Assembly (NCBI GenBank): GCA_000091205.1
Contig: AP006498.2
Source of the DNA: Cyanidioschyzon merolae
Taxonomy: Eukaryota
Length of the DNA stretch: 64,000 nucleotides
Direction: 5' to 3' (one strand)
The position numbers were made by a program, and so were the translations under genes. Positions within the stretch are counted from its first letter, which is position 1, and the number at the start of each line of letters is the position of its first letter. Under the pieces are notes generated by a model. It saw only the letters and a program-made list of their open reading frames with translations, did not search any database and had not been told where the DNA came from. Of the stretch, positions 1-64,000 are shown in pieces.

Positions 1-1230
1 GACTCGTTCTCGTCATTGGGAGTGTGTTAGTGTATTCGTTAGTGACCGGACAGGCACCGCGGCGATGGCAGCAAGCGCAAACCTGAATCGATGCCGTCAA
101 ACCGAGCTGCTGGCTCTGCAGGGCACCGCACGGAAGACCAACGACTCTGAGAAAGATGCTGGAGTGCTCCAATGCCGTCGCTTGCGGCTGGTTTCGAAAC
201 GAGCTTTCCACGCGGATCGAGGCGAGGTCTGCAGCGGGGCGGGATGCTCTTTTGCGGAAAGGATGTTACCGCAAGGGTTTTGAGGGCGTCGCTCCAGCCA
301 GGATGCCGGCGGCAAGGGATGGGCGACGAAGGCCACTCGACCATTTTGGGTCGGTTATGAAGTTATGGATGTTGGGGTGCGCCTCGGAGGTATCCCTTTC
401 CCGAGTGGACCTGGACGATTCTCACGTGAACGAGGCACGTTTTCCCTTGAGGGCTACTCCTGCGGCTGGAACGGAACTTGGATTCTGGATGAACCGTGGA
501 CTTTTTCAAGCGATATGAAACGCATCGTCCCGGCTTGCAGATGATCGAGCTGCATACTTCTCGCTTGCCACCGTGCGACTCTACCTGAGGCCGATTCGAG
601 CGAAAACAGCAGCACGCATACTCGACGCAGTGCGCTCTGCTTCGGTAGCTAGTCACTGGCTTCTTTTTATCTAACACGACCGGCTCATGCATAGGACTGA
701 AAGTGACTGGAGCTGGAACGAAAACCGTACGATGGAGTGGATCTCCTGAGCACGTGCCTCCGAGTCCGTTGTGCATTGCTTTGCGTGCTGGCAAACGCCA
801 CCAACAGTTGTCTTGCTGATCAGGCGCAAGAACCGTTGCGGTTGTCCGATTCATCAGCCGCCGGAGAGGTCAAAACTTTGTGGACAATCGCGAGCACTGG
901 CGTCGGGACACACTGGAACACGGCTTGCGCACAGCAGCTAGCTCGACACCGGCAAACAGAACGCGTGTTTGCGACTGCCTCCTTCGATGCGGACAAGTGT
1001 CGTGGTGGTGCGTGGAAGCACCCACTGAGGCAAGCATTCGGTTGAATCCGCTGTTGTGAAACGCGAGTTTCTCTTCTGGTACTCTTTAAAATCGTGGGTA
1101 CACCTCGATGATGCCCGAGGCCATTCTGGTCCAGCAGACGCCGTCCAGTTCAGGTAATCGCTTTTTCTTGCGGATAACGACCGAGCGCGACACCCCGCAC
1201 ACCTGCGATACAAGTGCTTAGCGCAGGCGT

Positions 1231-2325
1231 TTAGAGAGTGTAGCTCACTTGTGCTGAACACTGTGGCAAATTCCTTTCAAAGACAAACAGCGATCGCTTT
1301 GCGCAGGCCACCTGGTACCCGTGGCCTATTCCGCGGAAACGGGGAGCCAGCGTCACCACCCGGCGCTTCCGCGCCTCAAGTAGTTTCCTACCGATGGCAT
1401 TGTAGATTGTGAGTGTGATCGCTGCGAGCGGTGCGAGGTACATGACTCGCGGAACGGAGCCTTTCATGAGCGTTGCCGGACCCTCCTCTGCAATGATGCG
1501 GCGGAAAGTTGGCAGAATGCCGCGATACGTGCCGTCAGCGCCTTGGGTCATCAGACGGGTCTTCACGACATCTACGGGTGTGAGCATTAAGGCCGCAGTT
1601 GCACCTCCTATTGCGGCTAGGACGAGGTTTTCTTGTCGGTTCGGAGCGCGTTTCTGAATCCGTTCGAAAAGGCGCGACTCTTGGAGGAAAAATAGAAAGG
1701 AAAGCGCGTTCCAAGGAACATCACGAGAAACCGTTGCCCAGTAACCACGATATAGGCCACCGAATCCTTCTTTCTGGAGAATGGTGGGCAGCGCGACCCC
1801 GATGTGAGGATATAGATCCGCCTGGATGCGCTGTTTGAGCACTTCTTGCGGCACTCGAATAAAGGATGCTGCGAAAGCGCCGGCAGCTCCGGAGACCAAA
1901 TCCACCACAACCTGTCGCCAGGCATGATTGCGACCAGAAGACGTAACTTTTGTTGACGCTTGTTTGGTATGCGAAGCTGGCGGCAGTAGCAGCTCGGTGA
2001 GGCGTTGTTTGCACCACTCGTACGCAACGAACTGCACGCCGCCCGCTGGCACCGCGAGAACAACCTGCGGTATCACGCCTTTGATAAACACCCGCGGTGA
2101 CCAGTCTCGACGAACACCCCGGGCCTGAAGTCGGGTACGCACCACATCTATTGGGTGCAGCAGGGTCTGCGCAACACCACGAGCCGAGGACCCTGCCAGC
2201 AACTTCTCCGTAAACGTTAGCTGCGAAAGCGCATCAACGCCAGTGGTCGTAGCAGCTCCGGCGCTGACTGCAATGACAGTTCCAGTTGTCTTCGTAAAGG
2301 CGTTTTTATTCTCTTTTGAACTCAT
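1231..2325 (-). CDS. Mitochondrial carrier family protein, S-adenosylmethionine carrier (SAMC)-like
   Basis: 364-aa ORF that starts at a true ATG (cat at 2323-2325). It has three carrier repeats with the P-x-D/E-x-x-K/R signatures: 'HPIDVVRTRLQ', 'RVPQEVLKQRIQ' (SAMC-like 'RVPTEVVKQRMQ') and 'TPVDVVKTRLM'. After the first and third of these come the usual G/aromatic-rich half-repeats ending in 'YE' ('VQFVAYEW') and 'YN' ('LTIYNAI'); the second is followed by 'GLYRGYWATVSRDVPWNALSFLFFLQ'. Confidence 0.75.
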   Translation of the reverse strand: MSSKENKNAFTKTTGTVIAVSAGAATTTGVDALSQLTFTEKLLAGSSARGVAQTLLHPIDVVRTRLQARGVRRDWSPRVFIKGVIPQVVLAVPAGGVQFVAYEWCKQRLTELLLPPASHTKQASTKVTSSGRNHAWRQVVVDLVSGAAGAFAASFIRVPQEVLKQRIQADLYPHIGVALPTILQKEGFGGLYRGYWATVSRDVPWNALSFLFFLQESRLFERIQKRAPNRQENLVLAAIGGATAALMLTPVDVVKTRLMTQGADGTYRGILPTFRRIIAEEGPATLMKGSVPRVMYLAPLAAITLTIYNAIGRKLLEARKRRVVTLAPRFRGIGHGYQVACAKRSLFVFERNLPQCSAQVSYTL

Positions 2326-2645
2326 GGACGTTGTGCGGTCGAGAGTGAGTTCTGGTGTTGCGTGCCGGAGCGAGGCACTGAATTGAACCTATATCGTTTC
2401 GTCCGGTTAGACGCTGAAGAGTACCCTACAGAGCCTCAGTTCAAGTGAATATCCGGTAATACCTAGTTAAAGAAGGCTCAATCGGTTCCAGTAGACACCT
2501 GTTCGAGAAGAGGGATACAATCCGAGCCAAAACTTACGTTCGTACACGTGTACCACAAGAGACTGTAAAACCGCCTTCGAGCCGATGCTCGTAGCGAGCG
2601 CCGCAGGCCACGGCAACCGTTCTGCGGATCGCAGCTGCTCGCGGC

Positions 2646-3736
2646 GATCACCGGCAGCTCCGGATGGAGAATTTCTGATGAAAAGAAACGAAAAGTCGAT
2701 TATGTAGAATACAGAGGCTCCAAACCAGGGATTCCTCCCTCGTACAATCGTTTTGTTGGTTGAATAGAGCTCGGCAGCTCCGGATGGAGAATTTCTGATG
2801 AAAAGAAACGAAAAGTCGATTACGTAGAATACAGAGGCTCCAAACCAGGGATTCCTCGTCATGCAAATCGTTTTGTCGGTAGAATAGAGCTCGGCAGCTC
2901 CGAATGGAGAATTCCTGATGAAAAGAAACGAAAAGTCGATTACGTAGAATACAGAGGCTCCAAACCAGGGATTCCTCCTTCGTACAATCGTTTTGTTGGT
3001 TGAAAAGAGCTCGGCAGCTCCGGATGGAGAATTCCTGATGAAAAGAAACGAAAAGTCGATTATGTAGAATACAGAGGCTCCAGACCAGGGATTCCTCCTT
3101 CGTACAACCGTTTTGTTGGTTGAAAAGAGCTCGGCAGCTCCGGATGGAGAATTCCTGATGAAAAGAAACGAAAAGTCGATTACGTAGAATACAGAGGCTC
3201 CAAACCAGGGATTCCTCCTTCGTACAATCGTTTTGTTGGTTGAAAAGAGCTCGGCAGCTCCGGATGGAGAATTCCTGATGAAAAGAAACGAAAAGTCGAT
3301 TATGTAGAATACAGAGGCTCCAGACCAGGGATTCCTCCTTCGTACAATCGTTTTGTTGGTTGAAAAGAGCTCGGCAGCTCCGGATGGAGAATTCCTGATG
3401 AAAAGAAACGAAAAGTCGATTACGTAGAATACAGAGGCTCCAAACCAGGGATTCCTCCTTCGTACAACCGTTTTGTTGGTTGAAAAGAGCTCGGCAGCTC
3501 CGGATGGAGAATTCCTGATGAAAAGAAACGAAAAGTCGATTACGTAGAATACAGAGGCTCCAGACCAGGGATTCCTCCTTCGTACAATCGTTTTGTTGGT
3601 TGAAAAGAGCTCGGCAGCTCCGGATGGAGAATTCCTGATGAAAAGAAACGAAAAGTCGATTACGTAGAATACAGAGGCTCCAGACCAGGGATTCCTCCTT
3701 CGTACAACCGTTTTGTTGGTTGAATAGAGCTCGGCT
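2646..3736. repeat. Tandem satellite, 120-bp unit x 9 full copies plus a partial one
   Basis: The unit 'cggcagctccggatggagaatt(t/c)ctgatgaaaagaaacgaaaagtcgatta(t/c)gtagaatacagaggctcca(a/g)accagggattcctcc...caa(t/c)cgttttgttggttgaa(a/t)agagct' starts at 2652, 2772, 2892 and so on up to 3612. Copies are about 93-98% identical and the few variable positions recur in a mixed pattern. Confidence 0.95.
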
Positions 3737-5408
3737 GGTAGTGGCCGAGGCTTGCGGGCGCCCTCACAATGCCAGCTTGGATTGACAATTCGCTGAGCTT
3801 GCCGCCGGTATCTTCAGTGCGCCCACCACTCGTGCATAAAGACGCGCCGGTACGCGGCTCTTTCACAGAGCGTTTGCTTGAGCCGACAACCGACAAGGTT
3901 CCGCATAGCCGCTCCGTCTCTGTGAGACAAACGCCGCAGCGGCGTCGCATAGAATGTTGCAGCGGGCGTTCAGGAAAGGCTCTGCACCCGGAAGATCCGC
4001 GATATGGTATTGACCTGACCATTAGTCTGGAGGCAAGTCTGATCTGTGCTTCGTGTAGCGTACATGGATGGAAGGCGGATTGCTGATCCATTTATCGGTT
4101 ACTAAAAGGCATCGAATATCCAGCCGGATTCTGGTGAGATGCATCGTCCTGGAACCTCCGCAGTGTTGAAGGTTTCGATGCGGCGAGCTCCACTGCTCGA
4201 ATGGAAATCGATTACGGGATCTCTTTGTCTAGACATGTCTCATACACGTTGACGTACATATGCAGTCTATATGCTCTAAAGTTCTCCCATTTTGTTGCGT
4301 GCTTTCGCGATCGACACGTCGGTACTCGTTGGCGCCATTTAAGGCACTAGTCGCACCGGAAGCGCGCATGTCGGCACGAGGGATCCCTGCGGTGGCACGG
4401 CACGAAAACGCCATCACTAGCACTCTGCAGCGTCCCACGTGAAGGCATCTGCATCGAGACGAAAAAAGCGAAAGTTTATTCAAAGGCGAGCGACTGAATC
4501 ATGACTAGAGCAGCTGGATGACAACTCTGTGGTGACAGATCTTCTGGAAGCGACCGTGTCACCGAGAGCCCATTCAAGGCATCCAAAGACAGGTGCAGGT
4601 GATATGCTGTCCAATGACTTGGCCGGCTTCGCGAGGACTCGTGCTCAAGGTTGCATTGCCCGCGCCGCGTTGCCGAGAAACGCTCACAGTCCACAGGATA
4701 CCGAGCGTAAAGCAGGACTTGAAACGGCGATTGTTCGCGACAGAAGATCACAGCCTTGGGTATCAAAAAGACCAATATCGCCGAACGGTATTGCAGAGGA
4801 TGTTCACGTGCGTCTGTTCGCCAGACGATGCCGTGGATGTTTGTGCGCAGCGACCCGCGCAAAATGACAGAAGCGTCAGGGAGCATCCACATTGGTGTCA
4901 GATTGAAATGGAATACCGACCTGCTCGCTCAGTTCGTGGCTTGCGCATCTCTTCTGAAATATTTGCCGATGTACAGCCTCGATACTACAAGTGCAGATAT
5001 ATGGGCTTGCCGAATCATGCGTAGATTTCGGTTTCGTGGTCGTCTAGTCGCAGGAGCTCCCATGCTGCTCTGTCGCTGGAATTCGTGACGTCTCCGATAC
5101 CAAGATCATCATTCGCGACGCCCTCGAGCAGTGCCGCTTAAAGGAACCGATAGCATCATCCACTTCATACCTGCAAGCCTCCACTCGTCTCCTTTTCGTA
5201 TATGTAGCACGCTAAAAATCGAGCATTCTTCAAGTTTTCGATGGATCCGTTCCAAGACACCACTCGTGGACGCAGCGAATCGCGCTTCATGCGGGACGTG
5301 CGGCTCACGCGGACTCTATGCTGCACACTTGGTCTTCATGCTGCGTCGTTTGTGCTTTTATGCACCAGCTCAACAAGGCTCTAAATAGAGACCTGCATTC
5401 TCTGCGGG

Positions 5409-7757
5409 ATGATCTTCAATGTAGAGAATGTCAAGGTTTACTTTCCCTACGACTACGTCTATCCTGAGCAGTACGCGTATATGCGCGAGTTGAAGCGTGC
5501 GCTCGACTCGAATGGGCACTGCATTCTTGAAATGCCGACCGGCACGGGAAAGACGGTGACCCTTTTATCGTTCATCACCTCGTACCAGCTTGCCCACAGA
5601 GAGGTTAGGAAGCTGATCTACTGCACGCGCACTGTTGGAGAACTGGAGAAAGTCCTATCTGAGCTGGAGGTCGTAATCAGGTACCGCGACGCGCAACTTG
5701 AAAAGGCAGGGAAACGCGACCAGGCTGCCGCGGTCTTGGCGGTAGGCCTCACAACTCGACGGAACCTGTGTTTGCAGTCGGCAGTCTCCAAGGCCGAGAG
5801 TCGCGAAGAGGCCGACTCGCTCTGCCGATCACTCACCGCGAGTTGGGTTCGGGAATCTCACTCGGCCGCAATCGCTCGTTTTGAGAAGAACCCCGACCTT
5901 GAAGACCTACCCACCACGCTATGCCAGTTCTACGAGGGCTATCGACGGGAAGGCAACGATGCGATCCTACCTTCGGGGATCTACACGCTCGAGAAGGTAC
6001 TCCAGATCGGTCGAGAGCGGGGCTGGTGCCCCTACTACACGGTTCGACATACCATGAATTTCGCCAATGTGATTGTGTACAATTATCAGTACCTGCTGGA
6101 TCCGAAGATTGCAGGCCTCATTTCGCGAGAACTCTCCCGTGAGTGTATCGTTGTTTTCGACGAGGCACACAATATCGATAATGTCTGCATCGATGCGCTG
6201 AGCGTGAGTCTTCGACTGGACGACCTGCGACGTGCTCAAGCAAACGTTGTAAGCTTGCGCAATCGGATCCAAGAAATTCGAACACATGACGAAAGGCGTC
6301 TCCTTGAGGAATACCGTCGCATCCTACAAGGCATTCGACGGCCCGCGGACGTGGACGCCTTCACAATCGAAGCCTCGCCCGTCATTCCAGAAGATGTTTT
6401 GCAGGAGACCATCCCGGGCAATATCCGACGAGGTGAACACTTTCTCTTGTTTCTGCTTCGATTGATCGATTTCTTCCGACAACGAATGCGATCGACGCAA
6501 GTGACCCAGGATACACCTCGGAATTTCCTCCATGCTCTGATGCCGTCAGTTCAGATCCCTGACTCGAAACCGTTGCGGTTTTGTTCGGATCGGCTTGCGT
6601 CACTGCTGCAAACGCTGGAAATCAGCAATGTTCGCGATTTTGTGTCGCTCCAAAAGCTTGCACACTTTGCAACGCTGCTTGGAACCTATTCGCAGGGCTT
6701 TTCCGTGATCATGGAACCGTACGATGAGCGCGCCCCGAACGTGCCGGATCCTGTCTTGCAATTGAGTTGTCTGGATGCCTCTATCGGGATGCGACCAATT
6801 TTCACCCGTTTCCAGTCGGTGATTCTGACCTCGGGAACGATCTCACCCCTGGATCTCTATGCGCGTATCCTGGGCTTCCGACCTGCGGTCGCACACTCGC
6901 TGAACATATCGCTGCACCGGGCGTCCATTTGTCCGATGGTGATCGCCCGCGGCTCCGACCAGATCGCGATCAGCAGCAAATACGATAGCCGCAGAGATCC
7001 GAGCGTCATTCGCAACTATGGTGCGCTACTGGTCGAGCTGGCCAGCGTCGTACCAGATGGCGTCGTTGGATTTTTCACGAGTTACATTTATCTGGAAAGC
7101 GTCGTGCAGATGTGGCACCAGATGGGAATTATTCAAAAGTTGCTAGAGCACAAGCTCGTCTTCATCGAGACGCCGGACATTTTTGAGAGTTCGGTTGCGC
7201 TGGAGAACTACCGACGAGCTTGTGATAGCGGCCGAGGAGCGATCTTTCTCTGCGTTGCTCGGGGAAAAGTTGCTGAAGGAATCGATTTTGACCGACACTA
7301 TGGGCGCTGCGTCGTCATAATCGGCGTGCCGTTCCAGTACACAGAAAGTCGTGTCCTGCGCGCTCGGCTGGAGTTTCTTCGCGAGCACCTGCAGATACGC
7401 GAGGGTGACTTTTTAACGTTTGACGCGATGCGACAGGCTGCGCAATGCATGGGACGGGTTATCCGTTCTAAAGTGGATTACGGACTCATGATTCTGGCAG
7501 ATCGTCGCTATAATCGGGCGCAGAATCGGAGCAAACTGCCGCTATGGATTCAGAGCCATCTCGATGAGGGCAAAGTGGACCTCAGCACCGACATGGCGTT
7601 GGGTATCATTCAAGAGTTTCTGATCCGAATGGCGCAGCCGCTGGATCGGAAGGAAATGATCGGGACAACGCTGCTTCGTGAGATCGATCTGCAGGCGCCT
7701 GGGGACACCAGTTTTTCGGAGACCGCATCGCCAATAGCGCTCATGGGATCCGCTTGA
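5409..7757 (+). CDS. XPD: TFIIH/NER DNA helicase XPD (ERCC2/RAD3)
   Basis: 782-aa ORF starting at an ATG. Walker A 'EMPTGTGKTVTLLS', DEAH box 'VVFDEAHNIDN', and four Fe-S cluster cysteines in the expected spacing ('NLCLQS', 'SLCRSL', 'TLCQFY', 'GWCPYY'). The N-terminus 'VYFPYDYVYPEQYAYM' and the C-terminal helicase domain 2 'GRCVVIIGVPF' match XPD along the whole length. Confidence 0.9.
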   Translation: MIFNVENVKVYFPYDYVYPEQYAYMRELKRALDSNGHCILEMPTGTGKTVTLLSFITSYQLAHREVRKLIYCTRTVGELEKVLSELEVVIRYRDAQLEKAGKRDQAAAVLAVGLTTRRNLCLQSAVSKAESREEADSLCRSLTASWVRESHSAAIARFEKNPDLEDLPTTLCQFYEGYRREGNDAILPSGIYTLEKVLQIGRERGWCPYYTVRHTMNFANVIVYNYQYLLDPKIAGLISRELSRECIVVFDEAHNIDNVCIDALSVSLRLDDLRRAQANVVSLRNRIQEIRTHDERRLLEEYRRILQGIRRPADVDAFTIEASPVIPEDVLQETIPGNIRRGEHFLLFLLRLIDFFRQRMRSTQVTQDTPRNFLHALMPSVQIPDSKPLRFCSDRLASLLQTLEISNVRDFVSLQKLAHFATLLGTYSQGFSVIMEPYDERAPNVPDPVLQLSCLDASIGMRPIFTRFQSVILTSGTISPLDLYARILGFRPAVAHSLNISLHRASICPMVIARGSDQIAISSKYDSRRDPSVIRNYGALLVELASVVPDGVVGFFTSYIYLESVVQMWHQMGIIQKLLEHKLVFIETPDIFESSVALENYRRACDSGRGAIFLCVARGKVAEGIDFDRHYGRCVVIIGVPFQYTESRVLRARLEFLREHLQIREGDFLTFDAMRQAAQCMGRVIRSKVDYGLMILADRRYNRAQNRSKLPLWIQSHLDEGKVDLSTDMALGIIQEFLIRMAQPLDRKEMIGTTLLREIDLQAPGDTSFSETASPIALMGSA

Positions 7758-8964
7758 TACGAGGCTGTGTACACGCGACGACTGCGGCGACCTCGCTGCG
7801 AAAAGGGCGTCACTGGGGTGCTCGTGTATATCGCTCCTGCCAGTCAACCGAGTGCAATCGTTTGGAGCGATTTGCTCGTAAGCCTAAGCGGCAGAGTCGC
7901 CAGCACTTACCGGGCATGCGGTATGAGATGGGTCAGCACCCTGGCTACGGCAGTTGATCCTAGCACATGTTCACTGCTTCCACCACCTGGGAACTAGCTT
8001 CAGACACGGTGTAGAGCGGTGGCTCCGGCACCGAAGTCTACAGTGGTCACAGTGTCTGCAGGCGTCGTGGGTTAAACTCGGAGCCGTGCGTTCCGCAGAA
8101 CGCCTGCAACATCATGCACTTTTTGCATGTACTTGTGTGTTTCTCGCAGTTACTCCATAAAAGGAATCTATCCTTTAGATTGGAGAGAGGTCGCTGAAAG
8201 ACTGTAGGATGTCGCTGCCCGCATGCGAACAAGCGGCCTGGCATTTAAATGTGCGTCATTCTACGGTCAGCAGGTGGATGAAGTACGCTTCATGTAGTCA
8301 TGAGCGAGAATGTCGTGCACCCAAAATGGATCCTATGAAACTCTACGTAAAAGAATGTGTCCTGCATGTGCGTGGCAGGCAGCAGCAAGGCGCGCATGCG
8401 CTCAAGTTCGGGCTGCCCACGGAGGAGGTAATGTAAAGGTACTTGAGGAATCGAAGATGCGTACGTAGGGCAGGCGAGGCTCAGTCCCAACGTTTTCCCA
8501 GAGCGTCTGAATCCCATAAAACGGATATCCAGTATCTCAACAACATCTGTGTCACTTTGGCGGGTGAAGAAGAAAGCTAGCAAGATGGAGAAGGAGAAGG
8601 AATTTTCAGAAAAGTGAACAACGAGGGACAGGAAGGAAGATTTGTTTGAGCGGGAAGAACAGCCTGGAACCGGTGTCAAGAACCCTCTACTGAATCAAAG
8701 ATATTGGGAGCATCCTCCGAAACGTGAGGTGCATGGCATCATTGCGAGCCGTTGAGCTGCTCACTCGAGGAAGGCTCGTCCGGCTTCCCGCGCCTCGGCA
8801 CACCTCGTCAACCAACTGTTCGCATGCGTTGCGGACGTAGGGCTGCCAGCTTTACACATTTCTCCGGAATTTTCTCATCAAGTTTTCGTGCGTCAAGTGA
8901 CGCTCGGGACAGAAGATGCAAAACGACCTGATTCTCCAGAGGTCGGTATCATCGAGTTCCGAGC

Positions 8965-9657
8965 ATGATGAACGCCACGAGGCACACCAACAAGTGGGAT
9001 GATGGCGTCAGGACTCATCTCGATGCACTGAAAACCGAATCGAGGAGAGCCGTACGCTCTGTACGCTTCATTCAGAGCGTAAATGAGCGACCAAATGCCG
9101 CATGCGTACGATGCTTGGCAGGAGTTCATGAGATCGTGCTGGGTGGCGATCGGTTGCGGTTGCTCGATGGCAAGGAACATGCATTCGTTGTCTTATTCAA
9201 TAAGCTGGAAAAGGAAGTCCCCGAAAATTTGCGTCGTTCAGTGACAGACTATAGCTCTGGACGTGCGGTGACGCTCAGGGGCTGCACTCTTGCTCCTTTG
9301 ACCAGAGTGTACCAAGAGTGGAGGAATCGATTCCGCAAGATTTCCATCGATGCGTTCAGGACGCCATACACGCACCACGAGCACTTGTGCATGCTGGAAG
9401 AGGAAGAGAAGAAGCGAACAGTGAAACAGAGCTGGATGCACGAGATTGCGAAGGGCACGCTGATCGAGCATCAGATGGCGATGCAGTTGAAGATGAGAGG
9501 CTTGCTATGGTGTGATTCGACCAGAGACCATGCGCACAAGCGCCTTCTCCCGCGATACTTGAACGCCTCGATCAGTATTCGGAAATGTCTCGTACTTTTG
9601 GAGCTTTCGGCGGATTGGTTTCGAGCGATTTTTTCGAGAAAACTGTTTCGTACTTAA
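8965..9657 (+). pseudogene. Degenerate fragment of a TnpB/Fanzor-like nuclease (zinc-finger to RuvC-III region)
   Basis: The translation '...YQEWRNRFRKISIDAFRTPYTHHEHLCMLEEEEKK...MRGLLWCDSTRDHAHKRLLPRYLNASISIRK' is collinear with the C-terminus of the 39-41 kb copy ('IPIDEFRTSYTHHELGCTLQRVEMEK...VRGLLALVRTTNGKKRIEFVNRDFNAAINVR'). The RuvC-III Asp is lost. The segment is AT-richer than its flanks. Confidence 0.45.
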
Positions 9658-9875
9658 TGTTCGTATTCTGCTGAAACACTGGCATCTTCCACTGCAAAAA
9701 CATCAGTATCTAGAAAAAAGGTGCCGGATTCTTGCTTGCAGCAAGGTAATCGCATACCACGAGTCAACGGTCCCGCAAAGCTGGAGCGCCATATTTATCT
9801 ATACATCGGGAACGATCTCCCTGAGCAACGATTACATCATGATGGTATCCCATGATTCGATACCACTGGGTATAC

Positions 9876-10838
9876 TCAGAGGAGACACGGGACCAGCGCT
9901 GGACGTTTCTGAACAAATTCCACGAGCGGATAACGTCGCCTGAGGCATTCCTTGCTGAGCACCGCTGTATGGCCCAGATTGGTGGCCACGAAAAGCATCA
10001 CCATGCCAGGCAGGGCGGCGCATAGCCCCACGCACCCCGAAACGACCAGATAGCCGATCAGAATGCCATAGATCAGTATTTCAGCGAGATAATGGGGGCA
10101 CGTACTCCAGCGAAATAACCCCCGCGTCACAATCGCGTACTTCGGAGAACACGACACAGCGTCGTGTACAGCGTAGTGAGAGCGTGGGCGCTTGTGCGCC
10201 TTGCGAACTCGAGCAAGCTCGTAGTGTGCCCAGAATTGCGCAAAGTTGGCGGCACTGAAACAGATGAGAAGCAACGTGAGCGGTATTGTGCTTTGCTTCC
10301 GCATGTGCAGCGCCGGCAGCAGATCTAGATCACTCAGGCACTGGCCATGATGATGACAGCAGCTCCGACCCCACACCCAGAGTATCGGCAGAGATACGTA
10401 AAAAGATAGCCCGGCGGCAGTAAGGACGAGCGGAAGTTTTTGTTCGGTGAAGCTATGGATAAAATAGCTCTCACCGAGACGTCGCAGGGTGTGCACTTGG
10501 AACAGGGTCGCTACCCAACCATACGCAGTTGCGCAGCTACAGCTGACCTGTTCTCTTCGCGCACTATATCGACAGAGGTTCGCAAGTCGTGTGTGGTAGA
10601 GCAAAGCGCCGTTCCAGATGAAGGCTACCAAGTAAAATGCGCGGAAAGTCTGCGCACGAGAAAGCGTGCCCCAACGCCTTTGCGTTTTCCGTTGGTCCAG
10701 GGTATCGTCTTCGCTGTGCCGTAGGCCGCCATACCGGGTCCACGCGTCAAGTCGCGTACTCCAGATTTTGCCAACTGTCAGCGACAGCGCACACGCCCAA
10801 TACACAAGAAGACTGACACCTACAGCGCTGCAGATCAT
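9876..10838 (-). CDS. Polyprenol reductase / 3-oxo-5-alpha-steroid 4-dehydrogenase family membrane protein
   Basis: Multi-pass membrane ORF. The C-terminal motif 'VTRGLFRWSTCPHYLAEILIYGILIGYL' matches the steroid-5-alpha-reductase/SRD5A3-DFG10 family ('...SPNYLAELMIY...'). The track ORF begins at TTG (10844); the first in-frame ATG is at 10838. Confidence 0.6.
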   Translation of the reverse strand: MICSAVGVSLLVYWACALSLTVGKIWSTRLDAWTRYGGLRHSEDDTLDQRKTQRRWGTLSRAQTFRAFYLVAFIWNGALLYHTRLANLCRYSARREQVSCSCATAYGWVATLFQVHTLRRLGESYFIHSFTEQKLPLVLTAAGLSFYVSLPILWVWGRSCCHHHGQCLSDLDLLPALHMRKQSTIPLTLLLICFSAANFAQFWAHYELARVRKAHKRPRSHYAVHDAVSCSPKYAIVTRGLFRWSTCPHYLAEILIYGILIGYLVVSGCVGLCAALPGMVMLFVATNLGHTAVLSKECLRRRYPLVEFVQKRPALVPCLL

Positions 10839-11077
10839 ACGCAATCCGCGTCACTGGTTACTTCGACGTTCCAGCGTCTCAGTGTCCGTCTACTTGCCTA
10901 CCTACCTGCCTAGCTCCCAGTGAGCTCTCCTTCCAATACCTCATCATCGCCCGGAGAAGCGACTTGCAGTCATTGCGGCGGCCGCGTCGGCACCCCAGAT
11001 CGCGCAGTGTAGCGTAGGCCATCGGTTGCGCTCGAGCTATTGCCGCGGACTTGACACGGGCTCACGTTCGTTTATGG

Positions 11078-11830
11078 ATGGAGGGAGAGTACCGACTAAC
11101 GCGCAGCTATGCAGTCGTTGACATAACAGCGCAAGTGGATGACTCCGCTATTTTAGAACCTTTCGCGTGCGTGATGGCGCGTGCACGGATCGGGCCTCGG
11201 ACCCGCGTCGGTGCTCACTCCGTTGTTGGCGTTGGCGTTTCCGTCGGCGCTGACTGCTGCATCTACCACCACGTAACGTTGCTGAACTGCGATATCGGTG
11301 ACCGGTGTGTGATTCATAGCGGGGTAGCTATCGGTCAGGACGGATTTGGTTTCGAAGTTGACCAACAGACCGGCAAAGTCCGGAAAAAGCCCCAAGAACT
11401 CAGTGTGCGCATCGGTAACGAAGTTGAGATCGGGGCCAATACGTGCATTGATCGGGGCAGCTGGCGTGACACGTTGATTGAGGATGCCGTTAAAATCGAT
11501 AACCTTGTTCAGATTGGTCACAACGTTCAAGTTGGCGCAAATACATTTATTTGCGGGCAAGCCGGTGTTGCGGGGAGCACCAAAATCGGTCGGTACTGCC
11601 GCTTCGGAGGACGCAGCGGAGCCGTTGATCACCTCGAAATCGGTGACCATGTCGATGTGGCCGCGAATAGCGTGCTCACGCGCAATGCACCGGGTCATGC
11701 TGTGTACGCTGGCTTCCCGGCAATGCCAATGCGAGAGTGGCGTCATCAACAGGTGACCCTGCGGAGACTGAGTCGTGCGGGCAAACGACAAGTCGATGTC
11801 TCTGCCGATGATCCAGAGTTCCCTAAATAG
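11078..11830 (+). CDS. LpxD-like hexapeptide-repeat acyltransferase (C-terminal left-handed beta-helix domain only)
   Basis: Strong collinear match to the C-terminal two thirds of bacterial UDP-3-O-acylglucosamine N-acyltransferase. 'HSGVAIGQDGFGF' corresponds to E. coli 'HSGAVIGSDGFGY'. 'IGNEVEIGANTCIDRGSWRDTLIEDAVKIDNLVQIGHNVQVGANTFICGQAGVAGSTKIGRYCRFGGRSGAVDHLEIGDHVDV' corresponds to '[83 protein letters not shown]'. The track ORF starts at TTG 11051; the first ATG is 11078. The N-terminal UDP-GlcN-binding domain is absent. Confidence 0.7.
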   Translation: MEGEYRLTRSYAVVDITAQVDDSAILEPFACVMARARIGPRTRVGAHSVVGVGVSVGADCCIYHHVTLLNCDIGDRCVIHSGVAIGQDGFGFEVDQQTGKVRKKPQELSVRIGNEVEIGANTCIDRGSWRDTLIEDAVKIDNLVQIGHNVQVGANTFICGQAGVAGSTKIGRYCRFGGRSGAVDHLEIGDHVDVAANSVLTRNAPGHAVYAGFPAMPMREWRHQQVTLRRLSRAGKRQVDVSADDPEFPK

Positions 11831-11888
11831 TCCTCTGTTTGTAAGTGAATGCGAAATTCCTAGCCTGAAAATGTTCTCATCGAATTGT

Positions 11889-12899
11889 CTATGTCTGTAC
11901 GTTCGTACAGTGGTGCTGGCTCGATCCATCCTCATTCCTTCCGGGCAGAGGCGATTCTCCGCAGCCTAGCGGCAAGCGCACGGCAAGCGCCGCTGGAGAA
12001 CCGCCACGACGTCTCGAGCGAATGACATCGCCTGAGTATTGAGCCATCCAAGCGACACGAGACTGGAGAACGGATGCACGGGGTGCTTGTGGACACTCTG
12101 GCACCTGGCCGCCGCTTTCCAGTCGATAAGGTAACGACCAATGCCAGACGTCGTCCGCAAAAACGACAACGTCGCCCGGGCTGAGCATAAGTAGTGACGC
12201 CTGCGATGCCGCCACTGGCGCCTCTGCACTTGTCATCAGCGCCTTGCAGAGCGCTTCAGTCACGAAAGCGCTCGGCCGACTCGCCGAGCCGCCCAAACGC
12301 TCCAGGAACGCCAGAAACGCAGCTTCGTGCGTGCGTGGCACCATGCACAGCGCACCGTTTAAGCGAGACACCGTCCCAGAGACTGGCGCCCAGACCGCAA
12401 CAGTGCCTACCACTGACGCAAACTTGTCCTCAACATCGTAATCTCGGTCTCGATGAATATCGAACGCTGAGTAAATAGTTTGTGTGGGCGGCTTGCAAAT
12501 AAACTGCTCATTGTAGAGAAACACCTCCGTTAGCGCCGTGTAGCCGAAGCAACAGGCGAGCGCCTCAGCGGCCAGAGCCGCCAGTCGCCTCGACACGCTG
12601 AGCACCTCGGTGGAGTCTGCATTCGGATTCAAACGGAAGTTCGTGATATAATCAGCGGCGCTGATGGTGCTCGCTGGCAAGGCTTCATAGCACGCGATAA
12701 CACCGCCGTGCCCGGCAACGCCAGTGTGCGTCACACTATCCGCTTCATACTGAAGCGTAAACAGCGCCTCCTCTCCAAGCGCTTGCACTGTGCTCGGTTC
12801 CAGAAACCCTCTCAGGACGACAAACCCCTGATCTTTTAATAATTCGCGTTCAAACGCCGCCGCAAGTCCTGGGAGAAACGACGAAGAGGCGCTTCGCAT
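11889..12899 (-). CDS. Phytanoyl-CoA dioxygenase (PhyH)-like 2OG-Fe(II) oxygenase
   Basis: N-terminal 'FERELLKDQGFVVLRGFLEPSTVQAL' fits the PhyH-family consensus. There is an HxD iron motif in 'FDIHRDRDY', and a distal His with PhyH-like spacing in 'GDVVVFADDVWHWSLP'. The track ORF starts at TTG 13010; the first ATG is 12899. Confidence 0.45.
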   Translation of the reverse strand: MRSASSSFLPGLAAAFERELLKDQGFVVLRGFLEPSTVQALGEEALFTLQYEADSVTHTGVAGHGGVIACYEALPASTISAADYITNFRLNPNADSTEVLSVSRRLAALAAEALACCFGYTALTEVFLYNEQFICKPPTQTIYSAFDIHRDRDYDVEDKFASVVGTVAVWAPVSGTVSRLNGALCMVPRTHEAAFLAFLERLGGSASRPSAFVTEALCKALMTSAEAPVAASQASLLMLSPGDVVVFADDVWHWSLPYRLESGGQVPECPQAPRASVLQSRVAWMAQYSGDVIRSRRRGGSPAALAVRLPLGCGESPLPGRNEDGSSQHHCTNVQT

Positions 12900-13388
12900 A
12901 TGCTGCTCAGCAGCGCTGGCGTGCGAGTAAAGCGGAACAGCCGCGGGATGCAACTTAACGCAGCCGCTGTCTACGGGGCTACGCACGTTGCGGAGAGCGC
13001 GAGTGGACAAAAGCCCTCATAGCAGCAGGCACACTAAACGAATCCGATTCAACGACAGGGTTGGGTGTCGTGCTGATCAACGTTTAACGGCGTGAGGGAG
13101 CATGCAACTTTGAAAGCGGGCGAGGCTGCTTGTATTCAGAGCTGACACGCTGCGTTTTGCCACTACAACCAAGCGAAGCGACCAGGACGCCTGTTGTTTG
13201 CAGAAAGTACACCCGTCGGTTCCGTCGAGCGCTGGTGTCGCGCCAAGAGCGGTTCGTCGTGCACCAGAGACGCAGCTCGCAGCGAGAGTGCCTCGGGGCG
13301 GACTCTGCAGTGCACGGTGCCTCGGCACCGCTGCCGACGTGCAACACTGGAAGCACACGCACCAGGCGTTGGCGCTCGGGTTTCTGCC

Positions 13389-14570
13389 ATGACAGCTGAT
13401 AACGCTTGCACGGGCCGCGAGCCCAGCGACTCAAGACAGGAACGCGATTCGCAAGCGCGGGCGAGTCGGCCTCGTATGCAAGGTCGCTTCACGGACCGAG
13501 AACTGGAACAACTCGAAGACGGCTTACGAGCGGTCTGCACAGAGCTGGGGCTCCCAGCAACCCCGCAACAGTTCAGTGAGCTGGCGACGCGACCCCGTGC
13601 AGTTCGCAGAGCATGTGCGCACCAGCTTCCCGGTTCAGAGGTTCTGCTTCGCAACTGGGGTGGCATCTGGAAGCGCGTCGCGACTTTTGTGCCTGGTCGC
13701 AGCTGGCGTCAGGTCTACGATACGGCACGCCGCCGCTACGCTGGAAATAACTACCTCGGTGATTGGACCGAAGAACAACTGGCTCTGTTGGAGCGTGCTG
13801 TTGAACAGCACGGTCCCTGTTGGTCCAAAGTCGCAGAGGAGGTGGGCCGCTTCGCTTCCTCATGCCGGGACAAGTGGCGGCAGTCGTTTGAGAGCAGAGG
13901 CCGCCTGCGAGGCCGATGGTCCCCTGACGAGCGCCGTCGACTCCTTGAAGCGATGCGCAAATACGGTGAAGCGCCCGCTGCCGCGTCGGAGTTTGGGAAT
14001 GTAACGACCCGTCCGGATCAACTCGATGGCACAACAGATCCACGAACGATGGACGTTCTCGAAGGAAACGGCAAACCAGCGGTTTCCCGGAAACGAGGCC
14101 GCAGCAGTGCATACACCGAGTCCGAAGGATTCTGGACGCGAATCGCTATCTATGTAGGTACTCGTTCGGAGTTCCAGTGCCGTTGCGAATGGCAGCGCCA
14201 TATGGATCCACGTCGCATTAGCCGTCGGGGAAGCGCACACCGTGCCGCTTCTTTGAATCTGCAGTTTCTCGGCGTTCTGGAAAAGTTCGTTACTCCAGAT
14301 GGAACGCGACGGGTGCCGCGTGATGTCTCGGAGATTAAGTGGGGTGAAGTGCACCCCGACCTGAACGCTTATCGCTGCTACCTCTGGTGGCGACAGCTGC
14401 TTCAGCGATTCTATCCAGAGTCACCGTTGCTCTCCAATGATATGCAAGCCCGCAGAAATGCCTCGCTACTGGAGACCATCCGTGAAGTGCGCTTGCGTAT
14501 CCTACAGCATTACCCAGAATCAGCAGAAGCTGGAGAAGTTCGCGCCGTGGACACCTTGGAGCGAGCCTAG
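13389..14570 (+). CDS. Myb/SANT-repeat DNA-binding protein (Reb1/TTF1/DMTF1-like)
   Basis: Tandem Myb-like repeats with conserved Trp spacing: 'WTEEQLALLERAVEQHGPCWSKVAEEVGRFASSCRDKWRQ' and 'GRWSPDERRRLLEAMRKYGE', plus an earlier 'FTDRELEQLEDGL...SWRQVYDTARRRY'. The track ORF starts at TTG 13194; the first ATG is 13389. Confidence 0.55.
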   Translation: MTADNACTGREPSDSRQERDSQARASRPRMQGRFTDRELEQLEDGLRAVCTELGLPATPQQFSELATRPRAVRRACAHQLPGSEVLLRNWGGIWKRVATFVPGRSWRQVYDTARRRYAGNNYLGDWTEEQLALLERAVEQHGPCWSKVAEEVGRFASSCRDKWRQSFESRGRLRGRWSPDERRRLLEAMRKYGEAPAAASEFGNVTTRPDQLDGTTDPRTMDVLEGNGKPAVSRKRGRSSAYTESEGFWTRIAIYVGTRSEFQCRCEWQRHMDPRRISRRGSAHRAASLNLQFLGVLEKFVTPDGTRRVPRDVSEIKWGEVHPDLNAYRCYLWWRQLLQRFYPESPLLSNDMQARRNASLLETIREVRLRILQHYPESAEAGEVRAVDTLERA

Positions 14571-14973
14571 CCAGTGCGTGGCGCTCTGGCACGCGCGATA
14601 AACGCACCTAGTCATTGAGCAAACGCCCCGGAGCATTTAAATCGCCTTTTATCTTGTCTACAACTTTCAACCGAGATGGACGTACTTTCCCGACACTCGT
14701 GCATGCTGGATCCCTCAGCGACTTTGGGGCAACGCTCACGCCGACTGCCACGTTTGCAACCTGGCACCGCGTGCGTGCTCAAGGCACATGCGCGCCGGTA
14801 CCCGCAGCCTTTCCCGGGTAGCGAATCCGCTTCGCTGCCTCCACCGGCGGTGATTCTCGAATGCTACGCATGAAACCAGTCTGGGTTGCTGTGCACTATG
14901 CGTTCAAGTTACGCAACGTCTGCAGTGGGATACGAAAATAGTAGTACCTGCATGCATGCATGCAGCTGCTTGT

Positions 14974-15948
14974 TCACTGTGCCTTGTGCCGCGAATCAGC
15001 TGCCCATTTCTGTACGAGCTTGTCCATCTCAATGCCCACCATCGCATCGCCCAAGTCTTCGCTCACTTCCGCCAAAATCTTGGGATCATTGTAGTTGGCC
15101 ACCGCCTTCACAATCGCACGTGCGCGTTTCTCTGGATCTGCACTTTTGAAGATGCCGCTGCCGACGAAGACGCCGTCCATGCCGAGTTGCATCATAAGCG
15201 CGGCATCCGCGGGCGTTGCGACGCCACCAGCTGCGAACTGGACCACGGGCAACCGGCCCATTTCTTTTGTACGTTTCACCAGGGCATAGCTTGCCCCAAT
15301 CTCTTTGGCGTACGTGAAGAGCTCGTCATCATCCATGGTTTGCAACCGGCGAATTTCGCCCACGACCTGCCGCGCATGGCGAACCGCTTCGACTACGTTT
15401 CCGGTACCGGCCTCGCCCTTCGTGCGAATGAAAGCCGCACCCTCCTGAATTCGACGGAGAGCCTCGCCGAGATTGCGGCATCCGCAGACGAACGGCACAC
15501 GGAACTTGTGCTTGTTGATGTGATGCAGGTCATCGGCGGGGGTTAGCACCTCGCTCTCGTCGATGTAATCCACTCCTAAAGCTTCGAGGATCTGGGCCTC
15601 CACGAAATGCCCAATGCGTGCCTTAGCCATGACCGGGATAGACACTGCTGCTTTGATTCGTTTGATCAGGCCGGGGTCGCTCATGCGCGCAACTTGTCCC
15701 TGTGCCCGAATGTCCGCCGGAATGCGTTCGAGCGCCATGACTGCACAAGCACCGGCGTTCTCTGCGATTCGTGCCTGCTCTGGGGTCACAACATCCATGA
15801 TGACACCACCTTTGAGCATCTGCGCCAACCCGACCTTCACTGCGAAGGTGCTGGCGTGGACGTCACCGTTCAGGTGCGACCACTCGGAGCCGCCATTCAC
15901 AGCCCGTTCGGTCTCTGCGAAAGAGGCACCGTCGACGTGAGAATTCAT
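14974..15948 (-). CDS. PDX1: Pyridoxal 5'-phosphate synthase subunit PDX1/SNZ (PdxS)
   Basis: '[47 protein letters not shown]', '[38 protein letters not shown]' and '[39 protein letters not shown]' are near-identical to conserved PdxS/PDX1 blocks. The track ORF starts at TTG 16101; the first ATG is 15948 (cat at 15946-15948). Confidence 0.9.
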
Positions 15949-18900
15949 TGCGATAAGCTCGTTGAACAGAAGAGACTTGTTTCTTGAAACGAATTGCGTA
16001 TGCGTCACGCACTTTGCGTGATCGTTGCAGCGTAAATTTTTAGCGTCAGACTTGTAACGTACGCTTCCGTTGGCAGCGTCAACCGGAACGTCGAATTCCA
16101 ACGAGAACGACTCCGTTCGATAACCAGCGCACTTTCGTCTTGAATGAGGTTACCTGTCCTTCACGAAATGAAGACGAAGCTGTTCAGTACGCCAGTCGCG
16201 CTGGACGTCCTCGAACTGACTGCGTTTTGCTGCGGTCTGTGAACACCAGATGCACGCGTCACCCACAAACACACACGAAGAGTGATGTTCAGGTCAAGCG
16301 CCGCTGGTACAGTGATCGATGCGCGGACGCCGTCATGCCCCGCCGTGTCGCCGTTTTTCGGGTGATCCGCGGATGGCGTCGCTGGAGGGTATGTCCGTCT
16401 ATATATGTCGCATTTGTTTTGTTTCATCGAACGTAGACACAGCGGAGACCAGCGATCCCCGATTGCGGGATGCGCTCCGGCATTCGGGAAAGCATCCATC
16501 ATGCTTCACACTACGTTCAAGTTCCTCTACCGATACGTTCCCCTCGAGGGTACTGGTTATTGCTCAAGTTCTATCGTGCGCCGAGTGTGTGCCTCGGGCG
16601 CCCGCGTTCGCGTCCATAGCGCCAGTGCGGATACAAGGTGACGACAGAAAAGCTTTTCCGTACGGGGATCGGATGATGGCATCGCATGCCATGGCAGAGC
16701 ATCGCTCGGGTCGCTGATGGGCATTCTCAATGCTGGAGATCCATTATGGTGGAGCTAGAACTTTGGCAGGTCCGTCGTTCAATTCCAATCTGGAGGCTGG
16801 TAAAGCGCTCACTGGGTCTAGGGAGAGCGCGATGAAGCATATGCGTCGGAGGCTAGCGAAGTGGATGGAATCCCCGTGTAAGACGAGTCTCTCCCTAGCG
16901 TGCGAGCAATGCGGTCAAGCGCGTCGCCATATGCCTCTGGAATCCACTTGCCGCAGAGCGTGGGACGTGAATCTGGCGTGGATTTCGTGAAAATCACCGG
17001 AAAACCGGATGCAATGATGTATCTAGAGTTTTGCCCTGATCTGCACCACCTGCATGACGCGTACAGGTGCGCACCGATCTCAGCGTTCACATGCGAGGCG
17101 GGCTACGTGCTGCGCATCCTGCAAACAGGGCAGAGGTGCAGCGAGAAGTCGCTGCTTGTGGTCTTTTGTCGCTGATGGGATAACGCATGTGCAACATGCT
17201 TGCTTGACGCGTCGCTTTCCGTGCAGCACGCAAATCGAACGAGCTCTACTTGGCATCGCATTCACGTACATACGTGGTCCGTACCGAGCGGTGGAAACGT
17301 GGAATGTCTCTGTTTCATGATGCTGCTCAATACAGCGATGCGCTGCCTCGGATCCTTGAGAAGCACCTGGGCACTCGACGCACTTGCGGCATCGCCATAT
17401 CACCTCCAGACAAGTATGTGATGTTCTGGAAGCATGTTTTCGGGTTGTGACGGGCGCAAAGTCATGGTCATGGGACGCAACAGGCACATCTTTTCCGCAA
17501 TTTGCGTGATATCATTGAAGAAGAAATCATAAGGAAAACGAGTCTGTTGGGCGCTGACGAGGCGTGGTGCTCGCGGCCCCAGCGACAGTGGCTTGGGACT
17601 CGTTTAGGGTAGTCTTGCATCCAAGCCAGTCACTTGTTTTCGCAAGTTTCAGATATATCATGAAATGTCGAGAAACTTGCTCCAGCACTGCGTGAAGCGT
17701 CGCACACCGGCCGCACGAAAAGCATCCGCTCTGGACGTTAGCCCTGCGGGCTATGCCCGTGTCTGATAAAAATTAGAAGCTGAAACGCTCGCCCTCCCCT
17801 GTCTTGCCATTTTTTCGAACTTTATTTTAGATCTTCACACTCGACATTCCAAGACCAGTAATTCGAGCTTACCGTGCTCGTACGTAATTTTAAGTGTTCT
17901 CGGTCGTGGTTTCCAAGTGGCCCCTCGCCGCGGTGCCGCTGGGATTCGTTGCGTCATCCGAATCAAGATGATTCGCGACGCGTTCGAACCAGGGTCCGTA
18001 AACTAAGTGATATCATCATCCAGTCCATGCCTGCAAGCCTCTACGCTGCTCCTTTCCTCGTGTATAGCATCGCCACATAAAGTATTCTTCATTGTTTCAA
18101 TGCTTCTTTTCCAGGGTAACTCGTGTGCGCAGAAATTCGCGTCGCTGGATTGAAATGCGAAAAAGTACTCGAGGTCGAGCCTTATCATCTTGTTCACAGG
18201 CTGATGCCGAGCGTTTAATGAATTTGCCACGTCAAGTAATCGATTCCGATCGAAAGACGGATGGTCCTCTCCTGGTGGCTGCCAACGAAAGAGAATTCCA
18301 CCATAGAAGCACGATGCTTCTTACAGAACATGCCCCTATAGGCGCCCGTCTCTTCTGTTTATATGGATAAGGGTCTTGGGCTCGTAGATAAGTCCCGGCA
18401 GCGATCGCTTTGAGTGGAGCGTGCGTCACCGCTTTGAATGAAAGGAGTGTATACCGGGCGGAATTTCTCGACTTGTTCTGTAGCCTGGATTTTTCGTTCG
18501 ATGCTTATTTCATGAAAGACAGCATCGTGCACCAAAAATCCCGTGTCAAATGGAACAACATGTGTTTGTGTATGCAGCGGACAGCGTACTCGCCCAGTGA
18601 ATAGCCTAGAAAAAAATCCGTGATCCTAAGCGACGGCGTCGGGCGAGGAAACAGAAGAGTGCATCGAAAGGAGCCTTCTGCACCCTTCGAGGGCATGCAC
18701 TGAGTGATGAAACATGTATCCCCATGGCATAATATGCGCCCGCGGAAGAAAGCGTTTGGTTATAGACGTGGCGGAGCAGCCGAACACAGCCCGGTGTCAC
18801 CGCTCCGAAGCGCGCACCGATGCAGCATACAAAGAAGATGAAAAGGGTAAACTATACGTGGATCGCAACTTCCGCCTGTACATCAAATGCAGCGGCAACA

Positions 18901-19599
18901 GCCGAAAGCAATAAAATCGGTGCTTCAACGTAGCTATCAACATTTCTTCGACCGCTGACCACGGTGTTGAAACAGAAAAAGCGTTCAGCATATTCAAAGC
19001 CCGAGACCAGAGACGGGAAACCGGAGCAGTCCCAAAAAAGCATGCAAAGGCTGGTGTTGATGTCTGTTGGAAGAGACCAAAACTTGAACGTGTTCGAGCG
19101 TGTCAGTGTACCTATTGCATTTTCTTCGAACATGAGCGTAGCGCACACCCTGTGGCGCATGCGCCATACCCAGATCCGCTCCGAGTAGACGGACGTCGAG
19201 GCGCTGCACAGTCACTCTGGCTTCAGAAGCAGCGGCAGTGGAGGAGCTTTTACCACCACAGCGAGAACCTGCGATAGGCTCGGCACCCGAAAGACCACCA
19301 AACTGATTGAACCTCTATTTTTAGATGAGAATCCGTTCTTAAATGGATACAGCATCACGGTATTCCAAGCAGAGCTGTTGAATGGTGCCTGGCGATCGTC
19401 AGCAGTCGCGTACTCGGTAGCATCCGCTTCGATGCATCCGTCCTTCTCCATCAAAAACAGCGCGGATGGAGCCGGCCGGACTACGGAGAATGGATCGAAC
19501 TAGTATCTGTTCTTGCGAGTGAAAACTAATATCCACGCGTAGACACCTCGCAGGCTTTTTCGACCTGCCCCCAGGTATCGGTTTCGGCGTCTCCCTGAA

Positions 19600-19800
19600 C
19601 ACTTCATGCAGCAGAGGCCGGCCCACAAAGTCAGATCACGTCAGCTCCGCAGGTCTCGTCTTCAGCGCTAGACGTCGTCTGATATTGATGACGGTGTACA
19701 AGTCTCGGTTCACGAAGTCCATGCATGCATTGCCGCTGGTTGACCGCCTCAGTGTAAGGATTCCTCAAACTCTTGCCCTCTGCGCCTCTGCAGTCTCGTC
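19600..19800 (-). mobile_element. Short remnant of the TnpB/Fanzor-like element (RuvC-III region)
   Basis: The reverse complement of 19673-19790 translates to '...ILTLRRSTSGNACMDFVNRDLYTVINIRRR'. This matches 'ALVRTTNGKKRIEFVNRDFNAAINVRS' of the 39 kb copy. It shares the string 'cgtcgtctgatattga' with the 54.7 kb copy. It lies in a low-GC, gene-poor island. Confidence 0.4.
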
Positions 19801-20398
19801 ATCGTTCCGTCGGCCAAAAACGTTTCCTCGCTTGTCTTCCTTCTTTTTCTTCGACATTTGCTCTTCTTCGCTCGATGGTAAAGGACAAGAGGATTTTTTC
19901 GTTTCTTTTCGGGTACCCGGCAACACCGAGCCTCAAGGATCCGCGATTTTGCATGTCCATACCTTTCCCTTGGTCTTTTCATTTCTTCAAAATGAACGCA
20001 CTTCCAACGCTTCTGCTATAGACCGCAAAAAAAAGCACTTGAATCCACGCACCTGGGGAATGCAACACAGTTGAGCTGAAATACTAGAGAAATCGCAGCG
20101 TTGCGCCACCAGCGGATCCCGTACTCACTGAACGGAGGCCTATCTAGTCAGCAACTCGTCGATTGTCCAGGCTTCTGGACTGAGGTAATAAACGCTTCGA
20201 AGGTAGACGCGCTGAACGCTCCTCAGGTTCCGGAAACAGAGCCGGCGTTCTGGCGAGACACTGGGACTCACTGAGCCCACTTGCGCTCAGGGAAGCCGCC
20301 TCGTGAACAGACGTTCCATAGGGGACAACCTGGTGCGCACAAGGACGCACCTGGTGTCGCGTCTGGTTGTCGACGTTTTCGCGTAAGGAACTGAGGTC

Positions 20399-22729
20399 AT
20401 GAACCACGAGAGCGTCGTTCAAGAACGTGAATGCGACCCTCCCGAACAGATTTCTCGCGACCGAGCCAACGCAGTGGGCAGCGAAGGCGGCGTGCGATGG
20501 CTCCCAACCTGGTTCCAGAGCTTTGGACGAAGCGGTCGAAACGCTGCCAGAGCTTCACCAACAAGTGACTTTATCGGCACAGCGGATGCAAACTGTAGCG
20601 CTGCAACCTGGTTTTATGTGTACTTCATGAGCATCGCGACAGTTTTGGGGACAGGTGTGCTCGGACTTCCGGTTTCGCTCTATCGCTGTGGTATAGCTCC
20701 GTTTCTGGTGTTCTTCACAGTGACAGTGGTTGCAGAAGCCTGCGCTGTCGTCGTAGCGGTTGAGCTTCTGCAAAGAACTCAGGCGAGCCTGGCACTCGAG
20801 CGTCGAACCCACACAGACCACGCTCAGGACGGATTTCGCAGGTATCATGGTACGCAGTATCGAGCGGGCGGCTCGCCTGAGAACGATCACATGCCTCCCT
20901 CTTCCACGATACCGAAGCACCGTCTCGAGCACGATCGTATGGAGTACTACGACACAACGGAGGAGACTCGAAGTCGCAGCACGTCGACAGTGTCGCAGGA
21001 GCTCTCCGCGGCCCGCAGGGCTAGCCCCACTGACCAGACGATCTTGACACTATCGCCGGCTGTCGAGCGAAACGCTGCATATCCACCGTATGCGACAGTG
21101 CGCGCCCTCGAGCCAGACCGGACGGGTGCACTGGCCTCGTCGCCAAACCGCTCCGAAGAGGCCGTCGATACAGCGCCGTGCAATAGAGATACGCAGCACA
21201 CAACACCTTCGCTCTCCGCCATGGCGCTAGCGTTCCTTCAGAAACGTTGGCTTCGACTGCTGTTTCAGGCGGCTGTTTATCTCCATTTTATTTCCATTAT
21301 GATATCGTACGGACTTGCGGGGCCGCAAGCGTATGTTGCACTCTTTCGACCGTCGCTGAGACGTTTGTCCAAACAGACGCTCATGAACGCATTCATTGCA
21401 CCGAGGTGGTCGATCGCACTCTTCTGTGCAGTTGGTACCGCGTTGCTTATTTTCTGCCTGGGTGCAGTATTGCCGGTGCTAACGATCGCGACGGGAATCA
21501 AAGCTACACTTTTGGTGGTCATCGTGCTCGTGGTGGGCGTTTTTGGAGCAGAGATCGCAAATCCCTGGCGCAACCAATGGAGCGCTTTTCTGGAGCCGTT
21601 CCTCATGGGAACTGTCGCGCTGGGAGGTCTCACCACGGTCATGCCGGTAACGTACGCTCGTCTGGGCGAGCAGCCAAGCGCAAGCGGAGTGCGTCGTTAT
21701 CGCGCTGCAGTGATTGCCGGCCTCATCACCTGCTATTTTCTCAATATCGTCTGGTGCGTATCGGTCTTGGCTGTTGTGCCTCAGGCCACTCCGGATGCTC
21801 CATCGCAGGGTAGCGAGGGAGTGGTCGTTTCCCTCGAGGCTGCGAACGCGCTCGGCGAGATCAGTACGGTGCCATTGATTGCAGCTCTGGAGCAGCATCG
21901 GGCACAGGCAGCGCCAGCGGTTGCGGTCCTCGTGAATATTTTCATCACAGTGTCGATTACGGTTTCGTTCCTGGTGATCGGCTCTGGTCTGCGCCACATG
22001 ATTGACGGAGTGGTGGCGTCCTGGGCGCGCATGCCTGGTGCCTTCCATCAAACTGCTGAGCAAGGCGCAAAGAACCAAACGCTGAACGAGGACGGCGTAT
22101 TGGAAAGTCAAACCTTGTCGACGTTTGCGGGGGACGGCCCGGCTGCTGTTGCCGGCGTCCGGTTTGTTTCTGAGAAGCCCGCACGGGTTTCGGAAGAGGC
22201 AACCAGTGTGGGAGCACATCTCCCATCGCAGCACGGCAAGTCCTGGGAACATGACTCATTTCCAGTGGAATCTGGCGACGGAGACCAGGGACAATGGGGG
22301 TCGCCGACGGTTCCGCACTCGAGCGCACCGCTGAATCGCGTCGTAGATAACATGGTTGACGGTAGCGTCTCCAGCAGCGCGGGTATCGCGTCCAATGGAC
22401 AACGGACGCGACCCGGCGCCAAAACGCTGCGTTATGCGCTCTATGTGCTTTTCTATGGCTTCATCGCTTTAGTCGCGGTGATGAACCCACGCGGCTTCCT
22501 GGCAGTCATGGAAGGGTTCGCCTCCCTAGGACTTAATCTAGCCTGTGGTTTTTTCATAGCGCTCATGCTCTTCTTCGCGCGAAACCAGCCACAGCGAAAC
22601 ATTCCAGCACCGCTGGATCCGTCTTTGCTGCAATGGATCTGTTTCCTTTGTTTCGGATTCTTCGGGCTTGCCTCGGCGCTGGATGCGGCCTGGTGGCTGC
22701 CGCGACGTCTCCTCGCGGCCTTATTTTGA
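20399..22729 (+). CDS. Transmembrane amino-acid transporter (Aa_trans/SLC38-like) family protein with a large hydrophilic insertion
   Basis: 776-aa ORF from an ATG. The N-terminal 'WFYVYFMSIATVLGTGVLGLPVSLYRCGIAPFLVFFTVTVVAEACAVVV' is the typical Aa_trans first TM pair. Multiple later TM helices follow ('ALLIFCLGAVLPVLTIATGIKATLLVVIVLVV', 'VIAGLITCYFLNIVWCVSVL', 'LYVLFYGFIALVAVM', 'CGFFIALMLFF'). After TM2 sits a hydrophilic Ser/Thr/Arg-rich segment of about 160 aa. Confidence 0.5.
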   Translation: MNHESVVQERECDPPEQISRDRANAVGSEGGVRWLPTWFQSFGRSGRNAARASPTSDFIGTADANCSAATWFYVYFMSIATVLGTGVLGLPVSLYRCGIAPFLVFFTVTVVAEACAVVVAVELLQRTQASLALERRTHTDHAQDGFRRYHGTQYRAGGSPENDHMPPSSTIPKHRLEHDRMEYYDTTEETRSRSTSTVSQELSAARRASPTDQTILTLSPAVERNAAYPPYATVRALEPDRTGALASSPNRSEEAVDTAPCNRDTQHTTPSLSAMALAFLQKRWLRLLFQAAVYLHFISIMISYGLAGPQAYVALFRPSLRRLSKQTLMNAFIAPRWSIALFCAVGTALLIFCLGAVLPVLTIATGIKATLLVVIVLVVGVFGAEIANPWRNQWSAFLEPFLMGTVALGGLTTVMPVTYARLGEQPSASGVRRYRAAVIAGLITCYFLNIVWCVSVLAVVPQATPDAPSQGSEGVVVSLEAANALGEISTVPLIAALEQHRAQAAPAVAVLVNIFITVSITVSFLVIGSGLRHMIDGVVASWARMPGAFHQTAEQGAKNQTLNEDGVLESQTLSTFAGDGPAAVAGVRFVSEKPARVSEEATSVGAHLPSQHGKSWEHDSFPVESGDGDQGQWGSPTVPHSSAPLNRVVDNMVDGSVSSSAGIASNGQRTRPGAKTLRYALYVLFYGFIALVAVMNPRGFLAVMEGFASLGLNLACGFFIALMLFFARNQPQRNIPAPLDPSLLQWICFLCFGFFGLASALDAAWWLPRRLLAALF

Positions 22730-23099
22730 CTCGAGCCCGCACCTGAGTGTCTCCGTATCCCACGCCTTGCGTAAAAGAGTCACCACAGCAGGTAGTGGTA
22801 GTGGTGGTGGATATCGAACTCGGAGAATGTTATCCGCCGTTGGCAGGGGTGCGCTGGTAGCCGCCCCAAGAACGCATACTTCAACAACTCGTTGGACTAC
22901 ATCGAGCGTAGCGCATAAACAGCGCGCCTGTCAGCCTCCAAGAGTAACGTATGACAACGCTGCTCCAGAGCGGCTGCCTGCACGGTTCCGAAACTGCCCT
23001 GCAAACCTGTCTGTTTTTCTTCCACGGCGTCCCGCAACGCCTGCATCCGCGCCTTGCCGATGACACTGTATGCGGCAGGTCCCTGTTCCGGCCTGTACC

Positions 23100-23228
23100 G
23101 TGAAACGCCTGACGTGTCCAGTGGATGCGTGCGGATGGCGGACGCCTACCGCGATGCGTGGCGCTGCGTGAAACGCGTGACGTGTCCAGTGGATGCGTGC
23201 GGATGGCGGACGCCTGCCGCGATGCGCA
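23100..23228. repeat. Tandem duplication, about 68-bp period x 2
   Basis: 'gtgaaacgc(c/g)tgacgtgtccagtggatgcgtgcggatggcggacgcct(a/g)ccgcgatgcg' occurs at 23100 and again at 23168. Confidence 0.8.
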
Positions 23229-23748
23229 TCTCATGAGCTTTCGGATGGCTGTTGTGGATTAGGGATTCCGGTATGCAGACCGCATGTAGCGCTTTTGCAT
23301 GACGGGTCATTGGGAAAAGCGTAGATTGACCGAAGAAACGCTTCATAATTCGCGGAAGGTCGAGCGCCGTCTGCGACAAGGCGTGTCGCGCACCTGTAGG
23401 CACGCCGATAGCCAGGGCCTGACAGAGACGCACGTACCGAGACGGCCGCTCGGGAACGGTACATCCACAGGATAGCGACAGACACCAGTTTCGTGGTACA
23501 AGGCAGCCTTTCATTCGCATGGTCCGCAGTCATCGGGGTCACCAGGAACGTTCGCAGCTGAAGAAAAGATTAGCGCGCACCACGCACCACCACGCTTAGG
23601 AAATCTGCACAGTTTCGCACAGGAGAAGAAAGAAGACGCACAGGCGCAATGACGTTCGCGAGTGATTCGATTTTAGGAACATCTGATGGATACTAGAATA
23701 CCAGGGCCGAATCTATGACGTTAAGAAAGGTTCCAGCAAAACCAAGCC

Positions 23749-25107
23749 TCAACGATCACGCAGAACATGCGCGCCCACATGCACTGCCGCACCGAGAAAG
23801 ATGGTTATGAAGAGAATGGGCGCACCCCAGACCCCGGGAGCAGATTCTTCTTGATCGACCCCGGAAACCGGGATGGTGCTGGGTTCACGTGCAGTTGTAT
23901 CGATGGCAGCGTCAACAGCTTCTGTGATGATGGTCTGACCTTGGAGCTCGACAACAAGTCGATGAAGGCGCGAAACCAAAGGCATCATGCGAGCAGCTGC
24001 TTGCCACAACACTGGCGGCATTGACGCCTTGGATACGGTTGCGTCCTCTAAAGAAGCGGTTGATTCGAGGCCCAGAGACATGATCGAAGTATCTCCAACG
24101 TGCCAGCTTCGAATTTGCTCCAGGGCATCAATGAGTCCGGATTGGACATGGCGTGGTACGGCCTGCGCACCTGCATGATACATAAGATTGAGAAGCAGCC
24201 GCAATGCTTCCCGAAGAATCTTCACGATGAGCACCAAATGCACCAGTGATGACGCGTAATGGACCTCTCGCTGAGACTCCTCGAAGACGCCACTCAGCTC
24301 TGCGACGCGATCCCGGACACAGAGGTAGAACTGATCGATCTGACGCTGAAGCACCATCTGTGTAAGCGCACCAGCAACTGCGATATTACCTAGTGCTCCC
24401 AGTGCATAATATAGCGAGTAGAGCTGATCATCGTTACGAGCAGACGGATCCGATGTAGCCGGAAGCGGATGTCGGAGCACCGCGGATGCAGTTGTCACGG
24501 CCTCGCAGAGCAGTTCGAGAAGACGCGATCGCGCCGCCAGCGCCTCTCTTCCAGCATCAACCGTTGACAGATCGAAAATGAATCCGCATAAAAGACGGGG
24601 AATCCGCTCGTTTTTTCCCGACCAGGACTCAAATAAAGTCTCGACAAGTGCAATGATGCACGGGCGCGCTCGCAGTAGTCCCAGTGCAGCTGTCGACGGG
24701 GTTGTCGGCGCTCGCGAGACCTGCTCTTCGGGGACGGCTGCGTTGTACGCCCCAGCTTGGTTCGCGCCAATCTGGACACTGAGTTCGAGCAGTTGCGTGA
24801 GCGATGCCTGCACGAGTTTCTCGTCGTCAGGGAAGATGCTCAAGACACTCAACAGTACAAAGGTGTTCCGCGGGAGGGCGTCTATCGCCTCCCAGACCAC
24901 GAGTTTTTCCGCAGGTGTCTGGCCTTGTTTTGCCAGACATGCTGCATCGTCATCAACCTTACGTTCACCAAGCGCCTGCTGGGTATCCGTAAGTGGTGCC
25001 AGCGCTTGGTCTGTAAACACTTTCGATGGAAAGGCGCGCCCCAGTTCTGACGAGGCCGCCGACGCTGCCTGACCAGAGAGGTTCTCCTTATTTTCGGATT
25101 CCGACAT
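23749..25107 (-). CDS. Hypothetical protein with a single C-terminal transmembrane anchor (tail-anchored topology)
   Basis: Long ORF in the sense frame. It is predicted soluble and helix-rich, with one hydrophobic segment at the extreme C-terminus, 'WGAPILFITIFLGAAVHVGAHVL'. The track ORF starts at GTG 25149; the first ATG is 25107. Confidence 0.35.
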   Translation of the reverse strand: MSESENKENLSGQAASAASSELGRAFPSKVFTDQALAPLTDTQQALGERKVDDDAACLAKQGQTPAEKLVVWEAIDALPRNTFVLLSVLSIFPDDEKLVQASLTQLLELSVQIGANQAGAYNAAVPEEQVSRAPTTPSTAALGLLRARPCIIALVETLFESWSGKNERIPRLLCGFIFDLSTVDAGREALAARSRLLELLCEAVTTASAVLRHPLPATSDPSARNDDQLYSLYYALGALGNIAVAGALTQMVLQRQIDQFYLCVRDRVAELSGVFEESQREVHYASSLVHLVLIVKILREALRLLLNLMYHAGAQAVPRHVQSGLIDALEQIRSWHVGDTSIMSLGLESTASLEDATVSKASMPPVLWQAAARMMPLVSRLHRLVVELQGQTIITEAVDAAIDTTAREPSTIPVSGVDQEESAPGVWGAPILFITIFLGAAVHVGAHVLRDR

Positions 25108-25912
25108 CGACCACGTGAGCTCGGTATTCGACCAGTGCTTTCCGTTCACAGTAGCTAGATGGTTTCAAAGACACCGCAGCGACCGGCGTGCACCAAAACG
25201 GCAACGTTCGCAGACTCCGCAGCGCTTGCGTTGAACCAGCCGTCCGGTGAGATTGGAACGTCCGGGAAATCAAATATGCTGCGGTGCGCAACGCACGAGA
25301 CGCCGTGCGGCGGGGACACGGCGACGCGCATTTGAGAACGAAAATCTGGATATAAGTGTTCCAAGATTGACAAAGAGGACTAGGGCATCGCATGGTGTCC
25401 CCGGGATTCTGCCACGGAACGGGAATCTGGAAATTCGAGCCTCTGCCCCGACGAGGGCGCGCACGACAACCGGATCGAGTCGTTCGTGGCGTGTTGTAAA
25501 AAGGAAGTGCCTTTCGGAATCGCAACAACGCAGCTGCAGATGTGACGCTGCGCTGCCTGCCGCAAGTCGCCGCAACGTCGACGCCAGCGCGTACATGTTC
25601 ATGTTTCACGTAAGAGCTTCACCGCGAACGAGGCACAAGCGTGTCGTCGCTCGTCCGACAGGAGCAGTTCACGTATCAGCAGGGGCGCAGCATATTGCCC
25701 AATTTATTGGAACCATGGGGCGAATGTGCGGCGTCGGAACGTGCCCTGAGTCTTGTCCGTTGCCGTCGCCTTTCTATTCATCTGGTGCGCTCACACAGGT
25801 TCACACCAGAGTCCTTGGACCGTATGCCTATGCAATATTTAACGAATCGAGTTTCATCTATTCGTGTGCTGCTGCAGGTTGGCGATGACCCTTGGCTGCC
25901 CGCTGACGCGTC

Positions 25913-27925
25913 TCATACGAGGCCGAAGAGGCCTCCACCGCCCGACGCATACATCATTGGACGCACATCTGCGGGGTGTTCTGCTGCCTCAAACGGCACG
26001 ATCTCTGGTTTCATGTCAGGTTTCAGGCGAATGAAGGCACCGCGGTTCCCCATTTGATCGCAATAGTTTGGTGCAGAGAAGATCGTGATTAGGCGGCCGT
26101 CTGCTTCGACCTCGTATCCGTCATCTTTCATTTCGTGGCTACGGATCAGGAGCTCCAACTGATTGTCGTCAAGAAACCGCTTGGTAACATCAGGCCCGAA
26201 CGCGACACCAACGCCTCGCTTGCTGGGACCCCAGCCATGCTCCTTCTGCGGGTCACTCCAAAGCAGCTCCGCGAACAGACCAGTGCTCGGCGGTTCAACA
26301 AATCGATCCAGCCGGAGCAGATCGTCCAGCTTCACTCCGTTGCGGGAAAAGAGGCCCCCGTGCACGACCAGCGCCCGTTTTTGATTCGCACCCTCGATCA
26401 GATAGCCTAGCGGAAGCGCTTGAAAAAGTTCTTCGAAAAGCTCAAAAAAATGCTCGGAGTATTTGTGGCGGACCTCACCCTCGAATCCATAGATCTTGTT
26501 CATATTTCGCGACTCGTGGTTACCTCGAGTAAGGTGCATGCACCGTGGATCATACACCATAAACGCTAGTAAAGTCGTTACGACCTCCACGCTCCAGGAA
26601 CCCCGATCTACAAAGTCGCCATTGAACAGATATGGATTCTCTGCACTCGGTAGCCCGTTCAATTCGAAAATGCGGACCAGATCGAAGAACTGACCGTGCG
26701 TATCGCCGCATACCGTGAGCTGCGGCACAACATGCACCGGCGAGCTCGTTACAAACGAGTTGCTATCGGCGGCAGCTGGCGGAATAGGCCGTGTGAACGA
26801 GTCTCGGTGTTGCTGCGCATTCGTTGCCGACGCGTCAGTGCTCCCATCGTGGGAGTCTAGTTTGAGCTTCACGATGTTCGGGTAGCCGCGCAGCAGATCG
26901 TAGGCCGCACCAATGATCTGTAAGAGATACTTGCGATGCAGACGCTTCTGCGCTCGGAAGTGTCCCAAGAGGTCAGAACAGAACCGCTGCGTGACGGAGC
27001 CGTCACCCGCAGCAATGCGACCGGAATTGCTCTCATGCGTCGCTACTAGACGCGGGCCATCGTAGGAATCCTCAACCACAATGCCTGATACGTCGATATT
27101 GCGGCACAGCGACGCCGGCGTGTCGCGAGAGCTGTCGATGGCTGCTGAGAACGCTTCTTCACGAAGGCGCCGCTCACACTCGCGAATCTTCAAACGCACG
27201 TCTTTATCGGTTGGTGCAGCCGCAGCCGCTTTCCGGAAGTCCGCCAAAGCTAGCTTGTACTTACCAAGGGCAAAGTACGCTGCACCTCTTCGATAGAACG
27301 CTTTAGGGTACGGCTTCTTCGCCAGCTTTATTGCCAAGCCGGCATCTTTGATGGCGAATCCGTGTGCTTCAACTTTCAGGTGTGTAAACGCACGATTCGC
27401 GAAGAGAACAACGAGCAGAAAGCGGAGCGTCTCAGCCGGGCTGCTCTCATCTGCAGATTTCGCGGCGGAGCTGCCGTTCACCTGACCGTTTGCTGTAGCG
27501 CTGTCAGTGGGCTCTGCGTGCTCGTTTTCGTACAGCCCTTCGCTCAACAGTGCTACTGCTTGCGACTCGGACTCGCAGCTGAGAGCCTCTGTTGTGATAA
27601 CTCGAATTGCCTCGGTATACAGTTGAGCTGCGTGCTGGAAGCGGCAACCCTTGAACGCTTCGTTTGCATCCTCCTTTAACTTGTTTACTTTTTCAAGAAT
27701 CTCCGGGAGTCGGTCTTCCAACCTATTCAGATCCTCAGTGCCTCGCATCTTCGGACAGAAGTCCACCGCTCTGCGTGAAAACAAACGAATAGCGCTATGT
27801 CTGCCTAGCTGAACAAGCAGCGGGTCCCGCGTCGCCGCGTCTCGCCCAACCGATTGGCAGCGAATCACACTGTCCCTGCTGTGTAGACGAGATCCCTGAA
27901 ACGCTGACACATTTAGGCTTATCAT
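25913..27925 (-). CDS. PP5: Serine/threonine protein phosphatase 5 (TPR domain + PPP catalytic domain)
   Basis: N-terminal TPR repeats ('ANEAFKGCRFQHAAQLYTEAIRV', 'RAFTHLKVEAHGFAIKDAGLAIKLAKKPYPKAFYRRGAAYFALGKYKLALADFRKA'). Then the PPP catalytic signatures 'VCGDTHGQFFDL', 'LFNGDFVDRGSWSVEV', 'LTRGNHE', 'LVVHGGLFS', 'SAPNYCD', and the PP5-type C-terminal 'MYASGGGGL'. A start at ATG 27925 is possible; the alternative ATG at 27748 gives a PP5-like N-terminus. Confidence 0.85.
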   Translation of the reverse strand: MISLNVSAFQGSRLHSRDSVIRCQSVGRDAATRDPLLVQLGRHSAIRLFSRRAVDFCPKMRGTEDLNRLEDRLPEILEKVNKLKEDANEAFKGCRFQHAAQLYTEAIRVITTEALSCESESQAVALLSEGLYENEHAEPTDSATANGQVNGSSAAKSADESSPAETLRFLLVVLFANRAFTHLKVEAHGFAIKDAGLAIKLAKKPYPKAFYRRGAAYFALGKYKLALADFRKAAAAAPTDKDVRLKIRECERRLREEAFSAAIDSSRDTPASLCRNIDVSGIVVEDSYDGPRLVATHESNSGRIAAGDGSVTQRFCSDLLGHFRAQKRLHRKYLLQIIGAAYDLLRGYPNIVKLKLDSHDGSTDASATNAQQHRDSFTRPIPPAAADSNSFVTSSPVHVVPQLTVCGDTHGQFFDLVRIFELNGLPSAENPYLFNGDFVDRGSWSVEVVTTLLAFMVYDPRCMHLTRGNHESRNMNKIYGFEGEVRHKYSEHFFELFEELFQALPLGYLIEGANQKRALVVHGGLFSRNGVKLDDLLRLDRFVEPPSTGLFAELLWSDPQKEHGWGPSKRGVGVAFGPDVTKRFLDDNQLELLIRSHEMKDDGYEVEADGRLITIFSAPNYCDQMGNRGAFIRLKPDMKPEIVPFEAAEHPADVRPMMYASGGGGLFGLV

Positions 27926-28798
27926 GCCCGCGCTGGAAGCAGGAGCGCAGCGAACTCCTTGAAAATAAGCATTCGATAGGAGCGGGTTATGTCGACAGCG
28001 TTTACGCTGCTGGTAAACAGGGAAAATGCATCAGTCCCTCCGCGGACATTTGTAGGTTCAGGAACCCTCGGACAAGTGTCTCCGTACTCGACAGCTGGCT
28101 CTTGGCAAGACTCGTCTGGTCGGGCTCGACGTGGATGACGGAAGTGCGCAGCTCTGCTCCAGCACAAGAGACGGTTTGGGCGTAGCGTCGCGAGCAAGGT
28201 CGTCGTCTGCCGCCGAGCGTGTACACGTGAAGATGTGCTGTCGCAGGAGACAGCGCGTGCTCTGTCTGTTCGGCGACTGGGGTGCGCAGCGGCGTTGTAT
28301 GTTCCAGCAAAAGCAGCACAGGAGCACGGAAACTGCTGCTTCATTCTTGGTAGCGAGCGAGTCTCTGATAGGCCAGACAAGAAACACGAGCACGTGCACC
28401 TGCCGCAACGGCCGTCAGGTCGCGGAAGGCGATATTCCTTCACTGGCGTTGCGCATGGCCAAGTAGAGGATGCTTCACAGCCGCAACCGAAGCCGCAGTC
28501 GCGCTCCAGCATCGCTCACGGGTGAGCGCGCCCTACGAAAAGACTGCAACGCTGCAGCAGACCACCGAATCATTGTCCGGAATAACCGCTTCATACATTA
28601 GAATACTGGCCTGAGTGATGCCCACCGAACCTTCCCTCCTCATTTCGAACGACGTGCTTCAAGTTCAGGCCTGATTCAAAAAATTTCACGACCAGTACAA
28701 ACAAATGTGTGTGCTCCTGCATACTTTAAGATAGCATGGACGCTACCAGTGGCATTACATAAGCGGCGTTGTCCATAACGCAAAACGAAAGGGCGCAA

Positions 28799-29869
28799 CT
28801 AGCTCACTCTCGAAATTTGAGAGGAAGCCGGCTCTCTCGGCAATACACTTACGTTATAGCGGCAGCCGAACTGACCACCAGACTCGCCCGTTTCAAGGCA
28901 ATGCCGATAACCCGGATCAAAAGCCCAATCTTTTGGAGACAAATCACTTCGACCGAACGGATGCATGTTCTTGCACTTTTCCCACAAGTAAAGTGGGCAG
29001 TCCCATTTAAGAGCCACATAGTGCGGATTCCACGCATTTGCCCGATCTTGTATGACCTTCTTTGATCGGTCGCCACCGCCGTTGTAATAAATAACCGTAC
29101 CGGAAATGTAATCCGGCGAGTCCGCTGGACCGTGATGGAAGGTATTACGGACACGTACTGGAAAGAGGCGGCAGGGTGTGCCGCTTTCGTGAATCTTCCG
29201 TATTCGAATACTAAACTCATTGTCTTCGTAATACGCAGGAAAAATGTTTTCATCGAAGAAGCCGGCAATCTGCGCCGTTCTTCGTGAGACAACCAGCGCA
29301 GACCATAGCATTTTTCTCACGTTGCGCAACTTTGTGGGCCCCAGACAAAACTCCGGATTCTGTACAACTCTCTGCGCTTCCACGGAAACATTTCCTAGGG
29401 AACCGGGTGGCATCATGATGTCGTTGTTCAGAAGCAGCGCCCACGGCACCTTCGCTACATCAAGCATATAGCGCATGCACGTATTCCAGATGCCAACATT
29501 ACCGATGCGTTGTTTCTTGCGAATTATTGTACAAAATGGGTAGTCCTGACGTATCGTCTGTTCCAGTTCCAAGATAGAGGGATCTTCTCCAGCGAGAACG
29601 ACGACTACGTGCTTCACAGGCTCGTCGATGCTTGCTAAGAGACGAGTTGTGAAGCCGTGGTGCTCGAACTCTGCGCCAAAACATAGCATAGGAGCCCTAG
29701 CCGCGGGTTCTGCTCGTGCCTGCAGCTGCTTCGGACCAGCAATGAACGCTTTTCCGCTTCGCACCGAAAAAAAGAACGACTGGCGCCAAATAGTTAGCAC
29801 CGCGGAAAACCCCACTAGGCACGAACAGAATATGACGAGAAGCCGTCGTACGGACTTCCTCCCTGTCAT
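28799..29869 (-). CDS. Type II membrane glycosyltransferase, GT-A fold (GT2-like)
   Basis: N-terminal signal anchor 'RRLLVIFCSCLVGFSAVLTIW'. The GT2-type C-terminal block 'AGFFDENIFPAYYEDNEFSIRIRK' fits the family consensus 'GGFDEdFf.YgEDvDL..R'. There is a 'LLNNDIMMPP' segment near the donor-binding region. The track ORF starts at TTG 29890; the first ATG is 29869. Confidence 0.5.
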   Translation of the reverse strand: MTGRKSVRRLLVIFCSCLVGFSAVLTIWRQSFFFSVRSGKAFIAGPKQLQARAEPAARAPMLCFGAEFEHHGFTTRLLASIDEPVKHVVVVLAGEDPSILELEQTIRQDYPFCTIIRKKQRIGNVGIWNTCMRYMLDVAKVPWALLLNNDIMMPPGSLGNVSVEAQRVVQNPEFCLGPTKLRNVRKMLWSALVVSRRTAQIAGFFDENIFPAYYEDNEFSIRIRKIHESGTPCRLFPVRVRNTFHHGPADSPDYISGTVIYYNGGGDRSKKVIQDRANAWNPHYVALKWDCPLYLWEKCKNMHPFGRSDLSPKDWAFDPGYRHCLETGESGGQFGCRYNVSVLPREPASSQISRVS

Positions 29870-32736
29870 TGCGATAGCGCTGTATTTCAAGTTGAATCCC
29901 GCGCAGGGTTTGTTTCAGTAATCCTTAGATTGTGGAAGCTTGCGGGGCGCTTCTGCCCAGAAAACAGAATTTTCCAGGAAGAAGAATTTTTCTCTTGAAC
30001 ACGGCCACACTGTCTGTGCCGCGGTTTCGCGACGCGCACGTGCATCTCTCGCGCCGCATTATTGGTGCATCTGACAGCGGATCGGCGGGGATTGTTTGCC
30101 GCGCCCTGAGCTGGACGAGCGCTGGAAGAGTCGAAATTTTGCAATGCGGTGATGGCGGGAGTGCGGTTGCGGCGTTTCGGGCGCATTTGCCACAGCGGCA
30201 TCGCGAGAGAATCGTCGAAGAGCTCCGAGCCCATGAGGGACGCATGAGACGGTGGAGGGTGTTTCGATTGTAAGACGCTACACGAAGATTCTACGAGCGT
30301 ATGGTTACGCAAAGCAGGGAGCGTTGCTGTTTTCTAGGGTCGTACGATCTAACGTTACACGCCCTAAGGGATACACGGCAGCAATTGATTGGATAAACAA
30401 GTTGTATTGGTACACTGCGTGACTCTGGTCTCGCGTTATGCACAACGTTCCCTAAGATATATCCGTGTTGATAACGTCTACCACAGATACTTTCACCCTG
30501 CGAGCACAGCAGCGTGCAGAGGCCTGATGGAGTGAACCTTTCGGGTGCGATGCACGGGACACAGTGCCTCACCGCTGCGTTACGACGGCCGGCTCTTAGC
30601 TGAAAGAGGAAGCTCGAGTTCCTTCTCTGCGAACGCCGTATTGGAAGCACCGCGGGACGAACGATACTTGCACAAAACACTGTATGGACAAGAGCACCGC
30701 AGGCGGACTACACTGGCTCCGAGCGCTCGGCTGGAGGCGAGCTCGTGGTTCTTCCGAGTGCTGCGTCGCGGCGAGAGGCCTCCAGAAGCGACGCGCGCTC
30801 GCAGCGACGACTGCCTCGAGCTGATGCCCGCCAGATAGTTGCCAGCCCAGTCAGCCTCCGGGCGAGCAAAGCGGCAGCTACGCATCCAGGGTCGGAGGGT
30901 GCGTCTGCTGTAGGCTCGGTACCGAGAGGAACGACGCCCATATCAGAAAAAATGGAACGGGACGACGAACTCTGGTGAACACAGAAAAGTTTGTGTGTCT
31001 TCTTATTGCCAACAAAAACATCTTTTGCAGGCTTTTCTAAGACTGTTTCCTCTTTCTCTGTTGTCTCTGGTTTTAACTGGGCCGCTCTCTGCTTTCCCTG
31101 CAGCACGGTTTTCAGGAATTGTTGGGTGATGATGGTAGCGTTCCAGGTCACTATTTCCCCGCATCCGAGTGTTTTCTACGCATTTGACGTGGAGCCGGAA
31201 GTTGCGATGTATGCTTCGCCTTCCATGTTATTCTTTTTTCTGAACAGTCACCGTGGGCGATGCCCATCAGCGACATTTGACTTTGCTCAGGTGATCCCAT
31301 ACGTCCACCATGCTTCCTCGTCCTCCAAGTGCAGCCCTGTCGCGCATAAACGCTTGCTTTATCGCTCCGTGCGTGCCCCTTTCTGGCACACCAGGTCCCG
31401 ATCGATGCATTCCTCCGTTTCCGCGCCCGGTACCATATCCCATTATCAAGCGCTTCTTCGGTGCGATCTCCTCGGCGAGTGCGCTGTTCGTTGCATGCAG
31501 ATGCGCATGCTATCCCAGCCGATAGACGATAATTCGAAAGCGACATTCTCCATGATGAAACAAGTACCGGAAGGAAAATCAAGACTGGAGACGGTCTAGA
31601 AAATTTCGACCGGTCTACGCTTCCTTCACGGAAAGCGGTGACGCACTATCAACTGCAAGCGATCGCTGCGATGATTCAAGTCCAAGATCAAGGGCCTTTT
31701 CCATGGAAAGACAAGATACAGGAGCCCCTGGGTGCACATCCCACGAGAGGTATTACGCTGCTGTCGAGTGCCGCACGTTTAAAACCCTCAAAGAGAGGAG
31801 GATTCGGCTTTCAAACAGAATAGATTACTTGACCTGACAAGTTCAGTAAACGCTCGGCATGAGCTTGTGAACAAGTCGCCAAAGGACAGCGTCGAGATTA
31901 TGTGCTGTCGCCAGTTCAGCATCCCGCAGTACTGCCTCAACAATTTGCCGTGAGACCAAAGGAATCGAAAGCTTGAAGAATGCTTGATTTGAGCATGCTA
32001 CACTTAAGAAGCAAGATGCGTCGAGGCTTGGACGAATGAACGGGATGAGGTTATCGTTTATTTTACGAACGCTCGCTCGAAGGCAAAGGGAATCCTCTCT
32101 ACTCTTGTCAAATAACGAACTTCCGCGGCAAACTGTCGAAAAGGGCCACTCCGGAAACACCACCGTGAATCCTAAAACGACGCATGAGTCCACGAGCACC
32201 TATTGCCGCAATTAGAAAGCAGTGGCTGTATATCTCAAAATGTTAGAAAACATATCAAAAGGCAGGGACGGAGCGAACGGTTCAGTGTTCCGTTTTAAGC
32301 TGACACGGCGATATGTCGCTGGGTCAAACCTCAGCTCGCGACCAGAAGACTGCACGGGAGCCCCTGAGACGGACAGGCGTCTGCTGGAGCACGACGGTCT
32401 CGTTACGTGCCTTCGACAGCGCCAAGGCATCGCTGCCATCTGGTCAGCTTCGTCGATCTAATACCAAAAAGAGACAGCGACACTGATTCCATACATGTTT
32501 GCCTTCTCATGCACCCGTGCGGATACAATAACGCTGTAGTGCATCTGCCTTGCGTATACGTGGCAGGCACAAAAGTCTCAGCGCCGCTTCCAGCGCGCTG
32601 TAATGTGTGGTGGCTGTTGCGTCGCCCGTCGTCGGTGGCGGTCGATCCCGCAGCCGCTATCTCGCGGTCAAGCGAATGCTAAGCCTGGACCTTGTAGGAG
32701 CGTGGCGTCGTTTTTTCAAGTGAGGGAACGCGTTTG

Positions 32737-35070
32737 ATGAGCTGGAATAGTGAGCGACGCGAGATCACATACGATTCCAGGTCGCTGCGCATTAACGGTA
32801 AGCCGTTCTTCTGCCTCTCGGGGGCAGTGCACTATGTGCGTTCGCATCCGTCCGCTTGGCCGCAGATCTTCCGCTGCATGCGACGGGATGGGCTAAACAC
32901 CGTAGAGACATATGTTTTCTGGGGTGATCATGAGTTTGAGCCTCCAGAGATGCCTGACGCGGAGCCGCGAGCAGACTTTAGTGGACCGCGCGACCTCGTG
33001 CGCTTCCTCCGCTGCGCAAAGTTGCACGGTTTAAACGCGATCCTCCGGCTGGGCCCCTATGTATGTGCGGAAGTGAATTATGGAGGCTTTCCATGGTGGT
33101 TACGCCAAGTATGTGAAAAGGGTAGCTCCAAGCCGGTGCGCTTTCGAACCTGGGATCCAGCGTACTGCGCGCAGGTGGAACGCTGGCTCAAGTATCTCGT
33201 GGATCATGTGCTGAAACCTGCACGAGTTTTCGCTCCGCAAGGCGGGCCCGTGATCTTGGCACAGATCGAAAATGAATACGCCATGATCGCCGAGAGCTAC
33301 GGCCCTGATGGTCAGCAATACCTCGACTGGATCGCCTCGTTGGCGAACCAACTGGCGCTCGGTGTCCCGCTGGTTATGTGCTACGGCGCCAGCCAGCGAG
33401 AGTCTGGACGCGTCATCGAGACCATCAATGCTTTTTATGCACATGAGCATGTGGAGTCGTTAAGGCGTGCTCAGGGGGCGAATCCGCAACCACTACTGTG
33501 GACAGAATGTTGGACCGGCTGGTACGACGTCTGGGGAGCGCCGCATCATCGACGCGACGCGGCAGACCTCGCGTACGCCGTGCTGCGCTTTTTGGCCGCA
33601 GGCGGTGCAGGCATTAACTACTACATGTACTTTGGAGGTACCAATTGGCGCCGGGAGAACACCATGTACTTGCAGGCTACCTCCTATGACTATGATGCGC
33701 CACTGAATGAGTATGTCATGGAGACGACCAAGAGCCGCCATCTGCGACGATTGCACGAAAGCATTCAACCTTTCCTAAGCGACCGCGATGGTGTTCTAGA
33801 TATGAGCCGCTTGGAGCTAAAGGTGTTCGAGGGCGAACGCCGCGCCATCCTCTATGAACGATCAACGGTTTCAGGTGATGCGGATCACAGGTCGGAAGAA
33901 AGTGTTCGGTGTGTATTTGACTCGGCCGACATTCGCGTGCACCTCGCTCTGGAGCTGCGGGAGATTATCGTGAACGCTGCGAGTAGGGATACCGGCCAAG
34001 ACCTCCGGTGGCGGATGCTCCCCGAGCCACCACCGCTGCGAGCAGCCCTATCCGATACATCGGCTACGCTGGCTACGATACCGGATCTTGTGGACGCTAC
34101 AGCGGGCACAAGCGACTATGCCTGGTACATACTGCGATGCCCTACAGCGCAAGGCAGCGGTCTACTACAATTAGAGGTCGCCGATTTCGGGCGAGTATGG
34201 AGGCGGAAAGCGGTCGATCAAGGCGACGACGCGGAGCGGCAGCCACTCGAGTGGGCCGCCGCCGGCCCAGAGCCGCCAGTAGAGGATCGCTTTCCGAACG
34301 CATGGAATTCCACGGAGTACGGGTACGGTATTGTAGAGGTCGGTGCGATCGACTGTCACGAGGAATATGTCGTGCTGGTGAGCTCTCTCGGCATGGTAAA
34401 GGGCGACTGGCAACTGCCACCGGGATACGGCATGGCTCGTGAACGCAAAGGCCTTCTCCGGGCATCGTACCGCTCCGATGTCACCTTCGCAGATGACGAG
34501 TGGCGGGATGCGCTCGTTGTTGGCTTCGCTGCCGGTCTCCGCGGAGAGCGCATTCGGAGTGTCATAGAGGGCGACGCAGACGCGTATCCGTATCTGTGGA
34601 CACCTCAGAAAGCCGCGCTCAGCGGCAGGCGATTCTCTTGGCCGCGCTGGTATCGCGCATCGCTAGCGATACCCCCGCCAAACGCTGATGAAACCGAGGG
34701 CATCATTTTAGACCTCTATGAAAGCGGCGTTGAAAAAGGATGGATCTATATGAACGGAGAACCGTGCGGGCGCCACTGGCGAGTTCACGGAACTATGCCG
34801 AAAAACGGTTTTCTTCGACAGGGCGACCAGGAGGCACCGATTGAGCAAGTGGGCCATGGCCAGCCGACGCAGCGGTATTTTTATATACCGCCGTGGCATT
34901 TGCATGCCAAGGGACGCCCTTCCACACTCGTCATATTCGATGAACACGCAAATGGCGAGTACCGGGAGTTCGAACCGCATCGCCTGCGCGTATACCGCGC
35001 TGTGCTCCGCGTTGTCGAGTCGACGCCCACATCCGATAACGAGAGCAAGTCTGAAGCGTTTATCGTCTGA
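32737..35070 (+). CDS. Beta-galactosidase, glycoside hydrolase family 35
   Basis: 'INGKPFFCLSGAVHYVRSHPSAWPQIFRCMRRDGLNTVETYVFWGDHE', 'LRLGPYVCAEVNYGGFPWWL' and 'GPVILAQIENEYA' (catalytic acid/base Glu in ENEY) are canonical GH35 blocks. The nucleophile-region 'LLWTECWTGWYDVWG' is also present. The track ORF starts at TTG 32734; the ATG is at 32737. Confidence 0.85.
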   Translation: MSWNSERREITYDSRSLRINGKPFFCLSGAVHYVRSHPSAWPQIFRCMRRDGLNTVETYVFWGDHEFEPPEMPDAEPRADFSGPRDLVRFLRCAKLHGLNAILRLGPYVCAEVNYGGFPWWLRQVCEKGSSKPVRFRTWDPAYCAQVERWLKYLVDHVLKPARVFAPQGGPVILAQIENEYAMIAESYGPDGQQYLDWIASLANQLALGVPLVMCYGASQRESGRVIETINAFYAHEHVESLRRAQGANPQPLLWTECWTGWYDVWGAPHHRRDAADLAYAVLRFLAAGGAGINYYMYFGGTNWRRENTMYLQATSYDYDAPLNEYVMETTKSRHLRRLHESIQPFLSDRDGVLDMSRLELKVFEGERRAILYERSTVSGDADHRSEESVRCVFDSADIRVHLALELREIIVNAASRDTGQDLRWRMLPEPPPLRAALSDTSATLATIPDLVDATAGTSDYAWYILRCPTAQGSGLLQLEVADFGRVWRRKAVDQGDDAERQPLEWAAAGPEPPVEDRFPNAWNSTEYGYGIVEVGAIDCHEEYVVLVSSLGMVKGDWQLPPGYGMARERKGLLRASYRSDVTFADDEWRDALVVGFAAGLRGERIRSVIEGDADAYPYLWTPQKAALSGRRFSWPRWYRASLAIPPPNADETEGIILDLYESGVEKGWIYMNGEPCGRHWRVHGTMPKNGFLRQGDQEAPIEQVGHGQPTQRYFYIPPWHLHAKGRPSTLVIFDEHANGEYREFEPHRLRVYRAVLRVVESTPTSDNESKSEAFIV

Positions 35071-35980
35071 TAGGTACGCACGGGCGTAGGGCTTGTCCGT
35101 GTGTTGGATTGATCATGCTTTGCCATGACATCCACGGAGATATCGCACGATCGTCCATACGGAACCCTGGGATAGAAGCAGAGTTGTTGAGGACTGGATG
35201 TTCGTTGCGGGCAGCGCATGCAAGATTGCAAAGAAAGGTTCACGTCCAGTGCCCAGAGCCGCTCCGGTCTCGCACGGAAATGCGTCGCATGGGAGTCGAC
35301 CAATTGGATAAACAGTCGTCCGATCGTTACGAGTACTTTGCGCGTCCGAACGCGTTCAACGGAAGAAGCACAGAAGGCCCCGAAGTATGCTACGCAAGTC
35401 GCGGCTGGGACTTGACGGAAACAGGCTAAACCTTTACCAGGTCCCGCCAGGGAAGCGCACTCTAGTGCACCGAGATGAACCAATGAAAATAGGTGTTCGG
35501 GCTCTGCCTGTAACACGTTTTTTACACGAGTCCAAGAGCAACACGTTGACCTGTACGAGCGGCAAACGCAGGTACGGGACTTTGATGACTCTCGCCGCAG
35601 CCCGCATCGCACTGATACGAACACAGACGCACGCTGTTCCCGACTTGCATCGCCCAGACGGATTCACTGCCTGTATGGAAGCGGCCAGGGCGATAACGTC
35701 GACCGCCTCACATTGAAGCGCAAGGCTGCTAGTGCATTCACGCATTCGCGCCATCCCAAGTCATGTTGAGCGCTTGTCGAAGCGTGTCGATACGCACGTT
35801 CCCTGCCAACCAATGCGGTAGCTGCGGGAGCACCGGCGTGGCGGCACATGGCACGCTCGGTGCGCTGCATCGATACCAAGGCCGCACCGCGGCGCTGTCC
35901 ATATCGAGAACGACTTGCAGCCGAGCTGACCAACACTGCAAGCAACGAGAGGCTAGCGTGTCCTCCGGAGGATGCTTTTC

Positions 35981-36185
35981 CAAAACAATGCACCGAAAAC
36001 GATCGCGTGATGGAAAAGCAACCTGGGAGAGGAGGCGCACATGCCGAAAACAATGCACCGAAAACAATCGCATGATGATAAACCTCCCCAAGAAAGGAGG
36101 CACACGTGCCGAAAACAATTTACCCAAAGCGATCGCGTGATCATAGACCTCCCCAAGAAGGAAGGCACACGTGCGCAATGCTGCC
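35981..36185. repeat. Tandem repeat, about 65-bp unit x 3
   Basis: Three successive copies of 'cgaaaacaatgcaccgaaaac(g/a)atcgc(g/a)tgatg...cc(t/c)ccccaagaa(a)gga(a)ggc(g)cacatgc'. Confidence 0.7.
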
Positions 36186-36537
36186 GAAAATGGTATGCTC
36201 TATGACGTCGTTGCTGCCATCGTCACGCGCGCCGTATCAGGCGCGATGCCGTTGCGCCCGCGGCAGTGTGCCGATGCGCGCAGAAGCACGCACGCGCCAC
36301 TGCAGGATCGCACGTGTAGCGGACACGTGTCCATGTTGAGCGCGTGGCAATGCACGCCAGCAAGCGCTCCAAAGTATTTGAGTGGCGGTTCTTTGTACTC
36401 TACCCGTGACACATCCTTGACGCCTACTGCTATAGTGACGAGTTGACCTGGAAAGACACTTTGATAAAAGGGCTTGCAAGAGCGTGTTGTATAGTTGAAC
36501 GCTGTGTAGATCGGACACGCGCATCGAACTGCTGAAG

Positions 36538-37668
36538 ATGAGTAGCGACTCGGGCAGCAACACGATCCGTTGTGGACACGCTGTCACGTGCGATCCCGCA
36601 GTGAAGCGTGTTCCGTTCGAGGTCGCTTTTGCAGTGACGCCGCTTGGGTGGACTCGATCTGCGAAATTGGGATCTGCGGTAACCGAGGAACGCGCTTTAA
36701 GTAGTCGATTGGTCTCGAGGTACTGGCAGGTGGCGCGGTCGTCGCTGACGGCCCCGAACAGCGATACGAAGGTGCGCGCCAGCAGTCTACGTGTCCGCTG
36801 GTTTATGAGTTCGACGCAGCAAGATTGTTCCGAAAGCGTCAATCGGGTCGCGAACTTGAGGACGGAGTCTCATGTACTCTCTGATCGCGGCGAAAAGGAC
36901 AACCTCCAGCTGCCGTTGGATACGAGTTTTTCAGCATCTTCCAGCGATCCAGGTTCAGCGTTACATGGTGAGTTGCCACGTTCCCCACGTCTGGCACGAC
37001 TGGTGCCGCTGGAAGTTCAGTTATTTTTGTTGGCGCTGCTCCCGTCAGGTGTGCGATCGAGGTCCCAGTACGCTCGTCGAGTCTCTCAACGCGTGGCGCG
37101 TCTTCGCTACATCCTCCGACAGCGAAAATGGAACCGGACTGGTACGAGAAGCTCCGAATCGGATCATCCCTTTGAATCGAATCAGATGCAGATCTCGGTA
37201 TCACTGCATCCGCGGAGCCCTCGAAGCGGCTCCACAACACCCGATGATCTTGCAGTGATGCCCTCTTCTCGAGAACAGCTGGAGCGGATCTGGGAACGAG
37301 CGTCTCCGATGCAACAGAGCGTCGAGCGACCTAATCCAGAGCACCATGAGGTGAACGATTCGGCTACGGTTTGGGAAATGGGAGAGCGTGCACTCAGCTT
37401 TTTGCTGCAGACGCGCCGCCGGCGACTCCTCATGTACGCCTTATTGTTGACGATGATTCTGGCTCCGGCGCGAGCCGAAGGTCTTGCGCGATGGGCCGGC
37501 GAGCTGGGTATTCGGCCACTTGCTATTCGGCACCCCATTTTTGCAGTGCTCTCCGTGTTATTGGACATGTACCAGGAGCTGGTCGGAAGCAACCTCATTC
37601 CCGATGATTCGCACTGGAGTCTGATCGCGCACGTTGTCGAAGTGGTGTTGCTGATGGTCGCCATGTGA
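36538..37668 (+). CDS. Hypothetical protein (C-terminal hydrophobic helices)
   Basis: 376-aa ORF from an ATG and the longest frame in the interval. It is Ser/Arg-rich, with C-terminal hydrophobic segments 'LLMYALLLTMILAPA' and 'LIAHVVEVVLLMVAM'. I recognise no family. Overlapping antisense ORFs are shorter. Confidence 0.3.
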   Translation: MSSDSGSNTIRCGHAVTCDPAVKRVPFEVAFAVTPLGWTRSAKLGSAVTEERALSSRLVSRYWQVARSSLTAPNSDTKVRASSLRVRWFMSSTQQDCSESVNRVANLRTESHVLSDRGEKDNLQLPLDTSFSASSSDPGSALHGELPRSPRLARLVPLEVQLFLLALLPSGVRSRSQYARRVSQRVARLRYILRQRKWNRTGTRSSESDHPFESNQMQISVSLHPRSPRSGSTTPDDLAVMPSSREQLERIWERASPMQQSVERPNPEHHEVNDSATVWEMGERALSFLLQTRRRRLLMYALLLTMILAPARAEGLARWAGELGIRPLAIRHPIFAVLSVLLDMYQELVGSNLIPDDSHWSLIAHVVEVVLLMVAM

Positions 37669-38428
37669 GGCGGTCACAGACCGCGGCATTCGATTGTATA
37701 TTATTCTCATGTGTACAGTACAGCGTTCAGGCTTCATAATTGCATTGTTCGCGAAAAATCCAATGAAAAGAACACAGTGTCCTTCAGCAACCAGAGACGA
37801 AGGTGCGCTTGGATCACATAGCCTTGGAACGGCGGTTTGTACACTTTATTCGTACTTGTCTATATCGTTCCCACATGTATGTAGCATTTGTATAGTAGAG
37901 CGCTCGATTTTGAGTGGAGCGCGAACGTCGCGGTGGCTTGTACGCGTCACGAACGGGTTGCGACGCACACGAGCAGCAAGCCGGCCGCCGGCTTGCTCTG
38001 CTGACTGCTGAGCTTAGCGCGCACCGCAACCTGCCAACCTCCCAACCGAGTTGACGAGAGCAGCCCGCCTTGTCTCGATTAAGTGTCTTGCATGCAATCA
38101 GGTGCTTGCGGAAAGCACCAGCATTTGTGAGCAGTTTCCAACGCACATTCGTTGGGGGCTCTCGCGCACCTACGTTTCAATCACGACACTCGCCCCGGAA
38201 CTGCACGGAACCAGTACGTCGAGCTTGTCCAAAACCTGTCTAGGACATATCCTCAAACAGTATCAGCGACACCATTGGCCTCGCGTACCGTTCCGGGAGC
38301 CTTCTCGAGACAGACGCTCGCCGTGCAAGACGTTGCCGACGCGTGCTGCGACTGCTTCGAACCCACGTCGTGTGCAGCCGCCTGGCGTTTGCGCTCAATC
38401 CATGTAAAGTATCATTCCACTTGAGTGT

Positions 38429-39205
38429 TTACGACGGCTTCCACTTGATACTACATCCGATGCTCGGCAGTTGATTTTCCGGAGGTGACTGTCCATTCAC
38501 GCATAACTGGATGGCGTTCCGGAGGTCCTCACCTGTCACAGGAATATCGTTTCCGGGTCTACTGCCGTCCAAACGCCCCCTATAGAACAGCTTGCGCTCG
38601 TGATCCAGAAGGTAAAAGTCGGGCGTGCACGCGGCTTTCCAGCCACGAGCAACATCCTGTGTTTCATCGTAGAGAATCGGAAACTGATAGCGACGCGTTT
38701 TGATTTCCTCCGCCATACGCTCCGGTGCGTCGTCCGGGTGTGTTCCGACAAAGTTACTGCTGATGCCAACCATTTTCACCGGGCCAAACTTTCCAGAACT
38801 AATATCTGCACTCAACCGAGAGAGCTCGCCAGCAATGTGCTTCACAAAAGGACAGTGCGCAGCCAAGAACACCACAACGAGGGCTTTCGGCGGCGGACTG
38901 TCCGCGTAGAGCGAATCGAGAGACACGATTTCTCCTGTAGTTACGTCGGGTAAAGCAAACGCCGGCATAACCGTGCCGAGTTCAACCATAGCAGACTCCG
39001 TACGAACCATTTGAAGCTGTTGAAACGTGCTTCTAGCAGACGGCAAGCGCGTACCCCGGCTGACTCGTCGCGCAGTGCGAGCTTCGCTCCGCACAGACGC
39101 TGTTCGTCGTCCCCGAACAAGGCCTTGGCTCACTGGCCTTGTCGTCGTAAGCCTAGGTGCTAGCAAGAACCCCAAGTATCCCTTGACGCATGCAGTGGCT
39201 CGCAT
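38429..39205 (-). CDS. Thioredoxin-fold redoxin (AhpC/TSA/TlpA-like) with an N-terminal organellar transit peptide
   Basis: Thioredoxin-like core 'FALPDVTTGEIVSLDSLYADSPPPKALVVVFLAAHCPFVKHIAGELSRL' (CP-F active-site region) ... 'YQFPILYDETQDVARGWKAACTPDFYLLDHERKLFYRGRLD'. It is preceded by an Arg/Ser/Thr-rich presequence 'MRATACVKGYLGFLLAPRLTTTRPVSQGLVRGRRTASVRSEARTARRVSRGTRLPSA'. The track ORF starts at TTG 39220; the first ATG is 39205. Later ATGs at 39010 and 38989 are possible if the upstream part is junk derived from the transposon. Confidence 0.55.
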   Translation of the reverse strand: MRATACVKGYLGFLLAPRLTTTRPVSQGLVRGRRTASVRSEARTARRVSRGTRLPSARSTFQQLQMVRTESAMVELGTVMPAFALPDVTTGEIVSLDSLYADSPPPKALVVVFLAAHCPFVKHIAGELSRLSADISSGKFGPVKMVGISSNFVGTHPDDAPERMAEEIKTRRYQFPILYDETQDVARGWKAACTPDFYLLDHERKLFYRGRLDGSRPGNDIPVTGEDLRNAIQLCVNGQSPPENQLPSIGCSIKWKPS

Positions 39206-41381
39206 GCGCTCCAGTTGCAAATGCTTCTGGCGGCACAGTCGAGACGCTGCGGTCGGCAGTACAGTAGTGGCGAGAAACCCGCCGTAAACACGACGTCTGC
39301 CACTGACGTGCAGACGCCTCCCAGCCTTTCTCGACCGGCACCCACTACTGCTTCCAACTTCTTCTCATATAATTCCACTTTTAGAGGTTGTCCAATAAAG
39401 TTCACTCTTGTGGACCTTCGGGGTCTTTTCTCGAGCACTGCAGATCTTACATTGATCGCAGCATTGAAGTCACGATTCACAAACTCAATCCGTTTCTTTC
39501 CGTTGGTTGTACGTACTAATGCAAGTAGTCCACGAACTTTCGCCATCTTTTTCATTTGCTCTTCCGTCAGCGGTCCGTATTTTTTTATATCCTCAGGGTT
39601 CCGCTGACACTTTTCCATCTCCACTCTCTGAAGTGTACAACCCAGTTCATGGTGTGTATAAGACGTTCGAAACTCATCTATCGGTATCATAACGAAACGC
39701 CGTGTACACTCCTTGTACGTTCTTGTCGTTGGAGCTGGCGTAGTTCCTTTTTGGGTCTTCCAACGCCCTGCTCAGTATGCCACAACGAGCCTCTGACTTT
39801 GATCCTCTTTGAAGGCACTCAACTGATTGAAAAATTCGCGAATGCACGCTGCTTACCACAGTATAGCTTCATTCGCAAACGAGCCCACCGGGGCTTTGTA
39901 TACTCCTCCCACAGCGGCTTCCAGTGAGCAACAGGAACTTCCATGATTTTCCGAAAAGCATCAAAGTCCGCTCCTCGGCTCGTCACCTCGCTCAAAGTTT
40001 CCAGGTGCTCTTTCATTCCTGAATTGCAAGTCTCGATGTTCTTCGTCGTATTCAATATACGGGATTCTCGGTAATATCTCGCTCTCGAGAACCTCAACAG
40101 ACGCATGTCTTTCTGAAGTAAGTTGCCGTCAGTACGAGCTTCCGCACTCCTGGGTACTGCGATGGTAATGATGTTAGTGCTCCCGGGGTCCGCGCCAACG
40201 ACAAAGTCGTTATCCTGCACTTTCTGTGTGGCAGGATCCGAATCCTTCTTTTCATCATGCTTCGCCGCGTCAACGACATGGTCGTTATCCTGCACCTCCT
40301 GTGTCGCAGGATCCGCCTCCTTCTCATATTCATGGTTCGCCGAGGGCGGAACTGGACGACCTTTCTTCAACAGCCGATAGTTTACACACTAGGCTACTCC
40401 ATCGGTTTCGATGATCCCAGTGAATACCTTTTGCTTGCTCACTTTGAGACGTTTGAAATCGAAGATATTCTTCCAGTGCGTCTCCCGGTTTTCACCGGAG
40501 AATTCCTCCCTGTTGACACTGAACTCCGGACTGATCTCCTTCATGATGCCGTGAAGGATTCTGGAGTCGATAGTCATAAAAAGTGACTTGATGTTGCACA
40601 TTGGAACCATGTTGAACCGCTTCCCCATTAGGACAGCCTTCCGTCTCTCCCACTCTTCATTGCTTTCCTCACTCAGCTTCATCTCTGCCTTGGGATCGAG
40701 CTCTCGGTCCAAAAACAGGAAATAGCGCAGGACGAGGCGATAGTATCTTTCCTTATCTTTTTTCAACTCTGATACGTTCTCTGCTGGATTCGCAAACCCT
40801 AGTACCGCACGATGCTCTTGTATAACCGCACGCATTACAGAAGCTTCATTCGTGAACTAGTTTGACGCTTTCTTGTCAACGAATTCGACCTCATCTTCAC
40901 GCTTACGATCTTTCGTGACGCCATTGATAATCGCACATTTCCCATTGCGAGATAGGCCCAGGTAGAGTGCAACCACGGCGCGTATCATGAAACGTTCGAG
41001 GTTCGTTGTCAAATGGTTCTTCAGGTTCGTGATGCACTTCATCGCCCCATAGTCGTAAATATCCCGGTCACCCCTGTATCAAATACCGTTGGAGATGTAA
41101 AAGGAGTATTTTTGGCAGAGGGCGTGCACTCGCTCATTTTCCGTCCGCGTTCCCCCTGTGCCAAGCATCAGGTGACGAATAAAGGTCGTGTCGAACAACT
41201 CGTCTGGAACCTCGACTGTTTCCATGTGCGTCACGTCTTCATACATCTCCCTCGCCAAATGCATCAGTCCTGACGACGCCTTGACAAAACTCTTGGAGTA
41301 CGAATCGACACGGTTTCTGATAGCGTCTCGCAACTTTTCCTTGTACGGATTTTTGATATGTTTAAGAAGACCGGCTTTCAC
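39160..41381 (-). mobile_element. Decayed TnpB/Fanzor-like (OMEGA-family RuvC nuclease) gene, most complete copy of a dispersed family
   Basis: Five consecutive minus-strand ORFs in shifting frames: 41079-41381, 40857-41042, 40389-40835, 39819-40370 and 39160-39690. Together they carry a RuvC-I-like '[17 protein letters not shown]', the zinc-finger-region block 'IPIDEFRTSYTHHELGCTLQRVEMEKC', and RuvC-III 'IEFVNRDFNAAINVRSAV'. The interval is visibly AT-richer than the neighbouring genes. Three further fragments of the family occur in the window. Confidence 0.55.
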
Positions 41382-42511
41382 CCCCGTCTCGTCGCACAGT
41401 TGTCTTTCGCGCAGCTTTTGACGTCGGGCCTACCCCTTTTGCTTCTACTTCTTTTCCTGCTCTTCTGGACTCGGATTTTTTTTTGTTTTTTTCTGGCAGC
41501 CGGCGACACTGGGCCTCCAGGATCGTCGACTAGCTTTTTCATAACTCTCCTTTTTTAGTTTTTTTAAAAAGAACGCTCTTTGAACCCTTCTGTTATGTAC
41601 TGCGAAAAAGCACTTGACTAGACTTGTTTGAGGGTTGAAACATAATTGATCTGAAAACTATACTTTGCTACGACTTAAAAGCAAATGCAACTTGTACGTT
41701 AGAACAACAAGTCGACGAATGATCATGATCGCGTTTCCATGCAAAGGCGAGTTGCACGCCGTATCTCTTGCGGCCCTGATCTCCAAGAAGCGCTATCCAC
41801 CGCACTATTTAGAAAAAAGAACATAAACCAACCCCTAACTAGCAACGAAATAATAATTTCTTTCCGTCTCTACTGTAAACGATAAAAGGGCGAAAAGATT
41901 TCCATATTGTGGAAAGTTTAGCTTGTCTGCGGAAGGTCCCTCGAGCCAGACGAGTCTGCAAGCCTGGTGCCCGGTGTGCCTCTAACGTGGCTGATGCCGC
42001 TGCAATGCCTGCGTATCTCGTCTCCAAAGCGGCTTATTCTGGGACTAGAGGCAGTTATGCTGCGTCTGGACGTCATCCTGTTCGCGGTGGACTCCTAGTA
42101 TGTTGATTCGCGCTGCCGCAGGCAGTACGTATGTCTGCGCAGCTTGCTGGCTCCCAGAGTCATTATGCACTCGGAGTCCAAGTCAGCTGAACGACGCTTC
42201 GAGCCAATGCCCTCACTGGTATGGCAAAGCTATTTTGTCTCTATGATGCATCCGCTCCAGTAGTTTAGGCACTACGGCGGGTGCTCACGGTAGGTACTCG
42301 GCGCAAGTTAGAACGCACGAAACGACCAGTATATCCGAGAGGACGTATGGGTAATGGAACGTTAAGGCGGGGTACAGCACGATGGACACTTTTTCGATAA
42401 CCAATATTCATCCTGCAATCTGGGATCCATGGCCAATGTACGCGAATTATGTCATCGAAAAAAATTGGACATGCGCCCGCCATCGGCCTTGTGGCTCTCC
42501 TGATGGCAATG

Positions 42512-42680
42512 TCGCCTCTATGGGATACTACAATCGATGCTCGCCTCTATAGGATACTACAATCGATACTCGCCTATATGGGATACTACAATCGATACTC
42601 GCCTCTATGGGATACTACAATCGATACTCGCATCTGATGATGCTACAGTCGATGTGCGCCTCTGATGATGCCGTGCACGC
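42512..42680. repeat. Tandem repeat, 29-bp unit x about 5.5
   Basis: 'tcgcctctatgggatactacaatcgat(g/a)c' repeats at 42512, 42541, 42570 and 42599, then degenerates into 'tcgcatctgatgatgctacagtcgatgtgcgcctctgatgatgc'. Confidence 0.8.
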
Positions 42681-42873
42681 GCACCGGAAGCATCGGGTGC
42701 CACCGCGTTGATCTCGGCGCATCGTACTCGAGTCGTCGCGTTTACAGCTTTTGGGTGCAAGCCTAGGTCGTCGTCTTTTCTTGGATAGCATCTGGGCCAA
42801 CTTGACGATAACGAAGTAAAATCGGAACACTGATTGAGCGCTATTAGGAGACTTGTTCGAAGTTTTTGGGAGA

Positions 42874-44241
42874 ATGTTTCAGTTCGCGGTGCTGAAGCTG
42901 ACGCGTACGCCCAGGTGCGCTGGGCACACGGCACCGCGTTCGTTGCAGGCTGCTTCTGGGGCAAAGTTTAGGCTGCGCTCGGAGCGACTCAGGTATCATG
43001 TCGCTTCTCTTGCGCTCCGTGCGGCGCTGGATACAGACTATGAGGGCTGCTTGTCCGAAAGCAGCGTCGTCGAAACCTGCAACGAAGCCCCGTTGCTCCT
43101 GCGGGTCTTGCGCTGCGACCCCAGCGTGCCGCGGCCACCGGTATGGTTCATGCGTCAGGCCGGCCGCTACATGAGCGCGTTTCGGATGTACTCTGGGCGT
43201 TATGCGTTCCGCGAGCGTGCCGAAACACCTGAAATCGCTGTCGAGCTTTCGCTGCAGCCGTGGAGAGCGTTCGGAGTGGACGCCGTCATCATGTTCGCAG
43301 ATATTTTGACCCCCTTGCCGCCCATGGGCCTTGACTACCAAATCGTATCCGGACAGGGTCCATCGATTAAAACTCCTGTTCGATGCATGGAGGATGTTGA
43401 GCTTGTGCGTCCGCTCACCCCCGAGGATACAGAGACAGCACTTAGCTTCGTGGGAACGACACTCTCGACGCTTGCGCATACGCTTGCAGACGCTCGTCCG
43501 AGACCGGCGCTGCTTGGATTTCTGGGTGCACCCTTCACGCTCGCTGCATACGGGATCGAGGGCGAAGGCGGACGGGCCTCATCAGGCAAGCAGGTGAAGC
43601 GCATGATGTACACAGCAGAAGGCCGAGAACTCATGCATCGATTACTGCAGAAAATCACACAGAGCATGATCGTTTTTGCAGCTTACCAGGCTCGAAAAGG
43701 AGCTGAGGCGATTCAGATTTTCGACTCTTGGGCCCACTTGCTTAGCCCCGAGGATTACCAGGAGTTTTCGCTCTTCTACGTGGAAGAATTGGTACGCGGA
43801 ATCCGTGCGCATGGCGTCGAAACTCCATTGATCTTCTTTGCAAATGGGTCGTGTGGTAAGTTGGGGGTCATCTCTGCGATGTATCCAGCGGATACGAGGG
43901 AAGCCAACGGATACCGGGGTCTCGATGCGCTCGCCCTGGACTGGCGAACGAGCATCGCAGAGGCGCGTCAGCTGTTTGGCAAGCGAGCGGTGCTCCAGGG
44001 CAACATCGATCCAACGGTATTGGCGTGCGGCGACACTGCCAGCGTGAAGGCAGCCATTGATCGTTGTGTTTGCGCTGCGTCGGGTGGTGCGCATATCCTC
44101 AATGTGGGCCGTGGTATTCAGCCGGATACCCCCGAGGAAATGGTCGCGCTCTTCTGTGAGCACGTTCGAGCTCTTCCAGAGACAGACTGGTATCAGCAGT
44201 TGCGACATCGGCACCTGGTTGAAAATGGAGTGCCAGGATAG
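42874..44241 (+). CDS. UROD: Uroporphyrinogen decarboxylase (HemE/UROD) with an N-terminal targeting extension
   Basis: Canonical 'PPVWFMRQAGRYMSAFRMY' N-terminal motif, then 'FGVDAVIMFADILTPLPPMGLDY' and 'LLGFLGAPFTLAAY'; the length and collinearity fit URO-D throughout. About 75 aa of Arg/Ala/Ser-rich presequence precede the core. The track ORF starts at TTG 42853; the first ATG is 42874. Confidence 0.9.
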   Translation: MFQFAVLKLTRTPRCAGHTAPRSLQAASGAKFRLRSERLRYHVASLALRAALDTDYEGCLSESSVVETCNEAPLLLRVLRCDPSVPRPPVWFMRQAGRYMSAFRMYSGRYAFRERAETPEIAVELSLQPWRAFGVDAVIMFADILTPLPPMGLDYQIVSGQGPSIKTPVRCMEDVELVRPLTPEDTETALSFVGTTLSTLAHTLADARPRPALLGFLGAPFTLAAYGIEGEGGRASSGKQVKRMMYTAEGRELMHRLLQKITQSMIVFAAYQARKGAEAIQIFDSWAHLLSPEDYQEFSLFYVEELVRGIRAHGVETPLIFFANGSCGKLGVISAMYPADTREANGYRGLDALALDWRTSIAEARQLFGKRAVLQGNIDPTVLACGDTASVKAAIDRCVCAASGGAHILNVGRGIQPDTPEEMVALFCEHVRALPETDWYQQLRHRHLVENGVPG

Positions 44242-45769
44242 ATACAACACCAAGTATGCCAATCATCACGTATTTCACGGGTGAAGCTGAAGATGATGCG
44301 AACGTACAAGGCCGCGCGGATAAGCTGTCGACCTTGTGCAACGATATTCAATGATCAGCACAATAACTGAACCGGTCTCAAGGACTGTTTTAAGACTGCC
44401 TTTGCGCGCTGGCATCGTTTCAGATGCGAGCATCGCAATCACGTCGACTATCGTTTTCGGTTCGTTGCTCAGGTCAACGCGCAGACCGGGAACCCTAGTT
44501 GCTACCTAGATCCTAGTGATCTAAAGCACTCTTTTTCAACTGCATCGAATAGGTTGATGCATTCGAAAGAGCAATAGAAAGCTCGATGCGAGAACGGCAC
44601 TGGAAGCTTGATCGGCCACTGGGGATCGGGTCCAGTGTTGCTGGCGCTGCGCGACCGCGTGATGCCCGTCGGTAGCGCTGGGCCTTTTCCGCGAGGATAT
44701 GGACGCTCGCCGGTATTGTCTCCTTTCATCTGTACCTGCTTACGTATTCCAATTACATGGGAATGCTAACCATAATCGCTTCGCCCGTAGGCGAACGCTT
44801 TCTCGCGGATAAAAGATGCTTGAAAACGCCGAGTCCTCACCATTGGACAATGCGCAGTTCGGGCATCGTTTCAGCCGGAGAATGGACTCGCGCGTATGCG
44901 AAAATGCTCACGCGCTCTTCGTTTCACTTGCTTGAAACGCCGAGTTCTGAGAAACAGCCTCTGTTTCGTCCTCGATAAGCTCGTTGTACACGGGGCAACG
45001 ATGATGGTCGGATTATCCGGATCCTGTCCGCGTAAAGTCTCGTTTGCGAGCACACCTGCGTCTGGGCATCCGGCGACGTCGCCTGAGGCGCGTGCGGGCC
45101 CTTGGATCCTGGCACGAACACGCTGATCTGAATCCTCGTTCTCATTTGATCCCGTATTCCGAGTCGAGGAGCACCTCGCTGCAGTTCATCGGCAGCGGAT
45201 CGCGCCGTTGCCCTTGATTCTACGACATATCCAAAAGCTGCATGCGTCTGCAACGCTGAGCCGAGCAGGCTCTGGTCCGGGACAAGCACGCTCTGCATGT
45301 CGGTACGCACCTGGACCGCTGGATGCCCTCATCAGGGTCGTGAACTGAAGCCGAGCGACCTAGAATCGACCAGAGCCGCAGCGTTAAGCGAATCTTCATC
45401 ACTGTCTAAAACTTGTTCACGTACACTTAGCCTTCTTCATGCATCGTACTCTGATTCCTTTTGAAGTTAACTACAAGCATGCATTTGAACGTATCGTGCA
45501 CGTATCCTTCTGAACGTCAAGTACATGAATCTGCACCTATGCCGAGCTGGGCATTGGCGGCAAAACAGGAGCGCGCCTTGTGGCGCAATGACGTGTCCGT
45601 TTCGATGTCGACGACAAAAACAGGAACAAAACGCGTTCCTCGCTACGCATCCGCTGTTTCCTGAGTGCTTACGTCGACGTTGCGAGTTTTACCTGCGTAG
45701 CGTTCGGGTAAACACATGACCGAGAGGGTATCAGCGACCTCTCCGTCACCGTACTGAAGGTTAACGTAC

Positions 45770-47143
45770 ATGTCCATAGGCTCGGCTTCTTCTTTTCTGG
45801 TGCAGAGGATTTCGCTTACGATGCGCCAACAGCTCGCTTCTTTCCTCGGACTACTGCTGTTGTGGCGCGGGCGCAGTTTTCTGGTCCGGCGCGCTGTGAA
45901 ACGATCGCCACACCTGCACCAACCAGCCGTGGTGCTCTTTGTGCTCTGTAACGTTATTCTAGGATGGAGTCTACTGGCCTCCCTGGGCGTCGACTGGGCA
46001 CGTTTCCTCAAACTGTTCGCTGCTGGCGGCAGTTGTGCGGTTCTGATGCACGTACTCACGACGCCTGTCGACGTTGTACGTACTAAAATGCAGCTCGAAC
46101 CTGAACGCTATCCTTCAGTTTTGGCCTGCGTTTCTCGGATTATCAACGAAGATGGCCCGTTTATGTTTCTTCAGGGGTTTGGCGCCACTGCCTTAGGGTA
46201 TCTGATACATGGTGGCCTCAAGTACGCCGTATATGAGCAGTTACGAACGCTGACGATGGTGCTGACGCGCACACCAGCTGGCCAGCCGCTATCGTCGCTT
46301 CACTTTGTCACTTCTGCGACAGTGGCTGAACTAGTAGCATCGACAGCGCTGTGCCCGCTGGAGTCGGTACGGATTCGAATGGTCCAGGATCGGACGTTTG
46401 CGCGAGATGTCTGGCAGGGTCTGGCGCAAGTGTGGGCCGAGGGCTCCCGCAGCATGTACAAAGGGCTGATGCCGCTGATCGCCAAACAGTGCCCGTATAC
46501 TTTGGCTCAGTTTTGGACCTACGAGTGGTTGCTGGCTGGACTGCGGGCCACATGGATAGGTCGAAACGCACCGTTGGACGCTCAGCTGCCTGTGTCTCTG
46601 GAACGGCGCCTGTCGCTTCTTGCGGGCCTGCTCAGCGGGATCGCAGCCGCGTTCGCCAGCCAACCGGGAGACACGATCCTGAGCCGCATCAACAAACATC
46701 ATGCCGGTCTCGCGGGTTTAATGTTGACAGAAATCGGACAGGCTCTGTCGACGCCACCCGGTGCGGAAACAGACGCGAACATTCGCTCGCCGAGTGCATC
46801 CTTGTCCCCGACTGTGGCGGACAAGAATCGAAAACAGATGCAACCGAATGAAATCCCAATGAGGGCTGATCAAGGGTCTGCATCGAATATGAAACGTTTT
46901 CTTTTCGAGCGATTTCGACTGAGATCAGCCACTTGTATGTGGCTCGATTCGATCCGACAGTCCTGGATGGATATGTGGACGATTGCGAGAGAATTAGGGC
47001 CACGAGGCATGTTTCTCGGCTTTGTTCCGCGTTGTGCTCAAGTCATGATCCTCGTAAGTGGCCAGTTTCTGTTCTATGCAGAGATCAAGGCGTTCTTTGG
47101 TATACCGGAAACGCTTGGACGTGGATCCACACATCGACCATGA
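45770..47143 (+). CDS. Mitochondrial phosphate carrier (SLC25A3/MIR1-like) with an about 90-aa insertion in the third repeat
   Basis: 'GGSCAVLMHVLTTPVDVVRTKMQLEPERYPS', 'GFGATALGYLIHGGLKYAVYEQ', 'CPLESVRIRMVQDRTFARDVWQG', 'SQPGDTILSRINK' and the C-terminal 'LGFVPRCAQVMILVSGQFLFYAEIKAFFG' align with phosphate-carrier blocks ('TPLDLVKCRMQVD', 'CPMEAVKVRVQTQPGFA', 'SHPADTVVSKLNQ', 'IIMIGTLTALQWFIYD'). It starts at an ATG. Confidence 0.8.
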   Translation: MSIGSASSFLVQRISLTMRQQLASFLGLLLLWRGRSFLVRRAVKRSPHLHQPAVVLFVLCNVILGWSLLASLGVDWARFLKLFAAGGSCAVLMHVLTTPVDVVRTKMQLEPERYPSVLACVSRIINEDGPFMFLQGFGATALGYLIHGGLKYAVYEQLRTLTMVLTRTPAGQPLSSLHFVTSATVAELVASTALCPLESVRIRMVQDRTFARDVWQGLAQVWAEGSRSMYKGLMPLIAKQCPYTLAQFWTYEWLLAGLRATWIGRNAPLDAQLPVSLERRLSLLAGLLSGIAAAFASQPGDTILSRINKHHAGLAGLMLTEIGQALSTPPGAETDANIRSPSASLSPTVADKNRKQMQPNEIPMRADQGSASNMKRFLFERFRLRSATCMWLDSIRQSWMDMWTIARELGPRGMFLGFVPRCAQVMILVSGQFLFYAEIKAFFGIPETLGRGSTHRP

Positions 47144-47146
47144 CTG

Positions 47147-47173
47147 GCGTGTGTGTGTGTGTGTGTTTGTGTG
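47147..47173. repeat. (GT)n microsatellite
   Basis: 'gcgtgtgtgtgtgtgtgtgtttgtgtg' immediately after the stop codon of the phosphate-carrier gene. Confidence 0.9.
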
Positions 47174-47915
47174 CCGTATTCCGGAAGCGGCGCGACGACT
47201 GTTGGGTACGCATGCCCCAATGCATCCCTCGCGGGATCTTTGTACAGCATCCAGTCTGCAGGGCATACGACGCAATCGCCAGCCCTGCATCATGGTCGAT
47301 TTCCTCGTGGTTGTAAACGACCGCAAGCCATACAGCATGCGCTTTGCTTGTTGCCTGGAAAGCGATCATCGCTACGATATCCACCGGCATGCAGGGTAAG
47401 CGCTGTGCGAGCTCGCCGTAAAGTGCTCCACCCCAGCGCCAATCGTCTCATATGTTTCATTCTGGAGCACAAGGCGCCGTCCTCAACGGATATGAGCGTC
47501 GTGCACCTCTGGACAACGCCGGGCATGGTAGAGGATCGAAACGTTCCGCGACATGCGGCGGCATGAGCGGAACGCGATTGTGGATCCCGCGTACTCGACG
47601 ACCTCTGGAAAGCGTTGTGAACCCAGGCACTTGGTGGAAACGATGCATAAGGTCGCTGGATTCCGTGGTGTTCAGCAAGATTAGCTCTGTCACATGTCAA
47701 TCATCTTTGAATGCGACGAGCTGCGTGCTGGAGCGCCCACAGGCACCCGGCGCAACGTATCCGGTACACGATGTTGCCATGGGTGACGTCCCCTGGTGTA
47801 AACAATGCACGAGCCGCATCACTGCTGCATAAAGACTAGCCGGTGGAGAAGGTGAAGCTCCGGTTGCTCGATGAATCAAAGCCCAAGGCGAGATGCAGCC
47901 AACGCAATCAATAAA

Positions 47916-48192
47916 GTGATGCTCACCGCACGAAAGAAACCCATTCGGTATCAGACGCATAATTGAGTAGACTTGTATGGATTGTCCGTACAGTGACGCT
48001 CACCGCATGGAACAAACCCATGCGGTATCAGACGCATGATTGAGTAGACTTGTATGGATTGTCCGTACAGTGATGCACACCGCACGAAAGAAACCCATGC
48101 GGTATCAGACGCATAATTGAGTAGACTTGTATGAATTGTCCGTACAGTGATGCTCACCGCACGAAACGAACCCATGCATTATCAGACGCATG
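47916..48192. repeat. Tandem repeat, 77-bp unit x about 3.6
   Basis: 'gtga(t/c)gc(t/a)caccgca(c/t)g(a/g)aa(g/c)aaacccat(g/t)cggtatcagacgcat(a/g)attgagtagacttgtatg(g/a)attgtccgtaca' begins at 47916, 47992, 48069 and 48146. A (CGT)7 run follows at about 48229-48250. Confidence 0.85.
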
Positions 48193-48644
48193 ATTGACTT
48201 GAATGCCCGCACCGCTTCGTGTGTAAAGCGTCGTCGTCGTCGTCGTCGACTCGGGCAGCTTCATGCGGATTCACGCTTGGCGGGCTGGTTCGAGTCTCGA
48301 CCGCAAGATCGTCTAGAGCAAACGCGCTTGCTGGCAGCCATTGGTCTTTCAACGATGCCGTTGTACCCAAGCGCCTCTATCAGAAACCTTCACAAGAGAT
48401 ATTGTAAACACCCCGTAGTGCCCTGCTCGGTCACGCACGAACCCGAATCGCAGGCACATCATCTCCGTCTCAAGCGAGCAGCATACCTCAGCAAACGCGA
48501 TGAAGATCGCCTGCTTGCAGCGCTTCACAGTAAGCTTTCCACGACTTTGTCGAATAAGCCAACACCTGGTCACGAAAAGCGGCATCATCGGCAATGGTGA
48601 CGCAAAGCGCGCTCGGTCGTAAACAAGTGCAAACGTGACTCTAT

Positions 48645-50249
48645 TCATGAAAATGACCGTAGATCGCGCTCGTGGATACCCAACAGGAACAAGATGGAGG
48701 TGAGACTCTTGCTCTGAATCTTGCCGCCAATATTGGTGCCATCCCGAGCCCCTGGTTGTTCAAAGGCGATGGATAGACCCGCCGAGTCAAGCATTTTGGC
48801 GGACACTGGCCCGTCACCTACCGCAATAATCTGCTCCGGGCTGAGCTGCTCGCGCATCGCCAGCATGGTCAGCAGCTCTGCTTTCCGCTCTCCGTTGACG
48901 AGAGGCTCCAAGATCGCTCCGGTGAAACGCTCATTGCTGTCCGTTTCAAGACGATTGGCCGCAACGAAATCAATACCGAGGTCTGCTTTCACAAGCTCTG
49001 CCAAGAGCAAGGGCCCCGACGACAGCACCGCCGTTCGGTAGCCGAGTTTCTTGAGTACGCGACAGACCGAAGCGGCTCCATCGGTATATTCGATAAGCGC
49101 GTGTAGTCTTTCTGCTAAGCCAGTGCTCGATCGACCGCGAAGGAGCGCAGCACACGCTCGCAAGTAGTCTTCGGATCCGAGCGAGTGACAACGGCGCACT
49201 TCCGCGACTGCATCCGCATCCACTGCAGCCGCCTGGCAGAGGAGCTCGAAGCTATCCGCCTGGACCAGTGTCCACGACAGATCGAAAACGACCATTCGCT
49301 TCGTCCGCAATGCTCCTGCTCGCTCGAAAGCGATATCGACGAGAAACTCCTTGCCCAAATGCAGCAGTTCGCTGCGAACGCGGTCTGCCAAAGGGCCCCG
49401 CAGTGCTGCCATCACCTGAAAACAGGTACTGCGGCCCCCTGGCTCGTTCAATGACTGAATGGCATTCAAATTGATGCCGTTTTCAGCGAGGACATGCGTT
49501 GCTGTTGCCAAGAAATCAGCGGGAATGCGCGGTGTGCCTATAAAGGTGAACGTGTACGGCTCACCGGAGTCACCTTCAAGAGCTGCATTCGATTCTGCTT
49601 CGAGGGAGTCGAGCACCTCAAACTCGGTCTCGATCCCGCCCAGCTCATAGGCTGTCAAGAGAAACTCCCGTAGAAGGTACCCCTCGATGCCGAATTCGTG
49701 CTCGATGTGTGCCTCAGTTGAGCTCAGCGTCCCGCCAGGTTCAGCAGGGCTTCCAACTCCAAACGACTGCGGTGCCGAACCGCTCGTCGACTCTGTGCTC
49801 ATAGCTTCTGTTCCTGTTTCAGTAGATCGACGTTTTCGGAGCTGCGTGGGCGTCACTTCAACAGCCAGTGTGGCTGTGAATCGGTTTCCGACCGTAAACG
49901 ACGAGAGATCTCGCAGCTGCACGACGTCTCCGGCTTGAGCGAGCAGCGACAGAAACCGTGAGAGCCAGCTCGGCTGCACAGCGCCGTGGAGCGTAATCAC
50001 AAGCAGTCGTTTGCTGTGCGTTGAACCACGCTCTTTAGGTCGCTTACGTGGACTCGAGCGCGATGGACTCATCACTGACCCAGATATCGACGAACGAAAA
50101 CGCGAACACCCTTGCCGGTCACGCAGAAGCGAAAGCGCCATCTGTAGCAGCTTTGGGTCGTCGTTGTGATGGATTCCGTGAACGGAGCGGTTGTTCATGC
50201 CATACTGGCGGGAGCGAGGACGACAAGAGCGACTTTCGAGGCGCATCAT
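48645..50249 (-). CDS. Phosphoserine-phosphatase (SerB)-like HAD protein with an N-terminal ACT-like region; catalytic motifs partly degenerate
   Basis: The C-terminal 250 aa are collinear with SerB. 'FTGAILEPLVNGERKAELLTMLAMREQLSPEQIIAVGDGPVSAKMLDSAGLSIAF' corresponds to E. coli 'FTGNVIGDIVDAQYKAKTLTRLAQEYEIPLAQTVAIGDGANDLPMIKAAGLGIAY'. HAD motif I reads 'VVFDLSWTL' (DxDxT becomes DxSxT). Motif II Ser is kept in 'VLSSGPL'. Motif IV 'GDGPVS' lacks the second acidic residue. The N-terminal 280 aa have an ACT-like alpha/beta character. It starts at an ATG. Confidence 0.6.
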   Translation of the reverse strand: MMRLESRSCRPRSRQYGMNNRSVHGIHHNDDPKLLQMALSLLRDRQGCSRFRSSISGSVMSPSRSSPRKRPKERGSTHSKRLLVITLHGAVQPSWLSRFLSLLAQAGDVVQLRDLSSFTVGNRFTATLAVEVTPTQLRKRRSTETGTEAMSTESTSGSAPQSFGVGSPAEPGGTLSSTEAHIEHEFGIEGYLLREFLLTAYELGGIETEFEVLDSLEAESNAALEGDSGEPYTFTFIGTPRIPADFLATATHVLAENGINLNAIQSLNEPGGRSTCFQVMAALRGPLADRVRSELLHLGKEFLVDIAFERAGALRTKRMVVFDLSWTLVQADSFELLCQAAAVDADAVAEVRRCHSLGSEDYLRACAALLRGRSSTGLAERLHALIEYTDGAASVCRVLKKLGYRTAVLSSGPLLLAELVKADLGIDFVAANRLETDSNERFTGAILEPLVNGERKAELLTMLAMREQLSPEQIIAVGDGPVSAKMLDSAGLSIAFEQPGARDGTNIGGKIQSKSLTSILFLLGIHERDLRSFS

Positions 50250-50893
50250 CGGAAGCGTTGCCGGAAAGTGTCGGAAGCCATTGCCTCAGCGTTTTTGCAT
50301 GAGTCCAGACAATGCTTGATAACGCTCGCTGCCTGTTCTATGGTTTTCGCTCCGGTTCGGAGTCGACGTATCGATGCTAGCAGGCACGCGTGCATGCGTA
50401 TTAGACCAAAACACACTGGATGAAAGGCTGTTCACGAGACATCCCGGACCAGCCGCTCCAGACAGCGTGGCATGCAAACCCGCCCTAAAACGCGACGTCG
50501 ACGAGCCGGGGGTATGCTGCAGTATCTTCACGCGGAATGGTGTGTGCTGACGGTTCGCTTTCGACGGTACCCTTTACGAACCGGAGCGCATGCCTGCAAC
50601 TGCAACGGTCTCGCTCTACGGACTAACAACGTCGTCAAGGGAGCTGCATACGCAGCCGTTGCGGGAATCGTCACTGGTGGCGAGCCTATATGACTGCTGG
50701 CTCGAGCACGTGTGTCGTTGTCTGCGTTCTGATCATCAACGCGTGCCTCTCCTTTGTACAAGTCATCAACTTGTCAGTATCGTTTACACGTTCAGTCTAC
50801 GTTGCCTGCCACTGTGCCTCACTATCTCGCAGGACGGTGCCTTCAAAAAACCGGCGAGCGGTCGACGCACCCCGCCGTCCAGCACACGCTCGC

Positions 50894-51361
50894 CTACGCC
50901 GAGCGATTGTACGTTCCTTTGGCGTAGCCCGCATATCCGATTTGCCCAAAGATAAGCAAAGCAAACAACCCCACGTGATATACGATCAGGTAGAACCAGA
51001 ACGGGTCATCCAGCTTTGGTCCAGTTGGGTACTGCGCCAGCAGACGCTGAATCGACGCCAGAAACGCCTGCGTCAGGCCAGTGCCACCCAGAACGGGTAT
51101 GTTCGATGGGATAGCGGCTACTGCGCTCCAACCGATAAGCGCAATAAAAATAACAGCAGGGTTCAGTGGGTACGGCTCACCGTCGGATACCTCAAACATG
51201 CGAAGAGAAGACGCACCCACGAGACGCTGGGGACGCGACAGCGCGATGCGCACTGGAGCCACCCGCGCTGCTCGTGTGGTGAAGCTGCAGCGAGCTGCAC
51301 ACGTGCACTGCTGCCGCTGCAAGGCCGACGCCACTGGTAATACACTAACAAAGCCGTACAT
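50894..51361 (-). CDS. PSAO: Photosystem I subunit O (PsaO)-like small two-TM membrane protein with a transit peptide
   Basis: The mature part 'AVIFIALIGWSAVAAIPSNIPVLGGTGLTQAFLASIQRLLAQYPTGPKLDDPFWFYLIVYHVGLFALLIFGQIGYAGY' matches, from memory, plant PsaO 'VVGFGLIGWLAPSSIPAINGKSLTGLFFDSIGTELAHFPTPPALTSQFWLWLVTWHLGLFLCLTFGQIGFKG'. It has an Ala/Arg/Ser-rich presequence. The track ORF starts at TTG 51367; the first ATG is 51361. Confidence 0.5.
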   Translation of the reverse strand: MYGFVSVLPVASALQRQQCTCAARCSFTTRAARVAPVRIALSRPQRLVGASSLRMFEVSDGEPYPLNPAVIFIALIGWSAVAAIPSNIPVLGGTGLTQAFLASIQRLLAQYPTGPKLDDPFWFYLIVYHVGLFALLIFGQIGYAGYAKGTYNRSA

Positions 51362-52088
51362 GTTCAAGTTTCGTTCTCGAGGTTCCGCTGGGCGTGGTTA
51401 TGGTGCTCGAGCGCTTCCAAACGCTTCAGCACGATGTGTCAATCACAGATTCCGATGCATCGCGTGGGAAGTGCGCGGGGGAGCTCGCGCATTGCAAACC
51501 CTTCCTCAAGATCAATCCCTCATTGTCCAATTATATACATAAAGTTCACTTAATATTCCACTTAGAACAGTTTCCTCGGGAGCGTTTCGCTCATGCAGCA
51601 TCGCAGGCTGTGCATCGCAGATCGCCGCCGGGTGCATCGCCCAGCGCGCCGATTCCGCAGCACAGCGGCGTTGACGAGATCGCGTCGCTCGGACTCGAGG
51701 ATGGATCGTGCGCGCTGCAACGCTGCTATGGCTGGATAGAGCGCACGTTTTCCCGACGTCAGCGACATTGTGTAGATAGGTTGGGCGCTTGAAAAGGTGA
51801 CGTCACAAGCCTGTTGGGCTCACGGTAACCAGCAGGGAGCAATCACTCGTCGATCACCGCTGGTTTCTAAAACTGGAGGGTTTCTTTGCGCGTTACGCTA
51901 CGTGTGAACGCGCTGATACCGCTGCTAGAGCGCGAAGAGCAACCCTCAGACCTCAAGCGGTTCGCTCGGAGGCCACATCAATTGGACAGCTCGCTCCAGG
52001 TGTGCGCGTCTTGTCCGTTGGAGACCGCCGGACCCAGTTGAACTGTTGCAGTGACCTGGAAGCTTTGGCGACCTGAGCGTCTGCGGTC

Positions 52089-54017
52089 ATGCGAAGCAGG
52101 TACTGCTTTTTGTTGTCAAGCACGCCCTGTAAGTACGCTGGGCAGCGTAGTCCGTTCCCTGCCAGCGCATTAGCGGGCGTATGTGCCGGAGGGCGGCTCC
52201 GCAACGTTACGCGCAACCTTCGGCCGGGGCTCCGTACTTTGCGTGCCTCAGCTGAAACAGAGCATTCGCAAGGCACCCGCCAAGCACAGTATGACTTTAT
52301 CATCGTTGGCGCTGGTGCGGCCGGCTGCGTGCTCGCTAACCGCCTATCAACGGCCCAGTTCAGCAATGGAGACCGCCGGTATCCCCGTGTACTCCTGCTG
52401 GAAGCAGGTGACGCACTCGCGGAGGCGCCGTACTTCGAGCACATTCCCCTTGGATTTCCTCAGCTGATCGGAAGCCGCCTCGACTATGGCTTTTTTTCAC
52501 GCGAGAATCCTACCCATTTGGGTGGTCGTGGAGCAGTCTACCTTCCGCGAGGTCGCGGCGAGGGAGGCTCCCATGCGATCTCGGTGATGTTGGTGCATCG
52601 TGGCTCGCGTCACGACTATGAAACGTGGGTGAAAGATTACGAGGCTCTCGGATGGGGGCCGGATGACGTCCTCCCGTACTTCAAACGGCTGGAATCGAAT
52701 GAAAGAACAGCGCAGCGGGGCGCCGACGGGGAGGCAGCGACGGCGCTGCACGGCTCGGACGGACCGCTCCGAGTGTCGGACCAGCGCTCTCCGAACCCGC
52801 TGTCGTTAGCGTTCATTGAAGCATGTCTCGAACGCGGTATCCGGCGCAACAAAGACTTTAATGATTGGGACCATGGTCAAGAGGGCGCCGGTCTCTTCCA
52901 GGTCACCCAGCGAGACGGCCGGCGCGAAAGCCCAGCGACTGCCTATCTGCAACCGGTGCGGTCGCGCCGAAACTTGCACATTGAGACGAATGCACTCGCT
53001 GAACACCTCGTCTGGTCCAAGGACGGTCGTCGCGTCGAGGGTATTCGTTTCATTGATCGACATGGGCGCCGACGTGCAGCGCTCGCGCACTGCGAGGTGA
53101 TTCTTGCGGCGGGTGCTATTAACACGCCCCAGTTGCTGATGCTCTCCGGATTAGGTCCGGGTGCACATTTACAAGACTTTGGCATACCCGTGGTGCGAGA
53201 CCTTCCCGGGGTAGGCCAGAACCTCCAGGATCATGCGGCAGTGATGCTTTCGTACTACGCCCCGGATCCTTATGGTAAGGATCGGGACAAGAAGCGCATA
53301 TTCTACACCGAGCGCCTAGGAAAAGATCCACTGGTACTTGCCGAGTACTTTTTGCTAGGAAGAGGGCCCTTGACCTCGCCTGTGTGCGAGGCCGGTGCTT
53401 TTGTTCACACGCAGGCGGTGATCGGCGAGCCCAGCTGTGATCTGCAGCTTCGCTTTGTGCCGTTTTTCTCCGATGCAGATCCGTACAAGAGCCTCGGCGA
53501 ATATCGCAGTGGAGGTCATGTGCTAACGAATACCAGCATTCGTCCAGCAGGTTTTGGTTTGCAGGCTGTTGCGATCCGCCCGCGGAGTCGTGGTCGGATC
53601 GAGCTTGCGACGATCGACCCACGAGCACGCCCCATTATCCACACTGGATGGCTAGAGGACAAGCGAGACCTGCAGACCCTGCTCTCGGGACTGAAGCTGG
53701 GCCGAGAGATTCTCTCCGGCGACTCGATGCGCCCCTATCGTGGGCGAGAAGCATTCCCAGAAACGTTAGAGGACGATCTCGTGACCTACATCCGCCGCAC
53801 GTGCCATACAGCGAATGCGATCGTTGGCACGGCACGTATGGGAACAGGGCGCGATGCGGTTGTCGACCCTGAGCTTCGTGTCCACGGTGTTGAGCGACTG
53901 CGGGTAATCGATGCCTCTGTCATGCCGAAAATTATTGGCGGCCAGACGGGGGTTCCGACGATGATGATCGCCGAGCGTGGTGCTGATTTGGTGAAAAAGA
54001 CTTGGAAACTGGTGTAA
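52089..54017 (+). CDS. GMC-family FAD oxidoreductase (choline dehydrogenase-like)
   Basis: N-terminal Rossmann FAD motif 'YDFIIVGAGAAGCVLANRLS', the GMC signature region 'GGSHAISVMLVHRGSRHDYETW', and a C-terminal substrate domain with 'CHTANAIVGTARMG' (active-site His region) and 'VHGVERLRVIDASVMP'. An Arg/Ser-rich presequence of about 60 aa precedes the FAD motif. It starts at an ATG. Confidence 0.85.
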   Translation: MRSRYCFLLSSTPCKYAGQRSPFPASALAGVCAGGRLRNVTRNLRPGLRTLRASAETEHSQGTRQAQYDFIIVGAGAAGCVLANRLSTAQFSNGDRRYPRVLLLEAGDALAEAPYFEHIPLGFPQLIGSRLDYGFFSRENPTHLGGRGAVYLPRGRGEGGSHAISVMLVHRGSRHDYETWVKDYEALGWGPDDVLPYFKRLESNERTAQRGADGEAATALHGSDGPLRVSDQRSPNPLSLAFIEACLERGIRRNKDFNDWDHGQEGAGLFQVTQRDGRRESPATAYLQPVRSRRNLHIETNALAEHLVWSKDGRRVEGIRFIDRHGRRRAALAHCEVILAAGAINTPQLLMLSGLGPGAHLQDFGIPVVRDLPGVGQNLQDHAAVMLSYYAPDPYGKDRDKKRIFYTERLGKDPLVLAEYFLLGRGPLTSPVCEAGAFVHTQAVIGEPSCDLQLRFVPFFSDADPYKSLGEYRSGGHVLTNTSIRPAGFGLQAVAIRPRSRGRIELATIDPRARPIIHTGWLEDKRDLQTLLSGLKLGREILSGDSMRPYRGREAFPETLEDDLVTYIRRTCHTANAIVGTARMGTGRDAVVDPELRVHGVERLRVIDASVMPKIIGGQTGVPTMMIAERGADLVKKTWKLV

Positions 54018-54635
54018 ACGCGCTCCGTGGGTGTATGCCGTTCGCGTTGCATGCAACATCGTGAACACGCAGCGGGTGCTCTGTTCGAAACTTCATAGCC
54101 ATAGTGCGCAACGCCGAGTCCCCGAGAACCCTGCAACGTGCGATGATCGAGGTATCGGGATCCTGGATAGCTACGGAGATCCAGTGCGCTATTCTAGTTA
54201 CAAAATCGTCGCATTCGGTAGGTGGCGCGCTGGGAACGGCGCAGACGTAGCACTCGGAACCGATGGATGGCGGGGCTCGTTTAACTCGGGCCTACGATCA
54301 TGAGTAAACGAACAGCTCTGCAAGCTGCTGGCATGATCGCTACGGCAGGGGGACTTGCCGTTGTTGCTGTCGCGTGCAACTAGCCGCTTGATGACAGCAG
54401 ATTCTTCGACATTTGCTTGCGACCAGTTCACTTGGACTAGACTGAAACGAGTTCCATTCTTTTTGGGCAGCGAGTATGTGCAGGCACGCTGATCCGCATG
54501 TGAAGTTGCTGCAGTACCTGAAACGTGCTGGCATCCATTTATTATTCAGCGGTGATGCGTCAGGCCGGCTTCGGTCGCAGGCAGCAGTCGATCGCCACCT
54601 CCAGGCTAGTATCCTTCTCTCAGAGACAAGCGTGA

Positions 54636-54986
54636 TCAATCCAGCGGCTGTTTGGATATCGTACGCGGCGAGCGCAATCGCTGTGGTGTCGATACCATCA
54701 CCGCCATTTTCGCGAATATATTTTTTGGGACTGAACGTCGTCTGATATTGAGGGCTACGTTGAAGTCTCGGCTGATGAACTCCCTGGGTTTATTGTCTCT
54801 GATGGAACTCACCAGTACATGGAGTTCCCCAATTGGTGCGCGCTGAGCGAATTGGCACCCTGTTAGCGCTTCGTGCTTTTCCATGGCCCAGGCGCTCCGC
54901 TGGCTTTTCTCCATCTCGACCTTCTGAAGTGTACACCCGAGTTCATCCCATAGCTTTTTTATTTCTTCAAATGAACACGCTTGCAC
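54636..54986 (-). mobile_element. Fragment of the TnpB/Fanzor-like element (zinc-finger to RuvC-III region)
   Basis: The minus-strand ORF translates to 'EEIKKLWDELGCTLQKVEMEKSQR...REFISRDFNVALNIRRR'. The coding nucleotides 'gaactcgggtgtacacttcagaaggtcgagatggagaaaag' are about 85% identical to 'gaactgggttgtacacttcagagagtggagatggaaaag' in the 39.6 kb copy. Confidence 0.45.
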
Positions 54987-56036
54987 ATGACCTCAGGTGA
55001 GGACATTCGCTGAGCCGGCAAGACTTGTGGGATGAAGACGAAATGTGCCCCGGTGTGTCACCGTGTGCTGAACGCTTCAGCGATTCCTCCAGTGGAGCGT
55101 TCATACCGTTTTAAGATGGAAAACGCTCCTTTGATGCGGTTGAACCGCAGAACATACAAAGGAATGAAAAGCAGCTCTATCCCGATAGATCAGGCAAAAG
55201 CTCCAACGCGTAGGGAATGGTGCAGTACCACGTCGTCTAATAGACGGACATCACCAGACGTCAGCGGACAGTCTTCAATGTTTCGACAAAGTCATTGGTG
55301 CTGTTGTCTGTGAACTCTCTACGAGCGAAACTGAGGTAGCCAAATGAATCCACTGCAGTTAGAACATTTAATGACGTCTTAGCTCTCCTCGAGTTCAATC
55401 GCGCACACAACGGGCTCCCTCTCCGCGAATACCAATATACGCTCCGGCCGTTTTATTCGAAGGACGTCTGATCGGCTGAAAAGAACAAACCGACATCCCT
55501 GTACTCTATACAGATCGCAACCTTCCAGGAACATAGTCGTTCTGATTTCCATGGAAGATGGCTGTGCTTGAACTAGGACCCTTTTTTAAGACTCTCTCCC
55601 ACAGGTTTCAGCACCACGAGAATGAGCTATTCAGAAACAGAGAGGCCCGTGGTTGCTAATATCGTCGCTTTGGCTTTCCGCAAGTTGATCAACGGGTCGT
55701 TTTCTACCGTTGACTTCAAGCAGTTACCGAGAATACCGGTGTTTGACGCAGAGCGCATCTACTTGTTTCTTTCAGTATTCCTCAACCATCTGAGTACTGC
55801 GACGTGACTGACCTAAACCAGAAACGCAGTCCTCCCTCAACTGTTCAGTGAAGAATAGATCCTACAGGCATTCTTCTACGATCTATTTTCGGTATATTGC
55901 ATCGTGGTGTCGATCTCCGGCGCACCAGCGTAGCCCCTGTGGAACAGAACTGAGTTGAAGGCCACCAGCGGCACGTGCTGCGATCGCACTGCCCGCCTGC
56001 ACGCGCTGGAGCTCGGCGATCCACATCTGGAAGAAC

Positions 56037-56900
56037 ATGTTTCCGCTCGTGATGCAGCGGCAACTCCTTGAGGCGAATATGGCACACGGTTTATCTTTTT
56101 GCTTTGTAGCAGCGTTTGGTTCGGGTAAAACACGCACCTGGAGGCAACAGCAGCTCGACCAGCGGTGCCGACCTCAGCACCGGAGACCGCAGTTGGCAGT
56201 GACGGCGACGCTGCTTGAACGTGAGCTGATTGCAGGGTCTGCTCGCGGAGCTGCCCTGGAAACCTTCAAACTCTTTTTCCGGTGCCAGCCGGGGCGTTGG
56301 CGCTCAGAACGTTGCTACTTTTATCGAGAGACCGCGGATGTTGCCGACAGGGGCGGAGAAAGCGTGGAACGCTCGGAAACGCTGTTCCAAGTCGAGCCAC
56401 TGACGGCGGAAACGACCACCAAGGTGCTGCGGGACAACGGAACGGACGAGTCGAAACTTATCAGCGAAGGTTTCCATTCGTTGGAATACGCTGCTGGGTT
56501 TAAAGTCTCGTTTAATACGAGAATGGAGCACAGCGGTGATGTAAGCGCGAGCACGAATTTACTTTTCGTTCCGCAGGTGCTGGACGTGCAGCTCGCTCGA
56601 CAACTAGGTCTCGTGCGTGGCCTCTATTTCCGCGACAAGGGTTACGAAGAAGACCGGCCGATTGTTGGTCAGTTCGAGTTTCATGTCACGACGCGTGAAC
56701 TTGTAATGGTGACGGCTTACGCGCGTACAGTTAGTGTTGATCGCATTCTACTTTGCAGTGAGCGCCAGAGACTGCGACAAATCGCCAACTATCGCCGGCC
56801 AGAGGCGTGGCAGAGGGACGCTCCCTTGGATCGGAACCGGTCGTTGTTGACGGAAGTGCGTCTCCTTGGTGCCGGTATCGAAGACCGACTGCCAGACTAA
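56037..56900 (+). CDS. Hypothetical protein
   Basis: 287-aa ORF from an ATG and the longest frame in the interval. I recognise no family. It lies between the dispersed-repeat fragment and a convergent small ORF. Confidence 0.3.
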   Translation: MFPLVMQRQLLEANMAHGLSFCFVAAFGSGKTRTWRQQQLDQRCRPQHRRPQLAVTATLLERELIAGSARGAALETFKLFFRCQPGRWRSERCYFYRETADVADRGGESVERSETLFQVEPLTAETTTKVLRDNGTDESKLISEGFHSLEYAAGFKVSFNTRMEHSGDVSASTNLLFVPQVLDVQLARQLGLVRGLYFRDKGYEEDRPIVGQFEFHVTTRELVMVTAYARTVSVDRILLCSERQRLRQIANYRRPEAWQRDAPLDRNRSLLTEVRLLGAGIEDRLPD

Positions 56901-56907
56901 ACGCGTG

Positions 56908-57261
56908 CTAAAGCTGTGACGAACAGCACTGTTTAGTGCGCTCCCTCTCTGCCTCAACTGTGGAGGTCCAACGCTGGAGCACTTCCCACACCTGACTAAA
57001 CTCCGGTTCAAGCCGGCGAACTGGTTCCAAGGTTTCTTCAAGAGTCTCAAGTTCCTGATTCAGTCTTCCCACTGTTTGAGCTATTCGTTGTAGAATGATG
57101 CGCTGCTGCAGTTCGTGAGGATTCGGCATGGCGCAAGGTTGACGCAAAGCGCGGCAGCGCAACTGCTCAACATCGCCAGCGTAGACTGAAAGCGATTCAA
57201 ATGCCGACGATTTTGAACGTTCACGCGACAGCGGCTGCCAATGGCCCCTGCGGCGGCTCAT
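56908..57261 (-). CDS. Hypothetical small coiled-coil protein
   Basis: About 118-aa ORF. It shows heptad-like Leu/Glu periodicity ('LQQRIILQRIAQTVGRLNQELETLEETLEPVRRLE'). The track ORF starts at GTG 57282; the first ATG is 57261. Its 3' end is only 8 bp from the stop of the upstream convergent ORF. Confidence 0.2.
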   Translation of the reverse strand: MSRRRGHWQPLSRERSKSSAFESLSVYAGDVEQLRCRALRQPCAMPNPHELQQRIILQRIAQTVGRLNQELETLEETLEPVRRLEPEFSQVWEVLQRWTSTVEAERERTKQCCSSQL

Positions 57262-57603
57262 CCGAACGCGCAGAAACGACACGCCGGAGCGCGAGACGCC
57301 AATGCGAGCGGGATCAAAAGGACACGATCGAAAATCTGGAAATGTCTACATGATGTGCTATCAAATAGGATATTCCAGACTCTGCGTCCGCTGTGTAGCT
57401 GGAGCGCATGCTGGTTTCGTTCAGGGCGTGATGCGCAAACTGCATCGTCGGAACAGGTGCGCCTCTCGAAACACGACAACCTGCTTTCTCCAAGCTTAAG
57501 CTTTTGGCGAGCCTGGTAAAAAAAGCGGACGGTTTTTTTTCTGGGGTAAAAACGGTTCGAGATCAAGGGCGGTGGAGCTGCAACTAGGGCTTCTGGTGAG
57601 AAC

Positions 57604-59295
57604 ATGGTTCGCGAGCCAACCTTCGTGCCCTGTCACCTGAAAAGTGCTCGAACGCGTTTCGTCCACGCGTGTGCTCTTGGAGTTTGTGAGCGAGCGACAA
57701 CGCGACATGGCGCACAGCTATCGATTCGCAAAGCACGAGTGAGCGGGCACAGCGCGCCCGCAACGCACCTGCGGCACCGAGGCGGCACCCGGGACCTCGT
57801 TGCTCGCAGTTTTGGAGAGCCACCCTTCGAAGGCGACCTCGACTCGGAACGAGACTGGAAAGCGGCAGCCAACTACGATGCACCGGCGCCGAGCGCAGTC
57901 TCTCCGTGTTTTCCACTACTAGACTGGCAGGTGCCGTCTCTGCGTGCAGCTGAGGAGCGCTGGCTCGCCGAGGAAGTCCGTCTTTGGTTAGACCGAGAAT
58001 GGGAGCCGCTTGCAGCACACCGGGAGATAGGTGAAAAAGCTGCGAAAGCGGCACTTGACGCACGCATGGCGTTAGAGGGTAGCGGCAGGACCGCCAAGTT
58101 CGGTGAAGTTCTCATCACTGTTGCCTCTGAACTGGAGCGCGGCCCGAATCACCAGGTGGGTCGCGACTCCTGGAGAGAAGCCTATGTGAATCCCTTTGAT
58201 GTCGCCAACAAAGTAAGTGACCTGTACATGGTCCGGTATTTTGTAGAAACGGAACTTACTGCACCTGCGGAGGACGAGTCCGACGCGACGGACATCGATT
58301 CGAGCTGGACCGCGCTACCCCTCTCGGACACCTGTCGTTGCACTTGTCTGGATTATGAAGATATTTTGGCGATTCAAAAGCGGGCACGAGATCTGGGCCT
58401 CTCCGTTGGCCGGATCGCTTACGATAAATCGCGCCTCGGCGGTCAGGCGCAAGTGCGAAAGAACCGCACGGATACTGGGGCATCACCAACTGGAAGCAGC
58501 GTCTACGAGCGCAGCTATGCTGCAGACCATGTGGACAAAACGATACAAAGCTTTGACGATGTAATGTACCGGGAGCGAGTCCTCTATGAAGCTCTGAGAA
58601 CTAAGCGTCTCGTTCAGGAGCGAGGTCTGTATGGCGATTTTGCGCTGGGATGCAACGAAGAATACGTGAAGGCGGCGTTTCCATCAGACAAGGTCTGGGG
58701 CTGGGACCCCGACCCACACCAGCAATCGGATGCGAGACCACCATCAATGCCGATCGAGTCGACACCGTTTGATGGCATCGTGGGCTCCATTCGCGATGTT
58801 CACCCCTTCGATAGGCATGTTTTCTTTATGGGAACGCTCTACGGCGATATCCCGAGCGTAGTCGTGAATCGCGTGGTCTCCGAGACCGCACGCTTAGCAA
58901 ATCATACCATGCTGCTCCATCATGATTTTGACGTAGAAGCATTATTACGCGGGGTAGATGGCACCGATGCGATCGTTGACCAGCTGAATGGGTTATCGGT
59001 TGAGGTCGCATTTCGGGCGCTGCGCCCAGCACCGGCTGCAGCGACGTCTCAAGGCGATTCCGCCGCAGCGGAAGCGCACATGGCGGGAACGCAGTCTGAT
59101 GCAGGCACGCATGCAGCAGACGCGGATGCAGATGCAGAGCTGCGGATGCAAATTCAACGCGATCTTGATCTGCTCATCGAGACGCTGTATGGTGAGGTGG
59201 CTGCTCAGGTAGCGCTCCAAGAGAAGGATCGGAGTTTCCGAGTACGTTCCGCAATCGTACGGTACTTGGCTGCTTTCACTTGGGGTACACCCTGA
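57604..59295 (+). CDS. Hypothetical protein (563 aa)
   Basis: Long uninterrupted ORF from an ATG, with sense-frame codon bias, an Arg/His-rich N-terminus and an acidic Ala/Asp-rich C-terminal tail. I recognise no domain. Confidence 0.4.
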   Translation: MVREPTFVPCHLKSARTRFVHACALGVCERATTRHGAQLSIRKARVSGHSAPATHLRHRGGTRDLVARSFGEPPFEGDLDSERDWKAAANYDAPAPSAVSPCFPLLDWQVPSLRAAEERWLAEEVRLWLDREWEPLAAHREIGEKAAKAALDARMALEGSGRTAKFGEVLITVASELERGPNHQVGRDSWREAYVNPFDVANKVSDLYMVRYFVETELTAPAEDESDATDIDSSWTALPLSDTCRCTCLDYEDILAIQKRARDLGLSVGRIAYDKSRLGGQAQVRKNRTDTGASPTGSSVYERSYAADHVDKTIQSFDDVMYRERVLYEALRTKRLVQERGLYGDFALGCNEEYVKAAFPSDKVWGWDPDPHQQSDARPPSMPIESTPFDGIVGSIRDVHPFDRHVFFMGTLYGDIPSVVVNRVVSETARLANHTMLLHHDFDVEALLRGVDGTDAIVDQLNGLSVEVAFRALRPAPAAATSQGDSAAAEAHMAGTQSDAGTHAADADADAELRMQIQRDLDLLIETLYGEVAAQVALQEKDRSFRVRSAIVRYLAAFTWGTP

Positions 59296-60018
59296 AAAGC
59301 CTTTCTGACACCGGTCGGAGTGTTCAGTGTCGGTACAAAAGGGTGTCGTACACCCTTATTTCGGGTACGTCTTCATCCAAACGCACCACTGCTGTTCCAT
59401 ACCGTGAACAGGCAGCGCAGTCGTGTCGATGAAGGGGTCATTGGCATTTCGGTGACGTCAACGCCGTATATCCTGATCCGACCGCGTCATGGCATGATCG
59501 GCGATTCGCGAAGCGGCGTCGTGTGATCTCTCTGTCTCCTGAGGCAAAACGGGGTCACAGGCATGCTGAGCGCACGCCCATTGGACAAGTTCCGGTCGGT
59601 ATGTGAGCGGCACGCTTTCTCTGCTGAAGAAAAGTGCTCGCGCTTGTTTGGAAAGCAGCTTGGGAACGAGTGCGTGACGATAGCGCTAATGCGTGTGTTT
59701 GTCTAATGCTTTCAAAGTCACTGTTCCGAATTCACGTGGCATTGTCAACCACCTTGATCTGTTGGGAGAGCAACTACTGGAATGAGAAGGTGCTCCATGG
59801 GACAAACTTTACATTTGTTGGCATCAGATCGCATCGAGTCGCGTCAACCGGCATCGCAGTGCCGGACGCAGCGATTCCTGGGACAGTGGCCCGCGGCCTG
59901 CCGCCATTGCCGATGCCACTGCGACGCGTTGTGACAGGCGTCAAGGATGCACGTTGGCGGCATCCGGGGACTCGTTTCATGCAACACACGATAAGGCTTT
60001 GCTCCGAGTCTTCGCTGA

Positions 60019-61686
60019 TCAGTGCCAGTCGATGAGGTCTCGTTCTGACGTACCATTGGACTGATTGGAATGCTTTGTTGTTGTGGTGCTGGCGATGGTG
60101 GCGGTCTGCGGCGGTTCCTTTCCCGCGATCCCGTAAACGTGCTGTCTTGTAGCGATCCCAGAGACAGGTTCTGAAGTTATGTCCGAGCGTTCCGACGGAT
60201 TCAAAGCGGCGTGGCTCGTGCCTTTGCGAGCCATGGATTCCGCTACGGCCAGCTGTGTGTAATCCGCATTCACTCTCTGGGATCCGGGATATTCGCTGGC
60301 TATTGAATTCAGGGAATGCGGCGCACCTGCAAATGAACGCTTGACGGAAGCTGATCCGCCGTGGACCTCACGTTGCCTGCCGGAGCACGTCTTGCCACTG
60401 AATTCAAAATGCCGGCTGGTGTCTACCTCGGGGAAGGTCGCCCAGCACAGTTCATCATCCATCGGTGCTGAACAGGCGCTTCCATGAGCTTGCAGCGCAT
60501 CGCTATTGAGCGAAGCATCGTGGACATTCAGCTGTGCGTCTCGTGAGCTGAATGGGTGTTCGTCTTGCTCGCTCTCTTGGAGAAGAAAAGCAATCGCTTC
60601 GTTTGCAGACCAACGTCGCTGCACGTCCAGTTTCAAAAGACCTCGTAGAAGCTGCTCGACACGATCAGAGTACTGAGCCCGCCGTTTGCTATCAATTAGA
60701 TGCCAGGGAGCACCAGAGATGATCTGCAGTTCGCCATCATTGGCGAAAGGATGAAAGCCATACGCCAAGCTGAAAAGCACACACCCGCAAGCCCAAATAT
60801 CCTGCTTCTCTGGCATGCTATGCACGAGGCTCGCTGATGCAAAAGCGTCGATCATCTCCGGGGCCCTGTACCATCTAGTCGTCATGGCTATGGTCGACGA
60901 ATTCGGGTCATGCGGGACATTCGCCGTCGCAACGGGATGCGATGCCAGCGCGCTCTCTCCTGGACTTGTTCGATGATCGCCTTCCGGAACAAAAAGCTGA
61001 GCGCTCGCGAGGTCGCAGAGCAACCAGCGCTGCGCCTGCGGGTCGTACAGAATGTTCTCGAGCTTCACATCGCGATGGATGATCGCTGCGGGTTGTAAAG
61101 CATGCAGGTAGCGGAGTGCACCCAGGAGGTCTAGCGCAATCCGAAGCAACCGGGATTCTGGTAGCGGCTGGCGAGCTAGGGCCTCTCTCTCGAATAGCTC
61201 CGCGAGCGAGCCGCCTCGAACTCGTTCCAGCAGAAGAAACACCGAGCTTTCGGTGCCTTCCAGCACACAACTACCGTAAAACCTTACCACGCCATTTGGA
61301 AGCTGCGGTCGATCGTGGCATCGGCACGACTCTAGGTACTCGTAGATGGCGCGTTCGTTCTCCGCAAGGCGCCGAATGTCTGCCGAGGTCCCAAAGTGGG
61401 TCGCTTTGACGACATACGGAGCCGTATAGCGGCTGTTCTTGTCGTCACAACGCTCCGAGGCCGCATGGATCGTCGCATACCCGCCAGTTGCAATCGGTGG
61501 TGACCAGAGGATAATTTCTCGGTCCCGAATGACTAGCGTCCGAAGAAGGCCGCCATCCTCTCCATCAAAGTGTTCCGGGAAACCTCCAGGATGCAGCGCA
61601 GCGCCTCGCTCTGCGTTGCGGTCTGTGGTAGGCGACGTTGCCCAGGACTGGAACCAGTCCAAGGCCCCCTTGGTCCAAGTGAACAT
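60019..61686 (-). CDS. Serine/threonine protein kinase (NAK/AAK1-like) with a low-complexity C-terminal tail
   Basis: Gly-loop/Lys region 'GGYATIH...YVVKATHFG', catalytic loop 'IIHRDVKLENILYD', activation segment 'LLCDLASAQLF' (DFG replaced by DLA, as DLG/DFGS variants in NAK kinases), 'WYRAPEMI', and 'DIWACGCVLFSLAYGFHPF'. It starts at an ATG. Confidence 0.8.
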   Translation of the reverse strand: MFTWTKGALDWFQSWATSPTTDRNAERGAALHPGGFPEHFDGEDGGLLRTLVIRDREIILWSPPIATGGYATIHAASERCDDKNSRYTAPYVVKATHFGTSADIRRLAENERAIYEYLESCRCHDRPQLPNGVVRFYGSCVLEGTESSVFLLLERVRGGSLAELFEREALARQPLPESRLLRIALDLLGALRYLHALQPAAIIHRDVKLENILYDPQAQRWLLCDLASAQLFVPEGDHRTSPGESALASHPVATANVPHDPNSSTIAMTTRWYRAPEMIDAFASASLVHSMPEKQDIWACGCVLFSLAYGFHPFANDGELQIISGAPWHLIDSKRRAQYSDRVEQLLRGLLKLDVQRRWSANEAIAFLLQESEQDEHPFSSRDAQLNVHDASLNSDALQAHGSACSAPMDDELCWATFPEVDTSRHFEFSGKTCSGRQREVHGGSASVKRSFAGAPHSLNSIASEYPGSQRVNADYTQLAVAESMARKGTSHAALNPSERSDITSEPVSGIATRQHVYGIAGKEPPQTATIASTTTTKHSNQSNGTSERDLIDWH

Positions 61687-61898
61687 CTCGAAACGATTAA
61701 AGATCCTTCCCCTGGTATTCCCACTAAACAGGTAAATTTTTTGTAACCAGGATCAACAGAGCGTCCATGTCTCGCGATCGTTCGCCAGTTCCCTGCCACT
61801 CAGCCCAGGGCCGTTACGTGCCGCAGGTGAAGACTCGCAAGCCAGCGATACACAGGCGGAGCGCCTCGACCCGCTCTCCGTTGCATGCGGTTCTGTAG

Positions 61899-63020
61899 AT
61901 GGACCAGGCACTCGTTGCCGAGCACTATAACCGTAGAAAAGATGAGGGAAAAGAAGGACGAAAGTCTTCTCGAATCATACGCCTGCGAAATCTGAACAAC
62001 TGGATCAAGGCGGTTCTGATTGGACTGCACTCGAGACCCGGTTGCGTCGTGCTTGACCTCGCTTGTGGAAAAGGCGGCGACCTGCTCAAGTTCGCTCGAG
62101 CTCAGGTTTCACACTGGGTTGGTGTAGATCATGCTCGCGTGTCTCTAGAGCACGCTGTACAGCGCTACAACGACTTGGGTCCGAAGCAGCGCTCGTTTCC
62201 TGCACACTTCTTGTGCGGCGATGTGTTCGGCGTTGATCTCGAAGCAAATCTGGACCTCGAGTGGCCTGCGTTCGACCTCGTTAGCTGTCAGTTTGCGGTG
62301 CACTACGCTTTCGAAAGTGAACAGCGAGTTCGGCAGATGCTGCACAACGTTACCTGTCGACTGAAACCGGGTGGGTTTTTCATTGGAACGACGCCGGACG
62401 CTAATGTGTTGGTGAGCAAGCTGCGCGCAGCAAGTGGCTTGTCTTTCGGAAACAGTATTTACCGGATCTCGTTTGAAAATTCGAGTCAGAGTATCGACGC
62501 AGATGGAACGTCGGCGGATCTAGGGAACTTGGAGCACGATCCAGCGCCGACTCTGGAAACTGCAACCAGTGCGGCGAAGCGTTTCCCGCCGAGCCGGCCG
62601 TTCGGTATCCGGTATCATTTCACTTTGGACGAAAATGTCGAAGACTGTCCAGAATACCTGGTGCATTTTCCAACCTTTGAGCGAATCGCCGCGGAATATG
62701 ACCTGGAGCTGTTGCTCCGAATGAACTTTCATGCGTTTGTGAACGCCTTTGCACTTCAGGCGGACGCACCAGCTCGATTCCGCGACCTTTTTCAACGAAT
62801 GCAGGTTCTTGATCCCGAGTCGGGCACGATTTCGCCTGAAGAGTGGGATGCAGCGTACCTGTATCTCGTGTTCGCGTTTCGGAAACGCGGCCAGGGACCG
62901 TCCGCTGCAACCGAGAGGCATGCACCCGTCCAGACGGAGCAGGCTGCGCCTCTGGATCCGCAGCTATCGATTCGAGACCTCAGCGCCCCGTCAAAGCCTG
63001 GGAATAGCGGGGACACGTAG
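61899..63020 (+). CDS. mRNA cap guanine-N7 methyltransferase (ABD1/RNMT family)
   Basis: 'VAEHYNRR...RIIRLRNLNNWIKAVLI' (cap-MTase N-terminal block), SAM motif I 'VLDLACGKGGDLLKF', 'VGVDHARVSLEHAVQRY', 'FDLVSCQFAVHYAFESE', and 'LKPGGFFIGTTPDANVLV' are the canonical conserved blocks of this family. It starts at an ATG. Confidence 0.85.
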   Translation: MDQALVAEHYNRRKDEGKEGRKSSRIIRLRNLNNWIKAVLIGLHSRPGCVVLDLACGKGGDLLKFARAQVSHWVGVDHARVSLEHAVQRYNDLGPKQRSFPAHFLCGDVFGVDLEANLDLEWPAFDLVSCQFAVHYAFESEQRVRQMLHNVTCRLKPGGFFIGTTPDANVLVSKLRAASGLSFGNSIYRISFENSSQSIDADGTSADLGNLEHDPAPTLETATSAAKRFPPSRPFGIRYHFTLDENVEDCPEYLVHFPTFERIAAEYDLELLLRMNFHAFVNAFALQADAPARFRDLFQRMQVLDPESGTISPEEWDAAYLYLVFAFRKRGQGPSAATERHAPVQTEQAAPLDPQLSIRDLSAPSKPGNSGDT

Positions 63021-64000
63021 TGCATCGACAATGGATGCCTCTGCTGGAGTTTTTTGTGGTGTTTTGGATGCTCCATGCCCTCTGCAGCTTTTGTTTCGCC
63101 TGCACGAGACGGATGCATCGGACTAGAATATCCGGCGGATCCGCGATTCCGGACACCATGTCCTCCGCAGTACTGGATGTTGTTGGGTGGGTAACGCACG
63201 CTCCGCCGGATGACCCCCAATAACGGTGCATATCTGCGTACTCGGGGGCGAAACGATGGCGACCGCACTTTCGTCCGGACAACGACGTTGATCAACAACG
63301 GCATGGGGAGCGCTTTGTACCCGAAGACGGACATCACGATAAATGCTTCTCACTGGTTTGAGCATCGGCTTCGCTATGCTGATGCTGGATAGCGGATAGG
63401 ATTTGCAGCGGGCATCATGGGCTACGACGGAGCTGTTTTATCGAACGGGATGCGTCTCTCCATCGTGCGAAAGCGATGGACTCGTTTCCACAGACAAACG
63501 ATTGCAACAGCACCGAAGTCGCTCTCGGGAGTGCACTGCTCATGAACCGGGCTCGTGTGCAATCTTCGGTGCTGAGATTACACCGGCAATGCCGTGGCAG
63601 CCCCGGCGGGCACCAACACGGAAACAAAAGCGTGCAGTCTGGGGGGATCCTTCGTCTCAACTCCGTTGTGTCGAGGCTTACGGTACAACACGCGAGCTAT
63701 GCGAGCTGAGCAAAAGCGTCGAGGGCGCTTCTGCTGTGCTACCTACTACGCATTCGTCATCAAGGAACGTCGGTGCCTGTCTTGGCATCCGAGTGGCGCG
63801 ATGACCTGGAATTCGGGCTATACTGCGGCAATGACGCTTGGTATCCGTTCTAGACCAAACATGGCACGTTTCGCCGGGGTCAAAGCGTGCGCGATACCTC
63901 TTCCCCTGGCTCATGGCCTCTGCGAGGACGCTGGCTAGCTTCGGTGCCTGCCGCTTCCCAGCGCTGAACGGCGCACATGTAGGTTTTGTCCTATCAGGGA

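Follow-up and report, generated by a model that had tools for sequence, protein, structure and literature searches.

The genome of Cyanidioschyzon merolae has been public since 2004-2007 and is reputed to be almost free of repeats. How, then, is a tandem array of nine 120-bp units to be read that stands between two divergent genes of this organism: as a genome-wide satellite of centromeres or chromosome ends, as an element acting on the neighboring promoter, or as a repeat that belongs to this one place? We addressed this question in a stretch of 64,000 nucleotides of contig AP006498.2 (assembly GCA_000091205.1), here called the window, and in the assemblies of related strains and genera. We find the array to be a young minisatellite within a long spacer between genes and, as such, an ordinary member of a well-known class; that it is also selectively neutral and specific to its locus is, in our view, the probable reading by a wide measure. 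A literature search returned no paper describing this array or C. merolae minisatellites.

Structure of the array

Tandem Repeats Finder (TRF) placed a tandem array at window positions 2652-3735, with a period of 120, 9.0 copies, 96% matches, 0% indels and a score of 1998. The tandem array of the original prediction, which had been made from the letters alone, is therefore real. Of the extent given there (2646-3736), the start has to be moved: bases 2646-2651 do not match the 120-bp unit, and the array begins at 2652. Cut in register from this position, it consists of nine full head-to-tail units and a 4-nt partial unit, CGGC, after which unique sequence follows. One 23-mer of the unit is invariant and occurs nine times vs zero occurrences expected in shuffles. 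The GC content of the array is 45.5%, compared with 54% in its flanks and 55% in the whole window, and the lowest-GC 1-kb stretch of the window (45.4%) is the array itself.

All four recurring variable sites named beforehand were present, at unit columns 52 (C/T, tacg/tatg), 72 (A/G, caaacc/cagacc), 97 (T/C, caatcg/caaccg) and 114 (A/T, gaaaag/gaatag); columns 12 and 23 vary as well. The variable sites are mostly transitions, and the change from tacg to tatg falls on a CpG. Each of the nine copies carries its own combination of variants. The copies had been described as homogenized, and this agrees with the core of the array, where copies 3-9 differ pairwise by 1-4 nt. The distance to these core copies is 4-5 nt for copy 1 and 11-14 nt for copy 2, which contains an 8-nt variant cluster (CGTCATGCA) at columns 87-94. 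The last copy has the edge variant gaatag. At column 72, A and G take turns through copies 3-8, leading to a weak 240-bp dimer periodicity, and identity within copies 3-9 amounts to 0.990 at lag 240, 0.978 at lag 120 and 0.981 at lag 360.

Genomic setting

The array fills about one third of a spacer of 3,083 bp (3.08 kb) between the divergent, intron-less genes for a SAM carrier and the helicase XPD/ERCC2 (Table 1). It lies 326 bp from the carrier ATG (2325, minus strand), close to the distance of ~320 bp given originally; its distance to the XPD ATG is 1,673 bp. The neighbor had been called a SAM carrier, and it is truly a member of SLC25: the protein BAM81720 is named "similar to solute carrier protein", and the JGI annotation reads SLC25 "S-adenosylmethionine transporter 26".

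Both flanking ORFs are exact matches to C. merolae 10D proteins located on one record of 908,485 bp. A length of 908,485 bp is that of C. merolae chromosome 16, which contains 261 protein-coding genes (Nozaki et al. 2007, PMC1955436). Cluster look-ups of the neighbors gave the 10D gene order BAM81714 (coatomer gamma), BAM81715 (Sen1-like helicase), BAM81716 (a 770-aa protein), BAM81717 (ferredoxin-thioredoxin reductase variable chain, FTR), BAM81718 (CMP061C), BAM81719 (DUF202 protein), BAM81720 (carrier) and BAM81721 (XPD). The array is near CMP061C, at about gene 61-64 of the 261 when the coordinate is taken from the order of the accessions, and therefore it is located in the interior of chromosome 16.

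Table 1. Features around the 120-bp array and further minisatellites in the 64,000-nucleotide window
Feature	Position	Strand	Basis
Mitochondrial carrier gene, BAM81720 / XP_005537756, SLC25 SAM-transporter-like, 364 aa, no intron	1231..2325	-	Exact match to 10D protein
Unique spacer from array to carrier ATG; probably 5' UTR and core promoter of the carrier	2326..2651	-	Contig ends; putative transcript ends
Whole minisatellite	2652..3735	.	TRF, copies in register, GC
Diverged left-edge copies 1 and 2	2652..2891	.	Pairwise mismatch matrix; ATG of copy 2 at 2862
Homogenized core, copies 3-9	2892..3731	.	1-4 nt differences between copies; A/G alternation at column 72; lag identity
Unique right-hand spacer to XPD ATG; no Pfam-matching ORF; 4906-5286 repeated elsewhere	3736..5408	.	
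XPD/ERCC2 helicase gene, BAM81721, divergent from carrier gene	5409..7757	+	Exact match to 10D protein
Minisatellite, period 68 bp	23099-23226		TRF
Minisatellite, period 65 bp	35982-36174		TRF
Minisatellite, period 75 bp	40190-40342		TRF
Minisatellite, period 29 bp	42512-42671		TRF
Minisatellite, period 77 bp	47915-48197		TRF
Minisatellite, period 22 bp	58717-58758		TRF

The unit at a single locus

If up to three mismatches are allowed, the 23-mer is present in the 64-kb window only in the nine array copies, and a BLAST search of the whole spacer against the window gave no match for the array part. The JGI metagenomes hold Cyanidioschyzon genomes about 99% identical to that of 10D, assembled in contigs that reach 86 kb. 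A single pass through their contigs with the exact 23-mer found it in six only, all of them collinear with the array locus and containing its left flank, its right flank or both. The statement that the unit is specific to its locus hence covers the 64-kb window and, by means of one exact 23-mer, the metagenome assemblies of near-identical strains. As these near-identical genomes are represented by contigs of such length, a second array or a contig of pure satellite would be expected to be visible among them.

Strains and relatives

The ~99%-identical strains have one left junction in common (…GGCGATCAC/CGGCAGC…, the slash marking the array boundary) and one right junction (…GAGCT/CGGCTGGTAG…), and between these identical boundaries the variants of the unit differ by strain. 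At column 12, every assembled copy of the loci L018, L021 and L025 has A, and 8 of the 9 copies of strain 10D, which is of Italian origin, have G. An odd unit with the motif CATGCA is copy 2 in 10D, stands first in L018 and beside the last copy in L021, and is absent from L011. Variants that are specific to a strain and common to the copies within it point to concerted evolution.

Syntenic loci were found in Cyanidiococcus yangmingshanensis (L028), with a carrier 82% identical and a spacer of 1,296 bp between XPD and carrier, and in an intermediate relative (L027), whose carrier is 86% identical over the part called. The gene order around the XPD-carrier spacer is conserved in both. Neither of the two syntenic spacers contains a tandem repeat, which restricts the array to the C. 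merolae lineage. We also looked in the two orthologous spacers for a single "proto-unit", and they showed no detectable similarity to the 10D spacer.

A minisatellite and its proposed maintenance by exchange

Minisatellites or VNTRs are intergenic tandem arrays of 0.1-20 kb with units of about 10-100+ bp, recognized in practice by their length polymorphism. The array resembles them in its head-to-tail arrangement and exact register, with a unit in the range of tens of bp to ~100+ bp, in its single locus in the window and the JGI metagenomes, and in being non-coding by the Rfam, tRNA, folding, ORF, Pfam and protein-cluster checks described below. It shares with them, furthermore, a homogenized interior with degenerate edges, interspersed variants and a composition that differs by strain. 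A unit of 120 bp is long for a minisatellite, near the top of the usual range.

For its origin, we propose that 120 bp of non-coding spacer became duplicated, possibly by microhomology or slippage; the array ends in the partial unit mentioned above. Unequal sister-chromatid exchange or gene conversion, in part in a two-unit (240-bp) register, would then have enlarged the array and kept it uniform, so that central copies would be homogenized by exchange and edge copies left to diverge. Several observations suggest unequal exchange or gene conversion: the exact register, the diverged edges around a homogenized core, the higher identity at lag 240 than at lag 120, the strain-specific variants common to copies, and the absence of the array from the sister genera. 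Recent unequal exchange among two or three kinds of unit, as had been proposed from the sequence alone, fits the lag identities, the diverged edges and the variants of the strains. The array is most likely selectively neutral, and its sole plausible effect would be a passive one, in that about 1.1 kb of AT-richer DNA is placed upstream of the SAM-carrier gene and the distance to XPD is increased. Its length counts against neutrality: the array is the largest minisatellite of the window, and its 1,084 bp are several times the length of the others (128-283 bp).

These other minisatellites are six in number (Table 1), with 1.9-5.2 copies each, and all lie between long ORFs, from which coordinates we read them as intergenic. 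Elsewhere in L027 we found minisatellites of 71 bp x 4.9, 78 bp x 2.1 and 37 bp x 2.8. The 120-mer is similar neither to the six other units of the window nor to the three of L027, and the six window units are unrelated to one another, too. With roughly one array per 9 kb in the window, and with different ones in L027, minisatellites are evidently a common feature of the spacers in these genomes, and one with fast turnover. Thus, even the "simplest" free-living eukaryotic genome has fast-evolving intergenic minisatellites. For the typing of strains in C. merolae populations, the array could be used as a VNTR marker, and it offers a cheap test case for the relation of a promoter-proximal minisatellite to its neighbor gene in an organism with efficient homologous recombination.

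Position relative to transcript ends and regulatory readings

Numerous independent contigs from the JGI series 33000503xx-33000549xx and from Logan runs have recurrent end positions around the starts of the carrier and XPD genes. Upstream of the carrier ATG, seven contigs begin at a distance of exactly 146 nt (window ~2471) and several further ones at 259-266 nt (~2584-2591), while on the XPD side contigs begin 54-90 nt upstream of the XPD ATG (~5319-5355). Provided that the samples are metatranscriptomes, these recurrent ends likely mark transcript 5' ends; the array would then be part of neither mRNA, with some 60-180 bp between it and the carrier start sites downstream. Other contigs, broken by the repeat itself, reach 11-223 bp into the array. 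In one sequence (L019), the GC-rich positions 1-269 are unrelated to the locus and joined to it at window position 2516, probably through a chimeric assembly.

From its position, an effect of the array on the SAM-carrier promoter is possible. It could be cis-regulatory, with nine copies of protein-binding sites that activate, repress or insulate within the spacer shared by the SAM carrier and XPD. The short distance to the carrier ATG and to the probable 5' ends would suit such a role, as would the fact that the strains of ~99% identity, which come from different samples, have all retained the array within the same boundaries, and each unit offers the palindromes TACGTA, GAATTC, TCCGGA and GAGCTC as candidate sites. 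However, palindromic hexamers should turn up by chance about 1.9 times per 120 bp, so that four are unremarkable, and one of the variable sites breaks TACGTA in three of the nine copies. Moreover, the same spacer lacks the array in Cyanidiococcus and in L027, where both of these conserved, housekeeping-type genes manage without it. We therefore regard a cis-regulatory array as unlikely.

Somewhat more doubtful still is a functional chromatin element specific to the lineage, e.g., a binding platform with multiple sites or a boundary that sets SAM-carrier expression, with a copy number varying among hot-spring populations; the CENH3-binding core of chromosome 16 would be a less likely form of it. 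Proteins may conceivably bind the array at a 120-bp periodicity. The C. merolae CENH3 regions, as summarized from Kanesaki et al. (2015) in 10.1101/096016, are comparable to the array spacer in its length of about 3 kb and its GC content below the genome average, but this spacer, at about 51% GC, has a conspicuous repeat as its dominant feature. The genes CMP05x/06x are not listed in H3K27me3 supplements.

RNA-coding potential

Some other protists have their small-RNA genes in tandem clusters, and each unit of the array contains a CTGATGA, read from the unit sequence, that resembles a C box. One small-RNA gene per 120-bp unit, snoRNA-like or of another type, would accordingly be conceivable, yet we hold such a cluster to be very improbable. 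No Rfam family reached the gathering score in the whole window, and at E<=10 the region 2400-4000 gave chance-level matches only, such as Pseudomon-groES (E 1.2) and U6atac (E 2.4), with best E-values of about 1-2.6. The unit has a single CTGA and lacks a second one that could act as a D box. Folded as RNA from either strand and in two registers, the unit was no more stable than dinucleotide shuffles (z -0.5 to +0.8). Transcript-like contigs end before they reach the array from either side, and conservation of the array is limited to one species lineage. ARAGORN found no tRNA in the window. A scan for bacterial-type promoters and terminators, a type of scan that is not relevant to a eukaryote, gave counts equal to those of shuffles.

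A centromeric or subtelomeric satellite as a rival reading

The original prediction had considered a genome-wide satellite at centromeres or subtelomeres, and had itself set against this the case of a unit confined to the present array. Within the window and the near-identical JGI metagenome genomes the unit was indeed found at this locus only, and we consider a satellite marking a centromere or subtelomere to be extremely unlikely. Plant and animal satellites of this kind share with the array the tandem structure, a composition AT-richer than the surroundings and some dimer periodicity. They are characterized by arrays of great length and/or a unit present at many loci, whereas here nine copies (1.1 kb) occupy one interior locus between two expressed housekeeping-type genes, with no further copy in the window or the JGI metagenomes, and the sister genera lack them.

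A location at a chromosome end is excluded by the CMP061C region, the gene order BAM81714-81721 and the absence of the telomere repeat AATGGGGGG from the 64-kb window; subtelomeric elements of C. merolae extend over at most ~20 kb (PMC1955436). For a centromere, the low GC of the array would be in favor, since C. merolae centromeres are low-GC. They are summarized in 10.1101/096016, after Kanesaki et al. (2015), as low-GC regions of 2-3 kb with a mean of 48.4% and "no other apparent pattern", a description that does not suit a conspicuous repeat, and the weighted mean of the whole 3.08-kb spacer, about 51% GC, is above the centromere mean given in that summary.

Protein-coding potential

As the unit length is a multiple of 3, a frame that is open in one unit stays open throughout the array. 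Two minus-strand frames are free of stops through the array, 2651-3763 (371 codons) and 2470-3813 (448 codons), and the second is in the reading frame of the carrier CDS. A protein-coding tandem repeat would explain both, but there is hardly any likelihood in it. In all strains three in-frame stops lie between the longer frame and the carrier ATG, and within the open frames themselves an ATG exists only in the variant copy 2 (at 2862), being elsewhere or missing in other strains. Two or more open frames also arose in 11.6% of shuffled units, and in the translation of the longer frame each of the four recurrent variable sites alters the encoded residue. An hmmscan search with the translated array (2651-3763, minus strand) returned Skp1 (PF01466) with E = 1.5e-18 and zero individually significant stretches; this score is an inflated sum over nine copies of a weak 14-residue match and a trap for automated annotation. 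No protein homolog of the open frame was found among 5.8 billion protein clusters. We judge the 448-codon frame to be a by-product of a 120-bp (3n) unit on a T/C-rich strand, and the coding reading was rejected on the missing conserved ATG, the three conserved stops, the lack of a homolog and the artifactual Pfam sums. The array encodes neither a protein nor a structured RNA.

Finally, there is next to no chance that the array is an assembly artifact of the 10D reference, with copies over- or under-collapsed: short-read assemblies of related strains do show only 1-3 copies and frequently break at this 1.1-kb array, but collapse, the likely cause, is expected there for 120-bp units of 97-99% identity, the nine copies given by the 10D reference differ in their individual variant combinations, and in independent assemblies at least three different unit variants stand contiguously between the very same boundaries, so that the tandem structure is real.

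Dispersed repeats in and around the window

C. merolae possesses a 253-copy, ~3.2-kb interspersed element that is WSV486-like (Nozaki et al. 2007, PMC1955436). Like this element, the array is repetitive, non-coding DNA of the same genome, and dispersed copies likely lie nearby in the window; unlike it, the array is tandem, and its 120-bp unit is without similarity to the dispersed repeats of the window. The region 39445-42338 (~2.9 kb) is probably one copy of the element. ORFs of >=200 aa are absent from it, and nowhere else in the window is the GC content of 2.5 kb as low (47.2%). The region shares 75% identity with a non-coding sequence that L024/L026 carry directly to the left of the window, between CMP061C and FTR. 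Its GC content resembles that given for C. merolae centromeres in the summary of 10.1101/096016. A paralog of the 770-aa gene was considered for this region as well and ruled out by tblastn.

A second family of dispersed repeats, with members 66-76% identical, is represented in the window at 17966-18667, at 31402-32098 (inverted) and, as a fragment within the spacer just upstream of XPD, at 5071-5284. In L023/L026, the similarity to this family runs on past the point where these sequences diverge from the window.

The metagenome contig Ga0078972_1010819 (16,742 bp) has an exact terminal overlap of 121 bp and assembles as a 16.6-kb circle, which contains the 770-aa gene, FTR, CMP061C, DUF202, the carrier, the array and window positions 3736-5286. 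In three other assemblies, the Sen1-like helicase is joined directly to XPD, with homology to the window from position 4906. These joins concern window 4906-5286 and the loci L001, L002, L006, L011/L026, L018 and L021. The simplest reading of these sequences would be that direct repeats of ~380 bp (window 4906-5286) flank a segment of ~17 kb and give rise to a loop in the assembly graphs; a real deletion or an excised-circle polymorphism of this segment may exist, too. The order helicase, segment, XPD was found in 10D, L018, L021 and Cyanidiococcus.

Follow-up and report, generated by a model that had tools for sequence, protein, structure and literature searches.

Four regions of the window, by which is meant the whole stretch of 64,000 nucleotides analysed here, are very probably dead remnants of DNA transposons that carried Fanzor1. 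According to this reading, which we hold with high confidence, the copy at 39-42 kb is CMe-1A, the copy at 19.5 kb comes from the same lineage, the piece at 54.7 kb is the tail of a mariner-type element and the copy at 8.6 kb lies nearer to a second Fanzor1 lineage. Judged by its sequence, no copy in the window appears to be still active. The family was already described in 2013, so that its finding here is the rediscovery of a published repeat family and as given adds little. The linkage of transposase and Fanzor remnants in this genome is a new point beyond that description, and it is relevant to the mode of movement of Fanzor1 elements and to the question of which of their parts is retained. 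The features recognised are the following.

3854..4146 (-): weak second 5'-end fragment, consensus 24-281 (nhmmer E 1.2e-6)
8169..8358 (+): possible helix-turn-helix remnant of a DDE_3 (Tc1/mariner-type) transposase, weak (profile iE 0.003)
8627..8944 (+): N-terminal remnant, about aa 40-140, of the old Fanzor1 copy to which the next feature also belongs (tblastn)
8881..9657 (+): C-terminal Fanzor1 remnant, about aa 413-697, containing the open ORF 8965-9657 of 230 aa (tblastn, nhmmer)
16446..16678 (+): 5'-end fragment of CMe-1A or TE-N2_CMe, consensus 21-255 (nhmmer E 6.3e-28)
19531..20088 (-): internally deleted copy of the CMe-1A lineage (nhmmer E 6.9e-29 and 1.8e-25)
39222..42457 (-): full-length CMe-1A element, Fanzor1 pseudogene (blastn, nhmmer, global alignment)
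54722..54947 (-): C-terminal Fanzor1 remnant, about aa 612-684, SRDFNVALNIRRR (nhmmer consensus 2736-2964, E 8.8e-25)
55061..55917 (-): Tc1/mariner-type DDE_3 transposase pseudogene (tblastn, Pfam, profile)

Setting of the window

From the letter in the CMP locus tags we take the window to be chromosome 16 of Cyanidioschyzon merolae 10D. Three of its genes encode proteins identical to BAM81721.1 (XPD), BAM81738.1 (GMC oxidoreductase) and BAM81740.1 (CYME_CMP089C). The GC content is 51-60% and long ORFs are separated by short spacers. Contigs about 99% identical to the window are held in the JGI and ENA metagenomes, and the locus L066, which comes from a syntenic 86-kb contig, showed no overlap with it. 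All Fanzor-related remnants are intergenic and about 10% of the window is covered by them. Several kinds of remnants are found in the intergenic DNA, and a second repeat family in the window gives DDE_3 signals that are weak, though colinear.

With a C. merolae genome that we assume to be about 16.5 Mb, the published number of about 150 copies leads to an expectation of about 0.6 CMe-1A copies per 64 kb. The three to four clear copies in the window correspond to a Poisson p of 0.02 to 0.003, a comparison in which the nhmmer and profile detection is more sensitive than the published count, so that these values speak neither for nor against a high density of copies in a transposon-tolerant region.

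Homology among the regions

Homology was demonstrated with a conceptual protein rebuilt from the copy at 39-41.5 kb, which was used as tblastn query within the window. It matched 8932-9594 (34% over 223 aa, E 9e-25), 54944-54741 (47% over 68 aa, E 2e-12) and 19776-19567 (37% over 70 aa, E 2e-8). In addition, the published CMe-1A consensus found these places by nhmmer with E values of 2.7e-24 (8.9 kb), 8.8e-25 (54.7 kb) and 1.8e-25 (19.6 kb). A preliminary description of this DNA had proposed that the four regions are related, and this was borne out by protein and profile E values of 1e-8 to 1e-39 in a search space of 64 kb. Chance or low-complexity matches between short motifs picked by eye have next to no probability against such values, although blastn shows little self-similarity of the DNA itself, with no more than 86-98 nt aligned at 70-76%; chance similarity was refuted by the tblastn and nhmmer statistics.

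The three peptide strings quoted in that description are all present, in ORF 8965-9657, at 19.6-19.8 kb (-) and in ORF 54636-54986 (-). Likewise the 16-mer CGTCGTCTGATATTGA, reported as common to two copies, occurs exactly twice, at 19673 and 54736, with a chance expectation of 0.02. The figure of about 85% nucleotide identity between the copies at 39.6 and 54.9 kb proved too high, the measured value being 75.6% over 86 nt (blastn) or 73%. The count of at least four copies stood, two further 5' fragments having been overlooked at 16446-16678 and, more weakly, at 3854-4146. The copies were correctly located and their extents were incomplete, as the 8.9 kb copy begins at about 8627 and the 19.6 kb copy reaches 20088.

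Assignment to Fanzor1

On its sequence, the window family is assigned to Fanzor1 and is a predicted nuclease family. Intact relatives occur in metagenomes at 60-80% identity, for example P0001 (752 aa), and a second lineage (lineage B; P0048 and P0049) at 37-39% identity; there are also distant Haematococcus proteins. An exhaustive profile search gave 3852 relatives at E <= 1e-3. When a profile of 44 relatives was compared with the whole PDB (E <= 10), exactly three matches were obtained, all of them Fanzor1, from Parasitella (9cf0, E 1.9e-21), Spizellomyces (8gkh, 1.1e-13) and Guillardia (9cer, 3.1e-10), which agrees with the earlier label "Fanzor-like". TnpB and Cas12 chains in the PDB gave no match to this profile even at E <= 10. 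Searches of the PDB with a single sequence or with a 14-sequence profile returned nothing relevant, and only the 44-sequence profile reached Fanzor1. With Pfam, neither the rebuilt protein nor the 230-aa ORF nor the intact homologues that were scanned had a match, PF26935 (DUF8286) being outside the scanned set, and PF07282 (Cas12f1-like TNB domain) was matched by 10 of the 44 relatives. An AlphaFold2 prediction of P0001 from a 14-row alignment had a pLDDT of 36.6 and was unusable as a model.

The RuvC residues D, E and D are invariant in all 44 relatives (D484, E656), and the P and G of DPG are nearly so. The RuvC-I "DPG" motif is a Fanzor feature (Yoon et al. 2023, PMC10711439); it is present in the 39-42 kb copy and its region is deleted in the other three. 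None of the 44 relatives has two CxxC motifs in the interval from RuvC-II to RuvC-III, where a CxxC...CxxC zinc finger would be expected, its first CxxC lying six residues after the Glu; they therefore represent a finger-less Fanzor1 clade. At the position of the finger, CMe-1 shows THHELGC...C together with a conserved RGLL(W)C. Since a zinc finger is carried by "many" Fanzors (PMC10711439), and not by all, this makes the group a variant clade and does not exclude it from Fanzor1, to whose published set CMe-1 belongs (Bao & Jurka, PMC3627910).

The CMe-1 clade comprises thousands of Fanzor1 relatives that lack the customary zinc finger. Fanzor1 is the homologue of TnpB in eukaryotes. Characterised members cut DNA as endonucleases under the guidance of an omega RNA (PMC10432273, PMC10530073), and the intact, recently mobile members in environmental algae are candidates for tests of RNA-guided cleavage.

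The large copy and CMe-1A

A single Fanzor1 family, CMe-1A, has been described in C. merolae, with about 150 copies (Bao & Jurka 2013, Mobile DNA 4:12, PMC3627910). Its copies are about 80% identical to a consensus of about 3 kb, and it has a Fanzor1 ORF of 734 aa, no terminal inverted repeats and no transposase, its transposon class having been left undetermined in 2013 (PMC3627910). TE-N2_CMe is a non-autonomous relative of 635 bp with about 70 copies (PMC3627910). The 3169-bp CMe-1A consensus and the 734-aa CMe-1 protein used here were taken from the supplement of the same paper (PMC3627910). The idea that the window holds an old, once-active family agrees with this published description of CMe-1A in C. 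merolae.

Membership of the large copy in CMe-1A was established at the nucleotide level. By blastn, consensus positions 1-2196 and 2117-3152 match it at 84-86%, the nhmmer span is 42456-39241 (-), and the global identity is 85.4% (K2P 0.16). It consists of about 0.9 kb of non-coding DNA at the 5' end, the Fanzor1 ORF and a 3' tail. Decay is evident in the ORF, which has three in-frame stops and two frameshifts, and a 75-bp tandem duplication is found at 40190-40339, just before RuvC-I. The RuvC D/E/D motifs can nevertheless still be read (GADPGSTN, IDEFRTS, NRDFNAAINV).

The 5' end at 42457 corresponds to consensus position 1, and the alignment extends over consensus 1-3155, the last 15 nt or so of the consensus being poorly matched. 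Consequently, of the earlier statement that all copies are truncated and mutated, only the second part applies to this copy, which covers consensus position 1 to at least 3155. Forty distinct insertion sites, when aligned, showed conservation of at least 80% as far as ...GACTTTTGAAAGGCG, with which the consensus ends; further on it collapsed. The 3' terminus is therefore common to the CMe-1A family. We infer from this alignment that the 3' end of the large copy lies at about 39222.

The copy at 19.5-20.1 kb and the 5' fragments

In this copy two adjoining segments, 20088-19800 and 19810-19531 (-), join consensus 786-1048 to consensus 2809-3092. The 5' UTR and the first codons are kept, followed by the RuvC-III region and the tail. 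The two parts are 71% and 66% identical to the consensus (K2P 0.37 and 0.46), and CMe-1 matched the copy by tblastn with 49% over 83 aa (E 2e-15). It retains the NRD motif (NRDLYTVINI), lacks the RuvC-II block and contains stops. With its identity of 66-71%, this copy is an older relative of CMe-1A, as is the 54.7 kb piece (70%).

Of the two 5'-end fragments, the one at 16446-16678 gave 74.7% over 217 nt by blastn (K2P 0.32) and the one at 3854-4146 an identity of 56% to the consensus (K2P 0.67).

The region at 8.2-9.66 kb

The copy at 8.6-9.66 kb appears to be the oldest of the four, a twice-deleted Fanzor1 remnant that is predicted from its sequence to be catalytically dead. Its C-terminal part, 8881-9657, matched P0048 (38% over 255 aa, E 3e-39) and CMe-1 (35% over 240 aa, E 7e-30) by tblastn, and at the nucleotide level 8930-9644 (+) was aligned with consensus 2293-3007 by nhmmer only (E 2.7e-24), with an identity of 51% and a K2P of 0.81. 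The N-terminal part, 8627-8944, is in another frame and has one stop inside, about 280 codons between the two parts being deleted. It was matched by P0048 (aa 38-131, 33%, E 6e-10), P0049 (aa 42-144, 35%, E 2e-9) and CMe-1 (aa 40-134, 28%, E 4e-5). The whole copy scores 147 bits against P0048, of the second Fanzor1 lineage, and 119 bits against CMe-1, and it retains the ancestral RGLLWCDST motif, which is replaced in CMe-1.

The RuvC-I region of this copy is deleted. Moreover, in ORF 8965-9657 Ala stands in place of the RuvC-II Glu (IDAFRT instead of DEF) and Tyr in place of the RuvC-III Asp (PRYLNASISIRK; PRYLNASISI at 9.55 kb); this NRD to PRY change confirms the loss of the RuvC-III Asp noticed earlier in the 9.6 kb copy.

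ORF 8965-9657 is open in 10D only. In three environmental sister-strain contigs, which are 99% identical, a stop is found at codon 71. The ORF differs from the sister strains at 6 of 693 nt (0.87%) and three of the six differences change the protein, whereas the adjacent XPD gene differs at 3 of 2349 nt (0.13%), all silent, so that the density of substitutions in the ORF is about 7 times that in XPD. The stop in the sister strains and this density argue therefore for a pseudogene and not for a domesticated gene. The exact protein was absent from a collection of 15 billion proteins, and the ORF has therefore been annotated by nobody.

That the ORF is a domesticated, functional host gene, possibly for a nuclease-dead protein binding RNA or DNA, is very improbable. 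Lost catalytic residues would be expected in a dead nuclease, and 230 codons have stayed open in DNA of 51% GC despite an identity of only 35-38% to intact relatives. However, the codon-71 stop in three strains, the ratio of non-silent differences (three of six, against none of three in XPD), the N-terminal two-thirds being deleted or out of frame and the absence of the exact protein from the collection all speak for a decayed transposon remnant.

Upstream on the same strand, the segment 8169-8358 was recognised by a profile of 111 DDE_3 transposases (hmm 22-64, iE 0.003 for the whole window in six frames), and a second colinear piece spans hmm 2-25. By tblastn alone its E value was 0.77, and a Pfam scan of it gave no match. 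The copy at 8.6-9.66 kb may thus follow a DDE_3 remnant.

Linkage of a DDE_3 transposase with the Fanzor tail at 54.7-55.9 kb

The Fanzor fragment 54722-54947 is 70% identical to the consensus (K2P 0.40) and was matched by CMe-1 with 57.5% over 73 aa (tblastn, E 1e-16). It starts just past the RuvC-II Glu and keeps the RuvC-III Asp (SRDFNVALNI). A DDE_3 pseudogene lies 115-156 bp upstream of it on the same strand, and the two are thus physically linked. The translation of 55061-55917 reached 35.9 bits against PF13358 DDE_3 (E 8e-9; cut-off 28.6 bits), and the profile of 111 DDE_3 sequences matched it with iE values of 3.9e-30 and 1.3e-15. By tblastn, the transposase of the environmental contig L007 matched 55869-55103 (-) with an E value of 4e-22. 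The pseudogene is interrupted by many stops and by one frameshift. Of its three catalytic residues, the first two, both Asp, can be read (FFSADQTSF, LLDDV), and Lys has replaced the third, acidic one (NRIKG).

The pair aligns as a single block with the environmental copy L090 (71% over 985 nt), and also with L094, L073 and L018. L090, the best environmental DDE_3 copy, is likewise a pseudogene. A search for terminal inverted repeats (TIR) and TA duplications on either side of the window remnants at 8 kb and 55 kb, and of four old DDE_3 copies from the environment, yielded nothing consistent, which may be explained by decay.

In lineage B the P0049 gene is placed just downstream of a DDE_3 (PF13358) gene. 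The segment 734-4376 of L007 is 3643 bp long and has TIRs of 28-30 bp, TA flanks, a DDE_3 gene and an intact Fanzor1 gene of 699 aa. The same 3643-bp block was found at four different insertion sites, in four contigs, with 98.5-99.9% identity and unrelated flanks. By these features it is a young Tc1/mariner-type element that carries a transposase and Fanzor1. In addition, the metagenome contigs were scanned for an 18-mer of the CMe-1A tail, which gave 120 loci; Fanzor remnants are present in 103 and DDE_3 remnants in 30 of them. About 18 environmental Cyanidioschyzon loci have a DDE_3 followed by a Fanzor remnant on the same strand.

The DDE_3 and Fanzor pieces at 54.7-55.9 kb could also be two unrelated insertions side by side that were never one element in this lineage, which we regard as unlikely. 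No terminal repeats frame the pair, and with several kinds of remnants in the intergenic regions of the window a nested "graveyard" insertion is conceivable. However, order, strand and spacing are the same in the roughly 18 environmental loci, the pair forms one aligned block with each of the four copies named above, and precisely the same layout is seen in the young element, whose terminal repeats are intact. On these alignments, the 54.7 kb fragment is interpreted as the Fanzor-derived tail of a Tc1/mariner-type element.

Ages of the copies

The preliminary description regarded the regions as copies of one element left by a single old burst and decayed in place, which is decidedly improbable. 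The Fanzor1 C-terminal region is indeed present in all four, and for three of them CMe-1 is a closer match than the second lineage. However, the divergence from the consensus shows a five-fold spread (K2P 0.16, 0.37-0.46, 0.40 and 0.81), and copies of such different age speak against one burst of one element. Moreover the 8.9 kb copy favours lineage B (147 vs 119 bits) and keeps RGLLWCDST, and the 54.7 kb piece comes with a DDE_3 pseudogene for which CMe-1A has no counterpart. "Copies of the same element" was therefore too simple a phrase: the common C-terminal region stands, and the divergence, the second lineage and the DDE_3 attachment do not fit it. The earlier interpretation as a whole was partly supported, the kind of element having been recognised correctly and several details mistaken.

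Origin of CMe-1A

The four regions are best read as remnants of several Fanzor1-carrying transposons of different age, and the adjacency of Fanzor and transposase remnants suggests that CMe-1A itself may descend from mariner-Fanzor1 composites. Given the Fanzor1 homology, the active ancestors would have encoded an RNA-guided nuclease beside a DDE_3 transposase. The ancestral autonomous element would have had the layout DDE_3 transposase then Fanzor1 and would have moved by cut-and-paste at TA sites, its persistence possibly aided by the Fanzor1/omega-RNA nuclease. CMe-1A would be a derivative that arose after loss of the transposase. The tails of the DDE_3-Fanzor elements match CMe-1A consensus 898-968 and 2840-3092 at 70-78%. 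A DDE_3 remnant was sought in the CMe-1A consensus and in L005 and none was found. With no DDE_3 trace in the consensus and no recognisable terminal repeats around the old copies, its descent from a mariner-Fanzor1 composite is an inference.

The reading that joins these points is about evenly balanced between acceptance and doubt. CMe-1A would be a transposase-less offshoot of Fanzor1-carrying Tc1/mariner-type (DDE_3) elements, within the zinc-finger-less clade. A sister family in Cyanidioschyzon genomes would have kept the transposase, its Fanzor gene being reduced to the first 20 or so codons and the last 250 nt or so. Both families would have the same 3' tail, with the 18-mer conserved exactly and a hairpin that spans the stop codon. 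As this tail is common to both, it may be the tail and not the Fanzor protein that is required in cis, as a transposon end or as an omega-RNA gene.

An omega RNA of a Fanzor1 element would be expected at its 3' end. The last 225 nt of the CMe-1A consensus can form a long hairpin that spans the stop codon, with better folding than shuffled sequences (z -2.5), of which 4 in 200 did equally well. The hairpin is conserved in three copies without covariation, and folding of the 3' region of the lineage-B element of L007 gave a z of 0.0. The hairpin may be an omega-RNA or a transposon-end structure.

Comparison with known systems

To a repeat family that is ordinary and already described, the analysis makes two minor additions, the linkage with a transposase and the clade without a zinc finger. 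Like CMe-1A, the copy at 39222-42457 is colinear with the 3169-bp consensus at 85% and has neither transposase nor TIR, and the copy at 19.5-20.1 kb and the two 5' fragments are also CMe-1A or TE-N2_CMe. In contrast, the 8.9 kb copy falls outside the family, with 51% nucleotide identity and a closer resemblance to another lineage, and the 54.7 kb piece (70%) differs from CMe-1A in being joined to a DDE_3 transposase pseudogene.

Fanzor1 is known from several kinds of transposon, among them Mariner, hAT and Helitron (PMC3627910, PMC10711439). PUl-1 of Pythium ultimum is a mariner/Tc1-borne Fanzor1 element of 3620 bp with 24-bp TIRs and a TA duplication (PMC3627910). The L007 element is of the same type, with a DDE transposase followed by Fanzor1 in one short element, and the remnants at 55 kb and 8 kb in the window have the same gene order and strand. 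Unlike PUl-1, the window copies are decayed, internally deleted and without recognisable terminal repeats.

To SpuFz1 (8gkh), PpFz1 (9cf0) and GtFz1 (9cer) (Saito et al. 2023, PMC10432273) the profile aligns from REC/WED to RuvC, with DPG, DEFRTS and NRDxNAAxNI in register. The CMe-1 clade, whose nuclease activity is predicted, differs from them in having no zinc finger. Finally, the window family resembles bacterial TnpB (IS200/IS605, IS607) in its split RuvC D-E-D nuclease, in being a transposon passenger and in a presumed RNA-guided role in persistence, whereas its host is a eukaryotic nucleus and its partner transposase is DDE_3 rather than TnpA.

A Tc1/mariner-type element with Fanzor1 cargo

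A young Tc1/mariner-type element of 3643 bp occupies four distinct insertion sites in contigs from metagenomes, whose GC content is about 46%.
L007 734-4376, with further copies in L006, L008 and L009: Tc1/mariner-type element, 3643 bp
The L007 copy has terminal inverted repeats of 28-30 bp with TA flanks and carries both a DDE_3 transposase and an intact Fanzor1 of 699 amino acids. This element is a candidate for activity tests.

The window itself contains a second dispersed repeat family, whose three copies are 65-76% identical over at most 709 nt.
4969-5284, + strand: second repeat family, copy
17923-19128, + strand: second repeat family, copy
30944-32141, - strand: second repeat family, copy
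The DDE_3 transposase profile matches these copies weakly but colinearly, at profile positions 1-84 in the first, 41-103 and 147-227 in the second, and 53-102 and 154-226 in the third. The family probably represents more Tc1/mariner remnants.

The 3' end of CMe-1A and its neighbour gene

The 3' end of CMe-1A can form a long imperfect hairpin, CAGTAGTGGGTG...CGCCACTACTG, which has the Fanzor stop codon within its span, folds better than shuffled sequences (z -2.5) and is kept in three copies.
39250-39350 (approximate), - strand: hairpin, CMe-1A consensus 3040-3140
An exact 18-mer of this hairpin, GGGAGGCGTCTGCACGTC, is also present in the DDE_3-linked elements (environmental Cyanidioschyzon loci with a DDE_3 remnant followed by a Fanzor remnant on the same strand), these loci having been chosen by that 18-mer.

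The full-length copy has its 3' end at 39222, where it touches the upstream end of an AhpC/TSA-like (peroxiredoxin family) reading frame, and thus fills the immediate 5' flank of that gene.
38429-39220, - strand: AhpC/TSA-like reading frame

Tandem repeats

Several tandem repeats were found in the window. The 120-nt array adjoins a weak CMe-1A 5' fragment (3854-4146), and the 29-nt repeats begin 26 nt beyond the 5' end of the full-length copy.
2532-3791: 120-nt unit, about 10 copies, 92-94% identity
23099-23226: 60-nt repeat pair, 97% identical, spacing 68 nt
35982-36176: short tandem repeat, 65-nt unit, 3 copies
42483-42656: 29-nt unit, 5-6 tandem copies
47912-48202: short tandem repeat, 77-nt unit, at least 3 copies

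The Fanzor1 reading frame also contains a 75-bp (25-codon) tandem repeat, directly ahead of the RuvC-I motif.
40190-40339 in the window and 4221-4450 in L005: 75-bp tandem repeat
Its number differs, with one unit in the published consensus, two in the window copy and four in P0001/L005, an environmental copy.

The region between RuvC-II and RuvC-III

Among the 44 Fanzor1 relatives aligned with the window copy, the CxxC...CxxC zinc finger is absent clade-wide from the region between RuvC-II and RuvC-III. A conserved RGLLWCxST stands in its place, and on the CMe-1 branch this motif is altered to RGLLALVST.

Follow-up and report, generated by a model that had tools for sequence, protein, structure and literature searches.

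A 3.2-kb stretch on the minus strand of the window, the 64,000 nucleotides of Cyanidioschyzon merolae contig AP006498.2 that were analysed, is almost certainly (probability about 0.95) the remains of an old insertion, since inactivated, of CMe-1A, a transposable element of this species that carries Fanzor1. The locus is a pseudogene: its frame is dead, though the three RuvC catalytic motifs stay readable. It is also not new, as the consensus, protein, and copy number of CMe-1A have been in print since 2013. The element was described as a family of ~150 copies, each ~80% identical to the consensus, with Fanzor1 as the sole product encoded by that consensus (Bao & Jurka, 2013, PMC3627910). The published element has neither terminal inverted repeats nor a target-site duplication assignment, and its 5' module is 95% identical to a separate element, TE-N2_CMe (Bao & Jurka, 2013, Mob DNA 4:12, PMC3627910). 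As one of ~150 decayed copies, encoding no working nuclease, the locus itself carries little weight. The results refine existing knowledge and are not a discovery; what they add is the confirmation, by family profile and modelled fold, of the DUF8286 clade as Fanzor1, the loss of the C4 ribbon in that clade, and the near-universal decay of the family copies sampled from hot-spring metagenomes. The features of the locus are as follows.

39242..42457, minus strand: whole CMe-1A copy of 3.2 kb, corresponding to consensus 1 to ~3153 of 3169
41817..42457, minus strand: 5' module equivalent to TE-N2_CMe, colinear with consensus 1-635
39284..41542, minus strand: degenerate Fanzor1 coding region (consensus CDS 906-3110, 734 codons)
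40190..40342, minus strand: two copies of a ~78-bp (26-aa) in-frame repeat just upstream of RuvC-I, found by self-blast and TRF
40155..40202, minus strand: RuvC-I motif [16 protein letters not shown], catalytic Asp codon 40190-40188, read from the sequence
39661..39687, minus strand: RuvC-II motif IPIDEFRTS, catalytic Glu codon 39675-39673, read from the sequence
39478..39660, minus strand: TNB-domain region (YTHHELGC...KC...) between RuvC-II and RuvC-III, with a degenerate zinc ribbon
39448..39477, minus strand: RuvC-III motif NRDFNAAINV, catalytic Asp codon 39471-39469, read from the sequence
39242..39480, minus strand: 3'-terminal ~240 nt, inferred position of the expected omega-RNA scaffold
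38429..39205, minus strand: redoxin host gene of 258 aa with a thioredoxin fold (Pfam AhpC-TSA and Redoxin), outside the element

Extent and setting of the CMe-1A copy

The published CMe-1A consensus aligns colinearly with the window across 3.15 kb at 84-86% identity (blastn), and 2694 of 3137 aligned positions match in a global alignment (85.9%). The published CMe-1 protein recovers the locus by tblastn with E = 0, a similarity far above chance. At the 5' end, the match is exact from consensus base 1 onward; the 3' end is truncated, and the final ~15 nt of the consensus find no counterpart. The window copy and the published element have in common their host, the TE-N2_CMe module, and the lack of terminal inverted repeats, none of which were found within 39100-42600, in agreement with the published description. 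The divergence of the window copy from the consensus is likewise close to that published for CMe-1A copies. Apart from the missing 3' nucleotides and the duplication of a 78-bp repeat unit, the two differ in nothing essential. No matching flanks that would mark a target-site duplication were found in the both-ended copies L041, L057, and L073. Ahead of consensus base 1, independent copies have ~10 nt of T-rich sequence in common, so the published 5' end may have been set slightly too far inward; this stretch, and a 'TT' that follows the 3' end, could belong either to the element or to its target.

A sequence-only reading of the window had placed a degenerate Fanzor-like frame on the minus strand at 39160-41600, and the colinear CMe-1A copy confirms it. 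The flagged interval lies inside the element, but the element is larger, running from 39242 to 42457 and including ~860 bp more of 5' non-coding sequence. The interval was also described as lower in GC than its flanks, which is correct (0.47-0.51 vs ~0.55-0.58). GC content is 48.6% in the window copy and 52.3% in the CMe-1A consensus, and G/C positions of the consensus have tended overall to become A/T. RIP-like mutation was considered as a source of these changes and ruled out, since transitions and transversions are about equally frequent (224 vs 219).

The insertion lies between HemE and redoxin, two divergent genes, and is oriented like the redoxin gene. The genes around it are long ORFs without interruptions. 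C. merolae 10D has an annotated 258-aa protein identical to the redoxin, whose N-terminal extension is conserved in Cyanidiococcus, and the XPD ORF in the window is identical to 10D protein BAM81721.1. Neither Cyanidiococcus nor a related metagenomic alga has the element in the HemE-redoxin intergenic region. These two genomes have diverged too far (68-81% in coding DNA) for the exact insertion site to be reconstructed.

The relationship between the element and the redoxin gene proves narrower than the overlap at 39205 that had been reported. The ORFs do overlap nominally, but element homology ends ~36 bp short of the redoxin ATG (CDS start 39205), and the overlap is an out-of-frame read-through of the broken Fanzor1 ORF and nothing more. 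With the element end this close to the ATG and in the same orientation, almost no non-element sequence is left for a promoter. The 3' end of the dead nuclease element might therefore have been co-opted as the redoxin promoter or 5' UTR, a scenario also favoured by the element-free relatives, whose intergenic region measures 1.2-2 kb. Such co-option is unlikely, however, as redoxin transcription within or through the element could occur without selection, and the truncated 3' end of the window copy is conserved no better than the rest.

Damage to the Fanzor1 frame

The conceptual protein of the inactivated CMe-1A copy is identical to the published CMe-1 consensus at 579 of 735 residues (79%, codon-wise alignment). 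The same codon-wise comparison locates six premature stops, at 41447, 41432, 41081, 40859, 40391, and 39774. Single bases are deleted at three places, near 41475, 39835, and 39340. The copy also has two deletions of 3 bp and a 63-bp in-frame tandem duplication, and the native stop codon of the Fanzor1 frame is lost. The window copy contains no intact open reading frame, and it cannot encode a working nuclease because of the six premature stops and three frameshifts. The earlier proposal of a near-complete but disrupted Fanzor/TnpB-like pseudogene is thus upheld by the CMe-1A identity, the Fanzor1 profile and fold, and the stops and frameshifts. The accompanying claim of ORFs in different frames does not hold for most of them: the pieces from 41381 to 39819 have one frame in common and are divided by in-frame stop codons rather than by frameshifts.

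Fanzor genes of other eukaryotes can have introns. The host here is a eukaryote and every catalytic motif is preserved, features that would also fit a functional host gene whose spliceosomal introns contain the stops and frame changes, so that the mature mRNA yields an intact Fanzor. Introns are nevertheless rejected as the source of the frame breaks. Where the copy has a stop, the consensus and homologues have a sense codon in gap-free coding sequence, with no insertions on either side, and the frameshifts come down to the loss of single bases that the consensus retains. The uninterrupted ORFs of the adjacent genes also argue against an intron-containing gene, which is very improbable. The breaks instead belong to a decayed CMe-1A frame.

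Placement of the CMe-1 clade within Fanzor1

Pfam-A scans returned nothing significant for the ORF fragments, for the stitched conceptual protein, or for P0001, a near-intact homologue with 69% identity to the protein conceptually encoded in the window. This result extends to OrfB_IS605 and OrfB_Zn_ribbon, the two entries against which the sequence-only reading had proposed to check the locus; used alone, that check would have led to the Fanzor reading being wrongly refuted, because the scans were empty. A PDB sequence search with P0001 alone or with a 15-sequence profile found no match, and a word-index protein search with the alignment as query recovered close relatives and nothing beyond. 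Membership had to rest on a family profile and a fold comparison instead. Public data contain >3,800 representative clusters of the CMe-1 clade, for which DUF8286 is the only Pfam entry. Haematococcus is named among the distant relatives in the cluster look-up.

By predicted fold and family profile, the CMe-1 clade is true Fanzor1. A profile built from 52 family sequences matches three solved Fanzor1 proteins in an hmmsearch of PDB: Parasitella PpFz1 (9cf0, E = 1e-21), Spizellomyces SpuFz1 (8gkh, E = 8.3e-14), and Guillardia GtFz1 (9cer, E = 1.3e-10). The TDG, DPG, DEFRTS, and NRD motifs all align in these matches. The fold test used P0001, for which the AlphaFold model reached pLDDT 81 and pTM 0.79; a model built with a 15-sequence alignment was unusable (pLDDT 36). 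In Foldseek, the P0001 model matches SpuFz1 with E = 1.9e-16 and TM 0.58-0.60 / 0.71-0.73. Its best seven matches are all Fanzor1 and all significant (E = 1e-13 to 1e-16), with SpuFz1 followed by PpFz1 and GtFz1, and Cas12 variants, Fanzor2, and TnpB much weaker. The predicted whole-protein fold matches the solved structures of SpuFz1 (8gkh, 9ceu-9cez), PpFz1 (9cf0-9cf3), and GtFz1 (9cer-9cet), against which Foldseek values range from E = 2e-16 to 3e-13 with TM up to 0.60/0.73. The clade and the solved Fanzor1 proteins are also alike in size and in the order TDG, RuvC-I D, RuvC-II E, RuvC-III D, yet their sequence identity is just 13-15%.

In the C-terminal half of the window copy, the codons of the RuvC triad D...E...D are preserved and in order. 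The motifs quoted in the sequence-only reading were found at 40202-40155, 39687-39661, and 39477-39448, and the order it gave, RuvC-I, zinc-finger region, RuvC-III, is kept in the profile alignment to solved Fanzor1. The three catalytic residues, whose alignment it had proposed to check, line up with those of the solved proteins: the RuvC-I Asp with the DPG/DPN motif, the RuvC-II Glu with DEFRTS/DEYKTS, and the RuvC-III Asp with NRD. In P0001 numbering these are D484, E656, and D725, which are invariant in the 52-sequence family alignment. Their counterparts in CMe-1 are the RuvC-I Asp, provisionally counted as D431, followed by E603 and D672.

The block noted at the zinc-finger position is present as a TNB segment, but it is not a C4 finger, having just 2 Cys and 2 His in CMe-1. 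No C4 pattern was found in CMe-1 or its relatives, which have 0-3 Cys in this segment, whereas SpuFz1 and PpFz1 have a CxxC...CxxC zinc ribbon. Judged from the aligned family, the canonical C4 zinc ribbon is lost in the CMe-1 clade. The clade further differs from solved Fanzor1 in a variable, low-complexity 26-aa repeat inserted ahead of RuvC-I. Compared across loci, family members carry 1 to 5 copies of this repeat, and the repeat-bearing region is of low confidence in the P0001 model (residues 375-470).

The RuvC core is common to CMe-1, Cas12f, and bacterial TnpB (IS200/IS605; ISDra2 TnpB, 8h1j), and an active CMe-1A ancestor would presumably also have worked like these, as an RNA-guided nuclease that a mobile element carries. 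A rival reading takes the locus as a bacterial or viral TnpB/IS200-IS605 element, or a Fanzor2/IS607 element, that entered the genome horizontally or is a contaminant. PF07282 (Cas12f1-like TNB) gives weak, sub-threshold matches in 26 of 52 relatives (best E 5.6e-05), and the weaker fold matches include TnpB and Fanzor2 structures. These fold matches reach just ~1e-2, however, against seven significant ones that are all Fanzor1, and TnpB 8h1j itself matches P0001 weakly and partially (E ~ 2e-2, TMq 0.17). The protein has ~730 aa, like Fanzor1, rather than ~400 aa; compared with TnpB it is twice the size, resides in a eukaryotic nuclear host, has no significant Pfam OrfB match, and, going by the published consensus, would have no associated TnpA. 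The flanking genes are C. merolae nuclear genes, given the exact XPD and redoxin matches, and Cyanidioschyzon-type contigs carry many scattered copies of the family. An origin outside Fanzor1 is scarcely credible on these grounds, and the locus is best read as a Fanzor1 element of the host genome.

A putative omega-RNA and the family elsewhere

The 3' end of CMe-1A plausibly encodes a putative omega-RNA, because the 3' 254 nt of the consensus fold with z = -2.99, compared with z = -1.59 for the window copy. The covariation check suggested in the sequence-only reading gave no such support: among 32 copies, neither the RNAalifold consensus, which predicts just 3 pairs, nor two hand-specified structures exceeded shuffled controls. 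Rfam contains no match for the 3' end.

CMe-1A, judged by its consensus, is a transposase-less element without terminal inverted repeats, and its single gene encodes the Fanzor1 protein. By analogy with characterised systems, an active copy would produce both Fanzor1 and a non-coding omega-RNA. This RNA would derive from the element 3' end, with its guide portion read from the DNA just past that end, as in characterised Fanzor and TnpB. The ribonucleoprotein would then cut matching DNA adjoining a short motif, as the solved and tested Fanzor1 systems suggest. RNA-guided, TAM-dependent cleavage activity is reported for SpuFz1, GtFz1, and PpFz1 alone (PMC11423790). The window copy, with its stops and frameshifts and a drift toward A+T, is no longer capable of any of these steps.

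Decay extends well beyond the window. All 71 of the metagenomic loci examined contain stops or frameshifts, and even in L001, the best of them, the frame is shifted N-terminally and stops 35 codons early. Most metagenomic copies are without the 5' TE-N2_CMe module and begin at consensus ~648-690. Some CMe-1A copies still encode an intact Fanzor1 (Bao & Jurka, 2013, PMC3627910). As nearly all copies sampled from hot-spring metagenomes are dead, a functional enzyme probably must be rebuilt from the consensus.

A more ambitious proposal is that the CMe-1 clade forms a distinct, zinc-ribbon-less Fanzor1 branch whose near-intact Cyanidiales members are active RNA-guided nucleases with a structured 3' omega-RNA of ~250 nt and a T-rich TAM. 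This proposal is rather doubtful. If true, the clade would offer a heat- and acid-adapted eukaryotic programmable nuclease, and its activity might shed light on the spread of an element that lacks terminal inverted repeats, target-site duplications, and a transposase. The near-intact members at issue are those of thermoacidophilic Cyanidiales, such as P0001, or a reconstructed consensus. The idea of intact copies as candidate nucleases, which the sequence-only reading also put forward, was already raised in the 2013 description of the element (Bao & Jurka, 2013, PMC3627910).

A decayed copy of CMe-1A

Alignment to published sequence identifies the Fanzor-like object in the window as a copy of a repeat family already in the literature. 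A single Fanzor1 family, CMe-1/CMe-1A, is listed for C. merolae, with a 3169-bp consensus, a 734-aa protein (CMe-1) and ~150 copies, each ~80% identical to the consensus (Bao & Jurka, 2013; PMC3627910). Against the consensus DNA and protein in the supplementary files of that study (Bao & Jurka, 2013; PMC3627910), the window copy is colinear from consensus base 1 (window 42457) to ~3153 (window ~39242), matching at 2694 of 3137 aligned positions (85.9% identity), and its conceptual protein shares 79% identity with CMe-1. Given the span of this alignment, the element is ~3.2 kb; the interval first flagged, 39160-41600, was roughly right, but the element extends 860 bp beyond it on the 5' side. 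CMe-1A lacks terminal inverted repeats, and its target-site duplications were left undetermined in the publication (Bao & Jurka, 2013; PMC3627910); likewise, no terminal inverted repeats were found in the window copy.

The window copy is a pseudogene. The peptides quoted in the sequence-only reading are present on the minus strand of 39160-41600, but the "five ORFs in different frames" dissolve on three-frame translation, where the pieces at 41381-39819 share one frame broken by stop codons. Consensus alignment places six premature in-frame stops (first bases 41447, 41432, 41081, 40859, 40391 and 39774), three single-base deletions (~41475, ~39835 and ~39340), two 3-bp deletions and a duplicated ~78-bp unit (40190-40342) that adds 63 bp in frame. 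The stop codon of the Fanzor1 frame is also lost and, owing to these lesions, read-through of the last ORF, out of frame, reaches the 5' end of the redoxin CDS; the overlap reported with this host gene is thus nominal only. Low G+C was correctly noted (48.6% in the copy versus ~55% in the window), the consensus having 52.3%. Relative to the consensus, transitions (224) and transversions (219) are nearly equal in number, G>A and C>T being the commonest substitutions; a RIP-like process was rejected for the window copy on these counts, and by this comparison ordinary neutral decay accounts for the "AT-rich island".

Additional CMe-1A-family pieces elsewhere in the window
16447-16663, plus strand, TE-N2_CMe-like 5' piece
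19613-19780 and 19895-20086, minus strand, internally deleted CMe-1A remnant
54742-54946, minus strand, RuvC-II/III remnant

At 8627-9657, on the plus strand, lies a piece of another Fanzor1-like family, far more divergent, with 35-38% protein identity to CMe-1 and P0047. The catalytic Glu has been replaced (DAFRTP), RD has become RY, and an internal deletion fuses the RuvC half to N-terminal residues ~40-134.

Placement within Fanzor1

The stitched translation, used as a query, finds many relatives at 60-80% identity, including P0001, a 752-aa ORF from a hot-spring metagenome. When 1.84 billion representative proteins are searched exhaustively with HMMER, the family comprises 3812 clusters at E <= 0.001, of which 531 reach E <= 1e-30; a typical protein has ~620 aa. 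A PDB sequence search gives no match, whether the query is a single sequence or a profile of 15. The profile of a 52-sequence alignment drawn from the HMMER clusters matches three experimentally solved Fanzor1 proteins, with TDG, RuvC-I, RuvC-II and RuvC-III aligned in order.

Solved Fanzor1 proteins matched by the 52-sequence profile
Parasitella parasitica Fanzor1 (PpFz1), 9cf0, profile E = 1e-21
Spizellomyces punctatus Fanzor1 (SpuFz1), 8gkh, profile E = 8.3e-14
Guillardia theta Fanzor1 (GtFz1), 9cer, profile E = 1.3e-10

Three acidic residues are invariant in the alignment (D484, E656 and D725 in P0001, in motifs DPG, DEFRTS and NRD). The AlphaFold2 model of P0001 built from it is confident (mean pLDDT 81.1, pTM 0.79), its sole long disordered stretch being the repeat region at residues 375-470. 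All seven significant Foldseek matches to the model in the PDB are Fanzor1, led by SpuFz1 (E = 1.9e-16, TM 0.58/0.73) and followed by PpFz1 and GtFz1; Cas12 variants, Fanzor2 and TnpB match more weakly (E ~3e-3 to 5e-2). Profile and predicted fold together support membership of the family in Fanzor1, in keeping with the original Fanzor-like pseudogene reading. The Pfam check proposed there would have failed, since neither the fragments, the stitched protein nor the intact homologues have a significant Pfam-A match. The precomputed Pfam annotation of family proteins is PF26935 (DUF8286), a domain of unknown function that, by fold and profile, is part of Fanzor1.

RuvC-I, RuvC-II and RuvC-III follow the Fanzor1 order, but a defining feature, the C4 zinc ribbon of the published TnpB/Fanzor motif, is absent between the RuvC-II Glu and RuvC-III Asp of CMe-1 and its relatives. 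This segment contains two Cys and two His in CMe-1 and zero to three Cys, in no conserved pattern, in relatives. In the profile alignment, SpuFz1 and PpFz1 carry CxxC...C...C, whereas the CMe-1 family does not.

Modularity, element ends and the 3' region

Measured against CMe-1, all 71 related loci taken from hot-spring metagenomes are interrupted by stops or frame changes. In the best of them, L001, the source of P0001, the N-terminal 20-30 codons are out of frame and translation would end prematurely, 35 codons ahead of the consensus end, leaving a core open for ~720 codons. Some genomic CMe-1A copies are reported to encode an intact protein still (Bao & Jurka; PMC3627910). A ~78-bp in-frame repeat (26 aa, acidic/lysine-rich) just before RuvC-I occurs in one to five copies (L001-L075; window 40190-40342). 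TE-N2_CMe, a separate element, shares 95% identity with the 5' 635 bp of CMe-1A (Bao & Jurka, 2013; PMC3627910). Most metagenomic copies start at consensus ~648-690 with other 5' sequences, in at least three shared classes, so the TE-N2_CMe part is a separable module; it is present in only a minority of copies (loci L006-L068, consensus ~540-700).

A T-rich motif, ~GATTTTKTTTC, recurs directly upstream of consensus base 1 of CMe-1A/TE-N2_CMe in independent copies (window 42458-42470 and 16435-16446; metagenomic loci L057, L055/L058, L024/L025, L022/L035, L041/L043, L048 and L034/L007), although their flanks differ farther out. Either the published 5' end is ~10 nt short or the element inserts beside a T-rich target motif. 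TT follows most 3' ends, and no target-site duplication was seen in copies having both ends.

Characterised Fanzor1 is a nuclease and omega-RNA system (PMC11423790). By analogy, an active element would make both products, the omega-RNA coming from its 3' end, and the guide would be read from DNA just beyond that end. The 3' 254 nt of the consensus folds better than shuffled sequence (z = -2.99, 1/200), with a 9-bp long-range helix, CAGTAGTGG/CCACTACTG, and a terminal hairpin; the fold of the window copy is less good (z = -1.59). RNAalifold predicts only three pairs across 32 distinct copies, two explicit structures have ~80% of cells paired with covariation scores no higher than shuffled controls, and Rfam has no match for the 3' region. 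On these results an omega-RNA at the element 3' end is plausible but weakly supported; the missing covariation speaks neither for nor against it, since the copies are dead and diverging neutrally from a few source copies.

Genomic neighbourhood

Genes are densely packed across the window, their long ORFs unbroken, and G+C is ~55%, as expected for the red alga C. merolae. The adjoining redoxin is identical to a 258-aa protein annotated in C. merolae 10D, and the element, in the redoxin orientation, sits between this gene and a divergent uroporphyrinogen decarboxylase gene.

Host ORFs
5409-7757, XPD/ERCC2, 782 aa, exact match to BAM81721.1 of C. merolae strain 10D
42853-44241, uroporphyrinogen decarboxylase, divergent from redoxin

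Cyanidiococcus yangmingshanensis and a related metagenomic alga lack the element in the corresponding intergenic region, which measures 1.2-2 kb there, so the insertion is lineage-specific. Only ~36 bp (39206-39242) separates the element end from the annotated redoxin ATG (39205), and the putative redoxin promoter or 5' UTR probably falls within the decayed element. A 29-bp tandem array (~5 copies, 42512-42671) adjoins the element 5' end, with the uroporphyrinogen decarboxylase gene beyond. Other tandem arrays lie at 2652-3735 (120 bp, 9 copies, 96% identity), 47915-48197 (77 bp x 3.7), 35982-36174 (65 bp x 3) and 23099-23226 (68 bp x 1.9).

Follow-up and report, generated by a model that had tools for sequence, protein, structure and literature searches.

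The locus at positions 48645-50249 of the window, by which we mean the whole 64,000-nucleotide stretch of Cyanidioschyzon merolae contig AP006498.2 that was analysed, raises the question of what a protein does that looks like a phosphoserine phosphatase and yet carries altered catalytic motifs. It might be an ordinary enzyme of serine synthesis, a dead one, or a protein that has been put to a different use. The original prediction, made from the sequence letters, had described a SerB-like phosphatase of the HAD superfamily with an ACT-like N-terminus and degenerate motifs, and had leaned towards a regulatory or altered-specificity protein. The gene and the domains of its product, to which we return below, are laid out as follows.

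48645..50249, minus strand: complete open reading frame, 534 amino acids plus stop (stop codon 48645-48647), for a SerB2-like ACT-ACT-HAD protein of what we call the DLS clade
50016..50249, minus strand: N-terminal extension, residues 1-78, non-conserved and predicted to be disordered
50070-50072, minus strand: alternative start M60, at which the Cyanidiococcus orthologue starts
49608..50015, minus strand: ACT1 domain, residues 79-214, from the AF2 model and Foldseek, with the ligand loop GAVQPS where the canonical form is GxDxPG
49704..49841, minus strand: disordered, low-complexity, fast-evolving insert within ACT1, residues 137-182
49314..49568, minus strand: ACT2 domain and linker, residues 228-312, from phmmer, the AF2 model and Foldseek
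48648..49313, minus strand: HAD-IB (PSP-type) catalytic domain with C1 cap, residues 313-534, where model confidence peaks and pN is at its lowest (0.10)

The frame is single and uninterrupted, and homologues are colinear with its product from end to end without any frame break. There is therefore no sign of hidden introns, and the possibility that unrecognised introns or frameshifts split the frame is rejected on this ground. The extension formed by residues 1-78 differs even from that of the closest genus in the orthologue alignment, and the true start may be M60. The neighbouring genes encode PsaO, a mitochondrial carrier, URO-D and a GMC oxidoreductase, which are unrelated; this being a eukaryotic nuclear locus, the gene neighbourhood was rejected as a clue to function.

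That the C-terminal half resembles phosphoserine phosphatase is borne out by a Pfam HAD match over residues 320-481 (E 7e-18), by a match to the NCBIfam serB model TIGR00338 over residues 313-522 (111.8 bits), and by matches to the solved structures 3p96 and 1f5s. The protein has the Rossmannoid core of the HAD superfamily, a C1 cap and a nucleophilic Asp at the end of strand 1, and it belongs to subfamily IB (TIGR01488, HAD-SF-IB, 51.6 bits against a cutoff of 45); the AF2 model has a pLDDT above 90 over most of residues 330-480. Its score against TIGR00338 nevertheless stays below the curated cutoff of 144.15 bits that defines a SerB equivalog (EC 3.1.3.3).

The ACT-like character of the N-terminal region is likewise confirmed, with structure giving stronger support than sequence. 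The Pfam ACT_6 match is weak in the protein of the window (E 0.012) and significant in its orthologues, while the AF2 model contains two beta-alpha-beta-beta-alpha-beta units, at residues ~80-214 and 228-310. Foldseek matched 3p96 and 5is2, with about 458 aligned columns to the ACT-ACT-PSP protein SerB2 of M. avium, and the modelled architecture is that of a SerB2-type enzyme, namely two ACT domains followed by a HAD-IB phosphatase domain. The closest solved relative is the mycobacterial SerB2 (M. avium 3P96 and M. tuberculosis Rv3042c), whose three-domain fold it shares (Foldseek E 1e-28, phmmer E 2e-27), together with the HAD-IB core, the nucleophile, the motif II Ser, the motif III Lys and the first Asp of motif IV. 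It differs from the M. tuberculosis enzyme, MtSerB2, by Ser in place of both D187 and D345, by Val in place of the Asn preceding the latter, by an ACT1 loop that has lost the Gly/Asp consensus, and by the extra disordered segments 1-78 and 137-182. The latter insert is confined to the group of Cyanidioschyzon, Cyanidiococcus and Cyanidium, and its pN is 0.46, compared with 0.10-0.15 elsewhere in the gene.

The motifs themselves were assigned by phmmer against M. avium SerB2 (3p96), by BLASTP against the phosphoserine phosphatase of M. jannaschii (MjPSP, 1f5s), which serves as the mechanistic reference, and by a MAFFT alignment of 72 modules. All three place FDLSWT on FD(V/M/F)DST and GDGPVS on GDGAND, and give the following active site.

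49269..49286, minus strand: motif I, FDLSWT, residues 322-327, with the nucleophile D323 kept, the Asp at +2 replaced by S325 and an aromatic residue, W326, at +3
49254..49256, minus strand: D332, equivalent to MjPSP E20, an Asp in all members of the DLS clade and a Glu in all canonical SerB
49152..49154, minus strand: C366, equivalent to MjPSP R56, a Cys in Cyanidioschyzon and Cyanidiococcus and an Arg in most other members of the clade
49014..49022, minus strand: motif II, S410-S411-G412, with the phosphate-binding Ser kept and MjPSP G100 replaced by Ser
48882..48884, minus strand: motif III, K456, equivalent to MjPSP K144, kept
48801..48818, minus strand: motif IV, GDGPVS, residues 478-483, with the Mg-binding D479 kept and A/N/D replaced by P481/V482/S483

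Over the HAD domain the protein is 30% identical to MjPSP, which lacks ACT domains. Five functional residues are conserved between the two, D11 (D323), T15, S99 (S410), K144 (K456) and D167 (D479), and seven positions differ, namely D13 (S325), S14 (W), E20 (D), R56 (C), G100 (S), N170 (V482) and D171 (S483). Motif I, read as D323-L-S325-W-T327, has thus kept only one of the two Asp of the DxDx(T/V) signature, and D479 is the sole survivor of the two acids of GDGxND; S410 and K456, the motif II Ser and motif III Lys, are invariant in the clade. A regular-expression scan of all 534 residues yielded neither a DxDxT nor a GDxxxD that could take the place of these motifs. The original reading of both motifs, with a retained nucleophile, Ser at +2 and a missing second acidic residue in motif IV, accordingly stands on three independent and concordant alignments, and the fold alignment agrees with it too.

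Altered motifs of this kind, together with an N-terminus that is disordered over a long stretch and an insert of low complexity, could be taken as marks of a decaying gene or of an annotation artefact without function. We find this scarcely credible, as the reading frame is intact and the conservation data contradict it. The combination of DLS(W/F/H/Y)T and GDGPVS is present in all of the approximately 27 cluster representatives of the clade, which has a bootstrap of 99-100 and includes Cyanidioschyzon-like sequences, Cyanidiococcus, Cyanidium, Galdieria, Rhodosorus, Timspurckia, Chondrus and Agarophyton. The DLS and GDGPVS pair recurs in every orthologue found across Rhodophyta, every red-algal class sampled has orthologues with invariant motifs, and the variant motifs are absent from canonical SerB among the best 150 matches; the exceptions that share variant features are themselves non-canonical modules, Cyanophora P0151 and the N-terminal half of P0394. 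Compared with a 75%-identical orthologue (L005), in whose genome the order PsaO, this gene and mitochondrial carrier is also conserved, pN is 0.16, far below a pS of 0.78 (saturated), and constraint is strongest in the HAD domain (pN 0.10). The 99%-identical contig L001 differs from the window by 4 synonymous and 4 non-synonymous changes, too few for dN/dS. Transcripts of the clade occur in TSA and MMETSP for Agarophyton (GEZJ01), Rhodosorus and Timspurckia.

The distribution of the changes points the same way. In an alignment comparison, conservation reaches 90% or more in 41 columns for the DLS clade and canonical SerB alike; 33 of them are identical between the two, including D323, T327, S410, K456, D479 and G480, and the eight that differ (L324, S325, D332, S411, P481, V482, S483 and Q498) all lie in active-site loops. 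As judged from these alignments, the two motif substitutions are remodelling and not decay. In the literature searched, we found no description of this DLS paralogue.

If the protein is functional, it could still be a second, divergent phosphoserine phosphatase isozyme that continues to make serine, for instance in another compartment. Its best database matches are all SerB or PSP, members of the clade are named phosphoserine phosphatase by their sources, and the N-terminal extension could be a targeting peptide, although that extension is unconserved even in the closest genus. The substrate contacts, however, are altered. From the published MjPSP structures we take E20 to contact the amino group of the substrate and R56 its carboxylate; here the first is an invariant Asp (D332) and the second, in C. 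merolae, a Cys (C366), N170 has become Val, and the cap is heavily diverged, its AMxGELDF segment not being conserved.

The presence of a true SerB2 beside the variant weighs further on this issue. A canonical paralogue, with DMDSTLIQQEVIDE, SGG and GDGANDLPML in place of the DLSWTLVQxD, SSG and GDGPVS of the DLS clade, coexists with the variant in Cyanidiococcus, Cyanidium and Agarophyton; both copies occur in one Cyanidiococcus-like metagenome, in Galdieria each copy came from a different species, and the canonical form is likewise present in the glaucophyte Cyanophora. These copies (Cyanidiococcus F1559_001192, which is P0281; Cyanidium CDCA01G0255, which is P0280; Galdieria P0147; Cyanophora P0326) have the same architecture as the DLS protein, with which they share a common eukaryotic SerB2 ancestry in neighbour-joining (NJ) trees. 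The DLS protein is the faster-evolving of the two (about 57% to its Cyanidium orthologue, against 72% between the canonical copies of Cyanidiococcus and Cyanidium). Against TIGR00338, the canonical copies from red algae and the glaucophyte reach 263-278 bits and so clear the cutoff; this is about twice the score of the DLS clade, whose 112-144 bits (118-144 for the clade members scored beside the protein of the window) stay under it. The second, canonical SerB that the original prediction had proposed to look for is thus documented in sister taxa of C. merolae, with the Cyanidiococcus-like sequences as the best proxies; C. merolae's own copy was not found in the collections searched, which appear to contain no proteins named as C. 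merolae.

Loss of either acid need not in itself abolish the reaction. In MtSerB2, with phosphoserine as substrate, Vmax drops to about 80% in D187N and to about 45% in D345N (PMC4270767, Table 2), and since these mutants remain active, the core chemistry can survive the loss, with the limit that they are single Asp to Asn mutants and do not represent the S/V/S combination of the DLS protein. This result speaks for an isozyme as well, but in view of the altered contacts and the subthreshold score we consider that reading unlikely. The suggestion of a regulatory or altered-specificity protein, by comparison, is supported by the canonical paralogue in the same species, by the invariance of the variant motifs and by the changed contacts to phosphoserine (E20 to D332, R56 to C366, and the cap), and it is most unlikely that the DLS protein serves as the housekeeping phosphoserine phosphatase. 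The stronger suggestion of a possible pseudo-phosphatase is not established, given the activity of the two MtSerB2 mutants and a phospho-aspartyl core that is strictly conserved as a whole.

What remains of the active site suggests a more specific proposal. By alignment, the residues for Mg2+ and phosphoryl binding and for formation of the aspartyl-phosphate, D323, T327, S410, K456 and D479, are all retained. Permanently exchanged are the general acid/base at +2, the Asn-Asp with which motif IV normally ends, the Gly that follows the Ser of motif II, and the positions that grip the serine part of the substrate. This would leave a functional HAD-type protein that binds or transfers phosphoryl groups, with a different substrate, a much slower and differently catalysed turnover, or both. 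The analogy is with other HAD lineages that replaced Asp+2, kept the nucleophile and went the same way. The P-type ATPases (Thr; DKTGT), phosphonatase, i.e. phosphonoacetaldehyde hydrolase (Ala), and 2-haloacid dehalogenase are active with changed chemistry, the replacement going along with altered chemistry or a longer-lived aspartyl intermediate. These are other HAD subfamilies with other cap types than the DLS protein, and we know of none that combines Ser at +2 with GDGPVS. The explanation we prefer, with a confidence that falls somewhat short of even, is therefore framed as follows: the gene encodes an ancient red-algal paralogue of SerB2 type, whose active site appears to have been remodelled and then frozen, and which would act on an altered substrate, by altered chemistry, or both, rather than as a housekeeping phosphatase.

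The main competitor, which we consider a serious possibility but a less probable one, is that the protein does not catalyse at all and serves as a regulatory or sensor subunit, forming an ACT-mediated heterodimer with canonical SerB2 and modulating serine synthesis, its remodelled pocket binding a ligand such as phosphoserine, phosphate or Mg2+ without turnover. SerB2 enzymes dimerise by swapping their ACT1 domains, and their activity is governed by the oligomeric state (PMC10564941); the two paralogues co-occur in red algae and Cyanophora. In the protein of the window, the ACT1 ligand loop, GxDxPG by consensus, reads G-A-V-Q-P-S, and in florideophyte members of the clade G-K-Q-S-P-S/G/A, while the canonical paralogues keep the consensus as G-R-D-R-P-G; in MtSerB2, G18 is required for binding of L-Ser, as seen from G18A (PMC4270767). 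Either the lost loop or the diverged cap could fit a purely non-catalytic role just as well as the explanation we prefer. Retention of the nucleophile and four other catalytic residues throughout Rhodophyta, on the other hand, is unexpected for a pure scaffold.

Tandem proteins outside the red algae bear on the same issue. In alveolates (the dinoflagellate Biecheleria, the gregarine Selenidium and MMETSP transcripts), and also in a euglenid, a degenerate module is fused to a canonical one; in the alveolates it is an ACT-ACT-HAD module with FGLSxVL and no motif IV, placed N-terminal to its partner, and in the Logan protein P0394 an N-terminal half with GDGPVS precedes a canonical C-terminal half. 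The alveolate N-modules (Biecheleria P0134, Selenidium P0153, P0126-P0143) resemble the DLS protein in having Leu-Ser at +1/+2 and Asp at the E20 position, and differ from it in that Gly stands in place of the nucleophile, motif I has no Thr, motif IV is lost entirely, the ACT1 GxDxPG loop is better preserved and the fusion is covalent. Gamma-corrected NJ trees group them with the DLS clade at 66-69% bootstrap, compared with 2-9% for an alveolate-internal duplication even with the motif columns masked, although long-branch attraction could produce such a grouping. HMM affinity with the same columns masked, DLS against canonical, showed small differences of -7 to +45 bits for these halves and is confounded by evolutionary rate. 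The AF2 model of P0394 (pLDDT 82, pTM 0.50) gives no support for a defined packing of the two modules like that of a SerB2 dimer; ACT1 is missing from its N-terminal half, and the single-module sequences without exception aligned with the C-terminal one. The alveolate modules without a nucleophile imply that the paralogue lineage can function without catalysis, which counts against the explanation we prefer; at the same time, these clearly non-catalytic modules lost the very residues that the DLS clade has kept.

Given the alveolate fusions of related degenerate modules with canonical ones, the remodelled protein of our preferred explanation may also act jointly with the canonical SerB2 paralogue. 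One could go further and speculate, at rather long reach, that the two form an obligate heteromer of enzyme and sensor, an ancient system of two genes that became fused into one polypeptide in alveolates, in which the DLS site, deprived of its acid/base, would keep a phospho-ligand bound or carry an aspartyl-phosphate of long lifetime and so act, much like a receiver domain, as a switch on flux through the phosphorylated serine pathway.

Throughout the red algae, automated annotation names the proteins of this clade phosphoserine phosphatase, and the last step of serine synthesis would consequently be counted twice in metabolic reconstructions. Canonical enzyme and remodelled paralogue together constitute a natural experiment on a HAD site without Asp+2 and without the motif IV Asn-Asp, and since C. 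merolae is genetically tractable, the question can be directly tested there. The pairing of a degenerate with a canonical SerB2 is repeated: red algae and glaucophytes have the two in separate genes, alveolates and a euglenid have them fused, and this repetition suggests that a partnership of enzyme and pseudoenzyme may be a general mode of regulation for dimeric, ACT-controlled SerB2.

The SerB-like gene is an intact reading frame on the minus strand (48645-50249, 534 aa). The original prediction that the C-terminal half resembles phosphoserine phosphatase (PSP) is borne out by the Pfam assignment of residues 320-481 to the HAD domain (7e-18), by the top NCBIfam model, serB TIGR00338, and by the nearest solved structures, which are those of M. 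avium SerB2 (3p96 and related entries; E ~2e-27, residues 231-529), with shorter PSPs ranking behind them. The predicted ACT-like N-terminus, matched weakly by ACT_6 in Pfam (E 0.012), was likewise recovered: the AlphaFold2 model (mean pLDDT 70, at least 90 across most of the HAD domain) places two ACT-like units (~80-214 and 228-310) ahead of the HAD domain, with residues 1-78 and 137-182 disordered, and Foldseek returned SerB2 structures as its top matches (E ~1e-28, ~458 aligned columns). GxDxPG is gone from the ACT1 ligand loop. It belongs to subfamily IB of the HAD proteins and has SerB2 architecture.

The catalytic motifs were placed by three independent alignments: phmmer against SerB2, BLASTP against M. 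jannaschii PSP (MjPSP; sequence confirmed beforehand as identical to 1f5s) and a MAFFT alignment of 72 modules. All three align FDLSWT to FD(V/M/F)DST and GDGPVS to GDGAND, and window coordinates of the mapped residues were checked by translation. The motifs lie where they were first claimed in every particular: the nucleophile Asp is kept, the general acid/base two residues later (Asp+2) is Ser, and the second acidic residue of motif IV is missing; there is no proper DxDxT or GDxxxD elsewhere in the protein.

MjPSP residues and their equivalents in the SerB-like protein
D11: D323, kept
D13: S325, changed
S14: W326, changed
T15: T327, kept
E20: D332, changed
R56: C366, changed
S99: S410, kept
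G100: S411, changed
K144: K456, kept
D167: D479, kept
N170: V482, changed
D171: S483, changed

DLS(W/F/H/Y)T together with GDGPVS recurs in ~27 cluster representatives in a profile search of 1.84 billion, and every named carrier is a red alga (Galdieria phlegrea, Rhodosorus marinus, Timspurckia oligopyrenoides, Cyanidiococcus, Cyanidium, Chondrus and Agarophyton). This DLS clade has 99-100% bootstrap in NJ trees. The closest homologue, an ENA metagenome protein, is 99% identical and is encoded between the same neighbours (PsaO on one side, a mitochondrial carrier and URO-D on the other), followed by orthologues from Cyanidiococcus yangmingshanensis (74%), Cyanidium caldarium (55-57%) and Chondrus and Agarophyton (~37-42%). 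These matches mark the window as nuclear DNA from a Cyanidioschyzon-like cyanidiophyte. The order GMC oxidoreductase, PsaO, SerB-like gene, mitochondrial carrier is conserved with a 75%-identical Cyanidiococcus-like relative (window 45770-47143 (+), 50894-51367 (-) and 52089-54017 (+) compared with the relatives' loci L001, L005 and L006).

Other genes in the window
42853-44241: URO-D
56037-56900: CpeS-like protein
60019-61686: protein kinase
61899-63020: mRNA cap N7-methyltransferase

Two further long ORFs, 57604-59295 (+) (563 aa) and 36538-37668 (+) (376 aa), matched nothing in Pfam at E <= 1e-5. The intergenic DNA that separates the mitochondrial-carrier gene from the 3' end of the SerB-like gene contains a tandem repeat (47915-48197; 77-bp unit, 3.7 copies, 90% matches). 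Here contig L001, 99% identical, is shorter by ~160 bp, implying that copy number differs between the two. A short (TG)n-type microsatellite just downstream of the carrier ORF (~47150-47200) is visible in several frames as runs of CVCVCV/THTHTH.

Could the altered motifs simply reflect decay? When 18 DLS-clade members were compared with 43 canonical modules (eukaryotic, fungal and bacterial), 41 columns reached 90% conservation or more in each set. Identical residues occupy 33 of them, among which are the nucleophile, the Thr of motif I, the Ser of motif II, Arg-Lys of motif III and Gly-Asp-Gly of motif IV; the remaining eight are fixed but different, every one in an active-site loop (DLS/canonical: L324/M, S325/D, D332/E, S411/G, P481/A, V482/N, S483/D, Q498/A). 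The cap segment, canonically AMxGELDFxxSLxxRV, has likewise diverged. Against the syntenic 75%-identical orthologue in L005, pN is 0.16 and pS 0.78 (saturated), and pN is lowest in the HAD domain (0.10, versus 0.15 for the ACT domains and 0.46 for the ACT1 insert). The gene is therefore under purifying selection focused on its altered catalytic domain, and a decaying gene is ruled out in practice.

Searching with a Galdieria protein taken from the profile matches, then with a Cyanidiococcus protein, recovered a second red-algal ACT-ACT-PSP family with the motifs DMDSTLIQQEVIDE and GDGANDLPML, present in Cyanidium, Cyanidiococcus, Galdieria (three species), Porphyridium, Pyropia, Gracilariopsis, Gracilaria, Agarophyton, Compsopogon and Erythrolobus. 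These canonical copies score 263-278 bits with TIGR00338, whereas the DLS clade scores 112-144 bits. Both copies occur in Cyanidium, Cyanidiococcus and Agarophyton, in Galdieria in different species, and on separate contigs of a Cyanidiococcus-like alga in JGI metagenome 3300041539; from these sister taxa we infer a canonical copy in C. merolae itself. The glaucophyte Cyanophora has a canonical SerB2 (P0326) and a variant (P0151; DVSNT, GDGANS) in which the same two acidic positions are Ser, but motif IV Ala-Asn is retained.

The next-best matches to the DLS profile are proteins of 780-1150 aa, each with two complete ACT-ACT-HAD modules. In the alveolate examples (among P0126-P0153; those with names are the dinoflagellate Biecheleria cincta, P0134, and the gregarine Selenidium pygospionis, P0153) the C-terminal module is canonical, and the N-terminal one reads VFGLSxVL at motif I, with the nucleophile replaced by Gly, and lacks motif IV; it shares Leu-Ser at +1/+2 and Asp at the E20 position with the DLS clade. 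In some of these proteins (e.g. P0133) the dead half alone retains the ACT1 ligand loop, a pattern suggesting that the halves divide labour. In gamma-corrected NJ trees the alveolate N-halves group with the DLS clade (66-69% bootstrap, even with motif columns masked), and an alveolate-internal duplication receives 2-9%, although this grouping may be long-branch attraction. In a Logan tandem protein (P0394) the C-half is canonical, and the N-half carries DMNYT and GDGPVS. In the euglenid Ploeotia vitrea (P0141) the order is reversed: the N-module is canonical and the C-module degenerate (DLNKT, no motif IV). Each half is nearest to bacterial SerB, and this is thus apparently an independent, bacterial-like duplication and decay. 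Early-diverging fungi (Mortierellomycota, Glomeromycota and Zoopagomycota; P0157, P0331, P0336, P0339 and many others) carry SPX-ACT-PSP fusions, in which a phosphate-sensing SPX domain precedes a canonical SerB2-type PSP.

In the SerB-like protein the nucleophile and the Mg2+- and phosphoryl-binding residues are retained under strong constraint, while replacements affect the acid/base, the motif IV Asn-Asp, the glycine that follows the Ser of motif II, and the contacts to the serine moiety. HAD lineages that keep the nucleophile and replace Asp+2 are active enzymes with new chemistry, and the clearly non-catalytic alveolate modules have lost the nucleophile; we therefore tentatively regard the SerB-like protein as most likely still functional in binding or transferring phosphoryl groups, with an altered substrate or slow turnover. 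In M. tuberculosis SerB2, D185N, S273A and D341N/D345N are dead, but D187N retains ~80% and D345N ~45% of Vmax (PMC4270767), so the two lost acids would not by themselves prove inactivity. That the protein is a plain PSP isozyme seems unlikely. It fails four of the defining SerB features tested (Asp+2, motif IV, substrate contacts and curated score, 111.8 against a cutoff of 144.15 bits), and should for that reason not be filed as a phosphoserine phosphatase. The main rival, a real if lesser possibility, is that it serves canonical SerB2 as a regulatory partner that does not itself catalyse; SerB2 is an ACT1 domain-swapped dimer regulated via its oligomeric state (PMC10564941). The two readings are compatible. 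None of the literature searched describes the DLS paralogue or the tandem proteins. Inside a well-known superfamily, the DLS paralogue offers a clean, ancient and testable case of active-site remodelling, and possibly of partnership between enzyme and pseudoenzyme, in an alga amenable to genetics.

Follow-up and report, generated by a model that had tools for sequence, protein, structure and literature searches.

In this study, we asked what is encoded by a short open reading frame on the minus strand of a 64,000-nucleotide stretch of DNA (the window) and what kind of organism the stretch comes from. The original prediction was that the product is a PsaO-like two-helix subunit of photosystem I (PSI) with an Ala/Arg/Ser-rich presequence, and that the host is a photosynthetic unicellular alga with a primary plastid rather than an oomycete. 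The features of the reading frame are as follows.

50894..51361, minus strand: psaO coding sequence (CMP086C), 155 codons plus a TAG stop, without intron
51197..51361, minus strand: putative N-terminal plastid presequence (transit peptide), residues 1 to ~50-55
50912..51163, minus strand: PsaO transmembrane domain, residues 67-150, Pfam PF22832
51098..51166, minus strand: predicted transmembrane helix 1, residues ~66-88 (LNPAVIFIALIGWSAVAAIPSNI), Kyte-Doolittle peak 2.03
50930..51004, minus strand: predicted transmembrane helix 2, residues ~120-144 (PFWFYLIVYHVGLFALLIFGQIGYA), Kyte-Doolittle peak 2.01

The boundaries were read from the open reading frame listing and from the sequence itself, with the TAG stop at 50894-50896 and the ATG start at 51361, and the full translation (155 aa) is MYGFVSVLPVASALQRQQCTCAARCSFTTRAARVAPVRIALSRPQRLVGASSLRMFEVSDGEPYPLNPAVIFIALIGWSAVAAIPSNIPVLGGTGLTQAFLASIQRLLAQYPTGPKLDDPFWFYLIVYHVGLFALLIFGQIGYAGYAKGTYNRSA. 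A TTG at 51367, two codons 5' of the ATG, was dropped as a start codon, given the eukaryotic host and the deposited protein, whose first codon is the ATG at 51361. The core motif that the original prediction gave for PsaO was present in the translation at almost every letter (LIGWSAVAAIPSNIPVLGGTGLTQAFLASIQRLLAQYPTGPKLDDPFWFYLIVYHVGLFALLIFGQIG), the only two deviations being LTQ for LTG and YPT for FPT. On the opposite strand, a long open reading frame of 216 aa (50690..51340, plus strand) overlaps the psaO region, which raises the alternative that it is the real gene and that the coding signal on the minus strand is spurious. However, the antisense frame had no match in the Pfam search, and GC-rich coding DNA can be expected to contain frames of such length by chance, whereas the minus-strand frame has a strong PsaO family match and its identical protein has been observed in solved PSI structures. 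We therefore rejected the antisense frame as a gene, and the probability that it is the true one is negligible.

We then took the minus-strand product as the query against Pfam-A. The profile search that the original prediction had called for returned a single match, PsaO_TMD (PF22832; E=4.2e-27). At 94.8 bits, where the gathering score is 27, this match lies far outside what chance would give, and residues 67-150 were aligned with profile positions 9-90 of 91. A Kyte-Doolittle scan with 19-residue windows, in which scores above 1.4 were taken as hydrophobic, gave two segments at residues ~66-88 and ~120-144. These two segments fit a two-helix membrane protein, as predicted, and the helices themselves are visible in the structures of the identical protein. 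At E<=0.01, 27 distinct chain sequences in the PDB matched the product; every one is chain O of its entry, and almost all carry the name PsaO or photosystem I subunit O. According to the literature cited for them, the sources of these matches include a red alga (5ZGB), a green alga (6SL5), a moss (7KSQ) and a land plant (5ZJI).

The best PDB match was 5ZGB chain O, which is identical to the product at 155/155 positions (338.7 bits). In 6FOS and 7BLZ, chain O is shorter and spans precursor residues 51-148 and 56-152, respectively. An exact-sequence look-up in a collection of 15 billion proteins showed that the product is BAM81737.1, XP_005537773.1 and UniProt M1VFJ4 (UniRef100_M1VFJ4) of Cyanidioschyzon merolae 10D, and that BAM81737.1 is encoded on a 908,485-bp record. 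The profile match, together with 100% identity to the PsaO chain of solved PSI structures, supports the prediction of PsaO, and by its sequence the frame is identified as the C. merolae PsaO gene itself and not merely as a PsaO-like one. The product is called 'hypothetical protein, conserved' in GenBank and RefSeq, but 'Photosystem I subunit O' in UniProt and UniRef and PsaO in the PDB. The GenBank name is annotation lag and not contrary evidence, and it bears out for this gene the remark that annotators often overlook PsaO. In a proteomics paper of 2026, PsaO has the locus name CMP086C and the protein is reported as detected (PMC13306765). This locus name fits the neighbourhood, since BAM81740.1 (CYME_CMP089C) lies three accessions further on.

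To place psaO in its genomic context, we compared the neighbouring genes with the same protein collection. The neighbours are listed below.

38429-39205, minus strand: AhpC/redoxin family protein, BAM81733, exact C. merolae 10D match
42874-44241, plus strand: uroporphyrinogen decarboxylase (UROD), BAM81734, exact C. merolae 10D match
45770-47143, plus strand: mitochondrial phosphate translocator, BAM81735, exact C. merolae 10D match
48645-50249, minus strand: HAD-family open reading frame, 534 aa from the first ATG, HAD domain starting only at residue 320, with no family assigned to the long N-terminal half
52089-54017, plus strand: GMC oxidoreductase, BAM81738, exact C. merolae 10D match
56037-56900, plus strand: CpeS-like protein, BAM81739, exact C. 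merolae 10D match
57604-59295, plus strand: CYME_CMP089C ('hypothetical protein CYME_CMP089C'), BAM81740, exact C. merolae 10D match

The six exactly matching neighbours (BAM81733, 81734, 81735, 81738, 81739 and 81740) are all on the 908,485-bp record that carries psaO, and their accessions place psaO three genes before CMP089C. Because psaO and these six proteins match consecutive accessions of one record exactly, the window is identified as C. merolae nuclear DNA. The same matches show that the prediction was right to assign the DNA to a unicellular, photosynthetic alga whose plastid is primary, and not to an oomycete. Elsewhere in the window are ordinary eukaryotic nuclear genes, encoding an XPD-type helicase, a Myb protein, PdxS/SNZ, a PP5 phosphatase, a GH35 beta-galactosidase, a protein kinase and an mRNA cap guanine-N7 methyltransferase. 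A tRNA scan of the whole 64-kb window found no tRNA genes, and an Rfam scan of the same window found no Rfam families. The identification of psaO, by fixing the window as C. merolae nuclear DNA, provides the context for other findings there.

The original wording, 'picoalga or unicellular alga', held for the second term; the first, which suggests a green prasinophyte, did not, as the host is a cyanidiophycean red alga. A green-lineage picoalga of the Ostreococcus or Micromonas kind would agree with the compact, intron-poor and GC-rich character of the window (48-60% per 2 kb) and with a psaO presequence rich in A/R/S. However, the product has the C. merolae 10D sequence to the letter, and its six neighbours carry that genome's consecutive accessions. 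In the PDB, PsaO proteins of the green lineage and plants reach no more than 52-74 bits, compared with 339 for C. merolae and 258 for the next match (8WEY), and a CpeS-like bilin-lyase gene 4.7 kb from psaO fits a phycobilisome-bearing alga, not a green one. A green source is thus extremely improbable.

The same PsaO protein was also found on two public contigs, one from an ENA metagenome and one from the Logan assembly of an SRA run. These are 99.1-99.7% identical to the window DNA, indicating that close variants of the alga exist in public data. This incomplete identity, a 77-bp tandem repeat that differs in copy number on one public contig, and the absence from the protein collection of the 534-aa HAD frame as read in the window would together agree with an environmental relative or another Cyanidioschyzon strain as the source instead of 10D. 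In contrast, seven of the eight proteins tested are letter-perfect against the strain 10D entries in GenBank. The HAD frame (48645-50249), which unlike the tested neighbours had no exact sequence in the collection, is most simply explained by a differing annotated start codon; the reference annotation of this gene (presumably BAM81736) probably uses another one. Strain 10D is therefore retained as the source, and another strain is very unlikely.

Several tandem repeats were observed between the genes of the window. In one array (2652-3735), a 120-bp unit is repeated nine times with 96% identity. A 77-bp unit is repeated 3.7 times at 47915-48197, between the phosphate-translocator and HAD hydrolase genes, and metagenome contig L001 aligned with the window in two overlapping blocks that are offset by this repeat, which suggests another copy number in a close relative. 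A 29-bp repeat with ~4-5 copies (42512-42671) precedes the UROD start codon by ~200 bp, and other short intergenic arrays are located at 23099-23226, 35982-36174 and 40190-40342.

With the gene and host identified, we examined the N-terminus of the precursor. The first 50 residues contain 16 A+S+T and 7 R+K but no D/E, so the Ala/Arg/Ser-rich presequence of the original prediction was borne out. Aromatic residues lie near the N-terminus (MYGF...), a position typical of red-algal transit peptides. The deposited PSI O chains of C. merolae start at precursor residue 51 (6FOS) or 56 (7BLZ), and although these starts may be a choice of construct or modelling, they suggest cleavage around residues 50-56. 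The acid-free presequence would direct import into the primary plastid and would then be removed. The gene itself is nuclear, as psaO lies among eukaryotic nuclear genes for the XPD helicase, the mRNA cap methyltransferase, PP5 and mitochondrial carriers on the 908,485-bp record. A secondary-plastid (stramenopile) origin with a bipartite signal was rejected, given the exact identification as a red alga.

The N-terminal extensions that had also been predicted for UROD, the redoxin and the GMC oxidoreductase were confirmed, with Pfam domains starting at residues 81, 82 and 68 of the respective frames; the domain of the CpeS-like protein starts at residue 78. The first 50 residues of UROD, the redoxin and the GMC oxidoreductase are basic, rich in Ala/Ser/Thr and almost without acidic residues, whereas those of the CpeS-like protein fit less well (8 A+S+T, 8 R+K and 2 D/E). 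In the redoxin (BAM81733.1, AhpC/TSA type, 38429-39205, minus strand; 'hypothetical protein, conserved'), the extension of ~75 aa is very Arg-rich, and related proteins called in metagenomes have a length of only 186 aa, which means that the gene callers left out the presequence.

A search of the same stretch for other photosynthesis genes, which the original prediction had proposed as a check, yielded UROD, a CpeS-like putative bilin lyase and the fatty acid photodecarboxylase homologue CmFAP. CmFAP is the GMC oxidoreductase at 52089-54017 on the plus strand (UniProt M1VK13 / BAM81738.1), called 'probable dehydrogenase' in GenBank. Among solved structures, its best relative is 5NCC, the fatty acid photodecarboxylase of Chlorella (E=2.4e-107), which outscores the next GMC enzyme by ~100 bits. 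The alignment of CmFAP with CvFAP contains a conserved Cys (query ...pvCeaGAFV...) and a conserved Arg (query ...lqlRFVP...), which we take to be the catalytic C432 and R451. M1VK13 has already been cloned as the fatty acid photodecarboxylase 'CmFAP', minus 64 N-terminal residues (bioRxiv 10.1101/640474). The CpeS-like protein BAM81739.1 (287 aa), named 'hypothetical protein, conserved' or 'Uncharacterized', matched Pfam CpeS (PF09367) with E=4.3e-15 behind an N-terminal extension of ~75 aa, and a PDB sequence search gave no match for it. It is probably a CpcS/CpeS-type phycobilin lyase that serves phycobiliprotein assembly.

Within ~18 kb, psaO is thus accompanied by four further genes with plastid-type N-terminal extensions (peroxiredoxin-like, UROD, CmFAP and the CpeS-like bilin lyase), and it diverges from the nearest of them across a short spacer.

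51362..52088, no strand: divergent spacer between psaO (minus strand) and the GMC-FAP homologue (plus strand), 727 bp between start codons

This spacer presumably holds both promoters. We consider it unlikely that the neighbourhood is a jointly regulated cluster, responsive to light for example, in which psaO and CmFAP share a bidirectional promoter, rather than a chance adjacency in a very compact genome.

To relate the gene to its function, we drew on published work for the position of PsaO in PSI, its pigments and its role. PsaO, a peripheral PSI core subunit specific to eukaryotes, occurs in red algae, green algae, plants and cryptophytes but in neither cyanobacteria nor diatoms (PMC10291030). 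The red-algal host of the window falls within this distribution of eukaryotic phototrophs (PMC10291030, PMC8669154). In red-algal PSI, PsaO sits at the PsaL/PsaA/PsaK side (PMC8669154). The C. merolae protein coordinates three chlorophylls at the interface of antenna and core, and its pigment bridges help excitation to equilibrate between the Lhcr antenna and the core (PMC13416822). The membership of the present product in PSI follows from its identity to the experimentally observed chain, and its position and three chlorophylls are those of the published reports (PMC8669154, PMC13416822).

Taken together, the nuclear psaO of C. merolae almost certainly encodes a plastid-imported precursor of a two-helix subunit at the edge of PSI that bridges antenna and core pigments, and apart from minor caveats nothing found contradicts this explanation. 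The precursor of 155 aa would be synthesised in the cytosol, and its basic, hydroxylated and acid-free presequence (~50-55 aa) would carry it across the two-membrane envelope of the primary plastid. Removal of the presequence around residues 50-56 would leave a mature PsaO of ~100 aa, whose two helices would enter the thylakoid membrane beside PsaL and PsaA. At the edge of the PSI core, on the PsaL/PsaA/PsaK side, the mature protein with its three chlorophylls a would act as a pigment bridge through which excitation energy moves between the peripheral antenna and the core. The gene, the protein, its place in PSI and its pigments are already known, having been published and deposited since 2018. 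As a discovery, psaO therefore matters little, since gene and structure were already characterised. The case does show that a short membrane protein can be recognised from a consensus motif, and that the product names of psaO and of the neighbouring CpeS-like gene in GenBank and RefSeq are still 'hypothetical protein'.

Finally, we compared psaO with known PsaO proteins. Against the C. merolae 10D PsaO (CMP086C; chain O of 5ZGB, 5ZGH, 6FOS and 7BLZ), it is the same gene in the same neighbourhood, without differences. Chain O of PDB 8WEY ('Photosystem I subunit O'), an entry that we take to be the PSI-LHCI of Cyanidium caldarium, is also 155 aa long and was aligned over residues 1-154 with 258 bits and E=2.8e-76. 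The mature parts of the two proteins are nearly identical, whereas the presequences diverge strongly at residues ~13 to 47. In the PSI-LHCI of Cyanidium caldarium, PsaO occupies the same position in the PSI core and was modelled from Y64 to Y146 (PMC10945839), a span that matches the Pfam domain boundaries found here in C. merolae psaO. C. caldarium has two PsaO paralogues (PMC10945839), whereas one copy was seen within the 64-kb window of C. merolae. Green-lineage and plant PsaO proteins (5ZJI in PSI-LHCI-LHCII, 6SL5 and 7KSQ) belong to the same Pfam family, with scores of 52-74 bits, and share the two-helix core and its LIGW...FGQIG motifs. Plant PsaO reportedly helps phosphorylated LHCII to dock in state transitions. 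To our knowledge, red algae, C. merolae included, have no LHCII, and C. merolae PsaO therefore cannot share this docking role. LHCII binds PSI-LHCI in the green lineage (PMC8669154), and the PsaO proteins of that lineage and of plants have in common with the red-algal one that they are eukaryote-specific and lie at the same side of the PSI core (PMC8669154, PMC10291030). C. merolae PsaO forms a chlorophyll bridge adjoining the Lhcr antenna (PMC13416822).
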